A DNA stretch of 64,000 nucleotides, from NCBI GenBank assembly GCA_963765575.1, contig CAVXWZ010000005.1, positions 1 to 64,000 of the forward strand, read 5' to 3'. The stretch is from an uncultured cyanobacterium. Its GTDB lineage: Bacteria; Cyanobacteriota; Cyanobacteriia; PCC-6307; Cyanobiaceae. The notes beneath the pieces were generated by a model that was not told the origin of the DNA, made no database searches, and saw only the letters and a program-made list of their open reading frames with translations. How positions within the stretch are numbered: the stretch's first letter is position 1; every line of letters starts with the position of its first letter. The position numbers were made by a program, and so were the translations under genes. Shown here piece after piece: positions 1 through 64,000 of this stretch.

Positions 1-380
1 CCCAGCGCTCGAAGGCCCGCTTCTTGGTGACGGCCATCTTGCGCTCCACCTCCAGCAGTAGGCCGGCGCCAAGCTGGGGTTGAAGGTGGTGATCAGCTCC
101 AGGCTCTTGAGGAACATCTCCACGGCCCCGTCCTTGGCGCGGCGCTCCTCCTCCTCGAGCAGATCCCAGTCGAGTTCCGGTAGAAGCGGCGGCGGTTGGC
201 CGCGATCTGCTCCTCTGGCAGCTGGCCGGGCTCGCGCAACCAGCGGTCGGTGTTGGCGTCGAAGCGCCGCCAGTAAAGGAAAGGGTTGAGGTAGATGGTC
301 TTGCCGCCCAGCTGGATGCTGTCCTGCTGGAGCCGACGCTGCAGCTCAGACTCGCTGGATGGGGCAGGGGCGGCGCTCAC
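1..380 (-). CDS. Conserved picocyanobacterial hypothetical protein (runs off window start; two apparent 1-bp frameshifts at ~180 and ~77)
   Basis: LQQDSIQLGGKTIYLNPFLYWRRFDANTDRWLREPGQL continues in shifted frames as (P)ELDWDLL...DGAVEMFLKSLELI and LLEVERKMAVTKKRAFERW; start (GTG 380) uncertain. Confidence 0.7.
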
Positions 381-442
381 GGCACGGCAAACCGGGGACC
401 CGAAGGTAACGGACACCCCCCAGCTCGCCACGGGGTGGGGGG

Positions 443-2032
443 TCACTCCCACTCGATCGTGCCGGGCGGCTTGCTGGTGATGTCGAGCACCACCCGGTTC
501 ACCCCCTGCACCTCATTGACGATGCGGTTGGAGATGGTCTCCAGCAGGTCGTAGGGCAAGCGCGACCAGTCCGCTGTCATGCCGTCCTCCGAGGACACGC
601 AGCGCAGCACCACCGGGAAGGCATAGGTGCGCTTGTCGCCCATCACGCCGACGCTGCGCACGGGCAGGAGAACCGCGAAGGCCTGCCAGATCTCGTGGTA
701 GAGGCCAGCGTTGCTGACCTCTTCGCGCACCACCAGATCGGCGTCGCGGAGGATGTTGAGCTTGTCGTCGGTGACCTCACCGAGGATGCGGATCGCCAGA
801 CCCGGGCCCGGGAAGGGATGGCGGCCCACGATCTCTTCCGGCAGGCCCAGGGAGCGGCCCACCTTGCGCACCTCGTCCTTGAACAGGCGGCGCAGGGGCT
901 CCACCAGCTTGAACTGCAGATCCTTGGGCAGACCGCCGACGTTGTGGTGGCTCTTGATCTTCACCGCCACCCGCTCGCCGGTGCGGGGATCGACGTTGGT
1001 GTCGGCGCTCTCGATCACATCGGGATAGAGGGTGCCCTGGGCCAGGTAGTCGAAGGGGCCGAGGCGCTTGCTCTCCTGCTCGAACACGCGAATGAATTCG
1101 GCGCCGATCAACTTGCGTTTCTCCTCCGGATCAGTGATGCCGGCCAGTTTGCTGATGAAGCGCTGGCGGGCATTGATGTACTCCACTTTGATGTGGAACT
1201 TGCGGTCGAAGAAGTCCATCAGAAACTCAGGCTCACCCTTGCGCATGAAGCCCTGGTCAATGAACATGCAAGTGAGTCGATCGCCAATCGCCCGGTGCAG
1301 CAGGAAGGCCAGGGTTGAGGAGTCGACGCCGCCGGAGAGCGCCAGCAGCACCCGTTTCTCACCCACCTGGCTGCGCACCTCGCCGATGGCTTCGTCGATG
1401 AAGGCGGCCGTGGTCCAGTCGGCCTCGCAGCCGCAGATGTGATACACGAAGTTGCGCAGCATCGCCATGCCGCAACTGGAGTGGACCACCTCGGGATGGA
1501 ACTGCACGCCGTAATGGCGATTGCCGTGATCGGCCACCGCCGCCTCCGGCGTGTTGTCGGTGTGGGCCAGGCGCACGAAACCCGGCGGCAGCCGCTCCAC
1601 CGAATCGCCATGGCTCATCCACATCGTCGAGCCCTCGTCGACGTTGGTGAGCAGGTCGGTGGGGTCGTCGACATGCAGCGCCGCCTTGCCGTATTCCGCC
1701 CGCCCCGCCGCCACCACCGAACCGCCCCGTTGCTGCACCATCAGCTGCATGCCGTAGCAGACCCCCAGCACCGGGATGCCCAGCTCCCAGATGCCCGGAT
1801 CGCACACCGGCGCCCCGTCCTCGTAGACCGAACTGGGGCCGCCGCTGAGGATGATGCCCCGGGGGGCGAGCTGGCGCAGCTGCTCGGCACTCGTGGTGTA
1901 GCTGATCACCAGCGAGAACACCTCGGTTTCGCGCACCCGCCGGGCGATCAGCTCGGAGTACTGGGAGCCGAAGTCCAGGATCACGATCGCCGGATGGCGG
2001 GACGATTGCGAGGCGGCGTCGATCACGGGCAT
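443..2032 (-). CDS. guaA: GMP synthase (glutamine-hydrolysing)
   Basis: [21 protein letters not shown] glutaminase motifs; SGGVDS PP-loop; C-terminal KPPGTIEWE. Confidence 0.98.
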
Positions 2033-2059
2033 GGGCGCTGGGCGGGCCGGCGTTGAAGC

Positions 2060-3199
2060 CTAGGGGGGGCCCTCGGGGGGCTCGACTGCCGCGCCGCTGA
2101 GGGCTGCCAGCAACCGCTCACCCTCAGGTCCGCAGGCCCGCACCCGGCGCTGGCGATCGAACAGCACCGCCCCCACCGCCAGCGGACCGGGCTGGCCGTG
2201 GCTGCGCAGGTAGGCCTGACTGCGGTGCTCGATCGCCGTGGCGATCCGGGTCCGCAACCGCTCCGCCAGCGCGGGCTGCTGCTGCTCCAGCGCGCTGAGG
2301 GCCGTGTCGACGCTGGTGGCGGCATGCAGCCGGGCCAGCTCCACCCCACCCAGGCCCTCCAGCGCCGCCAGGGCGGTGAGCACCTCGGCGCGGCCATCGG
2401 CCAGGTGGTGGTGGGTGTGGAAGATGCCACCGGCCAGCTTGATCAGCTTGCCCTGGACGCCGAACAGCAGCAGCCGCCGCACCCCGGCCTCGGCGGCCGC
2501 CACCAGCAGGGGCCCGAGCCAGTTGCCGGCCTTGAGCAGCAGGGCAGCCGGCAGACCCAGTCGCGGCGCCAGGTCGAGGCCGTTCTCGCCGATCACCAGC
2601 ACCAGATCACCGCCGAAGTCGGCCGCGGCGGCGCGCTGGCGCAGGCTGGCCAGGGCCGCCTGCAGCTGCTCGGGGGCGGCGCTGCGCTGCACCTCGGCCT
2701 GGGTGCCGATCAGGGCCAGCCCCTCCACCACGCCGAAGGCGGCGTTGCTGGTGCGTTCCGCCAGGCGGCGGCCCTCCGGAATCGTGAGCTCCAGCCCCAG
2801 CCGCCGCCCGGGCGGCACCAAGGGCCGCAGGTTCCACTCCAGCAGCTGGCGCGCGTAGCCCGACAGGCAGGCCTCACCGCTGGCCTCGATCACCCCCACA
2901 CCGGCGCCGGCCCGCAGCTCCAGCCAGGGGCCGTCACCTTCAAGCCAGCGCGCCTGCACCCACAGGAGCAGATCCCGGGTGAGGTCGAGCACCCCTGCGC
3001 CGGGGTCGCAGCGGGCCATGGCCAGGGCGCTGCCATCGCCCAGGGGAGCCGCCGCCTCGATCGGGATCAAGCGGGGCTCGGCGCCGGTATCCAGCCGCAG
3101 GGGCTGCTCCGGCGCCACCGGCTCCCGCAGCAGCCCCTGCAGGGCCGCCCGCGCCGCTGCGGCGCACCACACCGGCAGGGTGTAGCCGCCCTCAGCCAT
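2060..3199 (-). CDS. cbiD: Cobalt-precorrin-5B C1-methyltransferase
   Basis: GYTLPVW, TSNAAFGVVEGLALIGT, GKLIKLAGGIFHTHHHLAD motifs; adjacent to guaA as in picocyanobacteria. Confidence 0.93.
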   Translation of the reverse strand: MAEGGYTLPVWCAAAARAALQGLLREPVAPEQPLRLDTGAEPRLIPIEAAAPLGDGSALAMARCDPGAGVLDLTRDLLLWVQARWLEGDGPWLELRAGAGVGVIEASGEACLSGYARQLLEWNLRPLVPPGRRLGLELTIPEGRRLAERTSNAAFGVVEGLALIGTQAEVQRSAAPEQLQAALASLRQRAAAADFGGDLVLVIGENGLDLAPRLGLPAALLLKAGNWLGPLLVAAAEAGVRRLLLFGVQGKLIKLAGGIFHTHHHLADGRAEVLTALAALEGLGGVELARLHAATSVDTALSALEQQQPALAERLRTRIATAIEHRSQAYLRSHGQPGPLAVGAVLFDRQRRVRACGPEGERLLAALSGAAVEPPEGPP

Positions 3200-3314
3200 C
3201 GATGCGGTGTGCGCTGGTCATTGGGGGGCTGGGTGGACTGTTTTTTATGGTGGTCGACTGTGGCGCCGCCGGGCGCACCCTCCAACACTCCGCCTCGCCC
3301 CCGCCACCTCCACC

Positions 3315-4467
3315 ATGCAGGACAAGCTCGCCCTGATGATTCCCGGGCCCCACGCCGGTGCCCGAAACGATCCTGCAGGCCATGGGTCGCCACCCGATCG
3401 GCCACCGCAGCGCCGACTTCCAGGCGATCGTGCGGCGCACCAGCGAGCAGCTCAAGTGGCTGCATCAGACCAGCGGCGATGTGCTGGTGATCACCGGCAG
3501 CGGCACCGCCGCCATGGAGGCGGGGATCATCAACGTGCTGAGCCGGGGTGAGCGGGTGCTCTGCGGCGACAACGGCAAGTTTGGTGAGCGCTGGGTGAAG
3601 GTGGCGCGGGCCTACGGGCTGGACGTGCAGGTGATCCAGGCGGAGTGGGGCCAGCCGCTCGATCCCGAGGCCTTCCGCGCCGCCCTGGAGGCCGACACGG
3701 CCAAGGCGATCAAGGCCGTGATCCTCACCCACTCGGAAACCTCCACGGGCGTGATCAACGACCTGGAGACCATCGCCCGCCATGTGCGGGCCCACGGCAC
3801 GGCCCTGGCGATCGCCGACTGCGTCACCAGCCTGGGAGCCTGCAACGTGCCCATGGACGCCTGGGGCCTCGACGTGGTGGGCTCGGGCTCCCAGAAGGGG
3901 TACATGATGCCGCCGGGCCTGGCCTTCGTGGCCATGAGCGAGCGGGCCTGGCAGGCCGCCAAGGGCTCCGACCTGCCGAAGTTCTATCTCGACCTGGCCA
4001 AGTACCGCAAATCCGCCAAGGCCGACAGCAACCCCTTCACGCCGGCCGTGAACCTCTACTTCGCCCTGGAGGCGGCGCTGACGATGATGCAGGCGGAGGG
4101 GCTGGAGGCGATCTTCAGCCGCCATGCCCGCCACCGCGGCGCCGTCCAGGCCGGCATGACGGCCATGGGCCTGCCGCTCTATGCCGCCGCCGGCCACGGC
4201 AGCCCGGCGATCACGGCGGTGGCCCCGCAGGGCGTCGACGCCGAGACCCTGCGCAAGCGGGTGAAGGAACGCTTCGACATCCTGCTGGCCGGGGGCCAGG
4301 ACCACCTCAAGGGCAAGGTTTTCCGCATCGGCCACCTGGGCTTCGTGTGCGACCGGGATGTGCTCACCGCCGTGGCCGCCATCGAGGCCGTCGTGCAGGA
4401 GCTGGGGCTGCACAGGGCAACCCCTGGTGCCGGGGTCGCCGCCTGCGCCGCCGCCCTCGCGGGCTAG
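3315..4467 (+). CDS. Class V PLP aminotransferase (serine-pyruvate/alanine-glyoxylate; 'soluble hydrogenase small subunit' family); +1 C frameshift at ~3350
   Basis: MQDKLALMIPGP joins (T)PVPETILQAM after removing one C; HSETSTG, DCVTSLG, GSQKG (PLP lysine), RIGHLG. Confidence 0.92.
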
Positions 4468-4478
4468 GGTTCAACAAC

Positions 4479-4512
4479 TAAGGAACCGCAGACGCGCAGT
4501 TCCTTATGTTTT
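4479..4512 (+). terminator. Stem-loop with T-rich tail between aminotransferase and tRNA (possible intrinsic terminator)
   Basis: TAAGGAAC (4479-4486) pairs with GTTCCTTA (4499-4506), followed by TGTTTT. Confidence 0.5.
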
Positions 4513-4584
4513 GCGGGTGTAATTCAGTGGTAGAATGTCAGCTTCCCAAGCTGAACGTCGCCGGTTCGAGTCCGGTCACCCGCT
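4513..4584 (+). tRNA. tRNA-Gly (anticodon CCC), CCA not encoded
   Basis: Acceptor GCGGGTG/CACCCGC, anticodon arm TCAGC-TTCCCAA-GCTGA, T-loop GTTCGAGTC, discriminator T. Confidence 0.97.
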
Positions 4585-4587
4585 TTC

Positions 4588-4600
4588 AGTCCAGTCACCC
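4588..4600 (+). repeat. Imperfect direct repeat of tRNA-Gly 3' end
   Basis: AGTCCAGTCACCC (4588-4600) vs AGTCCGGTCACCC (4569-4581), 12/13 identical. Confidence 0.6.
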
Positions 4601-4727
4601 CACTGCAGGACACCCCACGGCAGATCACATTGAGGTGGATGGTCTGCCGCCTGGCAGGCTCGGCTACCGATCCTCGGCGTGCTGCTCCCCGCAGACTCCG
4701 GCCTGGAGGTGGTGACAGGGGCACGGC

Positions 4728-4755
4728 ACAAAACCGATCACGGCACCGGCGGGTA
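4728..4755 (+). promoter_or_regulatory. Degenerate copy of candidate ECF promoter upstream of the sigma gene
   Basis: ACAAAACC-N16-GGTA, same spacing as the exact copies at 7830-7857 and 10869-10896; ends 25 nt before ATG 4781. Confidence 0.4.
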
Positions 4756-4780
4756 TTTCCGACATGTCTCCCTCCCCGCC

Positions 4781-5371
4781 ATGGCTGTGACGGATCAGGA
4801 CCTGCCACCGCCGCCCGATGACCTGGCCGGCCTCTACGACGCCTACAGCCCCGCCGTCTACCGCCTGGCCCTGCGGCTCTGCCGGGAACCGAGCGCGGCG
4901 GCGGATCTGGTGCAGGACGTGTTCCTGCGCTACTGGCGCCAGGAGCGCTACGACCCCAAGCGGGGACCGGTGCTGGCCTACCTGCTGCTGCTCACCCGCT
5001 CGATGGCGATCAACCGCCTCAACCAGCAGCGCAACCGCTGGCAGCTGCTGCAGCGCTGGTCGACCCAGCTGCTGGGCGGGCACCAGCGCAGCCCCCACGA
5101 CTTGGCCGAACTGGGAGATCTGGGGGAGCGCATGCGCAGCGCCCTGGCCCGGATCAACCCCAACCAGCGCCAGGTGCTGGAGCTGGCCTACTACGAGGGC
5201 ATGAGCCAATCGGTGATCGCCGAGCACCTGCAGATCCCCCTGGGCACTGTCAAAACTCGCTCCCGCCAGGGTCTGCTGGCCCTGCGCGGTCTGCTGCTGG
5301 ATTTCGCCACCAACGCCCCCGACCCCCTCGCCATCCCCCCTGTTCTCCCGGATCGCCATGGCTGCCGCTGA
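4781..5371 (+). CDS. ECF sigma-70 factor (SigK-like)
   Basis: Region 2 LYDAYSPAVYRLA...ADLVQDVFLRYW...YDPKRG; region 4 VLELAYYEGMSQSVIAEHLQIPLGTVKTRSRQGL. Confidence 0.93.
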   Translation: MAVTDQDLPPPPDDLAGLYDAYSPAVYRLALRLCREPSAAADLVQDVFLRYWRQERYDPKRGPVLAYLLLLTRSMAINRLNQQRNRWQLLQRWSTQLLGGHQRSPHDLAELGDLGERMRSALARINPNQRQVLELAYYEGMSQSVIAEHLQIPLGTVKTRSRQGLLALRGLLLDFATNAPDPLAIPPVLPDRHGCR

Positions 5372-6095
5372 CCCCCGCCGCGATGAACTGCTGGCTGGCT
5401 ACGTGCTCGGCGACCTCGATGAACGCGAGCGTGAGCAGCTGCGGGACGCCCTTGCCAGCGACCCCTCCCTGCAGCGCCAGCTCGATGAGTTGCGCCTCAC
5501 CCTGGAACTGCTGCCGCTGGCGCTGCCCGATGCCGCGCCGCCGCGGCGGCTGCGCCAGCGGCTGCTGCGGGCCGAACAGCAGCGCCAGCCCCAGGCCGGC
5601 GTTGAGGACAGGCCGCCATGGCGACCCCGGCCCGGCCAACTGGGCCTGGCGGCCATGGCCTGCGCCCTGGTGGCCCTGGGGGGTCAGGTGGTGCAGTTGC
5701 GCGGTGAGATGGCCGACCTGCGGCGGAATCCAGCGGCCCCCGCAGCCACCGCTCTGGAGCCGGCCCTGCAGGCCAGCCGCACCCTGCCGTTGCGGGGCAC
5801 CGATGGCCATCCACAGCTCTCCGGCCAGGTGGTGGTGAACCCGGGCCAGACCCACAACCTGCTGGTGATCAGCGGGCTGCCGCCGGCACCGCCCAGCCAT
5901 GTGTACCGCCTGTGGGCCAACGTGGGCGGCGCCACCAAGGGCTGTGTGCGCTTCGTGCCCAACGCCGCCGGGCGTGTGGAGATGCCCATCCCCAGCCACC
6001 CCTCCAGCGAGGCCCGGTCCCTGAGCATCACCCTTGAACCCCTGCGCACCGATGGCACCAAACCCGATGGCCCCCAGCTGCTCACCAGTGTCTGA
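5358..6095 (+). CDS. RskA-type transmembrane anti-sigma factor
   Basis: N-terminal ELLAGYVLGDLD, PPRRLRQRLL, one TM segment, C-terminal LPPAPPSHVYRLW and ITLEP...PDGP; overlaps sigma stop. Confidence 0.88.
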   Translation: MAAADPRRDELLAGYVLGDLDEREREQLRDALASDPSLQRQLDELRLTLELLPLALPDAAPPRRLRQRLLRAEQQRQPQAGVEDRPPWRPRPGQLGLAAMACALVALGGQVVQLRGEMADLRRNPAAPAATALEPALQASRTLPLRGTDGHPQLSGQVVVNPGQTHNLLVISGLPPAPPSHVYRLWANVGGATKGCVRFVPNAAGRVEMPIPSHPSSEARSLSITLEPLRTDGTKPDGPQLLTSV

Positions 6096-6118
6096 GCCCG
6101 CCGCCGGGGCCACGCCCC

Positions 6119-7058
<940 letters not shown>

Positions 7059-7754
7059 TCAGGGCACCGTCGGACAGGTCTGGGTCTCGAAGTCGCAACT
7101 GAAGACCGCCGGCTTCTGCCACTGCAGGGGAATTTCCAGGAGATCGCGGGGACCGCTGATGCCCTGGGCCAGCAGCACCACCGCCGCCAGCACGCTGGCG
7201 GAGACGTGCAGCCGCCGCCAGCGCAGGCTGCGCTGGGTTTCCGGCTTGGCCGCCATGGCGAACAGCAGCAGGCCGCAGAGGCCGATGCCGCCCCAGAAAT
7301 GGGACTGCCAGAACGCCGGCTCCAGGGGATTGTCGCCCAGGCGCCAGACCTCCGGCTGGAGGCCGAGGCCGATCAGACCGGCCCAGCAGAGCAGGGCGAA
7401 GCAAGCCCGATAGACGGGAAGGCGAGCCCGCCAGAAGGCGATGAAGGCCACCGCCGTGACCCCTGTCACCAGGGCCAGCAGCAGCAGCCTGGTGGTGCCG
7501 CCCGCAAAGTCGGCGAACGGCACCTTGGTGAGGATCACCACCACCAGCGCCACCAGCACGGCAAACACCACGCTGCCCGTGAGCCAGCGGCCCAGGTCGG
7601 CGTGGTCACGGCCGCTGGTCACCGGCAGCTTGCTCTGTCCCAGGCGCCGCTGCCGGGCCTGGATGCCCAGCCGCACCACCATGCCCACCAACGGGTAGAT
7701 CACCACCACGGCCAGCACCGGGTGCAACAGCCAAAGCCAATCAACCCTCTGCAT
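7059..7754 (-). CDS. DUF4079-like multi-pass membrane protein with TM histidines
   Basis: About 6 hydrophobic helices; LLHP, DHADLG, SHFWGG, RLHVS; C-terminal RDLLEIPLQWQKP..CDFETQTCP; GGAG before ATG 7754. Confidence 0.75.
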   Translation of the reverse strand: MQRVDWLWLLHPVLAVVVIYPLVGMVVRLGIQARQRRLGQSKLPVTSGRDHADLGRWLTGSVVFAVLVALVVVILTKVPFADFAGGTTRLLLLALVTGVTAVAFIAFWRARLPVYRACFALLCWAGLIGLGLQPEVWRLGDNPLEPAFWQSHFWGGIGLCGLLLFAMAAKPETQRSLRWRRLHVSASVLAAVVLLAQGISGPRDLLEIPLQWQKPAVFSCDFETQTCPTVP

Positions 7755-7829
7755 CGCCGGCGCTCCATCGCGTGACTTCAACCATGGCGCCCATGGGCAT
7801 CTCTGTCATCCAATCAGCACTGGTCTCAG

Positions 7830-7857
7830 TACCGGGCAGTCGATCGATCGGATTGCC
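7830..7857 (-). promoter_or_regulatory. Candidate ECF promoter GGCAATCCG-N13-CCGGTA upstream of DUF4079 gene
   Basis: Minus strand reads GGCAATCCGatcgatcgactgcCCGGTA; arms and spacing identical to 10869-10896. Confidence 0.65.
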
Positions 7858-7874
7858 GAGGACAGGGCCGCGGC

Positions 7875-8759
7875 TCAGGGGCTCTGGCGGTTCAGGTCCC
7901 AGCTGTAGGGGAGGTAGGCGAGGCGGTAGTCGCCCCCCAGCAACAGCTCTCGCTCGCTGGCGGGGCGATGGCGGGCGATGAAGTGCAGCACCGCACTGTT
8001 GTCGGCGTGGCCCGGCACCGGGACCGCCTCGGGGTCGGCACGCGGCCAGTCCTCGGCAAACCACTGAAAGATCGCCGAGATGGCCACCTCGCCCGCCTCC
8101 CGGTCAATGCGCAGTCCCACGTCACTGGCCAGCCAGCGCTTGGTCTGATCCTCCAGCTGCTCCTCCAGCTGCCGAACCCGTGAAGGCCTCCGCCGCAGCG
8201 GCGGGCAGCTGATCGCCGCGCACACCAGGGCGGCGTGGATGCGCGGTTCGTTGTACTCGCGCCGCAGGATCTGATGCTCGATCTCATCGAGGGTGAGGCG
8301 CTGACCCAGCAGCGGGTGGCGGCGGAATTTCCACACGCCGGGAATCGCCTTGATGCTCGGCCGGATCGGATCGTGATCGATGATCGAGCGCAGGGTCAGG
8401 GCGTTGTAGGCGTTGATCAGCAGGGCGATCTGATCAGCCTCGGGCCAGGCGGCGACGTGCTCGGGTGGCAGCTCGGCCAGCGCCTGCAGGTAGGCATCGA
8501 GCTGGGCCGGATCGCGCTGCAGGGCGCCGTAATCCACCTGACCGCGATCATCCACCACCGCCTGCAGCACGGCCGTGAAGGGGGCTGGATCCAGGGGAGG
8601 CTGGGGGGCCGTGGCCGCCGCCGTGGTGCCATGGCCGTCCAGGGGCAGCAGGTCCTGCGGCCCGTTGGCGCAAGCGGCGGCGCTGAGCAGCAGCAACCCG
8701 CAGAGCAGGGCCAGCGGGGCGCGGCAACGGGCAGGGGGCACGGCACGGGCAGGGGACAT
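7875..8759 (-). CDS. DUF547 domain lipoprotein
   Basis: Lipobox-like LLLLSAAAC; VDYGAL, LINAYNALT, TLDEIEH, EPRIHAALVCAAISCP, YSWDLN; local compensated frameshift ~8172-8192 (RPSRVR where EAFTGS is expected). Confidence 0.85.
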   Translation of the reverse strand: MSPARAVPPARCRAPLALLCGLLLLSAAACANGPQDLLPLDGHGTTAAATAPQPPLDPAPFTAVLQAVVDDRGQVDYGALQRDPAQLDAYLQALAELPPEHVAAWPEADQIALLINAYNALTLRSIIDHDPIRPSIKAIPGVWKFRRHPLLGQRLTLDEIEHQILRREYNEPRIHAALVCAAISCPPLRRRPSRVRQLEEQLEDQTKRWLASDVGLRIDREAGEVAISAIFQWFAEDWPRADPEAVPVPGHADNSAVLHFIARHRPASERELLLGGDYRLAYLPYSWDLNRQSP

Positions 8760-8788
8760 GGCGTGGAGGCCAGCGTCGGGTGCGGGGT

Positions 8789-10105
8789 CTACAGCTCAAC
8801 AGCTCGATCGGTTCGCTCGCGGCCCGGCGGCCCCAGGCTCAACAGGAGTCCCACCAGCAGGGGCAGCCACAGCAGCAGCCGCTCAGCGCTGGTGAGCTGC
8901 CAGTCCGGCAATCGAGAGGGCAGCACGAAGTACACGAAGGCCGACAGGCTCACCAGCCGCGCCCCCCAGTTCTGGCTGGGCACGGCAAAGGGCATCAGCC
9001 AGATGAAATACCAGCCGTGCACCACCGGTGAGAGCAGCAGCACCGCCACCAGGTAGCGCCAGGCGAACACCCCCAGCCGCTCGCCGCCGCGCAGCAGCAG
9101 GGGCACCAGCACCGCCAGCAGCAGCAGGCCATGCACGGCGTTGCTCTGCAGCGTCCAGGGCCAGAGCTGGCCGATCCAGTGCGGCATCCACGCGGCGCTG
9201 CGGCCCAGGCGCATGAACGTGGAGCCGGTGGGCAGCAGCGGACAGGTTGCGCTGCGGCAGAAGACCAGCGCCCCCAGCAGCAACGGCGCCAGCCCCAGCA
9301 GCAGGCCGCTGAGCACGGGCCCGGGCCGCTGAAACCGCCGCCAACGGCTGATGGCCCGCTGCAGCAGCAGCGGCAGGGTGATCCACTTGAGGGCCACGCT
9401 CAGGCCCAGCAACAGGTCGACCCAGGCCTGGGAGCGGGGGCCCTGCAGCCGGGGATCGCGCTCCGCCAGCAGCCAGCCCCCCACCAGCGGCAGCAGGAAC
9501 CAGCTGTCGTAATGGCCGCCGCCACTGATGCCGTAGATCACCAGCGGATTCCAGCCATAGAGCGCCGCCCGCGCCGCCCCGAAGCGGCCGGCGAGCAACG
9601 CGCAGATCGCCAGATCGGCCGCCAGGAAGGAGAGCTTGAACACCACCACCTGGGGGGCCAGCGCGGCATGCAGCCGGAACAGCAGCTGGGCCAGGGGCGG
9701 GTAGATGGCCGTGGTGTCGGGATGGTTGATCTGCGGCCACCAGGCCAACCGCAATCCGGCCAGCACGGGAGCCTCCGGAGGCAGGTGGTAGGGGCTGAAC
9801 CCCTGCAGCTGGATCAACCCTTCCCAGAGGTAGCGCCAGATGTCATCGCCGGGCTCCATCGCCAGCAGCAGCAGGCGGGTGAGCACGGCCACGGTCCAGA
9901 ACAGCGTCCGGGGGATCGCCGGCAAGGTCCAGGAGAGGGCGAAGCCCGCACCCATCACCGCCACCGCCCTCCAGAACGGCAGCAGCTGGGCCGGGTCGAA
10001 CAGATCGCCGTGGGGTCGCAGCAGCAGCGCCCCAGCAATCAGCAGCAGGGCACTGGCCAGCAGCCGCAGCCGGCGCAGCTGCCGGCGGGTGGGGGTCAGG
10101 TCCAT
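8789..10105 (-). CDS. Integral-membrane GT-C fold glycosyltransferase (GT87/DUF2029-like)
   Basis: GDDIWRYLWEG, INHP..AIYPPLAQ, WNPLVI, GHYD, VHGWY motifs; about 10 TM helices; overlaps upstream GT2 stop. Confidence 0.75.
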   Translation of the reverse strand: MDLTPTRRQLRRLRLLASALLLIAGALLLRPHGDLFDPAQLLPFWRAVAVMGAGFALSWTLPAIPRTLFWTVAVLTRLLLLAMEPGDDIWRYLWEGLIQLQGFSPYHLPPEAPVLAGLRLAWWPQINHPDTTAIYPPLAQLLFRLHAALAPQVVVFKLSFLAADLAICALLAGRFGAARAALYGWNPLVIYGISGGGHYDSWFLLPLVGGWLLAERDPRLQGPRSQAWVDLLLGLSVALKWITLPLLLQRAISRWRRFQRPGPVLSGLLLGLAPLLLGALVFCRSATCPLLPTGSTFMRLGRSAAWMPHWIGQLWPWTLQSNAVHGLLLLAVLVPLLLRGGERLGVFAWRYLVAVLLLSPVVHGWYFIWLMPFAVPSQNWGARLVSLSAFVYFVLPSRLPDWQLTSAERLLLWLPLLVGLLLSLGPPGRERTDRAVEL

Positions 10106-10827
10106 CGCCGCAGCAGCAGACGGCCGAGGGTGGAGAGGATCACACTGCCGGCCCGGATGCTGGCCCCCCAGCGTCCGGAGATCTTCGAGGTCCCGGCCAG
10201 GCGCGGCCGGTGGGCGATGGGGATCTCGCGGATGCGCAGACCGAGCTCGAGGGCCCGCACCTGCATCTCCAGGGTCCAGCCGTAGCCGCGGTCGCGCAGG
10301 GCCATGGCCTCGAAGGCCGAGCGGCGCAGCAGCCGCAGCGGGCCCAGGTCGCGGTAGCGGCACCCCCAGCCGAGGGCGATCAAGCCGGTGGCCAGGCGGT
10401 TGCCCCAGCGCTGCAGGGGGGTGAGGGCGGCGCGCCCCGCGGCGGTGGCGGTGCGATCGCCCAGCAGCAGGTCGTGGTGGCTCAGCAGCGCCAGGAAAGC
10501 GGGCAGTTCCTCGATCGGATCACCGCCGTCGCCATCGCAGAACAGCAACCAGCGCACCGCCGGGTCGAGGTTGCGGCAGCCGCGCCAGCAGGCCCTGCCG
10601 TAGCCGGGGCGGGGTTCGCTGAGCACCTCCGCCCCCAGCTCCCGGGCCAGGGCCGCGCTGCCATCGCGGCTGCCGTTGTCCACCACCCGGATGCGGCACA
10701 GCCCCTGGGCGCGCAGCTGGCCGAGCACATGGGCGAGCGTGGACTCCTCGTCGCGCACCGGGATCACCACCTGGATCGCATCCAGCGCTGTCGCCGGCGG
10801 CTGGGGTTCCGGTTGATCGAGGACCAC
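10096..10827 (-). CDS. Family 2 glycosyltransferase (polyprenol-phosphate sugar synthase-like)
   Basis: VVIPVRDEE, VVDNGSRD, GYGRAC, FCDGDG, DLGPLR, YGWTLEMQ, GTSKISG. Confidence 0.88.
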   Translation of the reverse strand: MVLDQPEPQPPATALDAIQVVIPVRDEESTLAHVLGQLRAQGLCRIRVVDNGSRDGSAALARELGAEVLSEPRPGYGRACWRGCRNLDPAVRWLLFCDGDGGDPIEELPAFLALLSHHDLLLGDRTATAAGRAALTPLQRWGNRLATGLIALGWGCRYRDLGPLRLLRRSAFEAMALRDRGYGWTLEMQVRALELGLRIREIPIAHRPRLAGTSKISGRWGASIRAGSVILSTLGRLLLRRWT

Positions 10828-10868
10828 GGCCGATCCCTCCAGGACGTACCACTCCCCACACCCTGCCG

Positions 10869-10896
10869 GGCAATCCGGGACGGGGCTTCACCGGTA
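10869..10896 (+). promoter_or_regulatory. Candidate ECF promoter GGCAATCCG-N13-CCGGTA upstream of DedA-reductase/arsM unit
   Basis: GGCAATCCGggacggggcttcaCCGGTA, ends 22 nt before ATG 10919. Confidence 0.65.
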
Positions 10897-10918
10897 GCCG
10901 CTCTGAAGAGCGTGTCCC

Positions 10919-13123
10919 ATGGCCCCACCGCAGATCCCGCCAACCGGCCGGACGCCCCGCTGGCGCCAGTTGCTGCTGATCGCCGCCATCGCCCTGGCCG
11001 TGGCCCTGTTCTTCGCCCTGGGGCTGCACCGGCAGCTCAACCTCGCGGCCCTGCAACGGGCCCATGGCGCCCTGCTGGAGTGGCGGGCCCGCTCGCCCCT
11101 GCTGGTGGCGGGGGCGTACCTGCTGGCTTACGTGCTGGTCACGGCCCTGTCGCTGCCGGGAGCGGCGGTGCTCACCCTGGCTGGCGGGGCGATCTTCGGC
11201 CTGGGGCTGGGCACCCTGCTGGTGTCGTTCGCCTCCAGCGCCGGCGCCCTGCTGGCCTTCCTGGCGGCCCGCACCCTGCTGCGTGATCTGGTGCGGCGGC
11301 GCTTCGGGCGGCAGCTGGCAGCGATCGAGGCGGGCGTGGAGCGCGATGGGGTGCTCTACCTGCTCAGCCTGCGGCTGGCGCCGGTGGTCCCGTTCTTTCT
11401 GATCAACCTGCTGATGGCGCTGACGCCGATGCGGGCCGTCAGCTTCTACCTCACCAGCCAGATCGGCATGCTGCCCGGCACGCTGGTGTACGTGAACGCC
11501 GGCACCCAGCTGGCCCAGCTGCGCGGCCTCGGCGGCATCCTCAGCCCGCCGTTGCTGGGCTCGCTGCTGCTGCTGGCCCTGTTCCCCTGGCTGGCGAAAG
11601 CGGCCACGCGCCGCTGGCAGATCTGGCGGCTCTACCGCCCCTGGCGGCGCCCGCGCCGCTTCGATCGCAACCTGATCGTGATCGGCGCTGGGGCGGCGGG
11701 GCTGGTGACCTCCTACATCGCCGCCACCGTGAAGGCGCGGGTGACGCTGGTGGAACGGGGCGAGATGGGGGGCGACTGCCTCAACACCGGCTGCGTGCCC
11801 AGCAAGGCGCTGATCAGCTCGGCGCGGCTGGCGGCGCGCATGCGCCGGGCCGACCGCTACGGCCTCGAGCCCGTGGAACCGCAGCTGAGCGTGCGCCAGG
11901 TGTTCGCGCGCGTGGCCGCCAAGGTGGAGGCGATCGCGCCCCACGACAGCGTCGCGCGCTACGAGGACCTGGGGGTGGAGGTGTTGCGCGGCCAGGCCCG
12001 CCTGCTCGATCCCTGGACCGTGGCGATCCAGGACCATCAGGGTGCGGAGCGGCGGCTGACGGCACGGTCGATCGTGCTGGCCACAGGCGCTCAGCCGATG
12101 GTGCCGCCGTTGCCCGGCATCGATCAGGTTCCCCTGCTCACCAGCGAGACGGTGTGGAGCTGGCTGGGCAGCTGCGCCCTGGAGCGGCCGCGGCTGGTGG
12201 TGCTCGGGGGCGGGCCGATCGCCTGCGAGCTGGCCCAGGCCCTGGCCCAGCTGGGCCTGCCGATCACCCAGATCCAGCGCAGCGGGCGCCTGCTGAAGAA
12301 GGAAGACGCCGATGTGGCGGCCGAGGTGCAACTGGCCCTGGAGGCCGACGGCGTGACCCTGCACACCGGCGCCCAGGTGCTCGGCTTCGAGCGGGCACCC
12401 GGCCCCCAGGGGGCGGTGTCGGTGCTGGTGCAACGGGGACAGCAGCAGCAGCGCATCGCCTGCGACGCCGTGCTCTGTGCCCTCGGCCGCCGCGCCCGGC
12501 TCACGGGCTACGGCCTCGAGGAACTCGGCATCCCCACCGGCGCCACCGTCACCACCAATGCCTTCCTGCAGACCAATTACCCCAACATCTATGCGGCCGG
12601 CGATGTGGCCGGGCCCTTCCAGTTCACCCACACCGCCGCCCACCAGGCCTGGTATGCCGCCGTCAATGCCCTGTTCGGCAACCTGCGCTCCTTCAAGGCC
12701 GATTACCGCGTGCTTCCCCGCACCACCTTCACCGAACCAGAGGTGGCCACCGTGGGACTCACCGAGGCCGACGCCACAGCGCAGCAGGTGGCGGTGGAGG
12801 TGACCCGCTTCCCCCTGCACGAGCTCGACCGCGCCATCGTGGAGAGTGCCGAGCAGGGCTTCGTGAAGGTGCTCACCCAGCCCGGCAGCGACCGCATCCT
12901 CGGCGCCACGATCGTGGGTGAGCACGCCGGCGAACTCCTGGCCGAGTTCGTGCTGGCCATGACGTGGGGTCTGGGGTTGAGCAAGATCTTCGCCACCATC
13001 CATGCCTACCCCACCTTCACCGAGGCCAACAAAGCCGCCGCCGCCAGCTGGAAGAAACAGCGGGTGCCCCACCATCTGATGCCCTGGCTGCGCCGCTACC
13101 ACGCCTGGCGGCGGCATGGCTGA
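10919..13123 (+). CDS. Fusion: TVP38/TMEM64 (DedA superfamily) membrane domain + FAD-dependent pyridine nucleotide-disulfide oxidoreductase
   Basis: N-terminal SLPGA..LRLAPVVPFFLINL..SQIGMLPGT; then GAGAAG, GGDCLNTGCVPSK, GGGPIACE, AAGDV, HAYPTFTE. Confidence 0.9.
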   Translation: MAPPQIPPTGRTPRWRQLLLIAAIALAVALFFALGLHRQLNLAALQRAHGALLEWRARSPLLVAGAYLLAYVLVTALSLPGAAVLTLAGGAIFGLGLGTLLVSFASSAGALLAFLAARTLLRDLVRRRFGRQLAAIEAGVERDGVLYLLSLRLAPVVPFFLINLLMALTPMRAVSFYLTSQIGMLPGTLVYVNAGTQLAQLRGLGGILSPPLLGSLLLLALFPWLAKAATRRWQIWRLYRPWRRPRRFDRNLIVIGAGAAGLVTSYIAATVKARVTLVERGEMGGDCLNTGCVPSKALISSARLAARMRRADRYGLEPVEPQLSVRQVFARVAAKVEAIAPHDSVARYEDLGVEVLRGQARLLDPWTVAIQDHQGAERRLTARSIVLATGAQPMVPPLPGIDQVPLLTSETVWSWLGSCALERPRLVVLGGGPIACELAQALAQLGLPITQIQRSGRLLKKEDADVAAEVQLALEADGVTLHTGAQVLGFERAPGPQGAVSVLVQRGQQQQRIACDAVLCALGRRARLTGYGLEELGIPTGATVTTNAFLQTNYPNIYAAGDVAGPFQFTHTAAHQAWYAAVNALFGNLRSFKADYRVLPRTTFTEPEVATVGLTEADATAQQVAVEVTRFPLHELDRAIVESAEQGFVKVLTQPGSDRILGATIVGEHAGELLAEFVLAMTWGLGLSKIFATIHAYPTFTEANKAAAASWKKQRVPHHLMPWLRRYHAWRRHG

Positions 13124-13162
13124 GCCCCACGAAGCACTCACCTCCATCCCCCGACCATCTCC

Positions 13163-14230
13163 ATGACGACCTCCACCGACCCCAGCCTGGGCGTGCAGGA
13201 GTACTACGGCGCCACCCTCAGCAGCAGCGCCGACCTGCGCACCAGCGCCTGCTGTGATGCCAGCAGCGTGCCCGCCGCCCTGCGCCCCCTGCTGGCGCGT
13301 ATTCACCCCGAGGTGCTGTCGCGCTACTACGGCTGCGGGCTGGTGGTGCCGCCGCTGCTGGAGGGCCTGCGGGTGCTGGATCTGGGCTGCGGCAGCGGCC
13401 GCGATGTGTATCTGCTGGCCCAGCTGGTGGGGGCCGGCGGCGCGGTGGTGGGCGTGGACATGACGCCGGAGCAGCTGGCGGTGGCCCGGCGGCACCAGCG
13501 GCACCACGCCGAACAGTTCGGCTTCGCCAACGTGGAATTTCTGGAGGGCCGCATCGAGCAACTCGAGCAGTTGCCCCTGGAGCCCGGCAGCTTCGATCTG
13601 GTGATCTCCAACTGCGTGGTCAACCTCTCGGCCGACAAGCTGGCCGTGCTCCAGGGGGTGCGGCGGCTGCTCAAGAGCGGCGGTGAGTTCTATTTCGCCG
13701 ACGTCTACGCCGACCGGCGGGTGCCGGAGGAGCTGCGCCACGATCCGGTGCTCTACGGCGAATGCCTCAGCGGCGCCCTCTACTGGAACGACTTTCTGCG
13801 CCTGGCCCGCCAGGCCGGCTTCGCCGATCCGCGGCTGGTCAGCGACCGGCCCCTGGAGATCACCGATCCGGATCTGGCGGCGCGCACCGGGGCGATCCGC
13901 TTCGCCTCCGCCACCTACCGGCTGTTCCACATCCCCGAGCTGGAGGATGCCGGCGAAGACCACGGCCAGACGGTGACCTACCGCGGCACGATCGCCGAAC
14001 ACCCCCACGCCCTGCCCTTCGACAAGCACCACCACATCGAGACGGGCAAGCCGTTTGCGCTGGACGGCAACACCGTCCGCATGCTGGCGGGCAGCCGGCT
14101 GGCGCCCCATTTCAGCTTCATCGGCGATTTCAGCCGTCACTACGGGCTGTTCGCGGGCCAGGCCTCGGCCACGCCCTTCGACGGGCCCTCGACTGCCGCC
14201 GCCCCCAGCACCGGCCGCAGCTGCTGCTGA
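13163..14230 (+). CDS. arsM: ArsM/AS3MT-like As(III) SAM methyltransferase
   Basis: VQEYYG..SACC, YYGCG, LDLGCGSGRD, GVDMT, ISNCVVNL, YGECLSGAL, C-terminal CC. Confidence 0.85.
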   Translation: MTTSTDPSLGVQEYYGATLSSSADLRTSACCDASSVPAALRPLLARIHPEVLSRYYGCGLVVPPLLEGLRVLDLGCGSGRDVYLLAQLVGAGGAVVGVDMTPEQLAVARRHQRHHAEQFGFANVEFLEGRIEQLEQLPLEPGSFDLVISNCVVNLSADKLAVLQGVRRLLKSGGEFYFADVYADRRVPEELRHDPVLYGECLSGALYWNDFLRLARQAGFADPRLVSDRPLEITDPDLAARTGAIRFASATYRLFHIPELEDAGEDHGQTVTYRGTIAEHPHALPFDKHHHIETGKPFALDGNTVRMLAGSRLAPHFSFIGDFSRHYGLFAGQASATPFDGPSTAAAPSTGRSCC

Positions 14231-14249
14231 GGACAGGCGGCGCCCCTGC

Positions 14250-16451
14250 TCAGCCCACCAATGCAGGAGCAGCGGGCTGGGGCTCCAGCTGGATGGGCAG
14301 GGCGCTGCGCTGGAACCAGCCCTGCTGGGGCAGGGGGCGCACCAGCGCGAGCAGCACCGCCAGCAGGGCACGGGGCTCGTTGGGGGCCTGGCGAGTCGGC
14401 CACAGGGCCGGCTGGCGGTAGAGCAAATGCTGCAAGCGCTCACGCCCGCCAGCGGATAGGCCCAGCCAATGGGCCCCCAGCCGCACGCGGACGCCCCGGC
14501 GCTTGAGCTGGCAGCCGAGCAGCGGCCAGTACTCCCCTGCCAGGGCCGCTCCACCGACACTCAGGGGCTGGCCCAGATCCGGCGCCCAGCCCGGCCGATC
14601 CGGGGCGTTCCAGGCCAGCTCCAGGCCCTGTTCACTGATCGCCGTGAGCCGGGCCGGCCAGCGCTGGCCCTGCTGCTCCAGCCACACCTGGCAGGCCAGG
14701 GGCCGGAACCACACCTCCAGGCCGGAACTGGGCCGGTCCCAGCAGGCCCGCAGGGCAGCCAGCAGGCTGAGGATCGCCAGGCCACTCCACACCAGGGGCA
14801 GGGCCGGGGCCGTGCTGCGCAGCAGCAACTGGGCATTGAACAGTTGCAGGGCCAGCAGGACCACGAGGGGGATCACCAGGTGGGGGGCGGGGCCAGGGCG
14901 TTGGCGGGTGAAGGTCTTCGGGGTGGCACGGAAACAGCGCGGACGACCCAGCAGGGTGGCCACCACCGCCTGCAGCAGGGGCACCAGAAACACCCAGCGG
15001 TAGAGCTCCGGCAGCAGGGCGGAGCGAGAGCCGTGGCTGAACCAGCGCACCAGCAGCAACTGGGCGGCCGCCAGCGGCAGAGCCACCGTCAGCCAGCCCT
15101 GGTCGACCAGCAGCAGCGGCGGCACCCCCAGGATCCCGAAGCTGAGCGGCAGCAGCAGCAGCAACAGCTGGGGGAACACGTTCAGCCAGTGCAGGATGCC
15201 CTCCAGATAGGCCAGCCGCTGCCATGGCGACAGCCCGGCGATGCGCAACGGACTGGCCGTGGTGCGCAGGGTCTGCAGGGTGCCACTGGCCCAGCGGCCG
15301 CGCTGGCGGGCCATCGCCTCGAGGCTGGGGGGCACCAGACCGGCACTGAGTTTCTCGTTGAGATAGACACAGCGGTGACCCGCCGCGGCGATGCGGATGC
15401 CCGTGGCCAGGTCTTCCGAGGGGGTCTGGGTGTCAAAGCCACCCACCTGCAGCAGGGCCCGACGGCGCATCACAAAGGAGGTGCCGGCGCACACCACCGC
15501 CCCCACGCCCTGGCGGGTGGGCTCGATCCAGCGGTAGAAGTACTCCTCATCGGGCATCAGCCAGCGCTCCAGGCCCAGGTTGCGGATCACCGGATCGGCA
15601 TTCATGTAGCTCTGGGGCGTCTGCACCAGGCCCACCCGCAAATCCTCGAACAGGCCCACGGTGCGAGCCAGAAACCCCCGCTGGGGGATCACATCGGCGT
15701 CGAACACCGCCAGCAGATCTCCCTCCAGCTCGTCCAGCACGTGGTTGAGGTTGCCGGCCTTGGCCTGACTGCGGTCCGCTCGGCTGCGATAGCGGCAGCC
15801 CAGTCGGCGGCAGAGGGCGGCCAGCTCCGGACGGGGACCGTCATCGAGCAGCCACACCGTCAGACCTGGGTGGTCGAGGGCCAGACAGCCCCGCAGGCAG
15901 CGCTCCACCAGGTCCAGGGGTTCCCCGCAGCAGGGCACCAGCACATCCACAGCCGGCAGGTGAGCGGGATCCTGCAGGCGCCGCCGGCGCAGCCTCAGGG
16001 CGGCCTGCTCGGCCTCATGCCCCACCGGCGGCTCGCGAAACCAGGCCAACACCAGCTGCAGCAGGCCATGGCCGAGCAGGAGGCATTCGGCCGCCAGCAT
16101 CGCCAGGCTGATGGCGGCGGCCAGCGGCGTGGCCAGGTTGAGGGTGCTGCTGCCGCGCCACACCAGGTAGCTGATGCTGAGCAGCGCGAGCACCGCAATC
16201 GCGCTGCGGCGCGCGGCCATGGGTTGGTCGGCTTCGGGCCGGCGGCGCAGCCAAAGCGCCCAGCCCAGCACCAGCAGCAGGGGCAGGGCCATCAGCGGAC
16301 CAGCACCAGCAGCGGCCTCTCCGGGCCCGCGAACCACAGCCATGGCTGCCAGCGGCACCAGGGCCGCAAGCCAGAAGCCCAGCCCCTGCTGGCGAGGCCC
16401 GGCCCGGAGATTTCCAGGCCGCGCGACCGCAGCGATTGGTTCGCACACCAT
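14250..16451 (-). CDS. Cellulose-synthase-like processive GT2 (BcsA-like) with degenerate PilZ-like C-terminus
   Basis: DVLVP, DDG, KAGNLN, FDAD, QTPQ, SED, QRGRW (QxxRW), FRATPK, flanking TM helices; start uncertain. Confidence 0.85.
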   Translation of the reverse strand: MVCEPIAAVARPGNLRAGPRQQGLGFWLAALVPLAAMAVVRGPGEAAAGAGPLMALPLLLVLGWALWLRRRPEADQPMAARRSAIAVLALLSISYLVWRGSSTLNLATPLAAAISLAMLAAECLLLGHGLLQLVLAWFREPPVGHEAEQAALRLRRRRLQDPAHLPAVDVLVPCCGEPLDLVERCLRGCLALDHPGLTVWLLDDGPRPELAALCRRLGCRYRSRADRSQAKAGNLNHVLDELEGDLLAVFDADVIPQRGFLARTVGLFEDLRVGLVQTPQSYMNADPVIRNLGLERWLMPDEEYFYRWIEPTRQGVGAVVCAGTSFVMRRRALLQVGGFDTQTPSEDLATGIRIAAAGHRCVYLNEKLSAGLVPPSLEAMARQRGRWASGTLQTLRTTASPLRIAGLSPWQRLAYLEGILHWLNVFPQLLLLLLPLSFGILGVPPLLLVDQGWLTVALPLAAAQLLLVRWFSHGSRSALLPELYRWVFLVPLLQAVVATLLGRPRCFRATPKTFTRQRPGPAPHLVIPLVVLLALQLFNAQLLLRSTAPALPLVWSGLAILSLLAALRACWDRPSSGLEVWFRPLACQVWLEQQGQRWPARLTAISEQGLELAWNAPDRPGWAPDLGQPLSVGGAALAGEYWPLLGCQLKRRGVRVRLGAHWLGLSAGGRERLQHLLYRQPALWPTRQAPNEPRALLAVLLALVRPLPQQGWFQRSALPIQLEPQPAAPALVG

Positions 16452-16614
16452 GGCAGGAGTGGAGAGGGTCGGCGAGCAAGCTCAGGTCACAGTCTGTGAT
16501 GCAAACTCTGACGCCGCGATTGACGACGGTTGCCTCCTGACTACCGCTCAGACCCACAAGCGGATTGAGGGGAGCGGAAGCTGGACGGGATCAGCCAATG
16601 GCAGCCCAGGCGCC

Positions 16615-16866
16615 TCAGGAGCGCGGCTTGATCACCTGCAACACCTGGGGGCCGGTGGCAGCCAGACGGCGCTCACAGTCCAGCGCCGCCAGGATCCCCC
16701 GAGCACACGGCTCGAGCTCGCCAGCCTCAGCGGCGGCCCTGGCCGCGCCATCCAGGGCAACGATGCGCGCCCGCAGCTCAACCTTGAGGTCGCGCTGATG
16801 AGCCTGGCCGCTGAGACGGGCCTGGTCGGCGAGGGTGGAAGGCCTGGCGGGCAGGGTTGCCGTCAT
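16615..16866 (-). CDS. Small conserved cyanobacterial hypothetical protein
   Basis: 83-aa ORF with ATG; C-terminus ILAALDCERR...GPQVLQVIKPRS resembles picocyanobacterial small proteins (from recall). Confidence 0.65.
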   Translation of the reverse strand: MTATLPARPSTLADQARLSGQAHQRDLKVELRARIVALDGAARAAAEAGELEPCARGILAALDCERRLAATGPQVLQVIKPRS

Positions 16867-17172
16867 ACCGGTGTGGGAAAGGATTGGACAAGGGACCGTG
16901 GGGCGGAGTTGAAGTGAGCTGCTGCGATGGCCTGAAGCACCCTGGCTGTGATCTCGAGTCTGTCATCCAGTGGCTGTCAACACGCGTCGGACGTCAGCAT
17001 GAGGAACGCTGCCTCAAAAAGCTGCAATACCAGGTGGGTTTCAGCTGATGCGGGAGCTCACTGGAGACCATCAGAATCTCCCTACGACGACAACAATGAG
17101 GTGAAAAGTCTCGACGTTGTCGCTGACTGGTGTACCGCCACGGTTTGGCGAGGAGGGCGACGCCTCAAACGC

Positions 17173-17460
17173 TCAGGTACCAGGTTCTTCGCAATCCCCC
17201 CCCAGGGCTGCAATCTGATCCCGCAGGTCGCGTTCCCGCTGCCGATCTCCACGGGTGAGAGCAACGGCCAGGGCGAACTGAAGTTTTTCACGCTGATGAT
17301 CACCGTCCTCGCTGCTGGCGGCGATGGGCGGGAAGGGGCGCTTCGCTGGAGCCGAGCGGTGATGGGACGTCCTGGGAGAGCCGGTGACGGCAGCAGCTGA
17401 GGCTGAGGCTGGCTGCGGCTGACGGGGAGTGCGCGGGGCTGGGGAAAGCCATGAGCTCAC
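17173..17460 (-). CDS. Small hypothetical protein (start uncertain)
   Basis: C-terminus EKLQFALAVALTRGD...IAALGGDCEEPGT resembles a picocyanobacterial small-protein family (from recall). Confidence 0.55.
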   Translation of the reverse strand: MSSWLSPAPRTPRQPQPASASAAAVTGSPRTSHHRSAPAKRPFPPIAASSEDGDHQREKLQFALAVALTRGDRQRERDLRDQIAALGGDCEEPGT

Positions 17461-17533
17461 TTTCTTCCCATTTTGGCATCACCTACCGGCAAAGGCGAGG
17501 AGGTCGCCATTGGGTCAGGGGACGGTACCCGGA

Positions 17534-17911
17534 TCAGGCCGCCAGCTCCTGCAGGTCAGTGCCATCCTCACCCTGCTCGCGATGATCGATGTCCAGGGGT
17601 TGATCCATGTCCAGGGGTTGGTGGTGCCCAGCCAGGCCTGCATCGTCGGCATCAGCCTCGGCCATGGGGGAAGCCTCCTGATCCAGCCCCAGCAGAAGGC
17701 GACAGTCGAGCAGCAGCTGCTCCACGTTCTCCAGGCTGCTGAGTTCCTGGGGGTCGCTCTGCTCACGTCGCTCATCAGCCTGGTTGACCAGCACTTCCAG
17801 GCCTTGCAGACGCTGCTCGAGCTGCACCAGCCGCTGGGAAAGGGCGTGGATGGTGTGGGCCAGATCTTCGGTGCTGCGAGTGATCCGGAAAGACACGGAG
17901 GCGGGGGCCAT
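17534..17911 (-). CDS. Conserved coiled-coil hypothetical protein
   Basis: MAPASVSFRITRSTEDLAHTIHALSQRLVQLEQRL, acidic tail with QPLDMD/QPLDID duplication. Confidence 0.75.
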   Translation of the reverse strand: MAPASVSFRITRSTEDLAHTIHALSQRLVQLEQRLQGLEVLVNQADERREQSDPQELSSLENVEQLLLDCRLLLGLDQEASPMAEADADDAGLAGHHQPLDMDQPLDIDHREQGEDGTDLQELAA

Positions 17912-18038
17912 GGCGGTGCGATGCGCAGGAGCCGATGACAACACATCCCCACACCGTGCGCACGTCGGGGTTTGCCAGCCCCCAGCAACTGCCCTGAGGG
18001 CAGCTGCCGCCTTCTCTGGCGATGATGGGGCCATGGCC

Positions 18039-18548
18039 ATGCCCTGGACCCTGCTGCTGTTCGCCCTGACGGGGACGGCCGGCGGCTTGCTGGCGCTGCG
18101 CAGCGGCCTGCCTGCCGCCCCCCTGGCCGGCGCCCTCCTGGCCGCGGGGCTGGTCAGTGCCAGTGGGCGCCTGGAGCCGGCCCAGTGGCCGCCGGGCACC
18201 CGCACGGCCCTGGAGATCGCCATCGGCACGGTCATCGGCACCAGCATCAGTGCCACCGCCCTGCTGGAGTTGAGGCAGCTCTGGCGACCCGCCCTGCTGA
18301 TCACCGGCACGCTCGTGCTGGCGGGACTGGCCGTGGCGCTGGTGTGCAGCCGTCTGCTGGGTGTCGATCCGGTGATCGCCCTGCTGGGCTCCGCCCCCGG
18401 AGGCATCAGCGGCATGAGCCTGGCAGGGGCCGAGTTCGGCGTGGGGGCTGCGGTGGCCCTGCTGCACGCCCTGCGGCTGATCACCGTGCTGGTGGTGACT
18501 CCCCTGCTGCTGCGGTTGCTGCTGCCGATCGCCCAACCGCCACCGTGA
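18039..18548 (+). CDS. AbrB-family membrane protein (membrane AbrB duplication type)
   Basis: PAAPLAGA, EIAIGTVIG, LGSAPGGISGMSL, LHALRLITV; highly hydrophobic. Confidence 0.85.
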   Translation: MPWTLLLFALTGTAGGLLALRSGLPAAPLAGALLAAGLVSASGRLEPAQWPPGTRTALEIAIGTVIGTSISATALLELRQLWRPALLITGTLVLAGLAVALVCSRLLGVDPVIALLGSAPGGISGMSLAGAEFGVGAAVALLHALRLITVLVVTPLLLRLLLPIAQPPP

Positions 18549-18667
18549 AAGGCGAAGGGCCCCAGCAGCGGGCCCAGCACAGGGACGCCGGCCACTTCGC
18601 CCCCCGGCCGATCTCGACGCCGACCGATCGCATCGATACCTTGGGCCCCCGATGCCCGAGAGGAGCC

Positions 18668-19090
18668 ATGGCCGATCAACGTCCGTTCAGGCTGGCCCCA
18701 CTGCGGACCTGGCTGCTACCGATGGCAATGCTGGCGGCCGCCTGGGCACCCGCGGGGGCCATGGCCCAGCAGCAGCTGGTCGCCCAGGCCGGCACCGCCT
18801 CGCCCGGCGACAAAGGCGCCCAGATCTACTGCTTCATGCGCGACAGCGGCAACACCCACGACGTCAGCTGGGACGCCGCCTATGAGGTGATCAAGCGCCA
18901 GGGCAACGGCATGTTCCGGCCCTCCCCCCGCCATGGCGCGGTGATGATCACCGAGTCGGTGGTGCAGAACCCGGACGCCTTCCCCAACTGCGGCATGTAT
19001 CTGGGTGACCTCTTCCCCCAGGAGGAACCCGACAGCGCCCCGAAGACCGCCAACGGAGCGATGCAGCGCAGTGAGCGTTACGGCTACTGA
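18668..19090 (+). CDS. Conserved secreted hypothetical protein (DUF6554-like)
   Basis: AGGAG RBS; signal peptide; KGAQIYCFMR..HDVSWDAAY..SPRHGAVMITE..CGMYLGDLF. Confidence 0.8.
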   Translation: MADQRPFRLAPLRTWLLPMAMLAAAWAPAGAMAQQQLVAQAGTASPGDKGAQIYCFMRDSGNTHDVSWDAAYEVIKRQGNGMFRPSPRHGAVMITESVVQNPDAFPNCGMYLGDLFPQEEPDSAPKTANGAMQRSERYGY

Positions 19091-19508
19091 AATCCCGCCG
19101 GGTCGTCCCTTCCGCTCCACCCTGCGGGCCACAGCCCTGCTGGCCTCGGCGTTTGTGCTGCTCGGCTGCAGCGAGCAGCCGCTCCCCCAGCAGGACGGGG
19201 TCCGCAGCGATGACTGTCTGCGCGAGGTGACCCTGGATCGACTGAGCGAACAGATCGCCCTCTGTGACCAGGTCGTGGCGGCCTTTCCCGACGATCCCGC
19301 GCCCCGCAACGACCGCTACCTGCTGCACAGCCTGGCCAACAACGATGCGGCCGCCTGCGAGGACCTGCGCGAGGCCCTGCGTCTGGCGGCAGCAGTGCCG
19401 GAGGATCAGCTGGATGCCCAGCTGCGCAGCGAGCTGGAGGTGCGCCGCACCCTCTGCAACGACGAGCCGCTCACCAGTCCCGCAACACCTCCCGCAACAT
19501 CGCCGTGA
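19071..19508 (+). CDS. Hypothetical lipoprotein
   Basis: Lipobox-like VLLGC; Cys-containing helical domain DCL..CDQVV..ACEDL..LC; start uncertain. Confidence 0.65.
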   Translation: MSVTATEIPPGRPFRSTLRATALLASAFVLLGCSEQPLPQQDGVRSDDCLREVTLDRLSEQIALCDQVVAAFPDDPAPRNDRYLLHSLANNDAAACEDLREALRLAAAVPEDQLDAQLRSELEVRRTLCNDEPLTSPATPPATSP

Positions 19509-21084
19509 GCCGGTCGCGACGCCTCTCGCTCTGGCCGCGGTGCAGGGTGAGGGCGATGGTCTCAGCCTTGCTGGCGATCAATCCATCCACCAGCTGATCG
19601 GCCACCCCCAGTTGCAGCCAGTGGCTGGTGAGGCTGCCGCCCATGCCGATGCGGTGGCAGCGGTCCTCGGCCTGCTCGGTGTCGCCGGGGGTCCAGGGCC
19701 TCTCGATCAGCACCACATGGCGGGCCCGGTGCAGGGTGAAGCCCAGACCACCGGTGCCGTAGGTGGCGATCAGCAGGGGCACCGCTCCGGCCTGGAAGTC
19801 CCGCACCCGGCGCTGGCGCTCGGCCACGGGCACCGCCCCGGTGAGCAGGGCGGCGGGGCCCAGCGCGCGCTGCAACAGGCGGGCACTGCGCACGAAGGCG
19901 GTGAACACCACCACCGCCTCGCCGCCCGCCAGCAGGGATGCCACCAGGTCCCGGGTCGCCGGCAGTTTGTGGTCGGAGCCGATCTGACGCAGGGCCGTGA
20001 GCACGGCCAGCACCTCGGCATCCCGGCGCACCTCGCCACGGGCGGCGCGGCGGCGGTAGTCGAGCACCCGGCGCTGCAGTTGGTGCTGGAATCCCCGTCC
20101 CCGCGCCTCATCGAGCTGGACGGGGTGATGGCGGCGGTTCTTGGGCGGCAGGTCGAGGCAGTCCTGCTTGCGGCGGTGCAACAGCAGGGGACGGATCAGC
20201 CGCTGCAGCTCCGCCAGGTTGCTGGCCCCGTTGGCCTGCCAGAGGCGCCGGCCCCGACGTTCGCTCCAGTGCCCCTGGCAGAACTGCTCCTCGAAGGCCG
20301 TGCGGTCGCGGGCGAGGGGATGGTCGATGGCCGCCAGCAGGGGGAAGAGCTGGGCTGGACGGCCGTTCTTCATCGGCGTGCCGGTGAGCAGCCAGGCGGC
20401 CCGCAGGCGCGGGTGGCGGGCCAGACGCAACAGGGCGCGGCAGCGGGCGGTGTGCAGGTTCTGGGCGTAGTGGGCCTCATCGGCGATCAGCACGGTGCCG
20501 GCCGGCGGCAGGGCGGCGGGTAGCCGCGCCCAGCTGTGCAGCTCGATGCGCAGTCCCAGGGCCAGGGCCTCGCTGCGCCAGTGCTCGTGGAGGCCCACCG
20601 GCGCCAGCACCACCACGCGGCAGTCCGCCAGCCGCACCATCGCCCGGGCCGCGGCCAGCACCGTGAGGGTCTTGCCCAGGCCCATGGCATCGGCCAGCAC
20701 GGCGCCGCGGCGGGCCAGCAGCCAGCGGACCGCGGCGCGCTGATGGCTGAACAGGCAGCGGCCGTCCGCCAGCGGTTCGGCCAGGGTGGCGGCCGCCACC
20801 AGGCGGCGGTGGGAGGGCAGCGGCGGCAGCGGCTGCCCCAGCCAAGCGAGCCACTGGGCCAGTTCCGGCTCCACGGGAAAGCGATCGGCCAGGGTGCGGC
20901 GCAGGGCAACGGCGGCCTCGAGCGGAAAGTCCCAGCAGCGCTGGCGGCCATTCCAATGGCCCCGAGGCCGGATCGTCCGCAACTGGGCCTGGGTGACGGC
21001 GTCGAAGGGGCTGATCACCTCGATCCGCCCGGTGGCGCCGAGGCGCAACCGGCAACGCAGGGGTCCGACTGCAGCCCCGGACAC
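19471..21084 (-). CDS. SNF2-family helicase/translocase
   Basis: [40 protein letters not shown]; start uncertain (GTG 21084 or ATG 21135). Confidence 0.9.
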
Positions 21085-21133
21085 AGTGCCACCGCTTCCA
21101 ATGCGCCATAACTGTGCCAACCGAGCCAAGCGC

Positions 21134-21571
21134 ATGCAGGCCAGGGACAGGGGTTCGCGCCACCTCGCTGGGCCTGGCCCGGCCCTCAATGCCGTCTCCC
21201 TCGAGGAGCTCTGTCCCAAGCTCAAGCACCGGCGCTGGCGCCGGTCTCTGCACGAGCTCACCGAGCACACCTGCATCTACTGCGGTGAGCGATCCGAGTC
21301 GATTGACCACGTGCATCCCCAGAGCCGCGGCGGATCAAGCGTCACCGAAAACTGCGTGCCCGCCTGCCTGGCCTGCAACGGCGCCAAGGGCGACACGGAT
21401 GTCTTCGCGTGGTATCGGCGGCAGAGCTTCTACGACCCCCGACGGGCCATGGCGATCCGGTCCTGGCTGGAGGGTGATCTGACGCTGGCGGTGCGGTTGC
21501 TGGAGTGGTCCAGTCCTCACCACACCCGGCAGGCCACCGGGCCGTTGTGGCGCTGGCAGATCGCCGCCTGA
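21134..21571 (+). CDS. HNH endonuclease
   Basis: [31 protein letters not shown]. Confidence 0.88.
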
Positions 21572-21723
21572 TCCTGGGGGCGGTCGGGCGCCAGCGTGGC
21601 CGCCAGCAGCACCAGCAGCCCCACCGCCAACAGGATGGGCAGCCCCGGCGCTGGCGACGCCGTGGCAGCAGCCAGCCGGGGCGACCTGGCGGCAAGCTGG
21701 GAACCGACCTTGGCCGAGCACAT
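21517..21723 (-). CDS. Small single-TM protein
   Basis: Hydrophobic stretch then [24 protein letters not shown], resembling picocyanobacterial small proteins (from recall). Confidence 0.6.
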
Positions 21724-21816
21724 GGGGGCTGAACGCTGGGCCGGTGCCCATGGCGCCGGACGGGAGCGGTGGAGCGGAGCGAGAGCAGGCAGGCGGGCCA
21801 TGGATCGCGGTCGGGT

Positions 21817-21830
21817 GATACAGGTGTACT
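21817..21830. promoter_or_regulatory. LexA-like box
   Basis: GATACAGGTGTACT (reverse AGTACACCTGTATC), one mismatch to cyanobacterial RGTAC-N3-DGTWCB. Confidence 0.5.
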
Positions 21831-21831
21831 C

Positions 21832-22809
21832 ATGACCCAGGCCACTGTCAAGCCGACGGGCCGCCTGCTGGTGGTGGGCGGCGGCTACACCGGGCAGCGC
21901 TTCGCCCGCGCCGCCCTGCAGCTGAAGCATGCGGTGGTGCTCACCAGCCGCCAACCGCCCCCGGCCCAGCTGGTCGCCGGCCTGCCCCCGGAGGTGCGCT
22001 GGCTGCAGTTCGACAGCCGCGAGCCGCAGCTGCCGCCGCTCGCCGAGCTGGCGGATGTGAGCCACGTGCTGGTGAGCGCTCCCCCCGACGGCGAGCCGGG
22101 TGATCCCAGCCTGCGCTGCCTGGGAGCGGCCCTCTCCGAGCTGCCGCTGGAGTGGGTGGGGTACCTGTCCACCACCGGCGTCTACGGCTGCACAAACGGC
22201 GCCTGGGTGGATGAAACCGCCCCGCCCCAACCCCGGGCGGCGCGCAGCCGGGCCCGGCTGGCGGCCGAGGACGCCTGGCGCGCCAGCGGTCTGCCGGTGC
22301 AGATCCTGAGGCTGCCGGCGATCTACGGACCCGGCCGCAGCCCCTTCGCCGGCCTGCGGGCCGGCCGCAGCCGGCTGATCCACAAGCCCGGCCAGGTGTT
22401 CTCGCGGGTGCACGTCGACGACATCGTCGGCGCCCTGCTGCACTGCCTGGCCCTACCGGCCGAGCAGCGGCCGCCGGTGGTCAACGTCACCGACGACTGC
22501 CCCTGCCCCTCCAGCGAGATCCTCGGCTTCGCCAGCCATCTGCTGGACCTGAAACTGCCGGCGATGGAGCGCTACGAGCGCATCCAAGCCGACATGAGCC
22601 CGATGGCGCGCAGCTTCTGGGCCGAGAACCGCCGCACCAGCAACCGCCTGCTCTGCGCCGGGCTGGGGTACCGGCTGCGCCACCCCAGCTATCGGGAGGG
22701 GCTGGCCGCCTGCCTCAGCGAGGAAGAATCCTCGCGGGAAGTTCCGCCCGCCGGCGGGCAGTCGTCAGGGGCGCCAGGATCGGCCACGAAGGGCAGGCCC
22801 AGATCCTGA
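21832..22809 (+). CDS. NAD-dependent epimerase/SDR-family protein
   Basis: VGGGYTG, YLSTTGVYG, RLPAIYGPGR, SRVHVDDI. Confidence 0.9.
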   Translation: MTQATVKPTGRLLVVGGGYTGQRFARAALQLKHAVVLTSRQPPPAQLVAGLPPEVRWLQFDSREPQLPPLAELADVSHVLVSAPPDGEPGDPSLRCLGAALSELPLEWVGYLSTTGVYGCTNGAWVDETAPPQPRAARSRARLAAEDAWRASGLPVQILRLPAIYGPGRSPFAGLRAGRSRLIHKPGQVFSRVHVDDIVGALLHCLALPAEQRPPVVNVTDDCPCPSSEILGFASHLLDLKLPAMERYERIQADMSPMARSFWAENRRTSNRLLCAGLGYRLRHPSYREGLAACLSEEESSREVPPAGGQSSGAPGSATKGRPRS

Positions 22810-22901
22810 AGCATCCGGCCCCAGCGCAGCTCGATCCAGCCGCGGCTGATGCCCGTGCCCATCCCCCACAGCAACGCCAACAGCAACAACCAGCGCACCA
22901 T
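22689..22901 (-). CDS. Small membrane hypothetical protein
   Basis: MVRWLLLLALLWGMGTGISRGWIELRWGRML; overlaps epimerase 3' end. Confidence 0.5.
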   Translation of the reverse strand: MVRWLLLLALLWGMGTGISRGWIELRWGRMLQDLGLPFVADPGAPDDCPPAGGTSREDSSSLRQAASPSR

Positions 22902-23925
22902 GGCCAACAGCAGCGGCAGCCCGGGGCCATCCAACTCGATCGGGCGGCGGCTGGCCATCGCCCTGGGCGATCCGGCCGGCATCGGCGCCGAGGTGGTGCT
23001 CAAGGCCCTGGCCTGTCCCCTGCCGACGGGCCTGGAGCCGGTGCTGGTGGGGTGCCGCCGCTGGCTGGAGGCCTGCCATGGCTCCCTCAGCCAACGCTCA
23101 AAGGCCCCCCTGCGCGATCCCGCCGACCTGGAGATCGTGGATGTGCCCCTGGAGCGGGCGGTGACGCCGGGGCAGAGCAGCCCGAGCGCCGGAGCCGCCA
23201 GCTTCGCCTGGCTGGGGGCAGCCGCCGAGCTGGTGCAGCGGGGCGACTGCCAGGCCCTGGTCACCGCACCGATCGCCAAGGCCAGCTGGCATGCGGCGGG
23301 CCATGACTACCCGGGGCAGACCGAGCGGCTGGCGGAACTCACCGGCAGCCCCGAGGCGGGAATGCTGTTCACCGCCTGCGCCCCGGCGGGGGGCTGGCGC
23401 CTCAACACCCTGCTGGCCACCACCCACATTCCCCTGGCCCTGGTGCCGCAACGGCTCAACGCCGACCTGGTGGGGCGCAAGCTCGATCTGCTGCTGGCCT
23501 TCTGCCGGCGCTTCAACCCCGACCCCCATCTGGTGGTGGCCGCCCTTAACCCCCACGCCGGTGAGGCCGGCGCTCTTGGCCACGAGGAGCACGACTGGCT
23601 GGAGGGCTGCCTGGAGACCTGGCGGGCCGCCCATCCCCGGGTGCGGCTGGAGGGACCCCGCCCCCCGGACAGCTGCTGGCTGGATGCGGCTGCGGCCTGG
23701 CACGGCCAGGGCGGCGGACCCGACGGCTACCTGGCCCTCTACCACGATCAAGGCCTGATCCCGGTGAAACTGCTGGCCTTTGACGCCGCCGTGAACACCA
23801 CCCTGGGCCTGCCTTTCCTGCGCACCTCCCCAGACCACGGCACCGGCTTCGACATCGCCGGACAGGGCGTCGCCAGGCCCCTGAGCATGGCGGCCGCGAT
23901 CACAACGGCCTGGGAGCTGGGCTGA
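22900..23925 (+). CDS. pdxA: 4-hydroxythreonine-4-phosphate dehydrogenase
   Basis: GDPAGIGAE, TAPIAK, TTHIPL, LNPHAGE, YHDQGLIPVK, RTSPDHGT. Confidence 0.96.
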   Translation: MANSSGSPGPSNSIGRRLAIALGDPAGIGAEVVLKALACPLPTGLEPVLVGCRRWLEACHGSLSQRSKAPLRDPADLEIVDVPLERAVTPGQSSPSAGAASFAWLGAAAELVQRGDCQALVTAPIAKASWHAAGHDYPGQTERLAELTGSPEAGMLFTACAPAGGWRLNTLLATTHIPLALVPQRLNADLVGRKLDLLLAFCRRFNPDPHLVVAALNPHAGEAGALGHEEHDWLEGCLETWRAAHPRVRLEGPRPPDSCWLDAAAAWHGQGGGPDGYLALYHDQGLIPVKLLAFDAAVNTTLGLPFLRTSPDHGTGFDIAGQGVARPLSMAAAITTAWELG

Positions 23926-23933
23926 GGCCAGCC

Positions 23934-24425
23934 TCAGCCAGGTTTGACGCGCATCAGCACCTGGCCGAATTCCACGGGAGTGCCGTTTTCCACCAGGATT
24001 TCCACCACCTCGCCGCTCACCTCGGCCTCAAGTTCGTTCATCAGCTTCATCGCCTCGAGGATGCACACGGTCTGTCCCTCGCCGATGCGGCTGCCGAGCT
24101 CCACAAAGGCGGGCTCGCCGGGGGCCGGACAGCTGTAGAAGGTGGCCACCATCGGTGCCGTGATCTCCAGCAGGTCACTGCGGCTGGCCGCGGCGGCCGG
24201 GGGTGGCATCGACGGCACTTCGGCCATGGCGGCCGGCGGCGCCAGGGTGGCCGTCGCGGGGGGGACCCCGGCGGCGGTCGGATGCTGCGGCGCCAGCGCG
24301 GCGGGGGCCGGCAGGTTGCGGCGCACCTCCAGCCGGAAATCGTCGCCCTCGAGCTTGAACTCCTGGATGTCGCTGTCCCCGAGCAGGTCCAGCAGGGCCT
24401 TGAGCTGATCGTGATCGAGCTGCAT
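23934..24425 (-). CDS. accB: Acetyl-CoA carboxylase biotin carboxyl carrier protein
   Basis: EAMKLMNE biotinylation motif; Pro/Ala linker. Confidence 0.97.
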   Translation of the reverse strand: MQLDHDQLKALLDLLGDSDIQEFKLEGDDFRLEVRRNLPAPAALAPQHPTAAGVPPATATLAPPAAMAEVPSMPPPAAAASRSDLLEITAPMVATFYSCPAPGEPAFVELGSRIGEGQTVCILEAMKLMNELEAEVSGEVVEILVENGTPVEFGQVLMRVKPG

Positions 24426-24430
24426 GGCGA

Positions 24431-24991
24431 TCAGTTCTCCCGGCCCAGATAGCTGTCCGTGCGGGTATCAATCTTGATCTTGTCCCCCACCGAAAGGAAC
24501 AGGGGCACCATCACCTGGGCACCCGTCTCGACGATCGCGGGTTTGGTGCCGCCGGTGGCGGTGTCGCCCTTGACGCCCGGGTCGGTCTGGGTGATCTCCA
24601 GGGCCACCGAGTTGGGCAGCTCCACCTCCAGGGGCTTGTCGTTCCACGAAATCACGTTCACCGCCATGCCCTCTTTGAGGTACTTGCGGCTCTCGCCGAT
24701 CTGGGCGGCGCTGAGGCGGGTTTCCTCGTAGCTGCCCATGTCCATGAACACGTAGTCGTCGCCCTCCATGTAGGTGTGCTGCAGGGTGCTTTTCTCGAGC
24801 AGGGCCTGGGGCACCATCTCGCCGGCGCGGAAGGTCTTCTCCACCGTGCTGCCCCCCTGCACCGTCTTCAGCTTGGTGCGCACGAAGGCCGAGCCCTTGC
24901 CCGGCTTCACATGCAGGAATTCAACGACCCGCCAGACCTGCCCATCCAGCTCGATCGAGGTGCCGGTGCGAAAGTCGTTGCTGGAGATCAT
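24431..24991 (-). CDS. efp: Elongation factor P
   Basis: [28 protein letters not shown]. Confidence 0.98.
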
Positions 24992-25101
24992 TCCGACGCT
25001 TCGGATCGGCCGGATTGTAAGGCTGGCTACAGCAACCCATGAACGCTGGCGGCAGGCGCCGGGGAGCCGTGCCAAAGTCCGACCAGAGAGCTTGCAAGGC
25101 C

Positions 25102-26217
25102 ATGGCCCAGGCCCCGATTCCCCCCGCCCGGCCGTCCCATCGCGGGCCTCGGCTGACGGGGCTCTGGCGGGGCGCCCTGGCCCTGGCCCTGGGCCTGCTG
25201 CTGATGGCCCCCGCCGCCCGGGCCGCCCTGCCCCAGGGCAACGCCGTCAAGGATCCGGCCGCCATCCTGCGCAACGCCCTGCCGGTGGAGGCCCCCCGCC
25301 TGCAGGACCTGCAGCACCGGCTCGAGGACACCAGCACCGATCTGCGCGCCAAGCGCTGGTCCGCCCTGGCCAACACGGTGCGCCGCAGCCAATCGCTGCT
25401 GAGCAGCAACCGCAACGGCATCGTCAACAGCTTCGAGCCCGCCGACCAGGGCCGTGCCCAGGCCCTGCTGGGCGAGCTGGACACGCGGCTGCAGCAGATG
25501 GCCAGCGCCGCCGGGGAGCAGCAGCGGGATCCCTTCCTGAGCGCCCGCCGGGAGGCCCTGGCCAGCCTCGGCGAAGCCGAAGCGCTGCTGGTGGGCGACT
25601 TCCCCTTCACCATTCCCCCTGAATTCGAGGCTCTGCCGCGCCTGCTGGGCCGCGCCACCGTGCTGATCTCCACCACCAAGGGCGACCTCACCGCCGTGGT
25701 GGACGGCTACAACGCGCCGCTGACGGCGGGCGCCTTCGTGGACCTGGTGCAACGGGGCTTCTATGACGGCCTGCCCTTCATCCGGGCCGAGGACTTCTAC
25801 GTGCTCCAGACCGGTGATCCCAAGGGTCCCGAGCAGGGCTACCTGAATCCCGACACCGGCCTGGTGCGCACGGTGCCTCTGGAGATCCGCGTGCCGGAGG
25901 AGCCGGGCCCCTTCTACAACCAAACCTTCGAGGACCTGGGCCGCTACAAAGCCACCCCGGTGCTGCCCTTCGCCACCCTCGGCACCCTGGGCTGGGCCCA
26001 CTCCGACGAGCAGCTCGATGACGGCTCGTCCCAGTTCTTCTTCTTTCTCTACGAAGCGGAACTGACCCCGGCCGGCCTGAACCTGGTGGACGGTCGCTAC
26101 GCCGCCTTCGGCTATGTGGTGGAGGGCTTCGACGTGCTCGAGGAGCTCGGCGTCGACGACGCCATCGTCAGCGCCACGGTGCTTGAGGGGGCGGACAAGC
26201 TCGAGCCCCATGGTTGA
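25102..26217 (+). CDS. Cyclophilin-type peptidyl-prolyl isomerase (thylakoid TLP40/CYP38-like)
   Basis: Signal peptide, [11 protein letters not shown] helical domain, [34 protein letters not shown]. Confidence 0.9.
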
Positions 26218-26229
26218 TCAGCACGGCTG

Positions 26230-27301
26230 ATGCCCCCCGCTGATGGCCCCAGCCTGGCCGAGCTCGGCGAAGCAGCACTGATCGAACGGCTGGCGGCCTT
26301 CGCCCCGGCGGGCCAGTTCCACGACGATGCCGCCCTGCTCGACCTGCACGGGCCCCAGGTGCTCAACACCGACGTACTGGTGGAGGGGGTGCATTTCAGT
26401 GCTGCCACCACCAGCGGCTTCGACGTGGGCTGGCGGGCCGCCGCCGCCAACCTCTCGGACCTCGCGGCGATGGGCTGCCGCAGCGTGGCGGGGCTCACCG
26501 TGGGGCTGGTGGCCCCGGCCTCCACCCGCTGGGGCTGGGTGGAGGCGGTCTACACAGGCCTGCGGGCCTGTCTGGAGCCCCACGGCGGCGTGGTGCTGGG
26601 GGGTGACTGCAGCAGTGGCGCCCAGCGGCTGCTGGCGATCACCGCCCTCGGTCCCCTGGCCCGCACCGCCAGCGGCGAGCCGGCCCCGATCCGGCGCGCT
26701 GGCGGCCGGGCCGGGGACCGGCTGGTGAGCACCGGACCCCATGGGCTCAGTCGCCTGGGACTGGCTTTGCTGCAGGCCAGTCCAGGGGCCCGGACCACGG
26801 CCCTTGGGGAGCTGGCGCCGGGGCTGGCGGAGCGGGCGATCGCGGCCCACCAGCGGCCGCAGCCGCGGCTGGATGCGGTGGCGGCCCTGCACGCCAGCAA
26901 GCCGGCCGGCCTGGCCTGGCGGCTGGGCGGCACCGACAGCAGCGACGGCCTGGCGGTGGCGGCCCGGACCGTGGCTTTGGCCAGCGGTTGCCGGGCCCTG
27001 CTGGAGCGCCGCCAACTGCCCTTGGATCGCGCCATGGAGGGTCTCCCCCAGGCCACGGCGTGGTGCCTGGACGGGGGGGAGGATTTCGAGCTGCTGCTGG
27101 CCCTCGATTCAGCGTGGGCGGAGCGCTTGGTGGACACCCTGCCCGGCGCTCAGATCATCGGCTGCCTGGCGGAGCCCGCTGCGGACGGGGAGCCCGATCG
27201 GCTGGCTGGGGGAGGAGGGAAACTTTCCTGCCGGAGCAGGCTTCGCTCACTTCCAGTTGCGGGCCACCAGTTCGGCCAGGTCGACGACGCGCTGGCTGTA
27301 G
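26230..27301 (+). CDS. thiL: Thiamine-monophosphate kinase (frameshift near ~27190)
   Basis: [45 protein letters not shown]; terminal GFAHF lies in a shifted frame ending 27301. Confidence 0.9.
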
Positions 27302-28269
27302 CCCCATTCGTTGTCGTACCAGGACACCACCTTCACCATGGTGCCGCCCATCACAATGGTGAGATCGGAATCCACGATGGCGCTCTCATCGGTGCCGGCG
27401 TGGTCGCTCGACACCAGGGGCAGGTCGGAATACTTGATGATGCCCTTCATCGGGCCCTCGGAGGCCGCCTTGAGGGTGGCGTTCACCTCCTCTTTGGTGG
27501 TCGACCGGCTGACATCCAACACCATGTCGACCACCGACACATTGGGGGTCGGCACGCGCAGGGCGATGCCGCTGAGCTTGCCCTGAACAGGCGGGTACAC
27601 CAGGGCCACGGCCTTGGCGGCGCCGGTGCTGGTGGGCACGATGTTGATCGCAGCAGCCCGGGCGCGGCGCAGGTCGCGGTGGGAGGCGTCGAGGATGCGT
27701 TGATCCCCCGTGTAGCTGTGGGTGGTGGTCATCGTGCCCTTGACGATGCCGAAGCTCTGGTCGAGCACCTTCACCAGGGGTGCCATGCAATTGGTGGTGC
27801 AGCTGGCGTTGGAGACAATCTGCCAGTCCTCGTGGCGGTATTCATGGTCGTTGACCCCAACGACGAAGGTGCCAACGCCTTCTCCTTTGCCTGGCGCCGT
27901 GATCAGCACCTTGCTGGCACCGGCCTGGATGTGCTTGCCCGCACCAGCTTGATCGACGAAAACACCGGTGCTTTCGATCACCAGATCGACATCCCAATCC
28001 TTCCAGGGGAGGTTTAAAGGATTGCGATCAGAAAAGCACTTGATATGGCGCCCATTCACCACAATGGAGTCGTTGGTGTAGGACACTTCTGCGTCGCGGA
28101 TGCGACCCAGCATCGAGTCGTACTGGAGCAGGTGGGAGTTGGTCCTGGGATCGGAGGTGTCGTTCAGGCCGACCACTTCGATACCCGTGTTGGCTCCGCG
28201 GCTGAGCCAGCAGCGCATGAAGTTGCGACCAATACGGCCGAATCCATTGATCGCAACTTTCAAGGTCAT
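27247..28269 (-). CDS. gap2: Glyceraldehyde-3-phosphate dehydrogenase (NAD(P), Calvin-cycle type)
   Basis: [39 protein letters not shown]. Confidence 0.96.
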
Positions 28270-28566
28270 GGCAAAGGCGCGACGGAATCCGCCGGCGGCA
28301 GGGAGATTAGGGGGCTGATCATACAGAAATCACCTTCCCCACCCCCCCGCCAGGGGTCGGCGCCACAGGGCTGGAGCGCCGGCAGCGGCAGTGGACGTTG
28401 CAAGTTTTCACGGCACGCTTCACCCGGACGCCTTAATTTCCTCCCAGATCCGCTGGCAGCCCGTCTGGCAGCATCCCAGGCGTGCAGCTTGCCCCCCAGG
28501 GCGGCTAGCGGCGTCGATGCCACCACAGACGCCCCGGGCGTCCCGCCCCCGGACCGGAGCCCAACC

Positions 28567-30015
28567 TTGATCCCCCCGCTCAGCCGTCAGCAGCCCCTGC
28601 ACTTCATTGGTGTCGGCGGCATCGGCATGTCGGCCCTGGCCCGGATCCTGGCGGAGCGGGGCCATCGCGTCAGCGGTTCGGACCGGCGCGACAGTGCCGT
28701 GCTGGAGCGGCTGCGGCAGCTGGGGGTGCAGGTGTTCCTGGAGCAGAACGCCGACACCCTGGCGGCGGTGGTCAGCGCCGTGGGCAGTGGCGAGGCCCCT
28801 CCCCCCCAGGTGGTGATCAGCTCGGCGGTGCCGGACGCCAACCCCGAACTCAGCGAAGCCCGGCGCCTGGGCCTGCCGATCTGCCATCGCTCCGATGTGC
28901 TGGCGGCGCTGATCAACAGCCAGCCCGCCATTGCCGTGGCCGGCAGCCACGGCAAGACCACCACCAGCACCCTGGTGGCCAGCCTGCTGGCCGCCACCGG
29001 CAACGACCCCACGGCCGTGATCGGCGGGGTGGTGCCCGCCTTCGGCAGCAACGGCCGCCACGGCGAGGGCCGCTTGCTGGTGGCCGAGGCGGATGAATCC
29101 GATGGCTCGCTGGTGAAGTTCCGGCCCGAGCTGGGCGTGCTCACCAATGTGGAGCTTGACCACACCGACCACTACCCAGACCTGCAGGCCCTGATCGCCA
29201 CCCTGCAGCACTTCGCGGGCGGCAGCCACCGCCTGCTCGCCAACCACGACTGCCCGATCCTGCGCAAGCACTTCAACCCCGACCACTGGTGGTCGACCGA
29301 ATCCCAGGAGGGAGTGGATTTCGCGGCCATCGCCCTTGAGGAGCGGGGAGACGGCAGCCACGTGGCCTTCTACGAGCGGGGCACGCTGATCGGCCACTTT
29401 GAGCTGCCCCTGCCCGGCCGCCACAACCTCAGCAACGCCGCCGCGGCCCTGGCCGCCTGCCGCCTCGAGGGGGTTCCCTTCAGCGCCCTCGCCGAGGCTG
29501 TCAGCGGTCTGCAGCCCCCGGGGCGGCGCTTCGATCTGCGTGGCGTCTGGAACGGCCGCATGGTGGTCGACGACTACGCCCATCACCCCAGCGAGGTGTC
29601 CGCCACCCTGGAGATGGCGCGGCTGATGGTGAGCAGCGGGCGAAGCCCCCTGCCCGCACCGCCCCAGCGCCTGGTGGCGGTGTTCCAGCCCCATCGCTAC
29701 AGCCGCACCGCCCAGTTCCTGGAGGATTTCGCCCGCGCCCTGGCCCTGGCCGACAGCGTTCACCTCGCCCCCCTCTACACCGCCGGTGAGCAGCCGATCG
29801 AGGGGGTGAACAGCGAGGCGCTGGCCGCCGCCATCCGCCGCCTGGCGCCGACATTGTCGGTGGGCGTGGCCACCACCATGGACGAACTGGCGGAGTCGAT
29901 CAGCCGTGACTGCAAGGCCGGCGATCTGGTGCTGGCCATGGGCGCCGGGGATGTGAACAGCCTCTGGGATCGCCTCAGCCGCCTGTCCACCGACCTGCGC
30001 GAACTCGTGGCCTAG
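28567..30015 (+). CDS. murC: UDP-N-acetylmuramate-L-alanine ligase
   Basis: [43 protein letters not shown]; start TTG 28567 inferred. Confidence 0.96.
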
Positions 30016-30023
30016 ATCCAGCC

Positions 30024-30941
30024 ATGGCCGCTCCCGTCAGCCCATCGCCGAGCCTGTGCCAATCCCTGGCCCTGCGCCATGGCGTCGGCCTCCAGGAGTT
30101 CACCACCTGGAAGGTGGGCGGGCCAGCGGAGTGGTTTGCCGAGCCCGCCGGTGGCGCCGAGCTGCAGGCCCTGCTCAGCTGGCGCCTGGAGGCAGGGCTG
30201 CCCCTGCACTGCCTCGGAGCCGGCTCCAACCTGCTGATCGCTGACGCTGGCCTGCCGGGACTGACGCTGTGCCTGCGCCGCCTGCAGGGCAGTCGCCTCG
30301 ATGGCCAGGAGGGCTGGGTGGAGGCCGAGGCCGGGGAGCCGATCCCCAGCCTGGCCCGCAAGGCCGCCAGGGCGGGCCTGAGCGGGCTGGAGTGGGCCGT
30401 GGGCATCCCTGGCACGGTTGGCGGCGCGGCCGTGATGAACGCCGGCGCCCAGGGGGGCTGCACAGCCGAGCGGCTGCATTCGCTGCGGGTGATCGACCCG
30501 GCGCGGCCCGACCAGCCCTTCAGCCTGCAGGCCAGTGAGCTGGCCTTCGCCTACCGCCACAGCCGCCTGCAGCAGGAGCCCCTGGTGGTGCTCTCGGCCC
30601 GCTTCCGCCTCGAACCCGGGCACGATCCGGCGGCCGTCAGCGCCCGCACCAGCGCCAACCTGCACAGCCGCACCAGCACCCAGCCCTACCAGCAACCGAG
30701 CTGCGGCAGCGTCTTCCGCAATCCCGAACCAGACAAGGCGGGGCGACTGATCGAGCAACTGGGCCTCAAGGGGCTGAGCATCGGCGGCGCCCAGGTGTCA
30801 CCGATTCACGCCAATTTCATCGTCAACACCGGCAACGCCACGGCCGCCGACATCGCCGCCCTGATCGCCGCGGTGCAGGCGCGGGTGGAAGCGGCCCACC
30901 AGCTCCACCTGCACCCCGAGGTGAAGTGGCTGGGCTTCTGA
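30024..30941 (+). CDS. murB: UDP-N-acetylenolpyruvoylglucosamine reductase
   Basis: [37 protein letters not shown]. Confidence 0.96.
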
Positions 30942-30987
30942 GTCCCCCCGCCCCAGCGCTTAGCCTGAGCCAAACGGTTCTCCAGGC

Positions 30988-31329
30988 ATGGCCGGATTCG
31001 GACTTCCCAACTTCGGTCAGCTCACCGAAGCCTTCAAAAAGGCCCAGGAGCTGCAGCAGAACGCCCAGAAGCTGCAGGAAGAGCTGGATGCCATGGAGCT
31101 GGAGGGCAGCAGCGGTGATGGCCGCGCCAGCGTCTGGCTGTCGGGCAACCAGCAACCGCTGAAGGTACGCCTGGCGCCCGAGCTGGTGGCCGAGGGGGCC
31201 CCCAGCTGCGAAGCCGCCGTGCTGGAGGCCCTGCAGGCGGCCTATGAAAACTCCACCAACACCATGAAGGGCCGCATGGAGGAGCTCACCGGCGGGCTCA
31301 ACCTCAATCTTCCCGGCGCCGGGGTCTGA
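30988..31329 (+). CDS. YbaB/EbfC nucleoid-associated protein
   Basis: [33 protein letters not shown]. Confidence 0.92.
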
Positions 31330-32377
31330 GGGCCTGCGGCTCCTCCGACCCGGCGGTGCCCTCCTCTGCGCGGGTCTCGCGGCCCAGCTGTTGCCGCCCG
31401 CTGCGCCGCGACGGCTTGCTCAGCGGTGCCGATGCGGCGCTGGAGTTGCTGGCAGCGCAGCGCTGCTGCCGCTCCAAGCTTGCCTGGATCTCCTCCAGAC
31501 AGTGCTGGTAAAGGGGCTCACGGTCCCAGGGCTCGGCAACGGCACAGCCAGGTTCGCCCCGGTGCAGGCAGTTGCTGAAGCGACAGCGCGCCTGGCTGAG
31601 GCCCTGGCGCACCTCTGGAAACAGGGCCGCCAGGGCCTGCGGATCAGCCGGCAGCTCGGGGCGGTTGAAACCGGGCGTATCGGCCACCAGGGCACCGGGG
31701 GCCAGGGGAAACAGTTCCACATGGCGGGTGGTGTGGCGGCCGCGCTGCAGACGACCGGATACCGCAGCAACCCGCAGCTCGAGCTGGGGGCTGAGGCAAT
31801 TGAGCAGGCTGCTCTTGCCCACCCCGGAGGGGCCACAGAGCACGGTGATGCCGGCCTGGATCAGGCGTTGCCGCAGCACCTCCAGACCCAGCCCGGTGGC
31901 CACGGACACGGCCACCGGGTCGTAGCCCCAGCCCCGCGCCCTGGTGCACCAGGCCTGCACCTCGGTGGCCGGCAGCAGATCGGCTTTGGAGAACACCAGC
32001 TCCACGGGGCGACCGGTGGCCTCGGCGGTGATCAGAAAGCGGGTGAGCTGCAGCGGGTCGGGTTGCGGTTCCGCCAGGGCCACCACCACCACCACCCGTG
32101 ACACATTGGCCACGGCCGGTCGCCGCAACAGCCCGGCGCGCGGCTCCACCCCCGCCACGGCGCCGCGGCCGGCGGCCCAGTCGATCCCGTCCAGGCGCAC
32201 CTGATCCCCCACGCAGATCGTCTGGCCGGCCTTGGCCAGGCGGGTGCGACGGGTGCAGAGCAACCGGTTCGGCTCGCCCGGGCCCGAGCGCTCCAGCTCC
32301 ACCCAGCAGTAGTTGGCCTGCAGGGCCACCACCAGGCCGCTGCGCCAAAGCGCAGCCGGCTTGCGATCAGGGGCCAT
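31304..32377 (-). CDS. rsgA: Ribosome small subunit-dependent GTPase A
   Basis: [33 protein letters not shown] zinc site. Confidence 0.95.
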
Positions 32378-32630
32378 GGCGTTGCACCAGCAGGCGCACG
32401 CCCGGGAATGGCTCCTCGTGGGGCGGTAAGGGCTGCGGTGGCTGCACCCGCTCCACCCGGTGGCCGGCCTGGCGCAGACCCTCGGCCACCATCACCTCCG
32501 GCTCACCGGCATCCAGATCCACCTGCAGCCAGGCGCCGGGGTCGAGGGCCTCCAGGGCCAGCCGGGAGCGGATGAAGTTGAGCGGACAGGGGGTGCCGCG
32601 CAGATCGATGCAGGTGCTGGGACTGGCCAC
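32367..32630 (-). CDS. TusA/SirA-family sulfur carrier
   Basis: DLRGTPCPLNF motif. Confidence 0.88.
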   Translation of the reverse strand: MASPSTCIDLRGTPCPLNFIRSRLALEALDPGAWLQVDLDAGEPEVMVAEGLRQAGHRVERVQPPQPLPPHEEPFPGVRLLVQRHGP

Positions 32631-32638
32631 AGGGCGCC

Positions 32639-33763
32639 TCAGTCGCGGTGGCCGAACAGGCCGCCGAACAGGCCACTCTTGTGGGGATGCTTCTGCCCCT
32701 TGCTGGTGTGATGGCCGGCCAGCTCCTCCAGCAGCCCGCGCTCGTGGTCGTTGATCCGGGTGGGCAACTGCACCTTGACGCTGAACTGGTGATGGCCCCG
32801 GGCCACGGGGTTGCCGAGCCTGGGTACCCCCTTGCCCTGCAGGCTGAGCACCGCGCCGGGCTGGGTGCCGGCCGGGATCGTCAGGGGCTCGTGGCCGTCC
32901 ACCGTCTCCACCTCGATCGTGTCGCCGAGAATCGCCTGCAGGTAGTTGAGGGTCACCTCGGACTGAATGGTGATGCCATCCCGGCGCAGCTGGGGATGGG
33001 GCTGCACGCTCAGGAAAACGTAGAGGTCGCCGGCGGGGCCGCCGCGCTGGCCGGCGTTGCCCTCGTTGGCCACGCGCAGGCGCGTGCCCGAATCGACGCC
33101 GGCGGGAATGTTGATGCGCAGTTTCTTGCGCACCTGCTGCAGGCCCTGGCCACCGCAGGCGGTGCAGGGATCGGCGATCACCTCGCCGCTGCCCTCACAG
33201 GTGGGGCAGGCGGCGACCTGGCTGAAGCTGCCGAAGGGTGTGCGGGTGGCCCGCCGCACCTGCCCGGCCCCGGCGCAGGTGGGGCAGCCGGTGGGACCGC
33301 TGCCGGCCTTGGCGCCGCTGCCGTTGCAGGTGCCGCAGGTTTCCAGGTGCCGGATCTGCACCTCCTTCTCGATCCCGAACACAGCCTCCTGAAAGCTGAT
33401 GGTGAGATCGAGGCGCAGGTCATCGCCCTGGCGCGGACCACGGCGGCGGGGGCCGCCCGCGGCGGCGCCACCGAAGCCGCTGAAGAAGGTCTCGAACAGG
33501 TCGGCGAAACCGCCCATGTCGCCCATGTCGGGGGCGCCGGCAGCGCCGCCCAGGCCCGCCTCTCCGAACTGGTCGTAGCGGGCGCGGGTCTGGGGATCAC
33601 TGAGCACCTCGTAGGCGCGGCCGATCTCCTTGAAACGCTCCTCAGCTCCCGGATCCCTGTTGATGTCGGGGTGGTACTGGCGAGCCAGGCGCCGATAGGC
33701 CCGCTTGAGGCTGTCGGCATCGGCATCCCGGCTGACCCCGAGCAGGTCGTAGTAATCGGCCAT
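32639..33763 (-). CDS. dnaJ: Chaperone DnaJ
   Basis: HPD J-domain, G/F region, four CxxCxGxG repeats. Confidence 0.98.
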
Positions 33764-33766
33764 GGA

Positions 33767-34519
33767 TCAGCTGTCGGAGGTGGGGGCCCAGGCCTCGCCA
33801 GCGCTCGCTGACCCGGCAGCGGGCGTGGCGGCAGCGGAACCGGGAGCGGGTCCCGGTCCCATGGAGACCTTCACCAGGGCGTGGCGCAGCACGCGGCCCT
33901 GAAGTTGGTAGCCGCGCTGCAGTTCGGCAATCACCACGTCCTCGGGGTACTCGTGGCTCTCCTCGCGCAGCACCGCCTCGTGGAGATTGGGATCGAAGGG
34001 CTCGCCCTCCACCCGCATCGGCGCCACGCCCAGCTGCTTGAACACATCCACCAGCTGCTTGTAGAGGCCCTGGTAGCTGCGGTGGAGGCCCTGGGCCTCC
34101 TCCTCCTGGGGATTCAGCTGCTGGCGTGCCCGCTCAAAGTTGTCCACCACCGGCAGGATCTCGCCCAAGGTGCTGCAGGTGATCTGCAGGCGCAGGTCGT
34201 CCTGGTCGCGGCTCTGGCGCTTGCGGAAATTGTCGAAGTCCGCCGCCAGGCGCATGTACTGGCCGTTGAGGCTCTCGTGCTGAAGCTGCAGGGCCGCCAA
34301 CTGGGCCGCCAGATCCGGGCCCGCGTCGGCAGCAGCTGGGGAGGGGTCCTGGGCAGCAGCTACCTCCGGCCCCACCCCGGTGGCGTCCACCGCCGCGGGC
34401 TCGGGGACAGCGTTCTGGTCGGACAGCCGGTTCTCGGCCTCCCCAGCCACCTGCGCGAGTGGCTGCTGCAGATCAGCGCCGGCATTGGACTCGGGCCCGA
34501 CCGCAGATTCTCCACTCAT
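33767..34519 (-). CDS. grpE: Nucleotide exchange factor GrpE
   Basis: [37 protein letters not shown]. Confidence 0.97.
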
Positions 34520-34605
34520 GGCTGACAGGCCCACAATTTGGTCTTAGACATGTTGGAACTTGATGGGCTGCTCCCACAAGCGGGGGAAGCCCGCACCTTT
34601 GGCCC

Positions 34606-36394
34606 ATGACGCTCAGCCCCGCCAGGCCCGTACCCGAAGCCGTCAGCGCCGCCCAACAACGTCTGGAGATCGAGCTGCTGCGTGGCGAGTCGGTGCTCAG
34701 CGCCGAGCAGCTGCAACCGGAACAGCTCCAGAACACCGTGCTGCCCCTGGAGCGCTGGTTGCAGCTCGGTGCCTGCCCGGCGGGTGAGCCCGAGGCGGGA
34801 CAGCTGCCGGTGGCGGTGCCCAGCCACTGGGACCAGGAGCAGCGCCAGCAGCTGGCGGGCGAGCTCAATCGCAAGGGCTACCTGCCCCGCTTCCGGCTCG
34901 CCCTCAGCCCGGACATCCAGGAGGCCCTGGGCCGCACCCTCGAGATCCCCGCAGCGGCCATCCCCCTGCACTCGCTCACCGACGAGCTGGGGCTGCGGGC
35001 TGACAACGGCGAGGAACTGCAGGAGATCTCCGATCTGGAGGATCTGGAGGCCAATCCGGCCAAGTCGAATGCCGATGCCAACGCCTCGCCGATCATCAAT
35101 CTGGTGAACAGGCTGCTGGTGGAGGCGCTCAACAGCGAGGCCAGCGATATCCATATCGAACCTCAGGAGCACTCCCTTGATGTGCGCTTCCGGCTGGACG
35201 GGGTGCTGCAGAAGCGTTTCGAGGATCTGCCCCGCAGCCTGACCCCGGCGGTCACCTCCCGGATCAAGATCATGGCCGACCTGGACATCGCCGAACGGCG
35301 CATGCCCCAGGACGGCCGCATCCGGCGCCGTTTCCGCGGTCGCCGCATGGACTTCCGGGTGAGCACCCTGCCCAGCCGCACCGGCGAGAAGGTGGTGCTA
35401 CGGCTGCTGGACAGCGGCGCCACCGAACTGGGCCTCGACACCCTGATCACCGACCCGGAGGCCCGGCAGACCCTGCGCGACCTCGGCTCCAAGCCCTACG
35501 GCATGGTGCTGGTGACCGGCCCCACGGGTTCCGGGAAATCCACCACCCTCTACGCCCTGCTGGCGGAACGCAACGACCCGGGCATCAACATCTCCACGGT
35601 GGAGGATCCGATCGAGTACACCCTGCCCGGCATCACCCAGACCCAGGTGAACCGGGACAAGGGACTGGACTTCGCCACGGCCCTGCGGGCCTTCATGCGC
35701 CAGGACCCGGACGTGCTGCTGGTGGGCGAGACGCGCGACCTGGAAACCGCCAAGACCGCCATGGAGGCAGCCCTCACTGGTCACCTGGTGATGACCACCC
35801 TGCACTGCAACGACGCACCCAGCGCCATTGCCCGACTCGATGAAATGGGCGTCGAGCCCTTTCTGGTGAGCGCTTCGTTGCTGGGGGTGATCTCCCAGCG
35901 CCTGGTGCGGCGGGCGTGCCCTGCCTGCCGAATTCCCTATCACCCCGAGCCAGAGGAACTCAGTCGCTTCGGCCTGATGGGCAGCCAGGAGTCGGAGGTC
36001 ACCTTTTACCGGGCCAATGCAACCCATGTCGGCATGGAGGGCTGCTGCCCGGTGTGCAACGGCACGGGCTACAAGGGCCGCATCGGCGTGTTCGAGATCC
36101 TGCGCATGAATGACGAGCTCTCGGCGGCGATCGCCAAACGCCAGAGCACCGACGTGCTGCGCCGCATGGCCCTGGAAACGGGCATGAAGACGCTGCTGGG
36201 CTACGGCCTGCAGCTGGTGCGCGAGGGTCACACGACCCTGGCGGAGGTGGAGCGGATTCTGCTCACCGATTCCAGCCTGGAGAGCGAGCGCCGCGCCCGC
36301 TCCCATGCATCAGCTCAGCTGCGGGACCTGCGGTGCAGGGCTGCGGGAGGAGTGGCTTGAATGTCCCTACTGCCTCACCAGCACCCCGCTCTGA
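34606..36394 (+). CDS. pilB: Type IV pilus extension ATPase PilB (frameshift ~36305 before C-terminal zinc ribbon)
   Basis: ASDIHIEP, DIAERRMPQDG, GPTGSGKST, RQDPDV, CPAC/CPVC; shifted tail CGTCGAGLREEWLECPYC. Confidence 0.92.
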
Positions 36395-36416
36395 ACGTCC
36401 CCGTGTCAGGTTCCCC

Positions 36417-37496
36417 ATGGCCGTGATGATTGAAGACCTGATGAGTCAGCTCGTTGCCGACGGCGGCAGCGACCTGCACATCAGCGCCGGTTTACCCCCC
36501 TACGGACGCTTCAACGGCCAGCTGCGGCCGATCCAGGACGACCGGCTCGACAGCGATGTCTGCAACAAGCTGATCTTCTCCCTGCTGAACAATTCCCAGC
36601 GCAAACAACTGGAGCAGAACTGGGAGCTGGACTGCTCCTACGGCCTGCGCGGCGTGGCCCGCTTCCGGGTGAACGTGTTCCGGCAGCGCGGCACCTACGC
36701 CGCCAGCCTGCGCGCCCTGGGCAACGACATCCCCAGCATGAAGGCCCTGGGTCTGCCTCCGATCGTGGAGGAGACCAGCCGCCTGCCCAAGGGCCTGGTG
36801 CTGGTGACGGGCCCCACCGGTTCAGGCAAGACCACCACCCTGGCGGCGATCCTGGACCACATCAACAAGACCCGCGCCGAGCACATCATCACGATCGAGG
36901 ACCCGATCGAGTTCACCTACCGGTCCGACAAGAGCGTCGTGCATCAGCGTCAGGTGCATGACGACACCCGCAGTTTCGCCAACGCCCTGCGGGCGTCACT
37001 CAGGGAAGACCCCGACGTGATCCTGGTGGGAGAACTGCGCGACCTGGAGACGATCCAGCTGGCGATCACCGCCGCCGAAACCGGTCACCTGGTGTTCGGC
37101 ACCCTGCACACCAGCTCCGCCGCCCAGACGGTGGACCGCATGGTTGATGTGTTCCCATCCGGCCAGCAGACCCAGATCCGGGTGCAGCTCAGCACCAGCC
37201 TGGCCGCGGTCTTCGCCCAGACCCTCTGCGTGCGCCACAACCCTGCGCCGGGAGAGCTGGGTCGGGTCATGGCCCAGGAGATCATGATCAACACACCCGC
37301 CGTCGCCAACCTGATCCGTGAGGGCAAGACGGCCCAGCTCTATTCCCAGATCCAGACGGGAGGTCAGATGGCGATGCAGACCCTGGAGAAGGCACTGGCC
37401 GACCTGGTGGTTGCCAACCAGGTGACCATGGATGAGGCCCTGTCCAAGACCACCAAGCGCGAGGAGCTCAAGCGTGTGATCAACCAGCTGAGCTGA
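36417..37496 (+). CDS. pilT: Type IV pilus retraction ATPase PilT
   Basis: SDLHIS, GPTGSGKTT, LREDPDVILVGE, TLHT, AVANLIREGK. Confidence 0.96.
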   Translation: MAVMIEDLMSQLVADGGSDLHISAGLPPYGRFNGQLRPIQDDRLDSDVCNKLIFSLLNNSQRKQLEQNWELDCSYGLRGVARFRVNVFRQRGTYAASLRALGNDIPSMKALGLPPIVEETSRLPKGLVLVTGPTGSGKTTTLAAILDHINKTRAEHIITIEDPIEFTYRSDKSVVHQRQVHDDTRSFANALRASLREDPDVILVGELRDLETIQLAITAAETGHLVFGTLHTSSAAQTVDRMVDVFPSGQQTQIRVQLSTSLAAVFAQTLCVRHNPAPGELGRVMAQEIMINTPAVANLIREGKTAQLYSQIQTGGQMAMQTLEKALADLVVANQVTMDEALSKTTKREELKRVINQLS

Positions 37497-37538
37497 TCCC
37501 CCACCGCCCCCCTGCGTCGATCACCGCACAGGCCTGCC

Positions 37539-38798
37539 ATGCCCACCTTTACCGCCAGCTACACGAACAGCCGAGGCAGAACGCAGGCCATCGAGGTCGA
37601 CGCCGGTGATGCCCTGCAAGCCAAACGCCGCCTGCGTCAGCGCGGCATCCGGGTCACCGACATCAAGGTCAAACGGCGAAGCTCGGCCAGCAGCCAGCGG
37701 GCCGAGCGGGAACTGCAGCAGAAACTGCGCTTCTCCGGTCTGAAGAGCGCTTTCGAATGGCGGCCGGGCATCAAACAGCGGGCCGTGTTCGCCAGCAAGA
37801 TGGGCGCGCTGGTGAGCACCGGTGTGCCGATCATCCGCAGCATCGATTTGATGGCATCGCAGCAGAAGCTGCCGTTGTTCAAGCGAGCTCTGGAATCGGT
37901 GAGCCTGGAACTGAACCAGGGGAACAGCCTCGGCGCGGCGATGCGGGCCTGGCCAACTGTCTTCGACCGGCTCACCATCGCCATGGTGGAAGCGGGTGAA
38001 GCCGGGGGTGTTCTTGATGAAGCCCTGCGCCGCCTGGGGCAGCTGCTGGAGCAGACCGCCAGGCTGCAGAACAAGATCAAGGGGGCGCTGGCTTATCCGA
38101 TCGCCGTTCTCGTGATCGCCATTGCGGTGTTTCTGGGGATGATGCTGTTCATCATTCCGATCTTCGCCGACCTCTATTCCCAGTTGGGCGGCGAGTTGCC
38201 TGCCTTCACACTGTTTTTCGTCAACATCAGCAATCTGCTGCGCTCCAGCGCCGCTCTGTTCGTGGCGGCCGGTATCGCGCTGGCGATCTTTCTCTTCGTG
38301 CGGTTCTACAAAACCCACTACGGGCGACGGCGCGTCGACGCCCTGATGCTGAAATTGCCGCTGTTCGGTGACCTGATCCAGAAAACAGCCACTGCCCGAT
38401 TCTGTCGCACGTTCAGTTCACTCACCCGGGCCGGCGTGCCGATCCTGCTGTCGCTGGATGTGGTGCGGGAGATCACCGGCAATTCCATCATCGCCGACAC
38501 CATTGCCAACAGCCGCGAGGAGGTGATGCAAGGCATCCCGCTGAGTGTGGCCCTGGGGCGCACCAAGGCCTTCCCCGAACTGGCCCTCAGCATGCTCTCG
38601 ATCGGGGAGGAAACCGGCGAGATGGATACCATGCTCTCCAAGGTGGCTGACTTCTATGAAGACGAGGTCGAAAATGCCACCAAGGCGCTGACGTCCCTTC
38701 TTGAGCCGCTGATGATCATCGTGGTGGGTGGAATCGTGGGCGTGATTCTGGTGGCCATGTACCTGCCGATGTTCAACATCTTCGATCAGATTCGCTGA
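37539..38798 (+). CDS. pilC: Type IV pilus platform protein PilC (GspF family)
   Basis: AGEAGG, ALAYP, IGEETG, LLEPL..YLPMF. Confidence 0.95.
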
Positions 38799-40062
38799 GC
38801 TTGGCCTGGCCCTCGTCGAGGACCGGCCTCGGCGAGGCCATGTCCAGCAAGCCAGCCTGAGGTCCAGCAGTGCTGGAAGTTGAAGCCTCCGGTGACGCCA
38901 TCGACATCCAGCAGCTCCCCCACGAGCTGCAGACCGGGCTGGAGTCGGCTCTCCATCGTGGCCAGATTCACCTCTCCCAGGGGCACCCCACCAGCGGTGA
39001 CGAACTCCTCGCCGAAGGGCCCACGGCCGCTGACCGCATAGGACGGAATCCCGCAGCGCGGCGATCAACCGGCGCTGCTGGTCGCGCGGCGAGTTCGGCC
39101 CAGCGCCGGAGCGGCTCCACCCCCGCCCGGCCCAGCAGGTGCTGCCAGAGCCTCCGGCTGAGCTCCGGCCAGGGGCGGGCACTGGCGAGCTGGCGCCGGG
39201 CCTGGCTGACGCGGGCCTGCTGGAACAGCTGCTCGAGATCCCCCTGGGAGCGGCCACCGCTCCAGTCAACGCGCAGCCTGGCCCGGTAGCGGCAGGCCTG
39301 CAGCCGACGGGCGGCGAAGGCGGTGAGCCGCAGGATGGCCGGGCCGCTGAGGCCCCAGTGGGTGATCAGCACTGTCCCGCGCTGCCGCAGGGGGCCTCCG
39401 GCGGGCAACTCCAGAGTGAGGCCCACCGGATCCATCGCCACGCCGGCCAGGGCCAGCAGGGGGTCATCCGCCAGGGCCAGGCTGAACAGGGAGGGCACCG
39501 GCGGCACCTGGCCATGGCCGAGGGAGGCGGCCAGGCGACGGCCGCTGGGATGGCTGCCGGTGGCCAGCACCAGCCGCTGGGCCGTGACTGGGTGGGGCTG
39601 CCCGCGCAGCTGCAGGGCAAAGCCCCCCGGAGCGGGGGCCGCGGCCTGCAGGGCGACACCGGTGTGCAGCCGCACACCAGCGGCGGCGGCCGCGCGCCGC
39701 AGGGTGTTCACCACCGAACTGGAGCGGTTGGAGCGGGGAAACAGGCGACCGTCGGGCTCCTCCACCAGCTCCAGGCCATGGTCGTTGAACCAGGCCAGCG
39801 CATCCCCGGCGGCAAAGCGCGAAAATGGGCCCCGCAGCGCCCGGCTGCCCCGCGGGTAGTGACCCACCAGCTCGCCGGGATCCCAGCAGGCATGGGTGAC
39901 ATTGCAGCGGCCACCGCCGCTGATGCGCACCTTGGTGAGGGGCTCGGGGGTGGCCTCCAGCAGGTGCACACCGCGCACGCCGGCCTCGGCGGCGGTGATG
40001 GCCACCATGAACCCGGCCGGACCGCCGCCAGCCACCACCACGGGCCAGCGCTCAGAATCCAT
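38786..40062 (-). CDS. HI0933/BaiN-family flavoprotein (two apparent frameshifts ~39045 and ~39085)
   Basis: [30 protein letters not shown]-terminal [23 protein letters not shown] in another frame. Confidence 0.88.
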
Positions 40063-40099
40063 CGCTGGGCAGCATGGGGGCACTGGGCAGCATGGCGGG

Positions 40100-41152
40100 A
40101 TGGAGCAGCACGTGAATCCGGGCCGGGCGGGCGCCAGCTATCGCTTCAGTGTGGCGCCGATGATGGACTGCACCGATCGGCACTTCCGCGTGCTGATGCG
40201 CCAGATCACCCGCCACAGCCTGCTCTACACCGAGATGGTGGTGGCCCGGGCCCTGCACCATGCCCGTCGCGCTGACGCGACGGCGGCCCCCGGCGGGCGG
40301 CTGGAGCGTTTGATCGGCTTCGATCCCTGTGAGAAGCCCCTGGCGTTGCAGCTGGGGGGCGACGAACCGGCCCTGCTGGCCGAGGCCGCCCGCCTGGCGG
40401 CCGACTGGGGCTACGACGAAATCAACCTCAACGTGGGCTGCCCGAGCGAGAAGGTGCAGCAGGGCCGCTTCGGGGCCTGCCTGATGGCCGCACCGACGCA
40501 GGTGGCGCGCTGCGTGGAGGCGATGGCAGCCGCCAGCCCCCTGCCCGTGACCGTCAAGCACCGCATCGGCATCGATGCCCGCGACTCCTATCCGGAACTG
40601 CTGGCCTTCGTGGACACCGTGGCGGCGGCGGGGGCGCGGCGCTTCAGCGTGCACGCGCGCAAGGCCTGGCTGCAGGGCCTGGATCCGAAGCAGAACCGCA
40701 CCATCCCACCGTTGCGTCCGGACTGGGTGCACCGGCTCAAGGCGGAGCGGCCCCAGCTCACCATCGAGATCAATGGCGGCTTGCAGAGTTTGGAGGACTG
40801 CCTGGGCCAGCTGGAGCACGTGGATGGGGCCATGGTGGGACGGGCCGCCTACGACCATCCCCTGCGCTGGACCGAGGTGGACCGGCGCATCCATGGCGAT
40901 CCAGCGGCGAAGCCGGCGACGGCCGCCGCGGTGCTGCGCGGCCTCATCCCCCACGCCGAGCGCTGGTGCGGCCGCGGCGAGCGACTCTGGCCGATTGGCC
41001 GCCATCTCGTGAAGCTGGTTCAAGGGGTGCCGGGAGCTCGCCCCTGGCGCCACCAGCTCAGCCAGGCCGCCGGCGAGCGCCAGGCCGGCCCGGAGGTGCT
41101 GGAGCAGGCCGCACTGGCCCTGGAGGCCGCTCAGCCCTCGGCGCCGGGATAA
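40100..41152 (+). CDS. dusA: tRNA-dihydrouridine(20/20a) synthase
   Basis: SVAPMMDCTDRHFR, NLNVGCPS, TVKHRIG, VHARKAWL, NGG, MVGRAAY. Confidence 0.93.
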   Translation: MEQHVNPGRAGASYRFSVAPMMDCTDRHFRVLMRQITRHSLLYTEMVVARALHHARRADATAAPGGRLERLIGFDPCEKPLALQLGGDEPALLAEAARLAADWGYDEINLNVGCPSEKVQQGRFGACLMAAPTQVARCVEAMAAASPLPVTVKHRIGIDARDSYPELLAFVDTVAAAGARRFSVHARKAWLQGLDPKQNRTIPPLRPDWVHRLKAERPQLTIEINGGLQSLEDCLGQLEHVDGAMVGRAAYDHPLRWTEVDRRIHGDPAAKPATAAAVLRGLIPHAERWCGRGERLWPIGRHLVKLVQGVPGARPWRHQLSQAAGERQAGPEVLEQAALALEAAQPSAPG

Positions 41153-41680
41153 CCGCCGTCACCATCCTGGAAGCCCCCCTCACCACCACCGCCGGCACCA
41201 CTGCGGCGGCGGCGGGTGCGCCCGGCCTCGAAGCCGCCCTCGGCGGCGCCACTGCCATAGCTGCGGTCTTCCCAGCCGCGGGCCCCTGAATCCCTGGGGC
41301 CGGAGGGGGCCTCCGGAGCAGCGCCAGAGCCGCCGCCATAGCCACCTCCAGAGCCACCTCCGTAGCCGCCACCGGCACCCTGGCCACCACCGCCGCCGTA
41401 GCCGCCAGCCGCCGCCACCGGTGCGGCGCGGGGCACTGCCGCGGGGCTCAGCCTTGTTGATGCGCAGCGGACGACCCATCAGCTCGGCACCCTGGAGGGC
41501 CTCGATGGCACGGCTCTCGCTGTCGGGATCGGCCATCTCCACGAAGGCGAAGCCACGCTTGCGGCCGGTGTCGCGCTCCAGGGGGAGGGAGCAGTTCACC
41601 ACCTCCCCGTAGGTGGAGAAGAGCTCCATTACATCCTCCTGCTCAGCGCGGAAGGGCAGATTGCCGACGAAGATGCTCAC
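41131..41680 (-). CDS. RRM RNA-binding protein with Gly-rich tail (frameshift ~41420)
   Basis: IFVGNL (RNP2), RGFAFVEM (RNP1); GGYGGG repeats and GWEDRSYG tail in shifted frame. Confidence 0.92.
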
Positions 41681-41743
41681 ATCAAGGGGGCAGGCGGGGG
41701 AAAAGAAACCCAGCCCTAGAACTGTGTCAGCCTAGAACCGCAT

Positions 41744-43156
41744 TCAAGCCTGGTTCAGCGGCTCGGGCCCGAGGCGTTGGCGCGCCCCCTCCAGCTGGGT
41801 TCGCACGCGCTCGAAGCCGGTGCCGCCCTCGCTGCGGCGAGCGGCCACCACCTGGCGCGGAGCAATGGCGGCGAAGATGTCGGCCTCAAAGGCAGGATGC
41901 AGCTGCTGCCAGCGCTCCAAGGCCAGCTCCCGCAGCAGCAGCCCCTCCTCCAGGCAGGTCTTCACCAGGCCGCCCACCAGCTGGTACGCCTCACGGAAAG
42001 GCACGCCCCGGACCACCAGGTAGTCGGCCACATCGGTGGCGTTGGAGAAGTCGGCCGCCACCGCCGCCTCCAGGCGCTGGGGCCGGAACGCCAGCCCCTC
42101 TTCGAACAGGATCGCCATCGCCTCCAGGCACTCGCGCACGGTGCGCACGCCGTCGAAGAGGGCCTCCTTGTCCTCCTGGAAGTCTTTGTTGTAGGCCAGG
42201 GGCAGGCCCTTGATCATGGTCAGCAGGCCCATCAGATGCCCGAACACCCGACCGCTCTTGCCGCGCACCAGCTCGGGCACGTCGGGGTTTTTCTTCTGGG
42301 GCATGAGGCTGCTGCCGGTGGCACAGCGGTCGCTGAGGGTCACGAATCCGAACTCCTCGCTGGCCCAGAGGATGACCTCCTCGGCCAGGCGGCTGAGGTG
42401 GGCCAGCACCAGGCTGGCCGCCGCCATGAACTCCACGGCGAAGTCACGGTCGCTGACAGCGTCGAGGCTGTTGGCGTAGATCGCCTCGAAGCCCAGTTCG
42501 GCCGCGGTCTGGCGCCGGTCGATCGGCACCGGTGTACCCGCGAGGGCGGCCGCCCCCAGGGGACAGATGTTCACCCGCCGGCGCACGTCGGCCAGCCGGG
42601 AGCGGTCGCGCTCCGCCATCTCCACGTAGGCCAGCAGGTGGTGGGCCAGGCAGAGGGGCTGGGCCCGCTGCAGATGGGTGTAGCCGGGGATCAGGGTGTC
42701 GGCATGGCGCTCGGCCTGGGCCAGCAGGGCCCGCTCGAAGCGCAGCAGATCCGTGTCAATGGCATCGAGCTGGCGCCGCAACCAGAGCCGCAGGTCGGTG
42801 CCCACCTGGTCGTTGCGGGAGCGGCCGGTGTGCAAGGTCTTGCCCAGCGGACCGAGCAGCTCGATCAGCCGCCGCTCCACGGCAAAATGCACATCCTCGG
42901 CCTCCAGACCGGGGTTGAAACGGCCTTCGGCCGCCTCGCGGCGCACCATCTCCAGCCCCTCGATCAGCCGGGCCGCGTCCGACTCACTGATCACCCCGCA
43001 GCGGCCGAGCATGCGGGCATGGGCCACCGACCCGTCCAGGTCCTCCTGCAGCAGGGCGATGTCGAAGCCGATCGAGGCGTTGAAACGCTCGATGGCGGGA
43101 TGGAGGCCCTGGTCGAAGCGCTGGCTCCAGGTGGACGCGGAGGAATCGACGGCCAT
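41744..43156 (-). CDS. argH: Argininosuccinate lyase
   Basis: [31 protein letters not shown]. Confidence 0.98.
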
Positions 43157-43189
43157 GGAGGGGCGCGCAGGGGCTGGGCGGGCTGGGGC

Positions 43190-44608
43190 TCAGCTTGCCA
43201 CTCGGCTCCCGGCACCGGCCTGGGGCAGGGGCGGGAGCATCAACTCCTCGCGCACCTTGAACACCACCATCGAGGCGTCGTCCTGGGGCTGGCGGCCCGC
43301 CCCCACAAAACGGTCCAGGCGGGCAAACAACTGATCGAGGATGCCCTGGGCCCCCAGGCCCGCGCGACTGGCCAGCTGCAGGCTGCGGCGCAGGCGCTCC
43401 TCCTCGTAGCGCTCGCCGCTGAGGCTGCTGGCCTCAGTGACCCCATCGGTGTAAAAGAGCACCACATCGCCGCTATCAAGCACGATCGACTCGCTGCCGT
43501 AGTCGGCCTCAATCTGCAGACCGATCAGCAGACCCGGTGCATCGAGGCGTTCGACGCGGTTGAGGCGTCGCCGCCACAGCAACGGTGGATTGTGGGCGGC
43601 GTTGCTGTAGCGCATCAGCCGCGTCAGCGGGTCGAAGTCGGCGTAGAAGAGCGTCACGAACCGGTGCGACTGCGACAGGTCCTCCTGGGCCAGCTGGTTG
43701 AGGTCGTACAGGATGCGGTCGGGGGGATGGCCGCTCAGGACCCCGGCCCGCAACATGCCGCGCAGCAGGGTCATCAGCAGGCCCGCCGGCACCCCCTTGC
43801 CCATCACGTCGCCCACCACCACCGCCCAGCGGCCGCGCTCGCGACGGCGGCCCAGCAGGCGGGGCCGGGCGGGGATGAAGTCGAGGTAGTCACCCCCCAC
43901 CTCGAAGGCGGGGCGGCTGCGGGCCGCCAGGTCCACCCCCTCGATCACAGGGCAGCGGTCGGGCACCAGCTGGGCCTGGATCTCGGCGCCGATGCTGAGC
44001 TGGCGGTCCACCCGTTCGTGGCGGCGCATGTCCTGCTGCAGCACTTCGTTCTCCAGGGCCACGGCGGTGAGATCGGCCACCAGCTGCACCTGGCGCCGGT
44101 GGACCTCGCTCCAGCTGAACCCCTCCCGGCGGCTGAACACATAGAGCCGCCCGCGCTGGCGGCCGCGGGCCACCAGCGACGTGGAAAACACCTCGGCGCG
44201 GCCCAGCAGCAGCCCGACCCGCTGATCCAGGCGCATGGCCGCCTCAATCTCGGCCTCGGCACCGTCGTGGTCGACGGCCTCCAGCTCGCTGTCCGGCAGG
44301 GCGGCCAGGCGGCGCACAAGGTCGGCGCGGGGCTGCAGCGGCGCCGCGTGCATCTGTTCTCGCCACAGGCGCCCGTCCTCGCGGAAGGGCACCAGCAGGG
44401 CCCCATCGGCCTCCACCAGGCGAGCGGCCACCAGCGGCACGAGCTCCAGCAAACGGCTGAGATTGGTGAAGCTGCGCAGCACGAAACCCAGGGACGCCAG
44501 CAGCTCCTGGTTGCGGCGCTGCTCACGGTTGAGGCTGTCGAGCAGGTCCCGCACCGAGGCGGCGGGCGAGGGCGGCGGCTGGGACACAGCTGGCGGCGTC
44601 TGGCTCAC
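43190..44608 (-). CDS. GAF + SpoIIE/PP2C phosphatase (RsbU-like)
   Basis: VGGDY, GDVMGKGVPAG, FYTDGVTE, DDASM; start GTG 44608 inferred. Confidence 0.92.
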   Translation of the reverse strand: MSQTPPAVSQPPPSPAASVRDLLDSLNREQRRNQELLASLGFVLRSFTNLSRLLELVPLVAARLVEADGALLVPFREDGRLWREQMHAAPLQPRADLVRRLAALPDSELEAVDHDGAEAEIEAAMRLDQRVGLLLGRAEVFSTSLVARGRQRGRLYVFSRREGFSWSEVHRRQVQLVADLTAVALENEVLQQDMRRHERVDRQLSIGAEIQAQLVPDRCPVIEGVDLAARSRPAFEVGGDYLDFIPARPRLLGRRRERGRWAVVVGDVMGKGVPAGLLMTLLRGMLRAGVLSGHPPDRILYDLNQLAQEDLSQSHRFVTLFYADFDPLTRLMRYSNAAHNPPLLWRRRLNRVERLDAPGLLIGLQIEADYGSESIVLDSGDVVLFYTDGVTEASSLSGERYEEERLRRSLQLASRAGLGAQGILDQLFARLDRFVGAGRQPQDDASMVVFKVREELMLPPLPQAGAGSRVAS

Positions 44609-44668
44609 CGAGCTGACGCGAAGGAGTCGCAAGATAGCCGCGTTCGCCGACCCGGGCTCAGGGCGAGC

Positions 44669-46214
44669 TCAGCCGGCGAGCAGCGCCTCCACGAATTCGA
44701 AGCTGTTGAAAGGCCGCAGGTCGCGGATGCCTTCACCGGCGCCGATGAAGCGGATCGGCAGGCCCGCCTCCGACGCCACCGCCAGGGCCACTCCGCCGCG
44801 GGCGCTGCCATCGAGCTTGGTGATCACCACCCCGGTGAGGCCTGCGGCACTGGCGAAGGCCAGGGCCTGCCGCAGGCCGTTCTGGCCCTGGCTGGCATCG
44901 AGCACCAGCAGGGATTCCACAGCGGCATCAGCAGCCAGCCGGTCGATGATGCGGCGCACCTTGGAGAGCTCCTCCATGAGGTTGTGCTTGGTCTGCAGCC
45001 GGCCGGCGGTGTCCACCAGCACCAGCTCGGTGCCCTTGGCCTGGGCCGCGCCGATGGCGTCGTAAACGACGGCGGCAGGATCGGCGTTGGCGCTGGGGTT
45101 GGCGATCACCGGCACGGAGCTGCGGTCGCCCCAGGCCTGCACCTGCTGCACGGCCGCGGCGCGGAAGGTGTCGGCGGCGGCGATCAGGCAGCTGTAGCCG
45201 CTGCGCACGGCCAGGTTGGCCAGCTTGCCCAGGGTGGTGGTCTTCCCCACCCCGTTGACGCCCACCAGCAGCCACACATTCAGGCGCTCGCGCTCAGGCG
45301 CCAGCAGCGGCACACCGCTGGCTTTGATGGGGTCATCGAGGATCGTGCGCAGCTGGTCCTTGAGGAAGCGCAGGCCCTCGGCCGGATCCACCACCTCCTC
45401 GTTGAGCCGTTGGCGCAGGGCCTCGAGCACCCGGTCGGTGGCACTCACCCCCACATCGGCGCGGAGCAGGGCAGTCTCGAGGTCATCGAGCAGCTCAGGG
45501 GTGAGCGGGTCGTCGCCGAGGCTGTCGAGCAGCTGGGTGACGAAGCCGCGGCGGGTCTTCTCCAGACCCTGGCGCAGCCGGCCCAGCCAGTCGATCTCCT
45601 CCAGCGACACCTGGTCGATCGCTCGGCCCTGGGCGGCGAGCACCTCGGCCGACCAGGTGAAGGTGTCATCAAACGCCCCCAGGCGGGGCTCAACGCTGTC
45701 GGCCCTGACGGGCTCGGCGGCCGCCCGGGTGGGGGTCGGCGCTGGCGGTGGGGCGGGCTCGGGCGCCCCGGGAGCGGTGAGGGCCTGCTGGCGCTCGGCG
45801 CGGCGGGCGGCCGCCTGCTCGAGCAGGGACGGGCCGGACGAGCGGCGCTGGGGGGGCGGGGCGAACTTCGGCCTCTGCGACCGCGACCGGGGCAACGGCT
45901 GGCTCGGGAGGACGGCGGGCAGCCTCCTGCTCGGCCTTGAGGCGGGCGTAGGCCTGGCGGGCCCACTCCAGGGCGTCCTGGGATGGGGATGGGAGGGCGG
46001 CGGCGGCGCTGGGATCAAGGGCCGGCGCCGCTGGGTCATGGCTGGTCTGGCCGGGTTCGGGGGTGGCCGCACCGGCCGCGCCCGGCTCGGGAGACGCCGG
46101 CTCTGCTGGCGCTGGCTCTGCTGGGACCGGCCCTGTGGGCACCGGCTCGGCAGCAGCCGGCTCGGGGGTGGCCGCCGGGGGTTGGAGGGTGCGTTTGAAC
46201 CAGTCGAAGACCAT
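44669..46214 (-). CDS. ftsY: Signal recognition particle receptor FtsY (frameshift in N-terminal linker ~45850)
   Basis: MVFDWFKR N-terminus in one frame; GVNGVGKTT, DTFRAAA, DTAGR, TKLDG in another. Confidence 0.95.
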
Positions 46215-46864
46215 CAGGCTTCGTTCCGTGCAGCGGTGGTGTAACGGCGCAGCACGCCATTGATCATGCGTCGGCCCTGCTCATCGCTGTAGCGGTTGGC
46301 CAGTTCCACGGCCTCATTGCAGGCCACGGCGGCGGGGGTGCCGAACTCGGCCAGATCCACGGCCGCCAGGCGCAGGATGTCGCGGTCGATGCGGGGCAGC
46401 CGGCCCAGGCGCCAGCCCTCCATCACGGCGTCGAGGCGGCGGTCGATGGCGGCGCGGTCGCGCAGCACCGCCCGGGTGCGCTGGATGGCGCCGCTGCGCA
46501 CCTCGTCTTGGTCGGCGAGCAGCAGCAGGCGGGGCAGCTCCAGGCTTGCCGAGAGGCGATTGAGGGCCAGCTCGGCCGCCGCCAGACCCTGCTGGAGGTG
46601 CTGACGCACCCGCGGCAGGCGGGGAGCACCCTGCTCCTGGAGTTCACTGTCCAGCAGCTCCTGCTGGGCGGTCTGCAGGTCGGCGGCGGACCGGTCCAGC
46701 GACTCGCGCACGTGCTGGCTGAGGCTGGCCATGGCCTGGTGCAACAAACCCTCCAGGCCAGGCTCCGTGTCTGCGGGAGGGCGAGCGGCGGCCGGCTCGG
46801 CACGGTCATTGGTCTGGCCCAGCATCAGCAGGGCCAGTTCGCGGGAGAGGCTGCGACTGGACAT
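46214..46864 (-). CDS. nusB: Transcription antitermination factor NusB
   Basis: SRELAL, WRLGRLPRIDRDILRLA, NEAVELA, INGVL. Confidence 0.94.
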   Translation of the reverse strand: MSSRSLSRELALLMLGQTNDRAEPAAARPPADTEPGLEGLLHQAMASLSQHVRESLDRSAADLQTAQQELLDSELQEQGAPRLPRVRQHLQQGLAAAELALNRLSASLELPRLLLLADQDEVRSGAIQRTRAVLRDRAAIDRRLDAVMEGWRLGRLPRIDRDILRLAAVDLAEFGTPAAVACNEAVELANRYSDEQGRRMINGVLRRYTTAARNEA

Positions 46865-47592
46865 CAGGACATCTGGGGGGCCCGCAGCTGGGCCAGCAGG
46901 CTGGAGAAACTGCGATTGGAGGGGGCTTGGCGCTCGTCGGGGCTGACGATGCCGGCGGAGATGATCGTGCGGAAGGCGTCTTCCACCGAGAGCTCGAGAT
47001 CCTTCACCGAGCTCTCAGGTACCACGGTGTACCAGCCGGTGGTGGGGTTCGGCGCTGTGGGGATGAACACGCTCAGCATCGGCTCGCTGAAGCGGCCCTG
47101 AAGGGCGGTGCCGAGGGGGCCGGTCACGAAGCCGAGGGCATAGAGACCCTCGCGGGGATATTCGAGCAGCACCACGCGGCGGAAGCGGCTGGAGTTCCCC
47201 TGCAGGAAGGTTTCCAGCAACTGCTTGAGCGTCTTGTACACCGAGCCGGCCAGGGGGATGCGCAGCAGCGTGCCCTCACCGAACTCCAGCAGCCAGCGGC
47301 CCACGATGTTGCGCGCCATCAGGCCGATCAGCAGGATGCCGAGCAGGGGCACCAGCAGACCCACACCAAGATTGATCAGCTCCTGCAGGAGCGGATTGAG
47401 GGTGTTGAAGGGGTTGAACTGCTTGGGAATGGTGGTGAGAAACGCCAGCACAAAGCGGCTGACGGTGGTGGCCAGCCAAATGGTGGTAGCCAGCGGGATC
47501 ACCACCAGCAGGCCGGCGATCAGGTCGTTCTTGAGGTCCTGCTGGAGGCGGTTTCCAAGCGGGAGGTCTGGTCTGGGATTGGACTGAACCAA
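46864..47592 (-). CDS. DUF502 membrane protein
   Basis: AGLLVVIPL, EYPREG, FIPTAPNPTTG. Confidence 0.92.
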   Translation of the reverse strand: MVQSNPRPDLPLGNRLQQDLKNDLIAGLLVVIPLATTIWLATTVSRFVLAFLTTIPKQFNPFNTLNPLLQELINLGVGLLVPLLGILLIGLMARNIVGRWLLEFGEGTLLRIPLAGSVYKTLKQLLETFLQGNSSRFRRVVLLEYPREGLYALGFVTGPLGTALQGRFSEPMLSVFIPTAPNPTTGWYTVVPESSVKDLELSVEDAFRTIISAGIVSPDERQAPSNRSFSSLLAQLRAPQMS

Positions 47593-47671
47593 GGCAAACC
47601 CCGCGTTCCGGCCGTCGGCTGAGAGCGCAACTTAGCCAGCCGGCCCCCCGCAGCGCCCGCCGCAGCATGCG

Positions 47672-48346
47672 TCAGACCAGGGCCACCACCGCCACGAGCA
47701 CGAAGGCGATCGCCAGGGCCACGGCGCGACCGGTGACGCCGAAGCGGCGCTGCTGCAGCGCCAGGTTGCGGGCGAAGCGGGCCTGGGACAGCTGCTGCTC
47801 AGCCTGCTCAAGCTGGGGCCTGATCTGGCTGTCGATGAATTCCCGGGCCCGCTGCTGCTTCACCTCGGCGGTGGCCCCAGCCGGAATACGGCCCTCCTTC
47901 TCAGCCTCGGCGATCAGCTGGTCGACGAAACCGGGATCCTCCACCTGCTGCTTCTGCATCTCCAACTGCATCGCCTGCTGGGCGATCGCGGCATCCTGCT
48001 GCTGGGCCTCCTCGGCAAGGGCCGACTCGCTGGCCAGGGACAAGGGCACGGCCACCAGCATGGCAATCGCCAGCACGCCAGCCAGCACGCCCACCAGCCA
48101 GCGCAGCGGCGTGCGGCCCGGCAGCCCCTCCAGGCGCTGGGCGATCAACATCAGCAGCAGACCCACCAGCGCCATCGGCCCCTCACCCACGAGGCGGTCG
48201 AGGAACACCTGGCGGAAGGGCTCCAGATCCCAGTTCCAGTTCACCAACAGGGCGGTGAGCTGCAGCGCCGTCAGCACCACCAGGGTGAGGCCCAGCCAGC
48301 GGAGCAGCACGGAAATGCGGCTGGAGGACGCAGATGTCGATGTCAA
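47672..48346 (-). CDS. HpsJ-like membrane protein
   Basis: LRWLGLTLV, PMALVGLLLM, four TM helices around a coiled coil; start uncertain. Confidence 0.65.
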   Translation of the reverse strand: MTSTSASSSRISVLLRWLGLTLVVLTALQLTALLVNWNWDLEPFRQVFLDRLVGEGPMALVGLLLMLIAQRLEGLPGRTPLRWLVGVLAGVLAIAMLVAVPLSLASESALAEEAQQQDAAIAQQAMQLEMQKQQVEDPGFVDQLIAEAEKEGRIPAGATAEVKQQRAREFIDSQIRPQLEQAEQQLSQARFARNLALQQRRFGVTGRAVALAIAFVLVAVVALV

Positions 48347-48381
48347 GCGCTGCAGAGTGGAAAGGTGGCGCAACTGTACGG

Positions 48382-49341
48382 GTGACGACCGGCTCTGCCA
48401 GCACCCTGGCGGCGAGGCTCCGGGAGGAGGCCCGCCGACTGGGTTTTGATCCGGTAGGGATCGCCGCCGTGCCGGGCAGCGGGCGGATGGCGCTGCGCAC
48501 GGCCTCCCTGGAGCGCTGGTTGCAGCGGGGCCACCAGGCCGACATGGCCTGGATGAACGATCCCCGCCGCCGGGCGGTGGAGAACCTGTTACCCGGTGTG
48601 CGCAGCCTGCTGGCAGTGGGGCTCCCTCACCACGTGGCGGCGCAGCGCGTCCCGGGCACGCTGAAGGTGGCGCGCTACGGCTGGGGCCGCGACTACCACC
48701 GCGTGATCGAGGGCCGCCTGCGGCAGCTGGGGCGCTGGCTGGAGCAGCAGGTGGGCGCTGTGGGCTGGCGGGCCTGTGTCGACAGCGCCCCGCTGATGGA
48801 CAAGGCCTGGGCCGAGGAGGCAGGCCTGGGCTGGATCGGCAAGCACGGCAACCTCATCCACCGCCGGCGGGGGTCGTGGCTGCTGCTCGGCCATCTGCTC
48901 ACCACCCTCGACCTGCCGGCGGATGCCCCCGCCGAGCCCCTGTGCGGCAGCTGCAGCCGCTGCATGCCCGCCTGCCCCACCGGCGCCATCGTCGAGCCCT
49001 TCGTGGTGGACAGCCGCCGCTGCATCGCCTTCCACACGATCGAGAACCGTGACCCGGCCCTGCCGCAGCCGATCGCCGAGCAGTTACAGGGCTGGGTGGC
49101 GGGCTGTGACCTCTGCCAGGAGGCCTGTCCCTGGAACCAGCAACCCCTGCTGCCCAGCGATGAAGCCGATCTGCAGCCGCGCCCCTGGTGGTTGGAGCTG
49201 CGGGGGGAGGAAGCCCTGGCCTGGAGCGAGCAGGAGTGGGACCAGCGGCTGCGGGCCTCGGCCCTGCGGCGCATCCGGCCCTGGATGTGGCGGCGCAACA
49301 TCCGCGCGGCCCTGGCGGGTGGACCGCAAGCAGCTCCCTAG
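48382..49341 (+). CDS. queG: Epoxyqueuosine reductase
   Basis: YGWGRDYH, VDSAP, GWIGK, CGSCSRCMPACPT, GCDLCQEACPWN. Confidence 0.95.
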   Translation: MTTGSASTLAARLREEARRLGFDPVGIAAVPGSGRMALRTASLERWLQRGHQADMAWMNDPRRRAVENLLPGVRSLLAVGLPHHVAAQRVPGTLKVARYGWGRDYHRVIEGRLRQLGRWLEQQVGAVGWRACVDSAPLMDKAWAEEAGLGWIGKHGNLIHRRRGSWLLLGHLLTTLDLPADAPAEPLCGSCSRCMPACPTGAIVEPFVVDSRRCIAFHTIENRDPALPQPIAEQLQGWVAGCDLCQEACPWNQQPLLPSDEADLQPRPWWLELRGEEALAWSEQEWDQRLRASALRRIRPWMWRRNIRAALAGGPQAAP

Positions 49342-49347
49342 GCTGGA

Positions 49348-50247
49348 GTGAATTGCCCGCTTTCGATGCCGTCGCGCTGGCGGCGCACTCTGCTGCGCAC
49401 CTTTCCGCTCCTGGCACTCGGCGTGGGCCTCGGGGGCCTGCCCCCAGCCCAGGCCCTGGTGCCCTACATCTACGTGCCCCAGCGCCAGGAGCTGGAGGCC
49501 ACGGGGCTGGGCATCGCCCAGGCCGCGGCACGACTGCTGCAGCTGGGCCAGGCGGACGATGCGGCCCGGCTGGCGGCGCTGACGGTGCAACTGCTGCCGG
49601 CCGATCCCCGCGGCTGGGTGCTGCTTGCGGAGGCCCAGCTGCGCAGCAACCAGACGGATGCGGCGGCAACGTCGCTCGCCCGGGCCAAACAGCTCGATCC
49701 CGACAACGCCAGCATCTGGTTCGCCCAGGGGTCCCTGGCCCTGCGCGATGGCCGTCCCAACGAGGGTCTCGACCTGCTGCGCGAGGGGCTCCGCCGGGAC
49801 CCCCGCAATGCCAACGCCTACTTCGATGTGGGCAACGCATCCATCCTGCTGAACCAGCCCCGGCAGGCCCTCGAGGCCTTCGAGCGGGCTGCCGAACTGC
49901 GCGGCGATTTCTGGGAGGCGATCAACAACCAGGCCCTGGTGCTCTACGAAATGGGCCAGGTGGAGCAGGCGATCCAGCGCTGGCGCCGGGTGCTGGAGAT
50001 CCGTCCAGAGGCCGCCGAGCCCAACCTGGCGATCGCCGCCGCCATGTTCGAGCGCGGTGCCAAGGATCGCCAGGAGGCCCTCGACCGGGCCAGCAAGGCC
50101 CTCGCCACCGAGCCCGAGTACGTGCTCCCCAGCCATCAGGAGGAGCAGCTGTGGGGTCCAAAGCTGCGCGTGACCACCAAGCGGCTGTTCGAGCTGCAGG
50201 AGCTGCGCACTGATGTGGAGCGGGCCGAGGCCAACGCCGGCCCCTGA
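49348..50247 (+). CDS. TPR-repeat protein with signal peptide
   Basis: AQALVPY signal cleavage, multiple TPR helices, EQLWG tail. Confidence 0.85.
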   Translation: MNCPLSMPSRWRRTLLRTFPLLALGVGLGGLPPAQALVPYIYVPQRQELEATGLGIAQAAARLLQLGQADDAARLAALTVQLLPADPRGWVLLAEAQLRSNQTDAAATSLARAKQLDPDNASIWFAQGSLALRDGRPNEGLDLLREGLRRDPRNANAYFDVGNASILLNQPRQALEAFERAAELRGDFWEAINNQALVLYEMGQVEQAIQRWRRVLEIRPEAAEPNLAIAAAMFERGAKDRQEALDRASKALATEPEYVLPSHQEEQLWGPKLRVTTKRLFELQELRTDVERAEANAGP

Positions 50248-50318
50248 CGCCGGTCGGGGCGGTCGGGACGGCATCGGTAGGCTGAGCGCCACAATTCGCC
50301 CTCACACCGCAGCACGGG

Positions 50319-52811
50319 ATGGCCGAGGCGCGATCAGGAGACCGACCGGAAGACCCCCGGATTCAGCCGATCGCGCTGCATCAGGAGATGCAGCGCTCCT
50401 ACCTCGAATACGCCATGAGCGTGATCGTGGGGCGGGCCCTGCCGGACGTGCGCGATGGCCTCAAGCCGGTGCAGCGGCGCATCCTGTTCGCCATGCACGA
50501 GCTGGGGCTCACCCCGGATCGTCCCTACCGCAAGTGCGCCCGCGTGGTGGGGGACGTGCTGGGCAAGTACCACCCCCATGGCGACCAGGCGGTCTACGAC
50601 GCCCTGGTGCGGCTGGTGCAGACCTTCGCCAGCCGCCACCCCCTGCTCGACGGCCACGGCAACTTCGGCTCGGTGGACGACGACCCGCCGGCGGCAATGC
50701 GGTACACCGAAACCCGGCTGGCGCCGATCGCCAACGAGGCCCTGCTCGATGAGATCGGCGATGACACGGTGGACTTCGCCGCCAACTTCGACGGCTCCCA
50801 GCAGGAGCCCACCGTGCTGCCCGCCCAGCTGCCCTTCCTGCTGCTCAACGGTTGCAACGGCATCGCCGTGGGCATGGCCACCAGCATTCCGCCCCACAAC
50901 CTGGGGGAGATCGTCGATGCCCTGATCGCCCTGGTGCGCAAGCCGGAGCTCTCCGACGACAAGCTGCTCGAGCTGGTGCCCGGCCCCGACTTTCCCACCG
51001 GCGGGGAGGTGCTGATCGGCAGCGGCGTTCGCGACACCTACCTCGGCGGCCGCGGCAGCATCCCCATGCGCGGCGTGGCCCATTTCGAGGAAGTCCAGCC
51101 GGGCAAGGGCCGGCACCGCCGCAGCGCTGTGGTTGTCACGGAACTCCCCTACCAGCTGAGCAAGGCGGGCTGGATCGAGAAGTTGGCGGAGCTCGTGAAC
51201 GAGGGGCGCATCGGCGGCATCGCCGACATCCGTGATGAGAGCGATCGCGATGGCATGCGCGTGGTGGTGGAGCTGCGCCGCGATGCCGACCCGGAGCAGG
51301 TGCTGACCGATCTGCAGCGGCGCACCGCCCTGCAGAGCAACTTCGGCGCCATCATGCTGGCCCTCGTCAACGGTCAGCCGCAGCAGCTGAGCCTGCGCCA
51401 GCTGCTGCTGCAGTTCCTGGAGTACCGGGAACACACCCTGATCCGCCGCACCCGCCATGCCCTGCGCAAATGCGAGGACCGGCTGGAGGTGGTGGAGGGG
51501 TTGATCAGGGCCCTCGACGACCTGCGCCGGGTGATCGAGATGATCCAGGAAGCGCGGGATGCGGCCAGCGCCCGGGCCAGCCTGCAGGTGCATCTGGATC
51601 TGAGCGAGCGCCAGGCCGATGCCGTGCTGGCCATGCCGCTGCGGCGCCTCACCGCCCTGGAGCAGGACAGCCTGCGCCAGGAAGCGGAAGAGCGGCGCCA
51701 GGAACGCACCCGCCTGCGCCACCTGCTGAACGACCGCAGCACCCTGCTGGACACGCTGGTGAGTGAGTTCCGGGGGCTGAAGAAGCGCTACTCCACACCG
51801 CGCCGCACCCGGCTGGTGGAGGGCGGCGACGAACTGGCGGCCCAGCGCAGCGCCGCCCAGCGCCCCAACGCCGAACTGCAGCGCCGCCAGGCCCTCAACG
51901 CCCTGGCGGGCGATGCGCGGCTGCTGATCCAGGCCGATGGCGCCGTGAAGATCCTGGCGCCCCAGACCCTGGGCCGCCTGCACCTGGAGGCGGCGGCGGA
52001 AAGCGGTGAGCACCCGGCACCGGCTCGGCTGATCCTGACGGTGCAGCACCAGCCCCAGGTGCTGGCCTTCACCGCCGATGGCCGCGTGGCCCTGCTGCGC
52101 TGGGAATTCGCCGGGCAACAGCCTGGCCCCCTGGAGCGCTTCCTGCCCGACAGCCTGGAGGGCAGCCGCGTGCAGCAGGTACTCGCCCTCCCCACCGACC
52201 CCGGCAGCTGCTCCAGCCTGGGGCTGCTGAGCAGCGATGGTCGCTGCAAGCGCCTGCCGCTGGAAGCCTTCCAGGAACTCTCCGGCCGTGCCGCCACGGT
52301 GCTGAAGCTGCGCGATGGGGTGACCCTCAGCCGGGTGGTGCCCTGCCGCGAGGGCGGGGAGCTGGTGGTGGCCAGCAGCACCGGTCGCCTGCTGCGCCTG
52401 GCGGTGAACGAAACAGATCTGCCGCTGATGGGCCGCAGCGCCCAGGGACCGGTGCTGCTGCGGCTGCTGCCGGGCGAAGCAGTGGTGGGCGCGGCCGGGG
52501 TGGTGGGGCCCCAGGGTGCGGTGCTGCTGGCCAGCCGTCGGGGTTGGATCAAGCGGTTACCCGTGGCTGAGCTGCGCCTCTGCCAGCGCGGCGATCTGGG
52601 CCAGATCGGCCTGCACTTCAGCGAGCGCCAAGACAGCCTCGCCGACCTCTGCGACGCCGCTGCACCGCTGGTGGCGGCCCTGCTCGGCAACGGCCGCAGC
52701 ACCCGGCTCGAGCCCGCCAGCCTGGAACCGCAGACTGCCAGCGAAGCGGGCACAAGCCTGGGGTTGGCGGAGCGGGAGGAGCTGCAGGCCCTGGTGCCGC
52801 TGGAGCGCTAG
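50319..52811 (+). CDS. parC: DNA gyrase/topoisomerase IV subunit A paralogue (no recognisable GyrA-box, so ParC-like)
   Basis: [37 protein letters not shown] GyrA-box not seen; gyrA/parC assignment tentative. Confidence 0.85.
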
Positions 52812-54328
52812 CGGGCGGCAACCACCTGCCGGGAGGCCGCCAGGCCGGCCGGCTCAAGCATCAGCTTGCTGGAGCTCACCTCCTCGTCCATCTCGATCGG
52901 ATAGGCGCCGTCGAAGCAAGCGGTGCAGAAATGGCCGGAGTGGGCCTGGGCGGCCTCCACCATGCCCTCCTTGCTGAGGTAGGAGAGGGAATCAACGCCC
53001 AGGTGGGCGGTGATCTCCTCGAGGGTGAGGCGGGCGGCGATCAACTGGTCCTGGGTGTCGGTATCGATGCCGTAGAAGCAGGGATGGGTAACCGGCGGCG
53101 AGCTGATGCGCATGTGCACCTCGGTGGCACCGGCATCACGCAGGGCCGCCACCAGCTTGCGGCTGGTGGTGCCACGCACGATCGAGTCGTCGATCACCAC
53201 CACGCGCTTGCCGGCCAGCACATCGGGGAGGGGGTTGAGCTTCACGCGGATGCCGGCTTCGCGCATCGCCTGGGTGGGCTGGATGAAGGTGCGGCCCACG
53301 TAGCGGTTCTTGATCAAGCCGTCAGCGAAGGGGATGCCGCTGACCTGGGAGTAGCCGATGGCGGCGGGGATACCGGAATCGGGCACGCCGATGACGATAT
53401 CCGCCGCCACGGGGGTTTCACGGGCCAGCACCTCGCCGATGCGCACCCGGTAGCTGTAAAGCGACTCGCCGAAGAAGCGGCTGTCGGGCCGGGCGAAATA
53501 AATCATCTCGAACACGCACAACTTGGTGGGTTCCTCGGACCAGCGCAGGCGGCGGGGTTCGGGATCATGCAGGCGGAAGTGAATCAACTCGCCGGGCAGC
53601 ACGTCGCCGCAGAAGCTGGCACCGATGATGTCCAGCCCACAGGTCTCGCTGCTCACCACCCAGCGAGCCTCGTCCTGCTCGCCGATGTGGCCGAACACCA
53701 GCGGCCGGATGCCGTGGCCGTCGCGCAGGGCGAACAGACCATCCGGGGTGCCGATCGCCAGGCTGAAGGCCCCGCGGCAGAGACCGGCCGCGGCACGGAT
53801 GGCGGCCTCCCAGTCCTGACCGCCGTTGACCGCGCGTTGCACGGCGAAGGCGATCAGCTCGGAGTCGGTGGTGGAGGTGAGCTCACTGGCGAGGTCGGCG
53901 AGTTCCTCACGCAGCTCAGCAGCGTTGACCAGGTTGCCGTTGTGGGCGAGGGCAAACGGCCCCAGGCGGGTGTTCAGCAACACCGGCTGGGCATTGCAGA
54001 CCTTGCTGCTGCCGGTCGTGGAATAGCGGTTGTGGCCGATGGCCAGAGACCCCGGCAGCCGCTGCAGCACGTCCTGATCGAAGACCTGGCTGACCAGGCC
54101 CATGTCCTTGTGCATGCGCACCTGGCCGTCATCGTCGAAGACGGCGATGCCCGCCGACTCCTGGCCACGGTGCTGGAGGGCGTAGAGGCCGAAGTAGGCC
54201 AGGTTGGCAACCGGCTGATCGGCGGCCATCACGCCATAGACGCCGCAGGCCTCCTCGGGCTTGTCGGGACGCTCCATGGACCCGGAACGCTCGGAGGAAA
54301 CCATCAGCACAGGCCTCTCGATGCGCAA
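52808..54328 (-). CDS. purF: Amidophosphoribosyltransferase
   Basis: EEACGVYG (propeptide then Cys), [28 protein letters not shown]; exact start uncertain. Confidence 0.97.
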
Positions 54329-54354
54329 GCCGAGGTCGCATTCTGCACGAGCCG

Positions 54355-56764
54355 TCAGGCGGCTGGGGGTGGAAGATCGGCGCCGAGGCGGCGGGGAATC
54401 GCCTGCTCGAAGCTCGCACGCAGCTCGGCGATGGTCAGATCCACCAGGTCCTGGTCGCCCCAGCGCAGGCTCAGGCGCCGGTTGGAGCCCACGCTCCCCA
54501 GCCGGGCGGCGGGAAACGGGGAGGCCGTGGCAGCGGCGTCGAGGGCGGCCTCAAAGGCCGGCGCCCGCTCGCTCGGCACGCTCGCCAGGATGCGGGCGCC
54601 CCCTTCGGCGAACAGCAGCCGGTCGGGGCGCAGGGCCGCTGCCGGCAGGGTCAGCTCCACCCCCAGATCAGCCGCGATGCAGGCCTCGGCCACCGCCACC
54701 GCCAGGCCGCCATCACTGAGATCGTGGGCGGAAACCACCAGACCATGGGCGATCGCCTGGCGCAGGAAGGCCTGCACCCGCCGCTCCAGGGCCAGGTCGG
54801 TCACGGGGGGGCGGCCGCTGACCAGACCATGGATCACCGCCAGGTAACTGCTGCCGGCAAGGCTGACCCGGCCATCGCCGGCAGCGGCATCAGCTCCGGC
54901 ATCAGCGGGCTCCGCCAGGGGCACGCCCAGCAGCCAGATGGCGTCGCCGGGCCGCCGCCAGGCCGCACCGCGCACGTGCTTGAGGTCGTGCACCAGACCC
55001 ACCATCCCCACCACCGGGGTGGGATGGATGGGCTGCATGCTGCCGTCGGGCCGGCGGGTCTCGTTGTAGAGCGACACGTTGCCACCGGTCACTGGGGTAT
55101 CCAGCTCCCGGCAGGCCACCGCCAGCCCCCGGCAGGCCATGGCCAGCTGCCAGTAGCCGCTGGCTGTTTCGGGAGAGGGGAAGTTGAGGTTGTCGGTGAC
55201 GGCCAGGGGCTCGGCACCGACGCAACTGAGGTTGCGGGCCGCCTCGGCCACAGCCGCCATGGCGCCGCGCTCGGGATCGAGGGCCACCCAGCGGTTGGGG
55301 CAGTCGACCACCGCCGCTACGCCGCGGCTCGCCGCGGCCATGGCCCCGTCGCCCCGCTGGGGCCGCAGCCGCACCACGGCCGCATCGCCACCGCCGGGGG
55401 GCAGCACCGTGTTGGCCTGCACCTGCTGGTCGTACTGGCGGTACACCCAGCGCTTGGAAGCGATGGTGGGGTCATCGAGCAGGGCCAGCAGCACCGCGTT
55501 CCAGCTCAGGCGGGCGGCAGCGTTGGGGCCGGCGGCAGGCGTGATGCCGGCGGCGCTGGCCTCGGGCAGCTGGTCTTCGCGCCAGCGCCAGTGCGCCTGG
55601 ATCTCGGCCGGGGGGTTCGGCGAGCAGGTTGTGGTGGTTGATCGGGGTGTCATCAGCCAGGGCGCTGGCCGGCACCTCGGCGGCCACCTGGCCGTGGTGC
55701 AGCACCCGCACCACGTTGTCCTGCAGCACCCGGCCCACCACCGCCGCCTGCAGCCCCCAGCGGGTGAAGCGGGCCATCAGCGCCTGCTCGCGCCCGGGCT
55801 TGACCACGAACAGCATCCGCTCCTGCGACTCGCTGAGCAGAAACTCGTAGGCGCTCATGCCGCTCTCGCGGGCCGGCACGCGGTCGAGGTCGAGCTCGAT
55901 GCCCAGGCCCCCCTTGGCCGCCATCTCCGAGCAGCTGCAGGTGAGGCCGGCGGCGCCCATGTCCTGGGCGGCCACCACATCACCACTCTGAAAGGCCTCC
56001 AGGCAGGCCTCGATCAACCCCTTCTCCAGGAAGGGATCGCCCACCTGCACGGCGGGGCGGTCGTCGAGGGAGGCCGCGGTGAGCTCGGCGCAGGCGAAGC
56101 TGGCGCCGCCCATGCCGTCGCGGCCGGTGGTGCTGCCCACGTAGACCACCGGGTAGCCCACCCCCTCAGCGCCGGAGCAGACGATCTCGTCGGTTTCCAT
56201 CAGCCCCAGGGCCATGGCGTTCACCAGCGGGTTGCCGGAGTAGCTGGGGTCGAAGGCCACCTCGCCGCCCACGGTGGGCACGCCCACGCAGTTGCCGTAG
56301 TGGGCGATGCCGGCCACCACGCCCTCCATCAGGCCCACGTTGCGCTCGTCCTCGAGGGGCCCGAAGCGCAGGGCGTTGAGCAGGGCGATCGGCCGGGCGC
56401 CCATGGTGAAGATGTCGCGCAGGATGCCGCCCACGCCGGTGGCGGCCCCCTGGAACGGCTCCACGGCCGAGGGGTGGTTGTGGCTCTCGATCTTGAAGGC
56501 CAGGCGCTGACCCTCGCCCAGGTCCACCACGCCGGCGTTCTCACCCGGGCCCACCAGGATGCGGGGGCCGCTGGTGGGGAAGCCCTGCAGCAGCGGCCGC
56601 GAGTTGCGGTAGCAGCAGTGCTCCGACCACATCACGCCGAACATGCCCAGCTCGGCGCGGTTGGGGGCGCGGCCGAGGCGGCGGCAGATCTCCTCGTAGT
56701 CGGCCTGGCTGAGGTTCTCCTTGCGCAGGGCCTCGGCGAGGGGGAAGTCGGGGGCAGCCACCAC
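54355..56764 (-). CDS. purL: Phosphoribosylformylglycinamidine synthase subunit PurL (extra base in G6 run 55610-55615)
   Basis: [28 protein letters not shown]; second half [21 protein letters not shown]. Confidence 0.96.
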
Positions 56765-56829
56765 AGCCAGCGGGTCGGGTGACTCCAGTGTGGCCGAGCA
56801 GGTCGCGGCGGCCGCGGCACGGCGGCGCT

Positions 56830-57706
56830 TCAGATCCAGGGGTCGGACTCGTCCTCCGGGTCGTCGCGGTGCTGGCGGTCGGCGCGGCGCCGGCGCGGGT
56901 CGGCGTCCTGCTCCCCGGGGCGGGGCCGGCCGGTCCCCGTCGTCCTGGTCCCAATCGTCGCTGTCCCAGGGTTCGGGACCCGGGTCGCCCTGGGGCTGCT
57001 CGTGCGGCTCCGCTGCAGCCTCGGGGTAGCCGCCCCCCCAGGCCTCCGCCTCGCTGTCCTCTGGGCTCCAGATGCGGCGCAGCGGCTCGGCGCCCTCCCA
57101 GGGGGGTTCCTCCAGCCAGCCCTCCACCCGCGACTCCAGCTGCTCACCCGCCTGCTGCATCTGCTCACGCCAGCGCCGGGAGCGCCGCAGCAGGTCCTGG
57201 CGGACGCTGGAGCGGGCCAGGGGCAGGTCGTCGAGACCCGCCAGTGCCGTGGCCACCAGGCCCGGCTGCTGATCCACGATGCGCTCGGGGCTGAGACGCC
57301 AGCGGCTGCTACCGGGCAGGCGCGGATCGCTGCGGCTGACCAGATAGTGGCGAATGGCACCGCTGCGCAGGTCGATGGCGGCATCGGCCACGGTGCCGAT
57401 CGGCTGCTGGTCCCGATCGAGCAGGGCGGCATCGATGAGGGTGGGCAGGCGATCGAGGGTGGCCTGGTCGCTCTCGGCCGGCTCCCCCCGCACCAGGGCC
57501 TCCAGCTCCAGCAGGCCGGCCAGCTGGTTGAGCCGCCATACCAGCCGGCGGTTGCCGAACATCGAGGGGCGGCTGGCCCAGCCGAGCACGCGATGCACGG
57601 GGGGATGCATCCACACGACCAATCCAGGGCCCCGCTCGAGGCCATCGGGATCGCGCACCCGGCGCTTCAGCAGATCGCTGAGCAGCAGCTGCTCGGGAAG
57701 CGCCAA
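56830..57706 (-). CDS. PRC-barrel domain protein (frameshift ~56915)
   Basis: [24 protein letters not shown]; acidic tail ending DPWI in shifted frame; sits between dnaN and purL as in picocyanobacteria. Confidence 0.8.
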
Positions 57707-57710
57707 GGGT

Positions 57711-58865
57711 TCAGGTGCGGATCTGCACCGGCATCACCAGGTAGGTGAAGTCGGACTCATCGAGGGGCCGCAGCACGGCCGGGGTGGTGGGGGCATTGCA
57801 GTGCAGCAGCACCTGCTCACAGCCCATGGCCTTGAGGCCATCGAGCAGGTAGCGCACGTTGAAGGCGATCTGGATCGGCTCACCGTTGATGTCAGCGGCC
57901 ACCGCCTCCGATCCGCGCCCCACGTCCTGGGCATCGGCCTGCACCTGCAACTGGCCGCCGCCGGCCTCGGTGCTGAGCTTGACGACGTTGTTGTGCTGGT
58001 CGGCGAGCACAGCCACCCGCTCCAGGGCGGCCACCAGGGCCCGGCGATCGACGCTGATGCTGCGGTTGAAGCTGTCGGGGATCAACTGGCCGTAGTTGGG
58101 ATAGGTGCCATCGAGACTGCGGCTGGTGAGCACCTGATCCGCCCACAGAAACACCACCTGGCCGCGATCACAGAACAGGCTCAGGGGCTCCGTCGACTGG
58201 CGGCTGGAGAGCAACCGTTCCAGTTCCCGCAGGGAGCGGGCCGGCACGGTGAACGCGAACGGCTCGTGCTCCGACTCCGCCGCCGGATGTGGAGTCTCGC
58301 CCCCCTGGGCCAGCCGCAGCACGGCCAGGCGGTGGCCGTCGGTGGCCGCGCACTCCAGGCCTTCGCCCTCCAGGCGCAAATGAACGCCGGTGAGCAACTG
58401 CTTGGACTCGTCTCCACTGCTGGCGAACAGGGTGGCGCGCAGCCCCTTCACCAGTGCGTCGGCCTGCAGGCGGATCGGTTGGCCGGTCTGCACCAGCGGC
58501 AGGTCGGGGAAGTCCTCAGCGGGCATGCCCCGCATTTGGTAGGAGCCCGAGCGGGAGGTGAGCTCCAGCTGCTCGCTGCCATCGGGGCAATCCAGGCCGA
58601 TGGGGCTGTCCGCCGGCAGACGAGCCACGATCTCACCGAACAGGCGGGCAGGCAGGGTGATGGCGCCACTGGCCTCCACTTCGGCCGGCAGGCTGGTCTG
58701 GATGCCGAGGTTGAGATCGAAGCCGGTGAGGCTGAGGCGACCGGTGCCGGCATCGGCGGTGATCAGCACGTTGGCCAGCACCGGGTGGGTGGGGCGAGTG
58801 GCGACGGCACGGCTCACCAGCTGCAGGCTGGCACTGAGTTCCGACTGGGAGCAGACCAGCTTCAT
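57711..58865 (-). CDS. dnaN: DNA polymerase III beta clamp
   Basis: [41 protein letters not shown]. Confidence 0.98.
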
Positions 58866-59277
58866 GGGGGAGTCGTGGGGACCGGATGGGGGCCGCTGAG
58901 CTGGAAGGGTCCCCACGCTTCCACAGGCCGGCTGATTGCGCAACGTCGGGAATCCGGTGTTGCTGGGCGCTCTACGGATTAAGAAGTCTTGAATCAGAAA
59001 AGATCAGAACAGCAGCCGTAGGGGCTGGGGAAAGGGTGGAAAAGCTCCATGACCGCCTGGCCCGCCCCGGGTCTGCCCGGCCCTGGGCTGCGGAATCCAG
59101 GCACCGTGATGGGGAGACGTTGACCTTGTCCCCCGATTCCCGTCCCTGGGGAAACACAGCCGCCGCCGCCGTCGCCGGCCAGACCCTGGATTTCCGCCGT
59201 CTCAGCGGCCTTTGTCCCTGTCTTTCAGCAGGCACCTTGGCGACTGGCACCCGGGGCCGGCTGCCACCGCTGAGCGC
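58866..59277. other. Putative chromosomal replication origin (oriC)
   Basis: About 410-bp intergenic region upstream of dnaN; AT-richer tract ~58977-59010; DnaA-box-like 9-mers at 58917, 59026, 59035, 59147. Confidence 0.65.
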
Positions 59278-60396
59278 TCAGAAGCCCATCACTGCCGCCA
59301 CCTTGGCGGTGTCGGCCTCCAGGCCGGTGTGGAAGTGGGCGTCGTTGTGTTCGATGGCGGTGGCGGGGTCCTTGAGGCCATTGCCGGTGAGCACGCAGAC
59401 CACGGTGGCCCCCGCCGGCACCTCCTCCCGACGCTTGAGCAGGCCCGCCACCGAGGCGGCGCTGGCCGGTTCGCAGAACACCCCCTCCTGGCTGCCGAGC
59501 AGCTTGTAGGCCTCGATGATCTCGGCGTCGGTGACGGCGGTGAAATCACCGCCGCTCTCCCTGCGCACCGCCAGGGCCTTCTCCCGGTTCACCGGGTTGC
59601 CGATGCGGATGGCGGTGGCGATGGTGTCGGGCTGCTCCACGGTGTGGCCCAGCACCAGCGGCGCCGATCCGGCCGCCTGGAAGCCGAGCATGCGGGGCAG
59701 CGTGCGGCAATGGCCGGCATCGCGGTACTCGTTGAAGCCCATCCAGTAGGCGCTGATGTTGCCGGCGTTGCCCACCGGAATGCAGAGCCAGTCCGGGGCT
59801 TTGCCGAGGGCGTCCACCACCTCGAAGGCGGCTGTCTTCTGGCCCTGCAGCCGGTAGGGATTGACCGAATTGACCAGGGTCACCGGATACTGCTGCGCCA
59901 CCTCCTGCACGATCGCCAGGGCGCGGTCGAAGTTGCCCTGAACGGCGATCACCTCGGCGCCGTAGAGCAGGGCCTGGGCCAGCTTGCCCTGGGCCACGTA
60001 GCCATCGGGGATGAGCACGAAGGCGCGCATGCCGCCGCGGCGGGCGTAGGCGGCGGCGGCGGCCGAGGTGTTGCCGGTGCTGGCACAGATCACCGCCTCC
60101 GAGCCCGCCTCCAGGGCCTTGGAGATGGCCATGGTCATGCCCCGGTCCTTGAAGGAGCCGGTGGGGTTGAGGCCGTCGTACTTCAACAACACCTGCACCC
60201 CCTTGCCCACCCGCTCAGCGATCGCTGGGGCGGGGATGAGCGGGGTTGCTCCCTCCCGCAGGGTGATCACGGGCGTGCGCTCACTCACCGGCAGCCAGCG
60301 GCGATAGGCCTCGATCAACCCCGGCCAGTCGTGCAGGGTGGGGAGCGCCGTGGAGGGTCCCAAGCCCAGACGCCGCAGGGATTGGAGCAGGGGCAA
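59278..60396 (-). CDS. thrC: Threonine synthase
   Basis: NPTGSFKDRG, ASTGNTS, PVGNAGN, EPASAA, LTGNGLKDP. Confidence 0.97.
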   Translation of the reverse strand: MPLLQSLRRLGLGPSTALPTLHDWPGLIEAYRRWLPVSERTPVITLREGATPLIPAPAIAERVGKGVQVLLKYDGLNPTGSFKDRGMTMAISKALEAGSEAVICASTGNTSAAAAAYARRGGMRAFVLIPDGYVAQGKLAQALLYGAEVIAVQGNFDRALAIVQEVAQQYPVTLVNSVNPYRLQGQKTAAFEVVDALGKAPDWLCIPVGNAGNISAYWMGFNEYRDAGHCRTLPRMLGFQAAGSAPLVLGHTVEQPDTIATAIRIGNPVNREKALAVRRESGGDFTAVTDAEIIEAYKLLGSQEGVFCEPASAASVAGLLKRREEVPAGATVVCVLTGNGLKDPATAIEHNDAHFHTGLEADTAKVAAVMGF

Positions 60397-60423
60397 GGGA
60401 TGGTGATGGCCGCTGAGATGAAT

Positions 60424-61035
60424 CTAGTTCTCGGTTCCGTCCGTTTCGGTTCCGTCCGTCCCGGAGGATCCCTCAGTCCCGCGGAGGCCGTCCAGGGGGG
60501 ATTCGGAGAAGAAGCGCACCAGTTCCGCCACCGAGCTGGTGCGCTCGGCCACCGCCAGCAGGTTGGGGATGTTCACCTCCAGATCATGGGAGGGATAGGC
60601 GCGCAGAAAGGACATGGCGGAGAGCTCACCATCGCCGTCGACCAGGCCCAGGACGATCGCCGAGCGCAGCGCCGGCACGCCCACGCCCGGGGCCTTGAGG
60701 GGATGGACGATCTGGGCAAGCCGGTCCAGCAGCGCTTCACCGATGCGGGTGTTGAGCAGGCGGCTCACCAGGGTCACCGGCAGGCTGATCGACTGGTTGA
60801 GCAGCTTTGAGACCTCGGCCGGGTCCTGGTTGCTGAAGCGGATCACATCACCCAACAGCCCCGGGGCCTGGCCGGTTTCAGCGAGCACTTCCAGGTCGCT
60901 GACCGGGATCGAGCGCCGGAAGGCGCCACTCACGAACACCAGGTTGTCTGCAGCCAGAGCGGCCGGGCCAGCGAGGCCCAGGCCCAGGCCCAGCAAGCAG
61001 GCCAGCAGGCGCTGGCGCAGGGCAAGGGAGGTCAT
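60424..61035 (-). CDS. DUF1400 (alpha/beta hydrolase-associated) secreted protein
   Basis: Signal peptide, GAFRRSIPV, SRLLNTRIGE, ALRSA, FLRAYP. Confidence 0.8.
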   Translation of the reverse strand: MTSLALRQRLLACLLGLGLGLAGPAALAADNLVFVSGAFRRSIPVSDLEVLAETGQAPGLLGDVIRFSNQDPAEVSKLLNQSISLPVTLVSRLLNTRIGEALLDRLAQIVHPLKAPGVGVPALRSAIVLGLVDGDGELSAMSFLRAYPSHDLEVNIPNLLAVAERTSSVAELVRFFSESPLDGLRGTEGSSGTDGTETDGTEN

Positions 61036-61055
61036 CGCGCAACCCTAGGGGCTTT

Positions 61056-63104
61056 TCAGGCGCTGGCCACCCCCTCAATGGGCCGCAGCGACGGATCCAC
61101 AAGCACGTCGCGCAGCAGGCGCACCACACTCCGCTCGGCCAGGCCGCGGGCCACATCCACGCCCATGCGCCGCAGTTCCCGCTCGCCGATCAGCCGCGGC
61201 AGACGCTTGACCAGCAGCTGCGGTTCGAAGCCCGGCAGCGCCCGCAGGATCGTCACCAGTTGGCGGATCGGCTCCAGACTCAGCAGCGTGGCGCCGTCGT
61301 CCTGGGCCTGGCGCCGGCGCAGGCCCGGCGGCTGCAGCCGCTGGGGCAGGCGCTGGCCCAGGCGCAGGGTGGTGGACCAGGCCAGCGCATCCACCCGCGT
61401 GACCACCGAATCCACCAGTTGCCGGCGCAGCAGACCGCCGTTGGCGGAGAAGAGGAAATCGAGCACCTGGTCGAGCAGGCCGTCAAGGTCGAGCTGGGAG
61501 CCCTGGGCGGCGCTGGCGACCAGGTTGTCGAGCCGCTGCCAGCGGAACACCTCACCGTCAAACAGCATCTCCTTGAGGCTCTGGCGCAGGCTGGGGTCGG
61601 GATCCTCCATCAGCCGGCGGGCGAAGTAGGGGTAGGCGGCACCGAGGATCTTGAAGTTGGAATCCACGCTCAGGGCGATGCCCTCCAGGGTCACCAGGGA
61701 GCGGATAATCAGGGCGTAATACGGCGGCACCTGGAAGGGGAACCGGTACATCACCCCGGAAAGATCGTCGGTGACGGCCTTGAAATCCATGCGGCTGACG
61801 CCCATCTCCAGGGCCTGGCCGAACACCTGCTCGAAGGCCGGCACGATCGGCTCCAGGTTCACGTCCTGGGCCAGGAAACCCAGGCTCACGAAATCCTTGC
61901 TGAGCTTGCCGAAGTTGCGGTTCACCAGGTGAACCACCGCCTGGATCAGGCCGGTGCGCGCCTGCCGGCTGACCGTGCTCATCATGCCGAAATCGAGGTA
62001 GGCCAGACGGCCGTCGCCCAGGGCCAGCAGGTTGCCGGGGTGGGGATCGGCATGGAAGAAGCCGTGCTCCAGCAGCTGCTGCAGGCTGCAGTTCACGCCC
62101 ACCCGCACCAGCTCGTCGGGGTCGATTCCCAGCTCCCGCACGGCCTCGAGGTTGGTGAGCTTGACGCCCTCGATCCACTCCATCGTCAGCACCCGCCGGC
62201 TGGTCGCCTGGTGGTAGATGAGCGGCACGGCGATGCGTGGGTTGTGGGCGTGGAGACGGGCGAAGCGCTCGGCGTTGCTGGCCTCGTTGAGGTAGTCCAT
62301 CTCCTCGAACACCCGGGTGCCGAGCTCATCGATCAGCGCCACCAGGTCGCTGCGGATCAGGCCCACGTTGCGGTTCAGCCAGGAGGCGAGGTTGCGCACG
62401 ATGTAGAGATCGAGCGTGATCTGCTCGCGCAGGCCCGGTCGCTGGACCTTCACCGCCACCCGCTCGCCGCTGTGCAGCACGCCGCGGTGCACCTGGCCGA
62501 GGGAGGCAGCCGAGATCGGCTCCCGTTCCAGCTCCGCATAGATCTCCGCCACCGGGGCGCCGAGGTCGTCCTCGATGCAGGCCATGGCCAGCGTCGGATC
62601 GAAGCCGGGAAGCTGGTCCTGGAGCTGGGCGAGTTCCTCCAGCAGCACCGGCGGCACGATGTCGGGCCGGGTGGAGAGCGCCTGGCCGGCCTTGATGAAG
62701 GCCGGCCCCAGGGAGGCCACCAGATCGGCCGCCTCCCGGGCCCGGGCCCGGGAGCACGAGGGGTCGCGGAGCCGCCCGGTAAGCCTGTCGAAACCCACTC
62801 CCAGCAGGTAAAGGCCGATCGGCACCAGGGTTTGCCACAGCCGCCGCACCAGGCGCTCGGGGTGGCCGGCGTAGATGCGCTTGATCGCCGCCGGGTCGTA
62901 GGCCAGCAGTCCCGAGGCCTCGATGAAGTCGGCGAGCTCGCCGCCATCGGCGGCGCCCTGCAGGCCCGCGTGAGTTGCCGCGCTCTGGTCAGCGCCCTCG
63001 TGGACCGCGGCCTGCATGGCGGCCGCGGCGCTCTCCAGCGCCGTCAGTTCGGCCGCTGGTGGGGGCCCGGAGCTGGGCTGGGCTGCGGCTGGACTGCTCG
63101 CCAT
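61056..63104 (-). CDS. ABC1/AarF/UbiB atypical kinase
   Basis: LGPAFIKAGQ, AASLGQV, VAVKVQRP, HADPHPGN, DFG. Confidence 0.95.
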   Translation of the reverse strand: MASSPAAAQPSSGPPPAAELTALESAAAAMQAAVHEGADQSAATHAGLQGAADGGELADFIEASGLLAYDPAAIKRIYAGHPERLVRRLWQTLVPIGLYLLGVGFDRLTGRLRDPSCSRARAREAADLVASLGPAFIKAGQALSTRPDIVPPVLLEELAQLQDQLPGFDPTLAMACIEDDLGAPVAEIYAELEREPISAASLGQVHRGVLHSGERVAVKVQRPGLREQITLDLYIVRNLASWLNRNVGLIRSDLVALIDELGTRVFEEMDYLNEASNAERFARLHAHNPRIAVPLIYHQATSRRVLTMEWIEGVKLTNLEAVRELGIDPDELVRVGVNCSLQQLLEHGFFHADPHPGNLLALGDGRLAYLDFGMMSTVSRQARTGLIQAVVHLVNRNFGKLSKDFVSLGFLAQDVNLEPIVPAFEQVFGQALEMGVSRMDFKAVTDDLSGVMYRFPFQVPPYYALIIRSLVTLEGIALSVDSNFKILGAAYPYFARRLMEDPDPSLRQSLKEMLFDGEVFRWQRLDNLVASAAQGSQLDLDGLLDQVLDFLFSANGGLLRRQLVDSVVTRVDALAWSTTLRLGQRLPQRLQPPGLRRRQAQDDGATLLSLEPIRQLVTILRALPGFEPQLLVKRLPRLIGERELRRMGVDVARGLAERSVVRLLRDVLVDPSLRPIEGVASA

Positions 63105-63174
63105 GGCGTGGGCGGACCCTGGGGCTGCGCTGGTCTCCTCTTCTAAACGACTGAAACTGCCGCTACGGTCCCTG

Positions 63175-63188
63175 CGAACACCTGTTCT
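63175..63188. promoter_or_regulatory. LexA-like box upstream of recN
   Basis: CGAACACCTGTTCT (GAAC-N4-GTTC palindrome) ending 14 nt before recN start. Confidence 0.6.
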
Positions 63189-63202
63189 ATTGAGCGGCGG
63201 CC

Positions 63203-64000
63203 GTGCTCACCGGACTGCGCCTGGAGAACATCGCCCTGATCGAGCGGCTCGAGCTCGACTTTCAGGCTGGCTTCACGGTGCTCACCGGTGAAACCGGCGC
63301 CGGCAAGTCGATTCTCCTCGATGCCCTCGATGCCCTGTTGGCTGGCGCCCAGTCCGCCACCGGAGCGCGCCTGCTGCGCCCCGGCTGCAGCCAGGCCCGC
63401 ATCGAGGCCAGCTTCGCGATCACACCGCCGCTGCTCGCCTGGCTGGCGGAGCAGCAGCTCGACGGCGATGGGGGGGAGATCCTGCTCAGCCGCGAGTGGC
63501 GGTTCGGGGATGGCCGACCCAGCAGTCGCCATCGTCTTAATGGCGTGGTCATCAACCGCGCCCAGGTCCAGGAGCTGCGGCCGCTGCTGCTCGACCTCAC
63601 CGTGCAGGGCCAGACCCAGCAGTTGGCCCGCCCCGGGCAGCAGCGGCGCTGGCTCGACCGTTTCGGTGGTGAGGCCGTGCAGCGCGCCCTGGAGCCGGCG
63701 GTCGCCGCCTGGCGCACCTGGAGCGCTGCCCGCGCTGCCCTCGAGCAGGCCCGTTCCCGCTGGCAGCAGCAGCAGCAGCAGCGCGCGCACCAGGACCAGG
63801 TGCTGGCTGAGCTGGAGGCCGCTGCTCTGGAGGATCCGCAGGAGCAGCTGCGGCTGCAGCAGGACCAGGACCGTCTCGCCCATGGCGTGCGTCTGCAGGA
63901 GGGGGTGATGACCCTGCTGGCCCGCCTGCAGGAGGGGGCCGAGCAGGCCCCGTCGGCGCTGGATCACCTGGCGGCCTGTGATCAGGAATTGCAGCTGATG
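63203..64000 (+). CDS. recN: DNA repair protein RecN (runs off window end)
   Basis: GTG-LTGLRLENIALIERLELDFQAGFTVLTGETGAGKSILLDAL; Q-loop region DLTVQGQTQQL. Confidence 0.95.
   Translation, partial: MLTGLRLENIALIERLELDFQAGFTVLTGETGAGKSILLDALDALLAGAQSATGARLLRPGCSQARIEASFAITPPLLAWLAEQQLDGDGGEILLSREWRFGDGRPSSRHRLNGVVINRAQVQELRPLLLDLTVQGQTQQLARPGQQRRWLDRFGGEAVQRALEPAVAAWRTWSAARAALEQARSRWQQQQQQRAHQDQVLAELEAAALEDPQEQLRLQQDQDRLAHGVRLQEGVMTLLARLQEGAEQAPSALDHLAACDQELQLM

Follow-up and report, generated by a model that had tools for sequence, protein, structure and literature searches.

Among the closest described systems, the arsM-arsS arsenosugar genes of Synechocystis sp. PCC 6803 (Xue et al., 2019; Cheng et al., 2021, as cited in PMC8552651, PMC12159101, and bioRxiv 2022.09.23.509062) are reported as co-transcribed neighbors. 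The NCBIfam/RefSeq arsenosugar neighborhood comprises TIGR04167, TIGR04282, TIGR04283, TIGR04169, and NF038099, e.g., on plasmids NZ_CP096121.1, NZ_CP013412.1, and NZ_CP112876.1, and TIGR04282 and TIGR04283 are curated at NCBI as candidates for the later arsenosugar steps. On the regulatory side, the signal of the SigK-RskA pair is stated to be unknown (PMC7509140), and the ECF18 consensus is given as xGCATCC / xxCGTATx (PMC13492112, Table 4). Bufferin is reported to be induced by Cu(II) in Caulobacter (PMC11626156), and DedA proteins to translocate undecaprenyl phosphate (PMC11474028). Here we describe a locus next to tRNA-Gly(CCC) in contig C5 of a Cyanobium-type picocyanobacterium. On sequence evidence, we consider it somewhat more probably than otherwise to be the center of a regulon for envelope metal/thiol-oxidation stress, with arsenosugar genes among its members. 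The window is the whole 64,000-nucleotide stretch analyzed.

Layout and gene content of the locus

Table 1. Features of the tRNA-Gly(CCC)-adjacent locus (window coordinates).
Feature	Position	Strand	Basis or remark
tRNA-Gly(CCC)	4513-4584	+	hot spot for insertions, unoccupied in this contig; contig C2 diverges directly after it; variable cargo in relatives
Putative ECF promoter 1, autoregulatory	4729-4757	+	exact match 4731-4755; PWM 25.7, 18.1 bits
ECF sigma, 196 aa, RskA-associated type	4781-5371	+	TIGR02937, PF04542, PF08281
RskA-type anti-sigma	5358-6095	+	PF10099, NF052375; hydropathy
arsS, radical SAM	6088-7058	+	TIGR04167, DUF3641; likely GTG start overlaps rskA stop
DUF4079 membrane protein, about 5 TM	7059-7754	-	PF13301
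Putative ECF promoter 2, upstream of DUF4079	7828-7856	-	exact match 7830-7855; PWM 31.1, 25.8 bits
DUF547 predicted lipoprotein, invariant CxxxxCP	7875-8759	-	PF04784, alignments
Putative ECF promoter 3, upstream of DUF547	8788-8816	-	PWM 18.6, 18.4 bits; in 31/32 related loci
GT-C, GT87/DUF2029-like, DD motif 87-88	8789-10105	-	homologue names, structure model
GT2, polyprenyl-phosphate glycosyltransferase type	10096-10827	-	PF00535, profile comparison
Putative ECF promoter 4, upstream of DedA-reductase-arsM unit	10870-10898	+	exact match 10871-10896; 21.0 bits; 30/34 related loci
Fusion of VTT/DedA membrane domain with class I flavin disulfide reductase	10919-13123	+	PF09335, PF07992, PF02852
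arsM, As(III) methyltransferase, algal ArsM structural type	13163-14230	+	structural-template matches; conserved Cys30/31, 58, 151, 201
BcsA-like membrane GT2	14250-16451	-	motif-bearing; past the span of the first-pass annotation
Putative ECF promoter 5, upstream of bcsA-like gene	16540-16568	-	exact match 16542-16567; 19.0, 20.3 bits

Profile searches and a check of the gaps (-14 to +120 nt) confirmed nine genes in the order first proposed, flanked by the tRNA. They fall into three strand blocks (+++ ---- ++): ECF-rskA-arsS, GT2-GT87-DUF547-DUF4079, and DedA-reductase-arsM. The genes therefore do not form the single unit of the first-pass annotation, and a nine-gene operon was rejected. We also rejected its description as a genomic island. 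The GC content of the nine-gene stretch is ordinary (0.711 vs. 0.703 in the window and 0.690 in the genome), the nine genes include no integrase, and repeats of the tRNA's 3′ end on contig C5 do not exceed 12-nt chance matches. The true low-GC insert at this tRNA is on a second contig, C2, where 682328-686924 is 99.3% identical to window 1-4594 and divergence starts directly past the tRNA, with 12.3 kb at a GC of 0.585 carrying IS5-like and CBASS-lipase genes. Thus, the window is the form without that insert. Within the genus, the arsS locus occupies differing chromosomal positions.

Family profiles upheld the gene names, except that ArsM falls outside the NCBIfam arsenosugar type (NF038099, 92.7 vs. 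a cut-off of 400) and GT2 is not TIGR04283 (33.3 vs. 182). The ECF sigma (TIGR02937, 91.5 vs. 42.9) is single copy, the sole match in the genome. The anti-sigma passes PF10099 (49.6 vs. 29.4) and NF052375 (107.2 vs. 100), with one TM predicted by hydropathy at residues 94-112, and His181 and Cys196 in its C-terminal part are conserved in 18/18 sequences. ArsS scores 454.9 against a TIGR04167 cut-off of 300. One C is missing from arsS near 6124 in the window, where contigs in runs X2 and X4 have an extra C; in relatives the frame stays open back across the rskA stop. The missing C is likely an assembly error, as are a pair of mutually compensating 1-nt indels in the DUF547 gene (near 8172 and 8191), detected from alignments and read contigs. 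ArsM matches PDB 5EVJ (E 2.7e-108) and the 4FS8 group (E 1.2e-90).

The claim that ArsR, ArsB/Acr3, and ArsC are missing holds for the nine genes, which gave no ArsR, Acr3, or ArsC family match, but not for the genome: acr3, arsR, and gap-arsJ lie on contig C1 and an ArsC/Spx-family gene on contig C8. The view of the locus as biosynthetic rather than a classical ars operon agrees with an ArsS above its cut-off and an efflux operon located elsewhere without the motif described below. Genes for an MTA phosphorylase and for TIGR04282 and TIGR04283 proteins also lie outside the window, elsewhere in this genome.

The GT-C protein itself has no Pfam or NCBIfam match. Its homologues are named GT87/DUF2029, and PF09594 matches one of them (P0029). 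The structure model (pLDDT 88.8) gave Foldseek matches to GPI-MT-I/ALG3/PimE/ALG6; the fold matches are polyprenyl-phosphate-hexose transferases, and the closest GT87 structures transfer mannose or glucose. The GT2 profile aligns with ArnC and DPM synthase across nearly its full length. GT2 and GT87 resemble a polyprenyl-phosphate-hexose pair for envelope glycosylation, and the pair is probably outside arsenic-sugar synthesis. The BcsA-like protein scores under the TIGR03030 cut-off (301 vs. 699). Four His conserved in 9-10 of 10 DUF4079 sequences would suit a haem-binding, b561-like role. The DedA-reductase has CxxxxC at 287-292, lacks the MerA C-terminal CC, and scores under the TIGR02053 cut-off (350.9 vs. 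454.45).

A promoter-like motif at the leading genes

The motif AWCCG-N15-GGTA was derived from ECF genes of relatives. The form AAWCCG-N15-GGTA occurs four times in the window vs. 0 in 100 shuffles. When the window was left out of PWM training, 5/6 genome-wide matches of at least 18 bits lie inside 4729-16568. All five window matches are 20-88 nt upstream of a same-strand start: the first ends 23 nt before the ECF ATG, the second is the top match genome-wide, and the third overlaps the end of the GT87 gene. Since genome-wide counts are not clearly above those of shifted-spacer controls (12 vs. 8-18 at 15 bits; 6 vs. 0-3 at 18 bits), the evidence rests on placement, not number. Elsewhere in the genome, the motif also precedes the bufferin and exported msrA genes. 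It is absent upstream of acr3, arsR, gap-arsJ, and pstS. No intact motif was found upstream of GT2 (score -5.3, with a remnant visible in alignment) or of the TIGR04282 and TIGR04283 genes, so the regulon here misses part of the inferred pathway.

The motif precedes 22/25 ECF genes from outside the window, the three misses being distant cyanobacterial ECFs. Counts in related loci used a [GA] relaxation, which, like the second PWM, was set only after the relatives' sites were seen; the motif lies upstream of the DedA-reductase in 30/34, DUF547 in 31/32, TIGR04282 in 9/9, GT2 in 21/62, and arsS in 17/55 (those in which arsS leads). In contrast, it lies upstream of arsM in 1/46, GT87 in 0/53, and rskA in 0/23, and spacers of 13, 14, 16, and 17 together gave one match. 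In L169, L174, and L181, with GT2 leading and the reductase inside the unit, the motif is upstream of GT2 and none is seen at the reductase. This putative promoter tracks whichever gene leads the unit in relatives. At DUF4079 it is weak or absent in 13/15 related loci. Other motif-bearing genes in relatives include DM13 and MsrPQ-like genes.

The motif also tracks the presence of the sigma factor. In ECF-less genomes it was found upstream of arsS in 0/11 loci, and these 11 loci contain one match in 165 kb vs. 59 in 16 loci of ECF-bearing genomes (294 kb). Held-out genes reach at least 10 bits at msrA in 7/8 same-genus loci and at bufA in 4/4 loci with full upstream DNA, against a background of 54 of 21,494 windows. 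Unlinked copies of GT2-GT87-DUF547 (L092, L094) and of the reductase (L197, L198, L201) retain the motif; in three others (L095, L199, L200) it is weak or absent. The ECF control suggested by the first-pass annotation is thus supported by a conserved, spacing-specific, promoter-like sequence upstream of leading genes.

Distribution across genomes and competing explanations

Among 31 same-genus genomes, 19 ECF-bearing vs. 12 ECF-less, DUF547 (18 vs. 0), GT87 (17 vs. 0), the reductase (16 vs. 0), exported MsrA (7 vs. 0), and BufB (4 vs. 0) occur only with the ECF. No such restriction holds for arsS (18 vs. 11), arsM (17 vs. 10), or TIGR04282, which are present with or without it. These genomes are kin, with about four ECF switches on a quick arsS tree, and Fisher values therefore overstate the association. 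Eight of the nine genes occur together at 9/30 same-genus arsS loci, so the arrangement, proposed as the new element, is not unique. The neighborhood does recur, as had been stated for parts of it in other bacteria. In Cupriavidus KK10 (L185), an ECF and NrsF anti-sigma head a co-directional bufferin-arsM-arsS-reductase-TIGR04283/82-mtnP-DUF547 run; zf-HC2 or TIGR02943-type pairs lie beside ArsS modules in L236, L272, and Burkholderia thailandensis, and a sigma alone does so in Acinetobacter portensis. Judged from gene neighborhoods, such placement of other ECF types is convergence.

In the stress-regulon reading, the membrane anti-sigma would free the sigma upon an extracytoplasmic signal, probably a thiol-reactive metal(loid) or oxidant damage, to judge from regulon content only. 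The freed sigma would transcribe all motif-led units: ECF-rskA-arsS, DUF4079, DUF547, DedA-reductase-arsM, bcsA-like, bufferin, and exported msrA. From what is known of their families, ArsM is expected to methylate As(III) and ArsS to add the 5′-deoxyadenosyl group; later arsenosugar steps would likely fall in trans to the MTA phosphorylase and to proteins of TIGR04282/TIGR04283. Thiol-reducing power may be supplied or relayed by the DedA-reductase, DUF547, and DUF4079. GT2 and GT87 would be a separate, co-regulated pair that glycosylates an envelope acceptor outside the arsenic chemistry. If true, a stress sigma turns on arsenosugar genes jointly with copper-binding and oxidation-repair genes elsewhere.

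The first-pass annotation instead proposed one arseno-glycoconjugate pathway, which we regard as rather unlikely. ArsM and ArsS would make an arsenic nucleoside, TIGR04282 activate the arsenoribose, GT2 load it onto polyprenyl phosphate, the DedA domain flip it, and GT87 pass it on to a lipid or glycan of the envelope, DUF547 acting as partner on the outside. A TIGR04282-like sequence (some partial) immediately precedes GT2, on its strand, in 8/30 same-genus arsS loci, in addition to its motif at 9/9, and in G015 and G028 (98-99% complete) it is the sole TIGR04282 found. Distant cyanobacteria (L075, L141, L143, L157) have GT2-GT87-DUF547 co-directional with an NF038099 ArsM and arsS, arsS or arsM is near 35/36 close GT87 loci, and the reported lipid translocation by DedA proteins would suit the flipping step. 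However, arsS or arsM is present in only 8/44 distant GT87 loci (fetched DNA), or 5/14 with at least 8 kb on both sides, and this GT87 subfamily was found in 4/300 phylum genomes and 0/79 non-Cyanobium DedA-reductase loci (tblastn, 1e-6). The sugars transferred by the nearest GT87 structures and the failed TIGR04283 match of GT2 also speak against it. The suggestion that GT2, GT-C, DUF547, and the DedA-reductase perform the missing steps is only weakly supported; 11/12 ECF-less genomes keep arsS and 10/12 arsM with 0/12 having DUF547, GT87, or the reductase.

It is quite improbable that the anti-sigma is an extracytoplasmic sensor of As(III) or methylarsenite in an ArsR-independent arsenic response. 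Both arsS and arsM lie within motif-led units, and an ArsC-like LMW reductase, scoring under the TIGR02691 cut-off, comes after arsS in the same orientation in 5/30 same-genus and 16/36 close GT87 loci. RskA's C-terminal part has one invariant Cys, but a single Cys makes a poor As(III) site. The motif's absence at acr3, arsR, gap-arsJ, and pstS also argues against this sensor, as does a regulon with bufferin and MsrA, joined in relatives by DM13 and MsrPQ-like genes. We give similarly little credence to hitchhiking, i.e., an ECF-bearing accessory block that landed in a variable region, next to a housekeeping arsS-arsM pair, its motif reflecting common descent and not shared function. The variable cargo at the tRNA-Gly site, the few ECF switches, and the shifting position of the arsS locus would fit. 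The motif, however, shifts with gene order, upstream of arsS or GT2 whichever leads, and is kept far from the ECF at unlinked copies, msrA, and bufA. A motif-led arsS without an adjacent ECF is accompanied by a related ECF elsewhere in 5/5 tested genomes, and ArsS modules in other phyla have ECFs of unrelated types beside them.

Comparison with described systems

The locus shares with SigK-RskA and ECF18-ECF19 an RskA_C anti-sigma that has one TM, an overlap of the two genes, and an autoregulatory motif resembling the ECF18 consensus, a likeness judged by motif and anti-sigma family. It differs in the single conserved Cys of its sigma, so that a redox disulfide pair is not evident, in a -10 element of GGTA, and in its putative targets, which are genes for arsenosugars, bufferin, and MsrA. 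With its bufA-bufB-bufC operon governed by a stress ECF, the proposed regulon recalls the SigF-NrsF regulon as reported for Caulobacter (PMC11626156), and BufB passes NF050167 in this genome. Unlike that account, the sigma and anti-sigma are of another family, the regulon also contains arsS and arsM, and no doxX was seen after bufC at the bufferin genes inspected. The overlap between the genes of a polyprenyl-phosphate GT2 and a GT-C resembles GtrB/GtrA/GT-C three-component periplasmic glycosylation (PMC11127046) and PimE/ALG3-type GT-C, and GT2 and GT-C are often fused in homologues. This locus, in contrast, has no GtrA flippase, the DedA domain being a candidate only.

As in Synechocystis sp. 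PCC 6803, an ArsS passing TIGR04167 shares a locus with an As(III) methyltransferase that has the catalytic Cys set. Here, however, arsS and arsM belong to different units, ArsM is of the algal structural type rather than NF038099, and ECF control is not among the features that the sources cited above describe for those genes. The locus shares with the NCBIfam/RefSeq neighborhood an arsS accompanied by a TVP38/DedA-FAD reductase, DUF547, and a methyltransferase, as well as a sigma-70/ECF gene close by. It differs in that TIGR04282, TIGR04283, and mtnP are elsewhere in the genome, and the window adds the GT2-GT87 pair, DUF4079, and the RskA-type pair.

Gene content and genomic setting of the locus

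The window opens contig C5 of an assembly of 2.71 Mb in 11 contigs, whose source is, by the names of its homologues, a Cyanobium-type picocyanobacterium. The nine genes of the locus are preceded by guaA, cbiD, an aminotransferase gene and tRNA-Gly(CCC), and are followed by a bcsA-like gene. All nine identified in the first-pass annotation were confirmed, but they lie on three strand blocks and therefore do not form one operon, and the description of a single unit on an island was not sustained. One C is absent near 6124, in a C run at the 5′ end of arsS (6088-6130), as judged from contigs of two sequencing runs (X2 and X4) and from relatives' sequences. This loss, likely an assembly error, masks a likely GTG start of arsS that overlaps the rskA stop. 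Two compensating indels in the DUF547 gene, near 8172 and 8191, alter about six residues and are likely assembly errors as well. An Rfam scan of window positions 1-20000 returned nothing except tRNA, a sigma-70 promoter scan gave 0 sites, and terminator-like sites were at chance level.

Features of the locus and putative promoter sites in the window
Feature	Position	Strand	Remark
Aminotransferase gene	3358-4467
tRNA-Gly(CCC)	4513-4584
AAWCCG-N15-GGTA	4731	+	before ECF gene
ECF sigma	4781-5371	+
RskA-type anti-sigma	5358-6095	+
arsS	ends 7058	+	TIGR04167, 454.9 bits over a cut-off of 300
DUF4079	7059-7754	-
AAWCCG-N15-GGTA	7830	-	before DUF4079
DUF547	7875-8759	-
TGTA variant of the motif	8788-8816	-	before DUF547
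GT-C (GT87)	8789-10105	-
GT2	10096-10827	-
AAWCCG-N15-GGTA	10872	+	before DedA-reductase
VTT/DedA-flavin reductase fusion	10919-13123	+
arsM	13163-14230	+
bcsA-like gene	14250-16451	-
AAWCCG-N15-GGTA	16542	-	before bcsA-like gene
tRNA-Ser(GCT)	31435-31508

A genomic island anchored at tRNA-Gly was rejected. There is no integrase, no flanking att or tRNA-end repeat and no atypical composition (GC 0.711 in the nine-gene stretch vs 0.690 in the genome), and the low-GC insert is held by an alternative contig, C2. That contig copies window positions 1-4594 at 99.3% identity, diverges just past tRNA-Gly and carries a 12.3 kb insert of GC 0.585 (G000:C2:686925-699215; fetched locus L087:6925-19216), with genes for an IS5-like transposase, a CBASS-type phospholipase (NF041079, over cut-off), MscS, a rhodanese and LysR. 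C2 is likely a second haplotype bearing a real insert at tRNA-Gly, and it ends short of any point where rejoining could show. Contigs C9, C10 and C11 overlap likewise as strain variants. One of guaA, cbiD or the aminotransferase gene lies near arsS in 9/30 same-genus arsS loci, both with and without the ECF gene.

Algae and cyanobacteria are the main source of arsenosugars and arsenolipids; ArsM enzymes methylate As(III) and ArsS enzymes adenosylate dimethylarsenite. The ArsS-type radical SAM assignment was upheld by a TIGR04167 score above the curated cut-off, the CX3CX2C motif (CNQSCSHC) and a Cys-rich DUF3641 C-terminus (PF12345, 193 bits). ArsS is near-universal among the genomes searched, scoring above cut-off in 53/61, and is found in 29/31 same-genus relatives. 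The ArsM assignment held in part. The protein aligns over its length to solved algal ArsM (5EVJ, E 2.7e-108; 4FS8 group, E 1.2e-90) and keeps Cys30/31, 58, 151 and 201, which we take to be the catalytic set, but it falls below the cut-offs of arsenosugar-type NF038099 (92.7 bits vs 400; cyanobacterial controls L073, L075, L141 and L157 score 558-574 bits) and of NCBIfam PRK11873 (172.7 vs 263), a model that covers a shorter subfamily. Gly264, Asp301 and Gln333 occupy positions at which Cys is found in 21-22 of the 23 Cyanobium-type ArsMs aligned; the terminal Cys-Cys is retained, and one solved algal ArsM likewise has no Cys at these three positions. More than one ArsM group is described for cyanobacteria in a passage of PMC5552862.

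The absence of ArsR, ArsB/Acr3 and ArsC is correct for the locus, and a classical ars resistance operon was rejected for the nine genes on that ground, but it does not extend to the genome, where an arsR/acr3/gap-arsJ cluster lies on C1. An ArsC/Spx-family gene is found on C8, and the genome's single LMWPc gene was rejected as ArsC since it resembles a PTPase instead. A TIGR04282-TIGR04283 pair is located on C8, a second TIGR04283 gene on C1 and an MTA-phosphorylase homologue on C4. Passages in three sources (PMC8552651; PMC12159101; bioRxiv 2022.09.23.509062) have ArsS acting with ArsM in the first arsenosugar steps and arsS and arsM co-transcribed in Synechocystis; the last of these describes arsS mutants as not arsenite-sensitive, and a later adenine-removal step has been proposed (PMC10456119). 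Across the literature consulted, steps are assigned to ArsM and ArsS only.

A putative ECF promoter and its placement

The predicted pairing of an ECF sigma factor with an RskA-like anti-sigma was borne out: a single-TM, RskA-type gene adjoins the sigma gene directly downstream. Aligned DNA upstream of ECF genes yielded the motif (C)AAWCCGATC-N12-GGTA, present in 22/25 non-window ECF upstream regions; the three misses are distant cyanobacterial ECFs. The motif resembles the ECF18 consensus as tabulated in PMC13492112 (its Table 4). In four loci (L099, L207-L209) this motif also accompanies a further ECF-RskA pair, a paralogue at 60-64% identity, whose neighbours are EamA, DM13, MsrPQ-like and ChrR-cupin genes.

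AAWCCG-N15-GGTA occurs four times in the window vs 0 in 100 shuffles. A weight matrix trained on 87 sites from other genomes gave six matches at 18 bits or more genome-wide; five are the window sites, and the sixth is without a clear target. The genome-wide motif total is not clearly above shifted-spacer controls, and it is therefore placement that carries the argument. Matches to a loose pattern, VMWCCG-N14-SGGTA, were no more frequent in five genomes than those to a reversed control.

In related loci (after an identity filter and removal of duplicate rows), the motif goes with whichever gene leads: the DedA-reductase in 30/34, DUF547 in 31/32 and TIGR04282 in 9/9. It precedes GT2 in 21/62 and arsS in 17/55, and is nearly absent before arsM (1/46), GT87 (0/53) and rskA (0/23). 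Other spacer lengths gave one match altogether in these loci. Upstream of arsS the motif is confined to loci that arsS leads; all five genomes tested with a motif-led arsS hold a related ECF elsewhere, and the three such ECF loci that were fetched all have the motif. It was found upstream of arsS in 0/11 loci from genomes without this ECF (ECF-less). Placement is sparser before DUF4079 (2/15 loci) and the bcsA-like gene (2/11 at 14 bits); the latter carries the motif here and weaker matches in some relatives. The window GT2 is without the motif, its -35 part apparently lost, and a TIGR04282 remnant sought in the GT2-DedA gap was not found. Elsewhere in this genome the motif is lacking before acr3, arsR, gap-arsJ, pstS, TIGR04282/83, guaA, cbiD and the aminotransferase gene.

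Genes outside the training set carry it too. The motif precedes exported msrA in 7/8 same-genus loci (0/3 distant loci) and bufA in 4/4 loci with full upstream DNA, one further locus being cut by a contig end; the background was 54 in 21,494 windows. In relatives it is also found before DM13 and MsrPQ-like genes. A predicted ECF regulon is well supported by motif placement. In this genome, the bufferin operon with the motif upstream (G000:C5:168602-170723; L189) encodes a DUF2282 precursor, BufB (over the NF050167 cut-off) and a BufC-like protein, and is shared by 4/31 relatives, all ECF-bearing. The MsrA gene (G000:C1:227423-228161; L190) encodes an N-terminal signal-like segment and has the motif 23 nt before its start.

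Recurrence in relatives and beyond

The suggestion that parts of the neighborhood recur elsewhere proved sound. Eight of the nine genes (all except DUF4079) are together in 9/30 same-genus arsS loci, and all nine in seven; one (L038) has a gene order identical to the window. TIGR04282-like sequence, in some cases partial, lies between GT2 and the reductase in 8/30 of these loci, and an ArsC-like gene follows arsS in 5/30. In Synechococcus sp. WH 5701 and two relatives, ECF-rskA-arsS-reductase-arsM faces GT2-GT87-DUF547. In RefSeq, an Acinetobacter plasmid carries arsS-TVP38/FAD reductase-DUF547-TIGR04283-TIGR04282-methyltransferase, plus mtnP and a sigma gene, and related sets occur in Burkholderia thailandensis, Hymenobacter, Thiodictyon and Pseudanabaena.

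The same-genus set comprises 31 genomes, 19 ECF-bearing and 12 ECF-less (9/12 at least 94% complete). DUF547 (18 vs 0), GT87 (17 vs 0), the reductase (16 vs 0), exported MsrA (7 vs 0) and BufB (4 vs 0) are confined to ECF-bearing genomes, whereas arsS (18 vs 11) and arsM (17 vs 10) are not; TIGR04282 is in 30/31. TIGR04282, TIGR04283 and MtnP go together with arsS, while the sigma is accompanied by GT87, DUF547 and the reductase. Since the genomes are related to one another and a quick arsS tree shows about four changes of the ECF label, these counts are a pattern and not a statistic; the tree serves as a warning on independence, its noECF label being unchecked for L133, L155 and the non-cyanobacterial rows. 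In four genomes (G002, G009, G012 and G019) the GT2-GT87-DUF547 block lies far from arsS, with the motif strong in two, weaker in one and poor in one.

A DedA-reductase survey kept 80 loci from 525 metagenome matches, many on short contigs and one Cyanobium-like. The other 79 include DUF547 (20), arsS (14), TIGR04283 (14), TIGR04282 (13), ECF (10) and ArsM-like genes (7); the window-type GT2/GT87 pair was found in 0/79, many of these contigs being short. Outside the lineage, arsS or arsM lies near GT87 in 8/44 loci, and in 5/14 with long flanks, among the best 80 of 328 matches. The window GT87 subfamily is present in 4/300 genomes of the phylum, and a GT87 search of PLSDB plasmids gave no match.

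ArsS modules also stand beside other regulators. In Cupriavidus sp. KK10 (L185, NZ_CP073678.1 971377-992249), an unannotated plasmid stretch, an ECF-NrsF pair is head to head with a one-strand run of bufA-bufB-bufC-doxX-gene-PiT-arsM-CMD-arsS-reductase-VTT-TIGR04283-TIGR04282-mtnP-radical SAM-DUF547, and locus L236 holds ECF-zf-HC2-arsS-reductase-bufABC-doxX. With the window pair, at least three unrelated sigma/anti-sigma types therefore accompany ArsS modules.

Proposed function and comparison with known systems

The reading frames of GT2 and GT87 overlap, and many homologues are fusions of the two. GT2 scores 33.3 bits against TIGR04283 (cut-off 182) and 66.1 against NF041391 (cut-off 375), and its DGD at 98-100 is invariant. 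A single-sequence search of PDB gave no match; the GT2 profile does match, at modest E-values, ArnC (2.2e-8, residues 6-213) and DPMS (6.4e-5), and glucosyl-phosphoglycerate synthases match it equally well over the N-terminal part. The GT-C model (pLDDT 88.8) resembles GPI-MT-I, ALG3, PimE and ALG6 (Foldseek probability 1.00, best E 9.6e-4), with the GT-C fold, an acidic motif in the first outer loop and D88 invariant in 24 rows. PF09594 gave no match on the window protein or on three homologues; another, P0029, scores 25.7 over a cut-off of 25. The pair appears to be arranged like the lipid-linked glycosylation systems of the periplasm that are outlined in PMC11127046.

The DedA-reductase was rejected as mercuric reductase MerA (TIGR02053 350.9 vs 454.45; no C-terminal CC). 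The DUF547 model is confident (pLDDT 91.1); Foldseek matched nothing to it at E 0.001 or better, a sequence search of PDB was likewise empty, and its best VIA Z was 6.0, to helical repeats. These missing matches establish neither a new fold nor a function. An Atlas search with DUF4079 gave DUF4079 clusters only. In six same-genus loci (L197, L202-L206), a second and shorter DUF547 type that lacks the lipoprotein leader meets a TIGR04283-type gene tail to tail, with no strong motif upstream; the one TIGR04283-type gene tested is over cut-off. A peroxidase-related/CMD-like gene, not in the window, lies between DUF547 and DUF4079 in five loci (L037, L049, L050, L058 and L059; two partial).

From the gene identities, layout, motif placement and co-occurrence observed, we infer an envelope metal/thiol-stress regulon that includes arsenosugar genes, and as one joint proposal we think it probable. 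When metal(loids) or oxidants stress the envelope, the anti-sigma would free the sigma; bufferin would then chelate metal and MsrA repair protein, and the DedA-reductase, DUF547 and DUF4079 would supply thiol reductant. ArsM and ArsS would convert As(III) to an arsenosugar precursor, with completion in trans, and GT2-GT87 and the bcsA-like product would glycosylate the envelope. The company of bufferin and MsrA suggests that the arsenosugar genes answer to general metal/thiol stress, not arsenic alone; a sensor specific to arsenic, for which the motif-led units of arsS and arsM might speak, seems improbable to us. We give equally little credence to hitchhiking, in which a block with the ECF gene would by chance have come to rest next to arsS and arsM; the tie of the motif to leading genes speaks against it.

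A single arseno-glycoconjugate pathway, as the first-pass annotation envisaged, we regard as unlikely; GT87 accompanies the sigma and not arsS. In three loci (L092-L094) where GT2-GT87-DUF547 is unlinked from arsS, it lies back to back with a cassette of methyltransferase, FAD oxidoreductase and type III PKS genes, which might offer the glycosyltransferases another acceptor pathway. A full route in picocyanobacteria, in which the stress sigma drives arsenoribose synthesis, loading on a polyprenyl carrier, flipping by the DedA domain and transfer by GT87 onto a lipid or glycan of the envelope, is somewhat more doubtful still. If true, it would supply the missing late arsenolipid steps and place envelope arsenic deposition within general metal/thiol-stress defence, beside bufferin.

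Because the regulon envisaged has a defined motif and only one cognate sigma/anti-sigma pair, its trigger can be tested directly in harmless cultured strains with the module, namely Synechococcus sp. WH 5701 and strains of Cyanobium gracile. The enzyme families and the annotated neighborhood are known; to them comes the predicted ECF regulon. Our literature search, thin for subscription journals, found no paper on ECF control of arsS/arsM or on DUF547/GT87 in arsenic metabolism; supplementary data on ECF groups may bear on the promoter assignment.

Caulobacter bufferins chelate copper and belong to the SigF copper-stress regulon, according to a passage of PMC11626156. Three-component glycosylation systems have a dedicated flippase, whereas the nine genes are without GtrA and the DedA domain is no more than a candidate for that role; an ability of DedA proteins to move undecaprenyl phosphate is described in PMC11474028. 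The regulatory pair is like the SigK-RskA type in its anti-sigma and its motif; RskA-like anti-sigmas are used by ECF18 and ECF19 in the account given in PMC7826278. In the same account the SigK-RskA type has a Cys pair in the sigma, whereas no conserved pair was found in the window sigma, which has one Cys kept in 16/16 sequences and a second that is C-terminal and variable.
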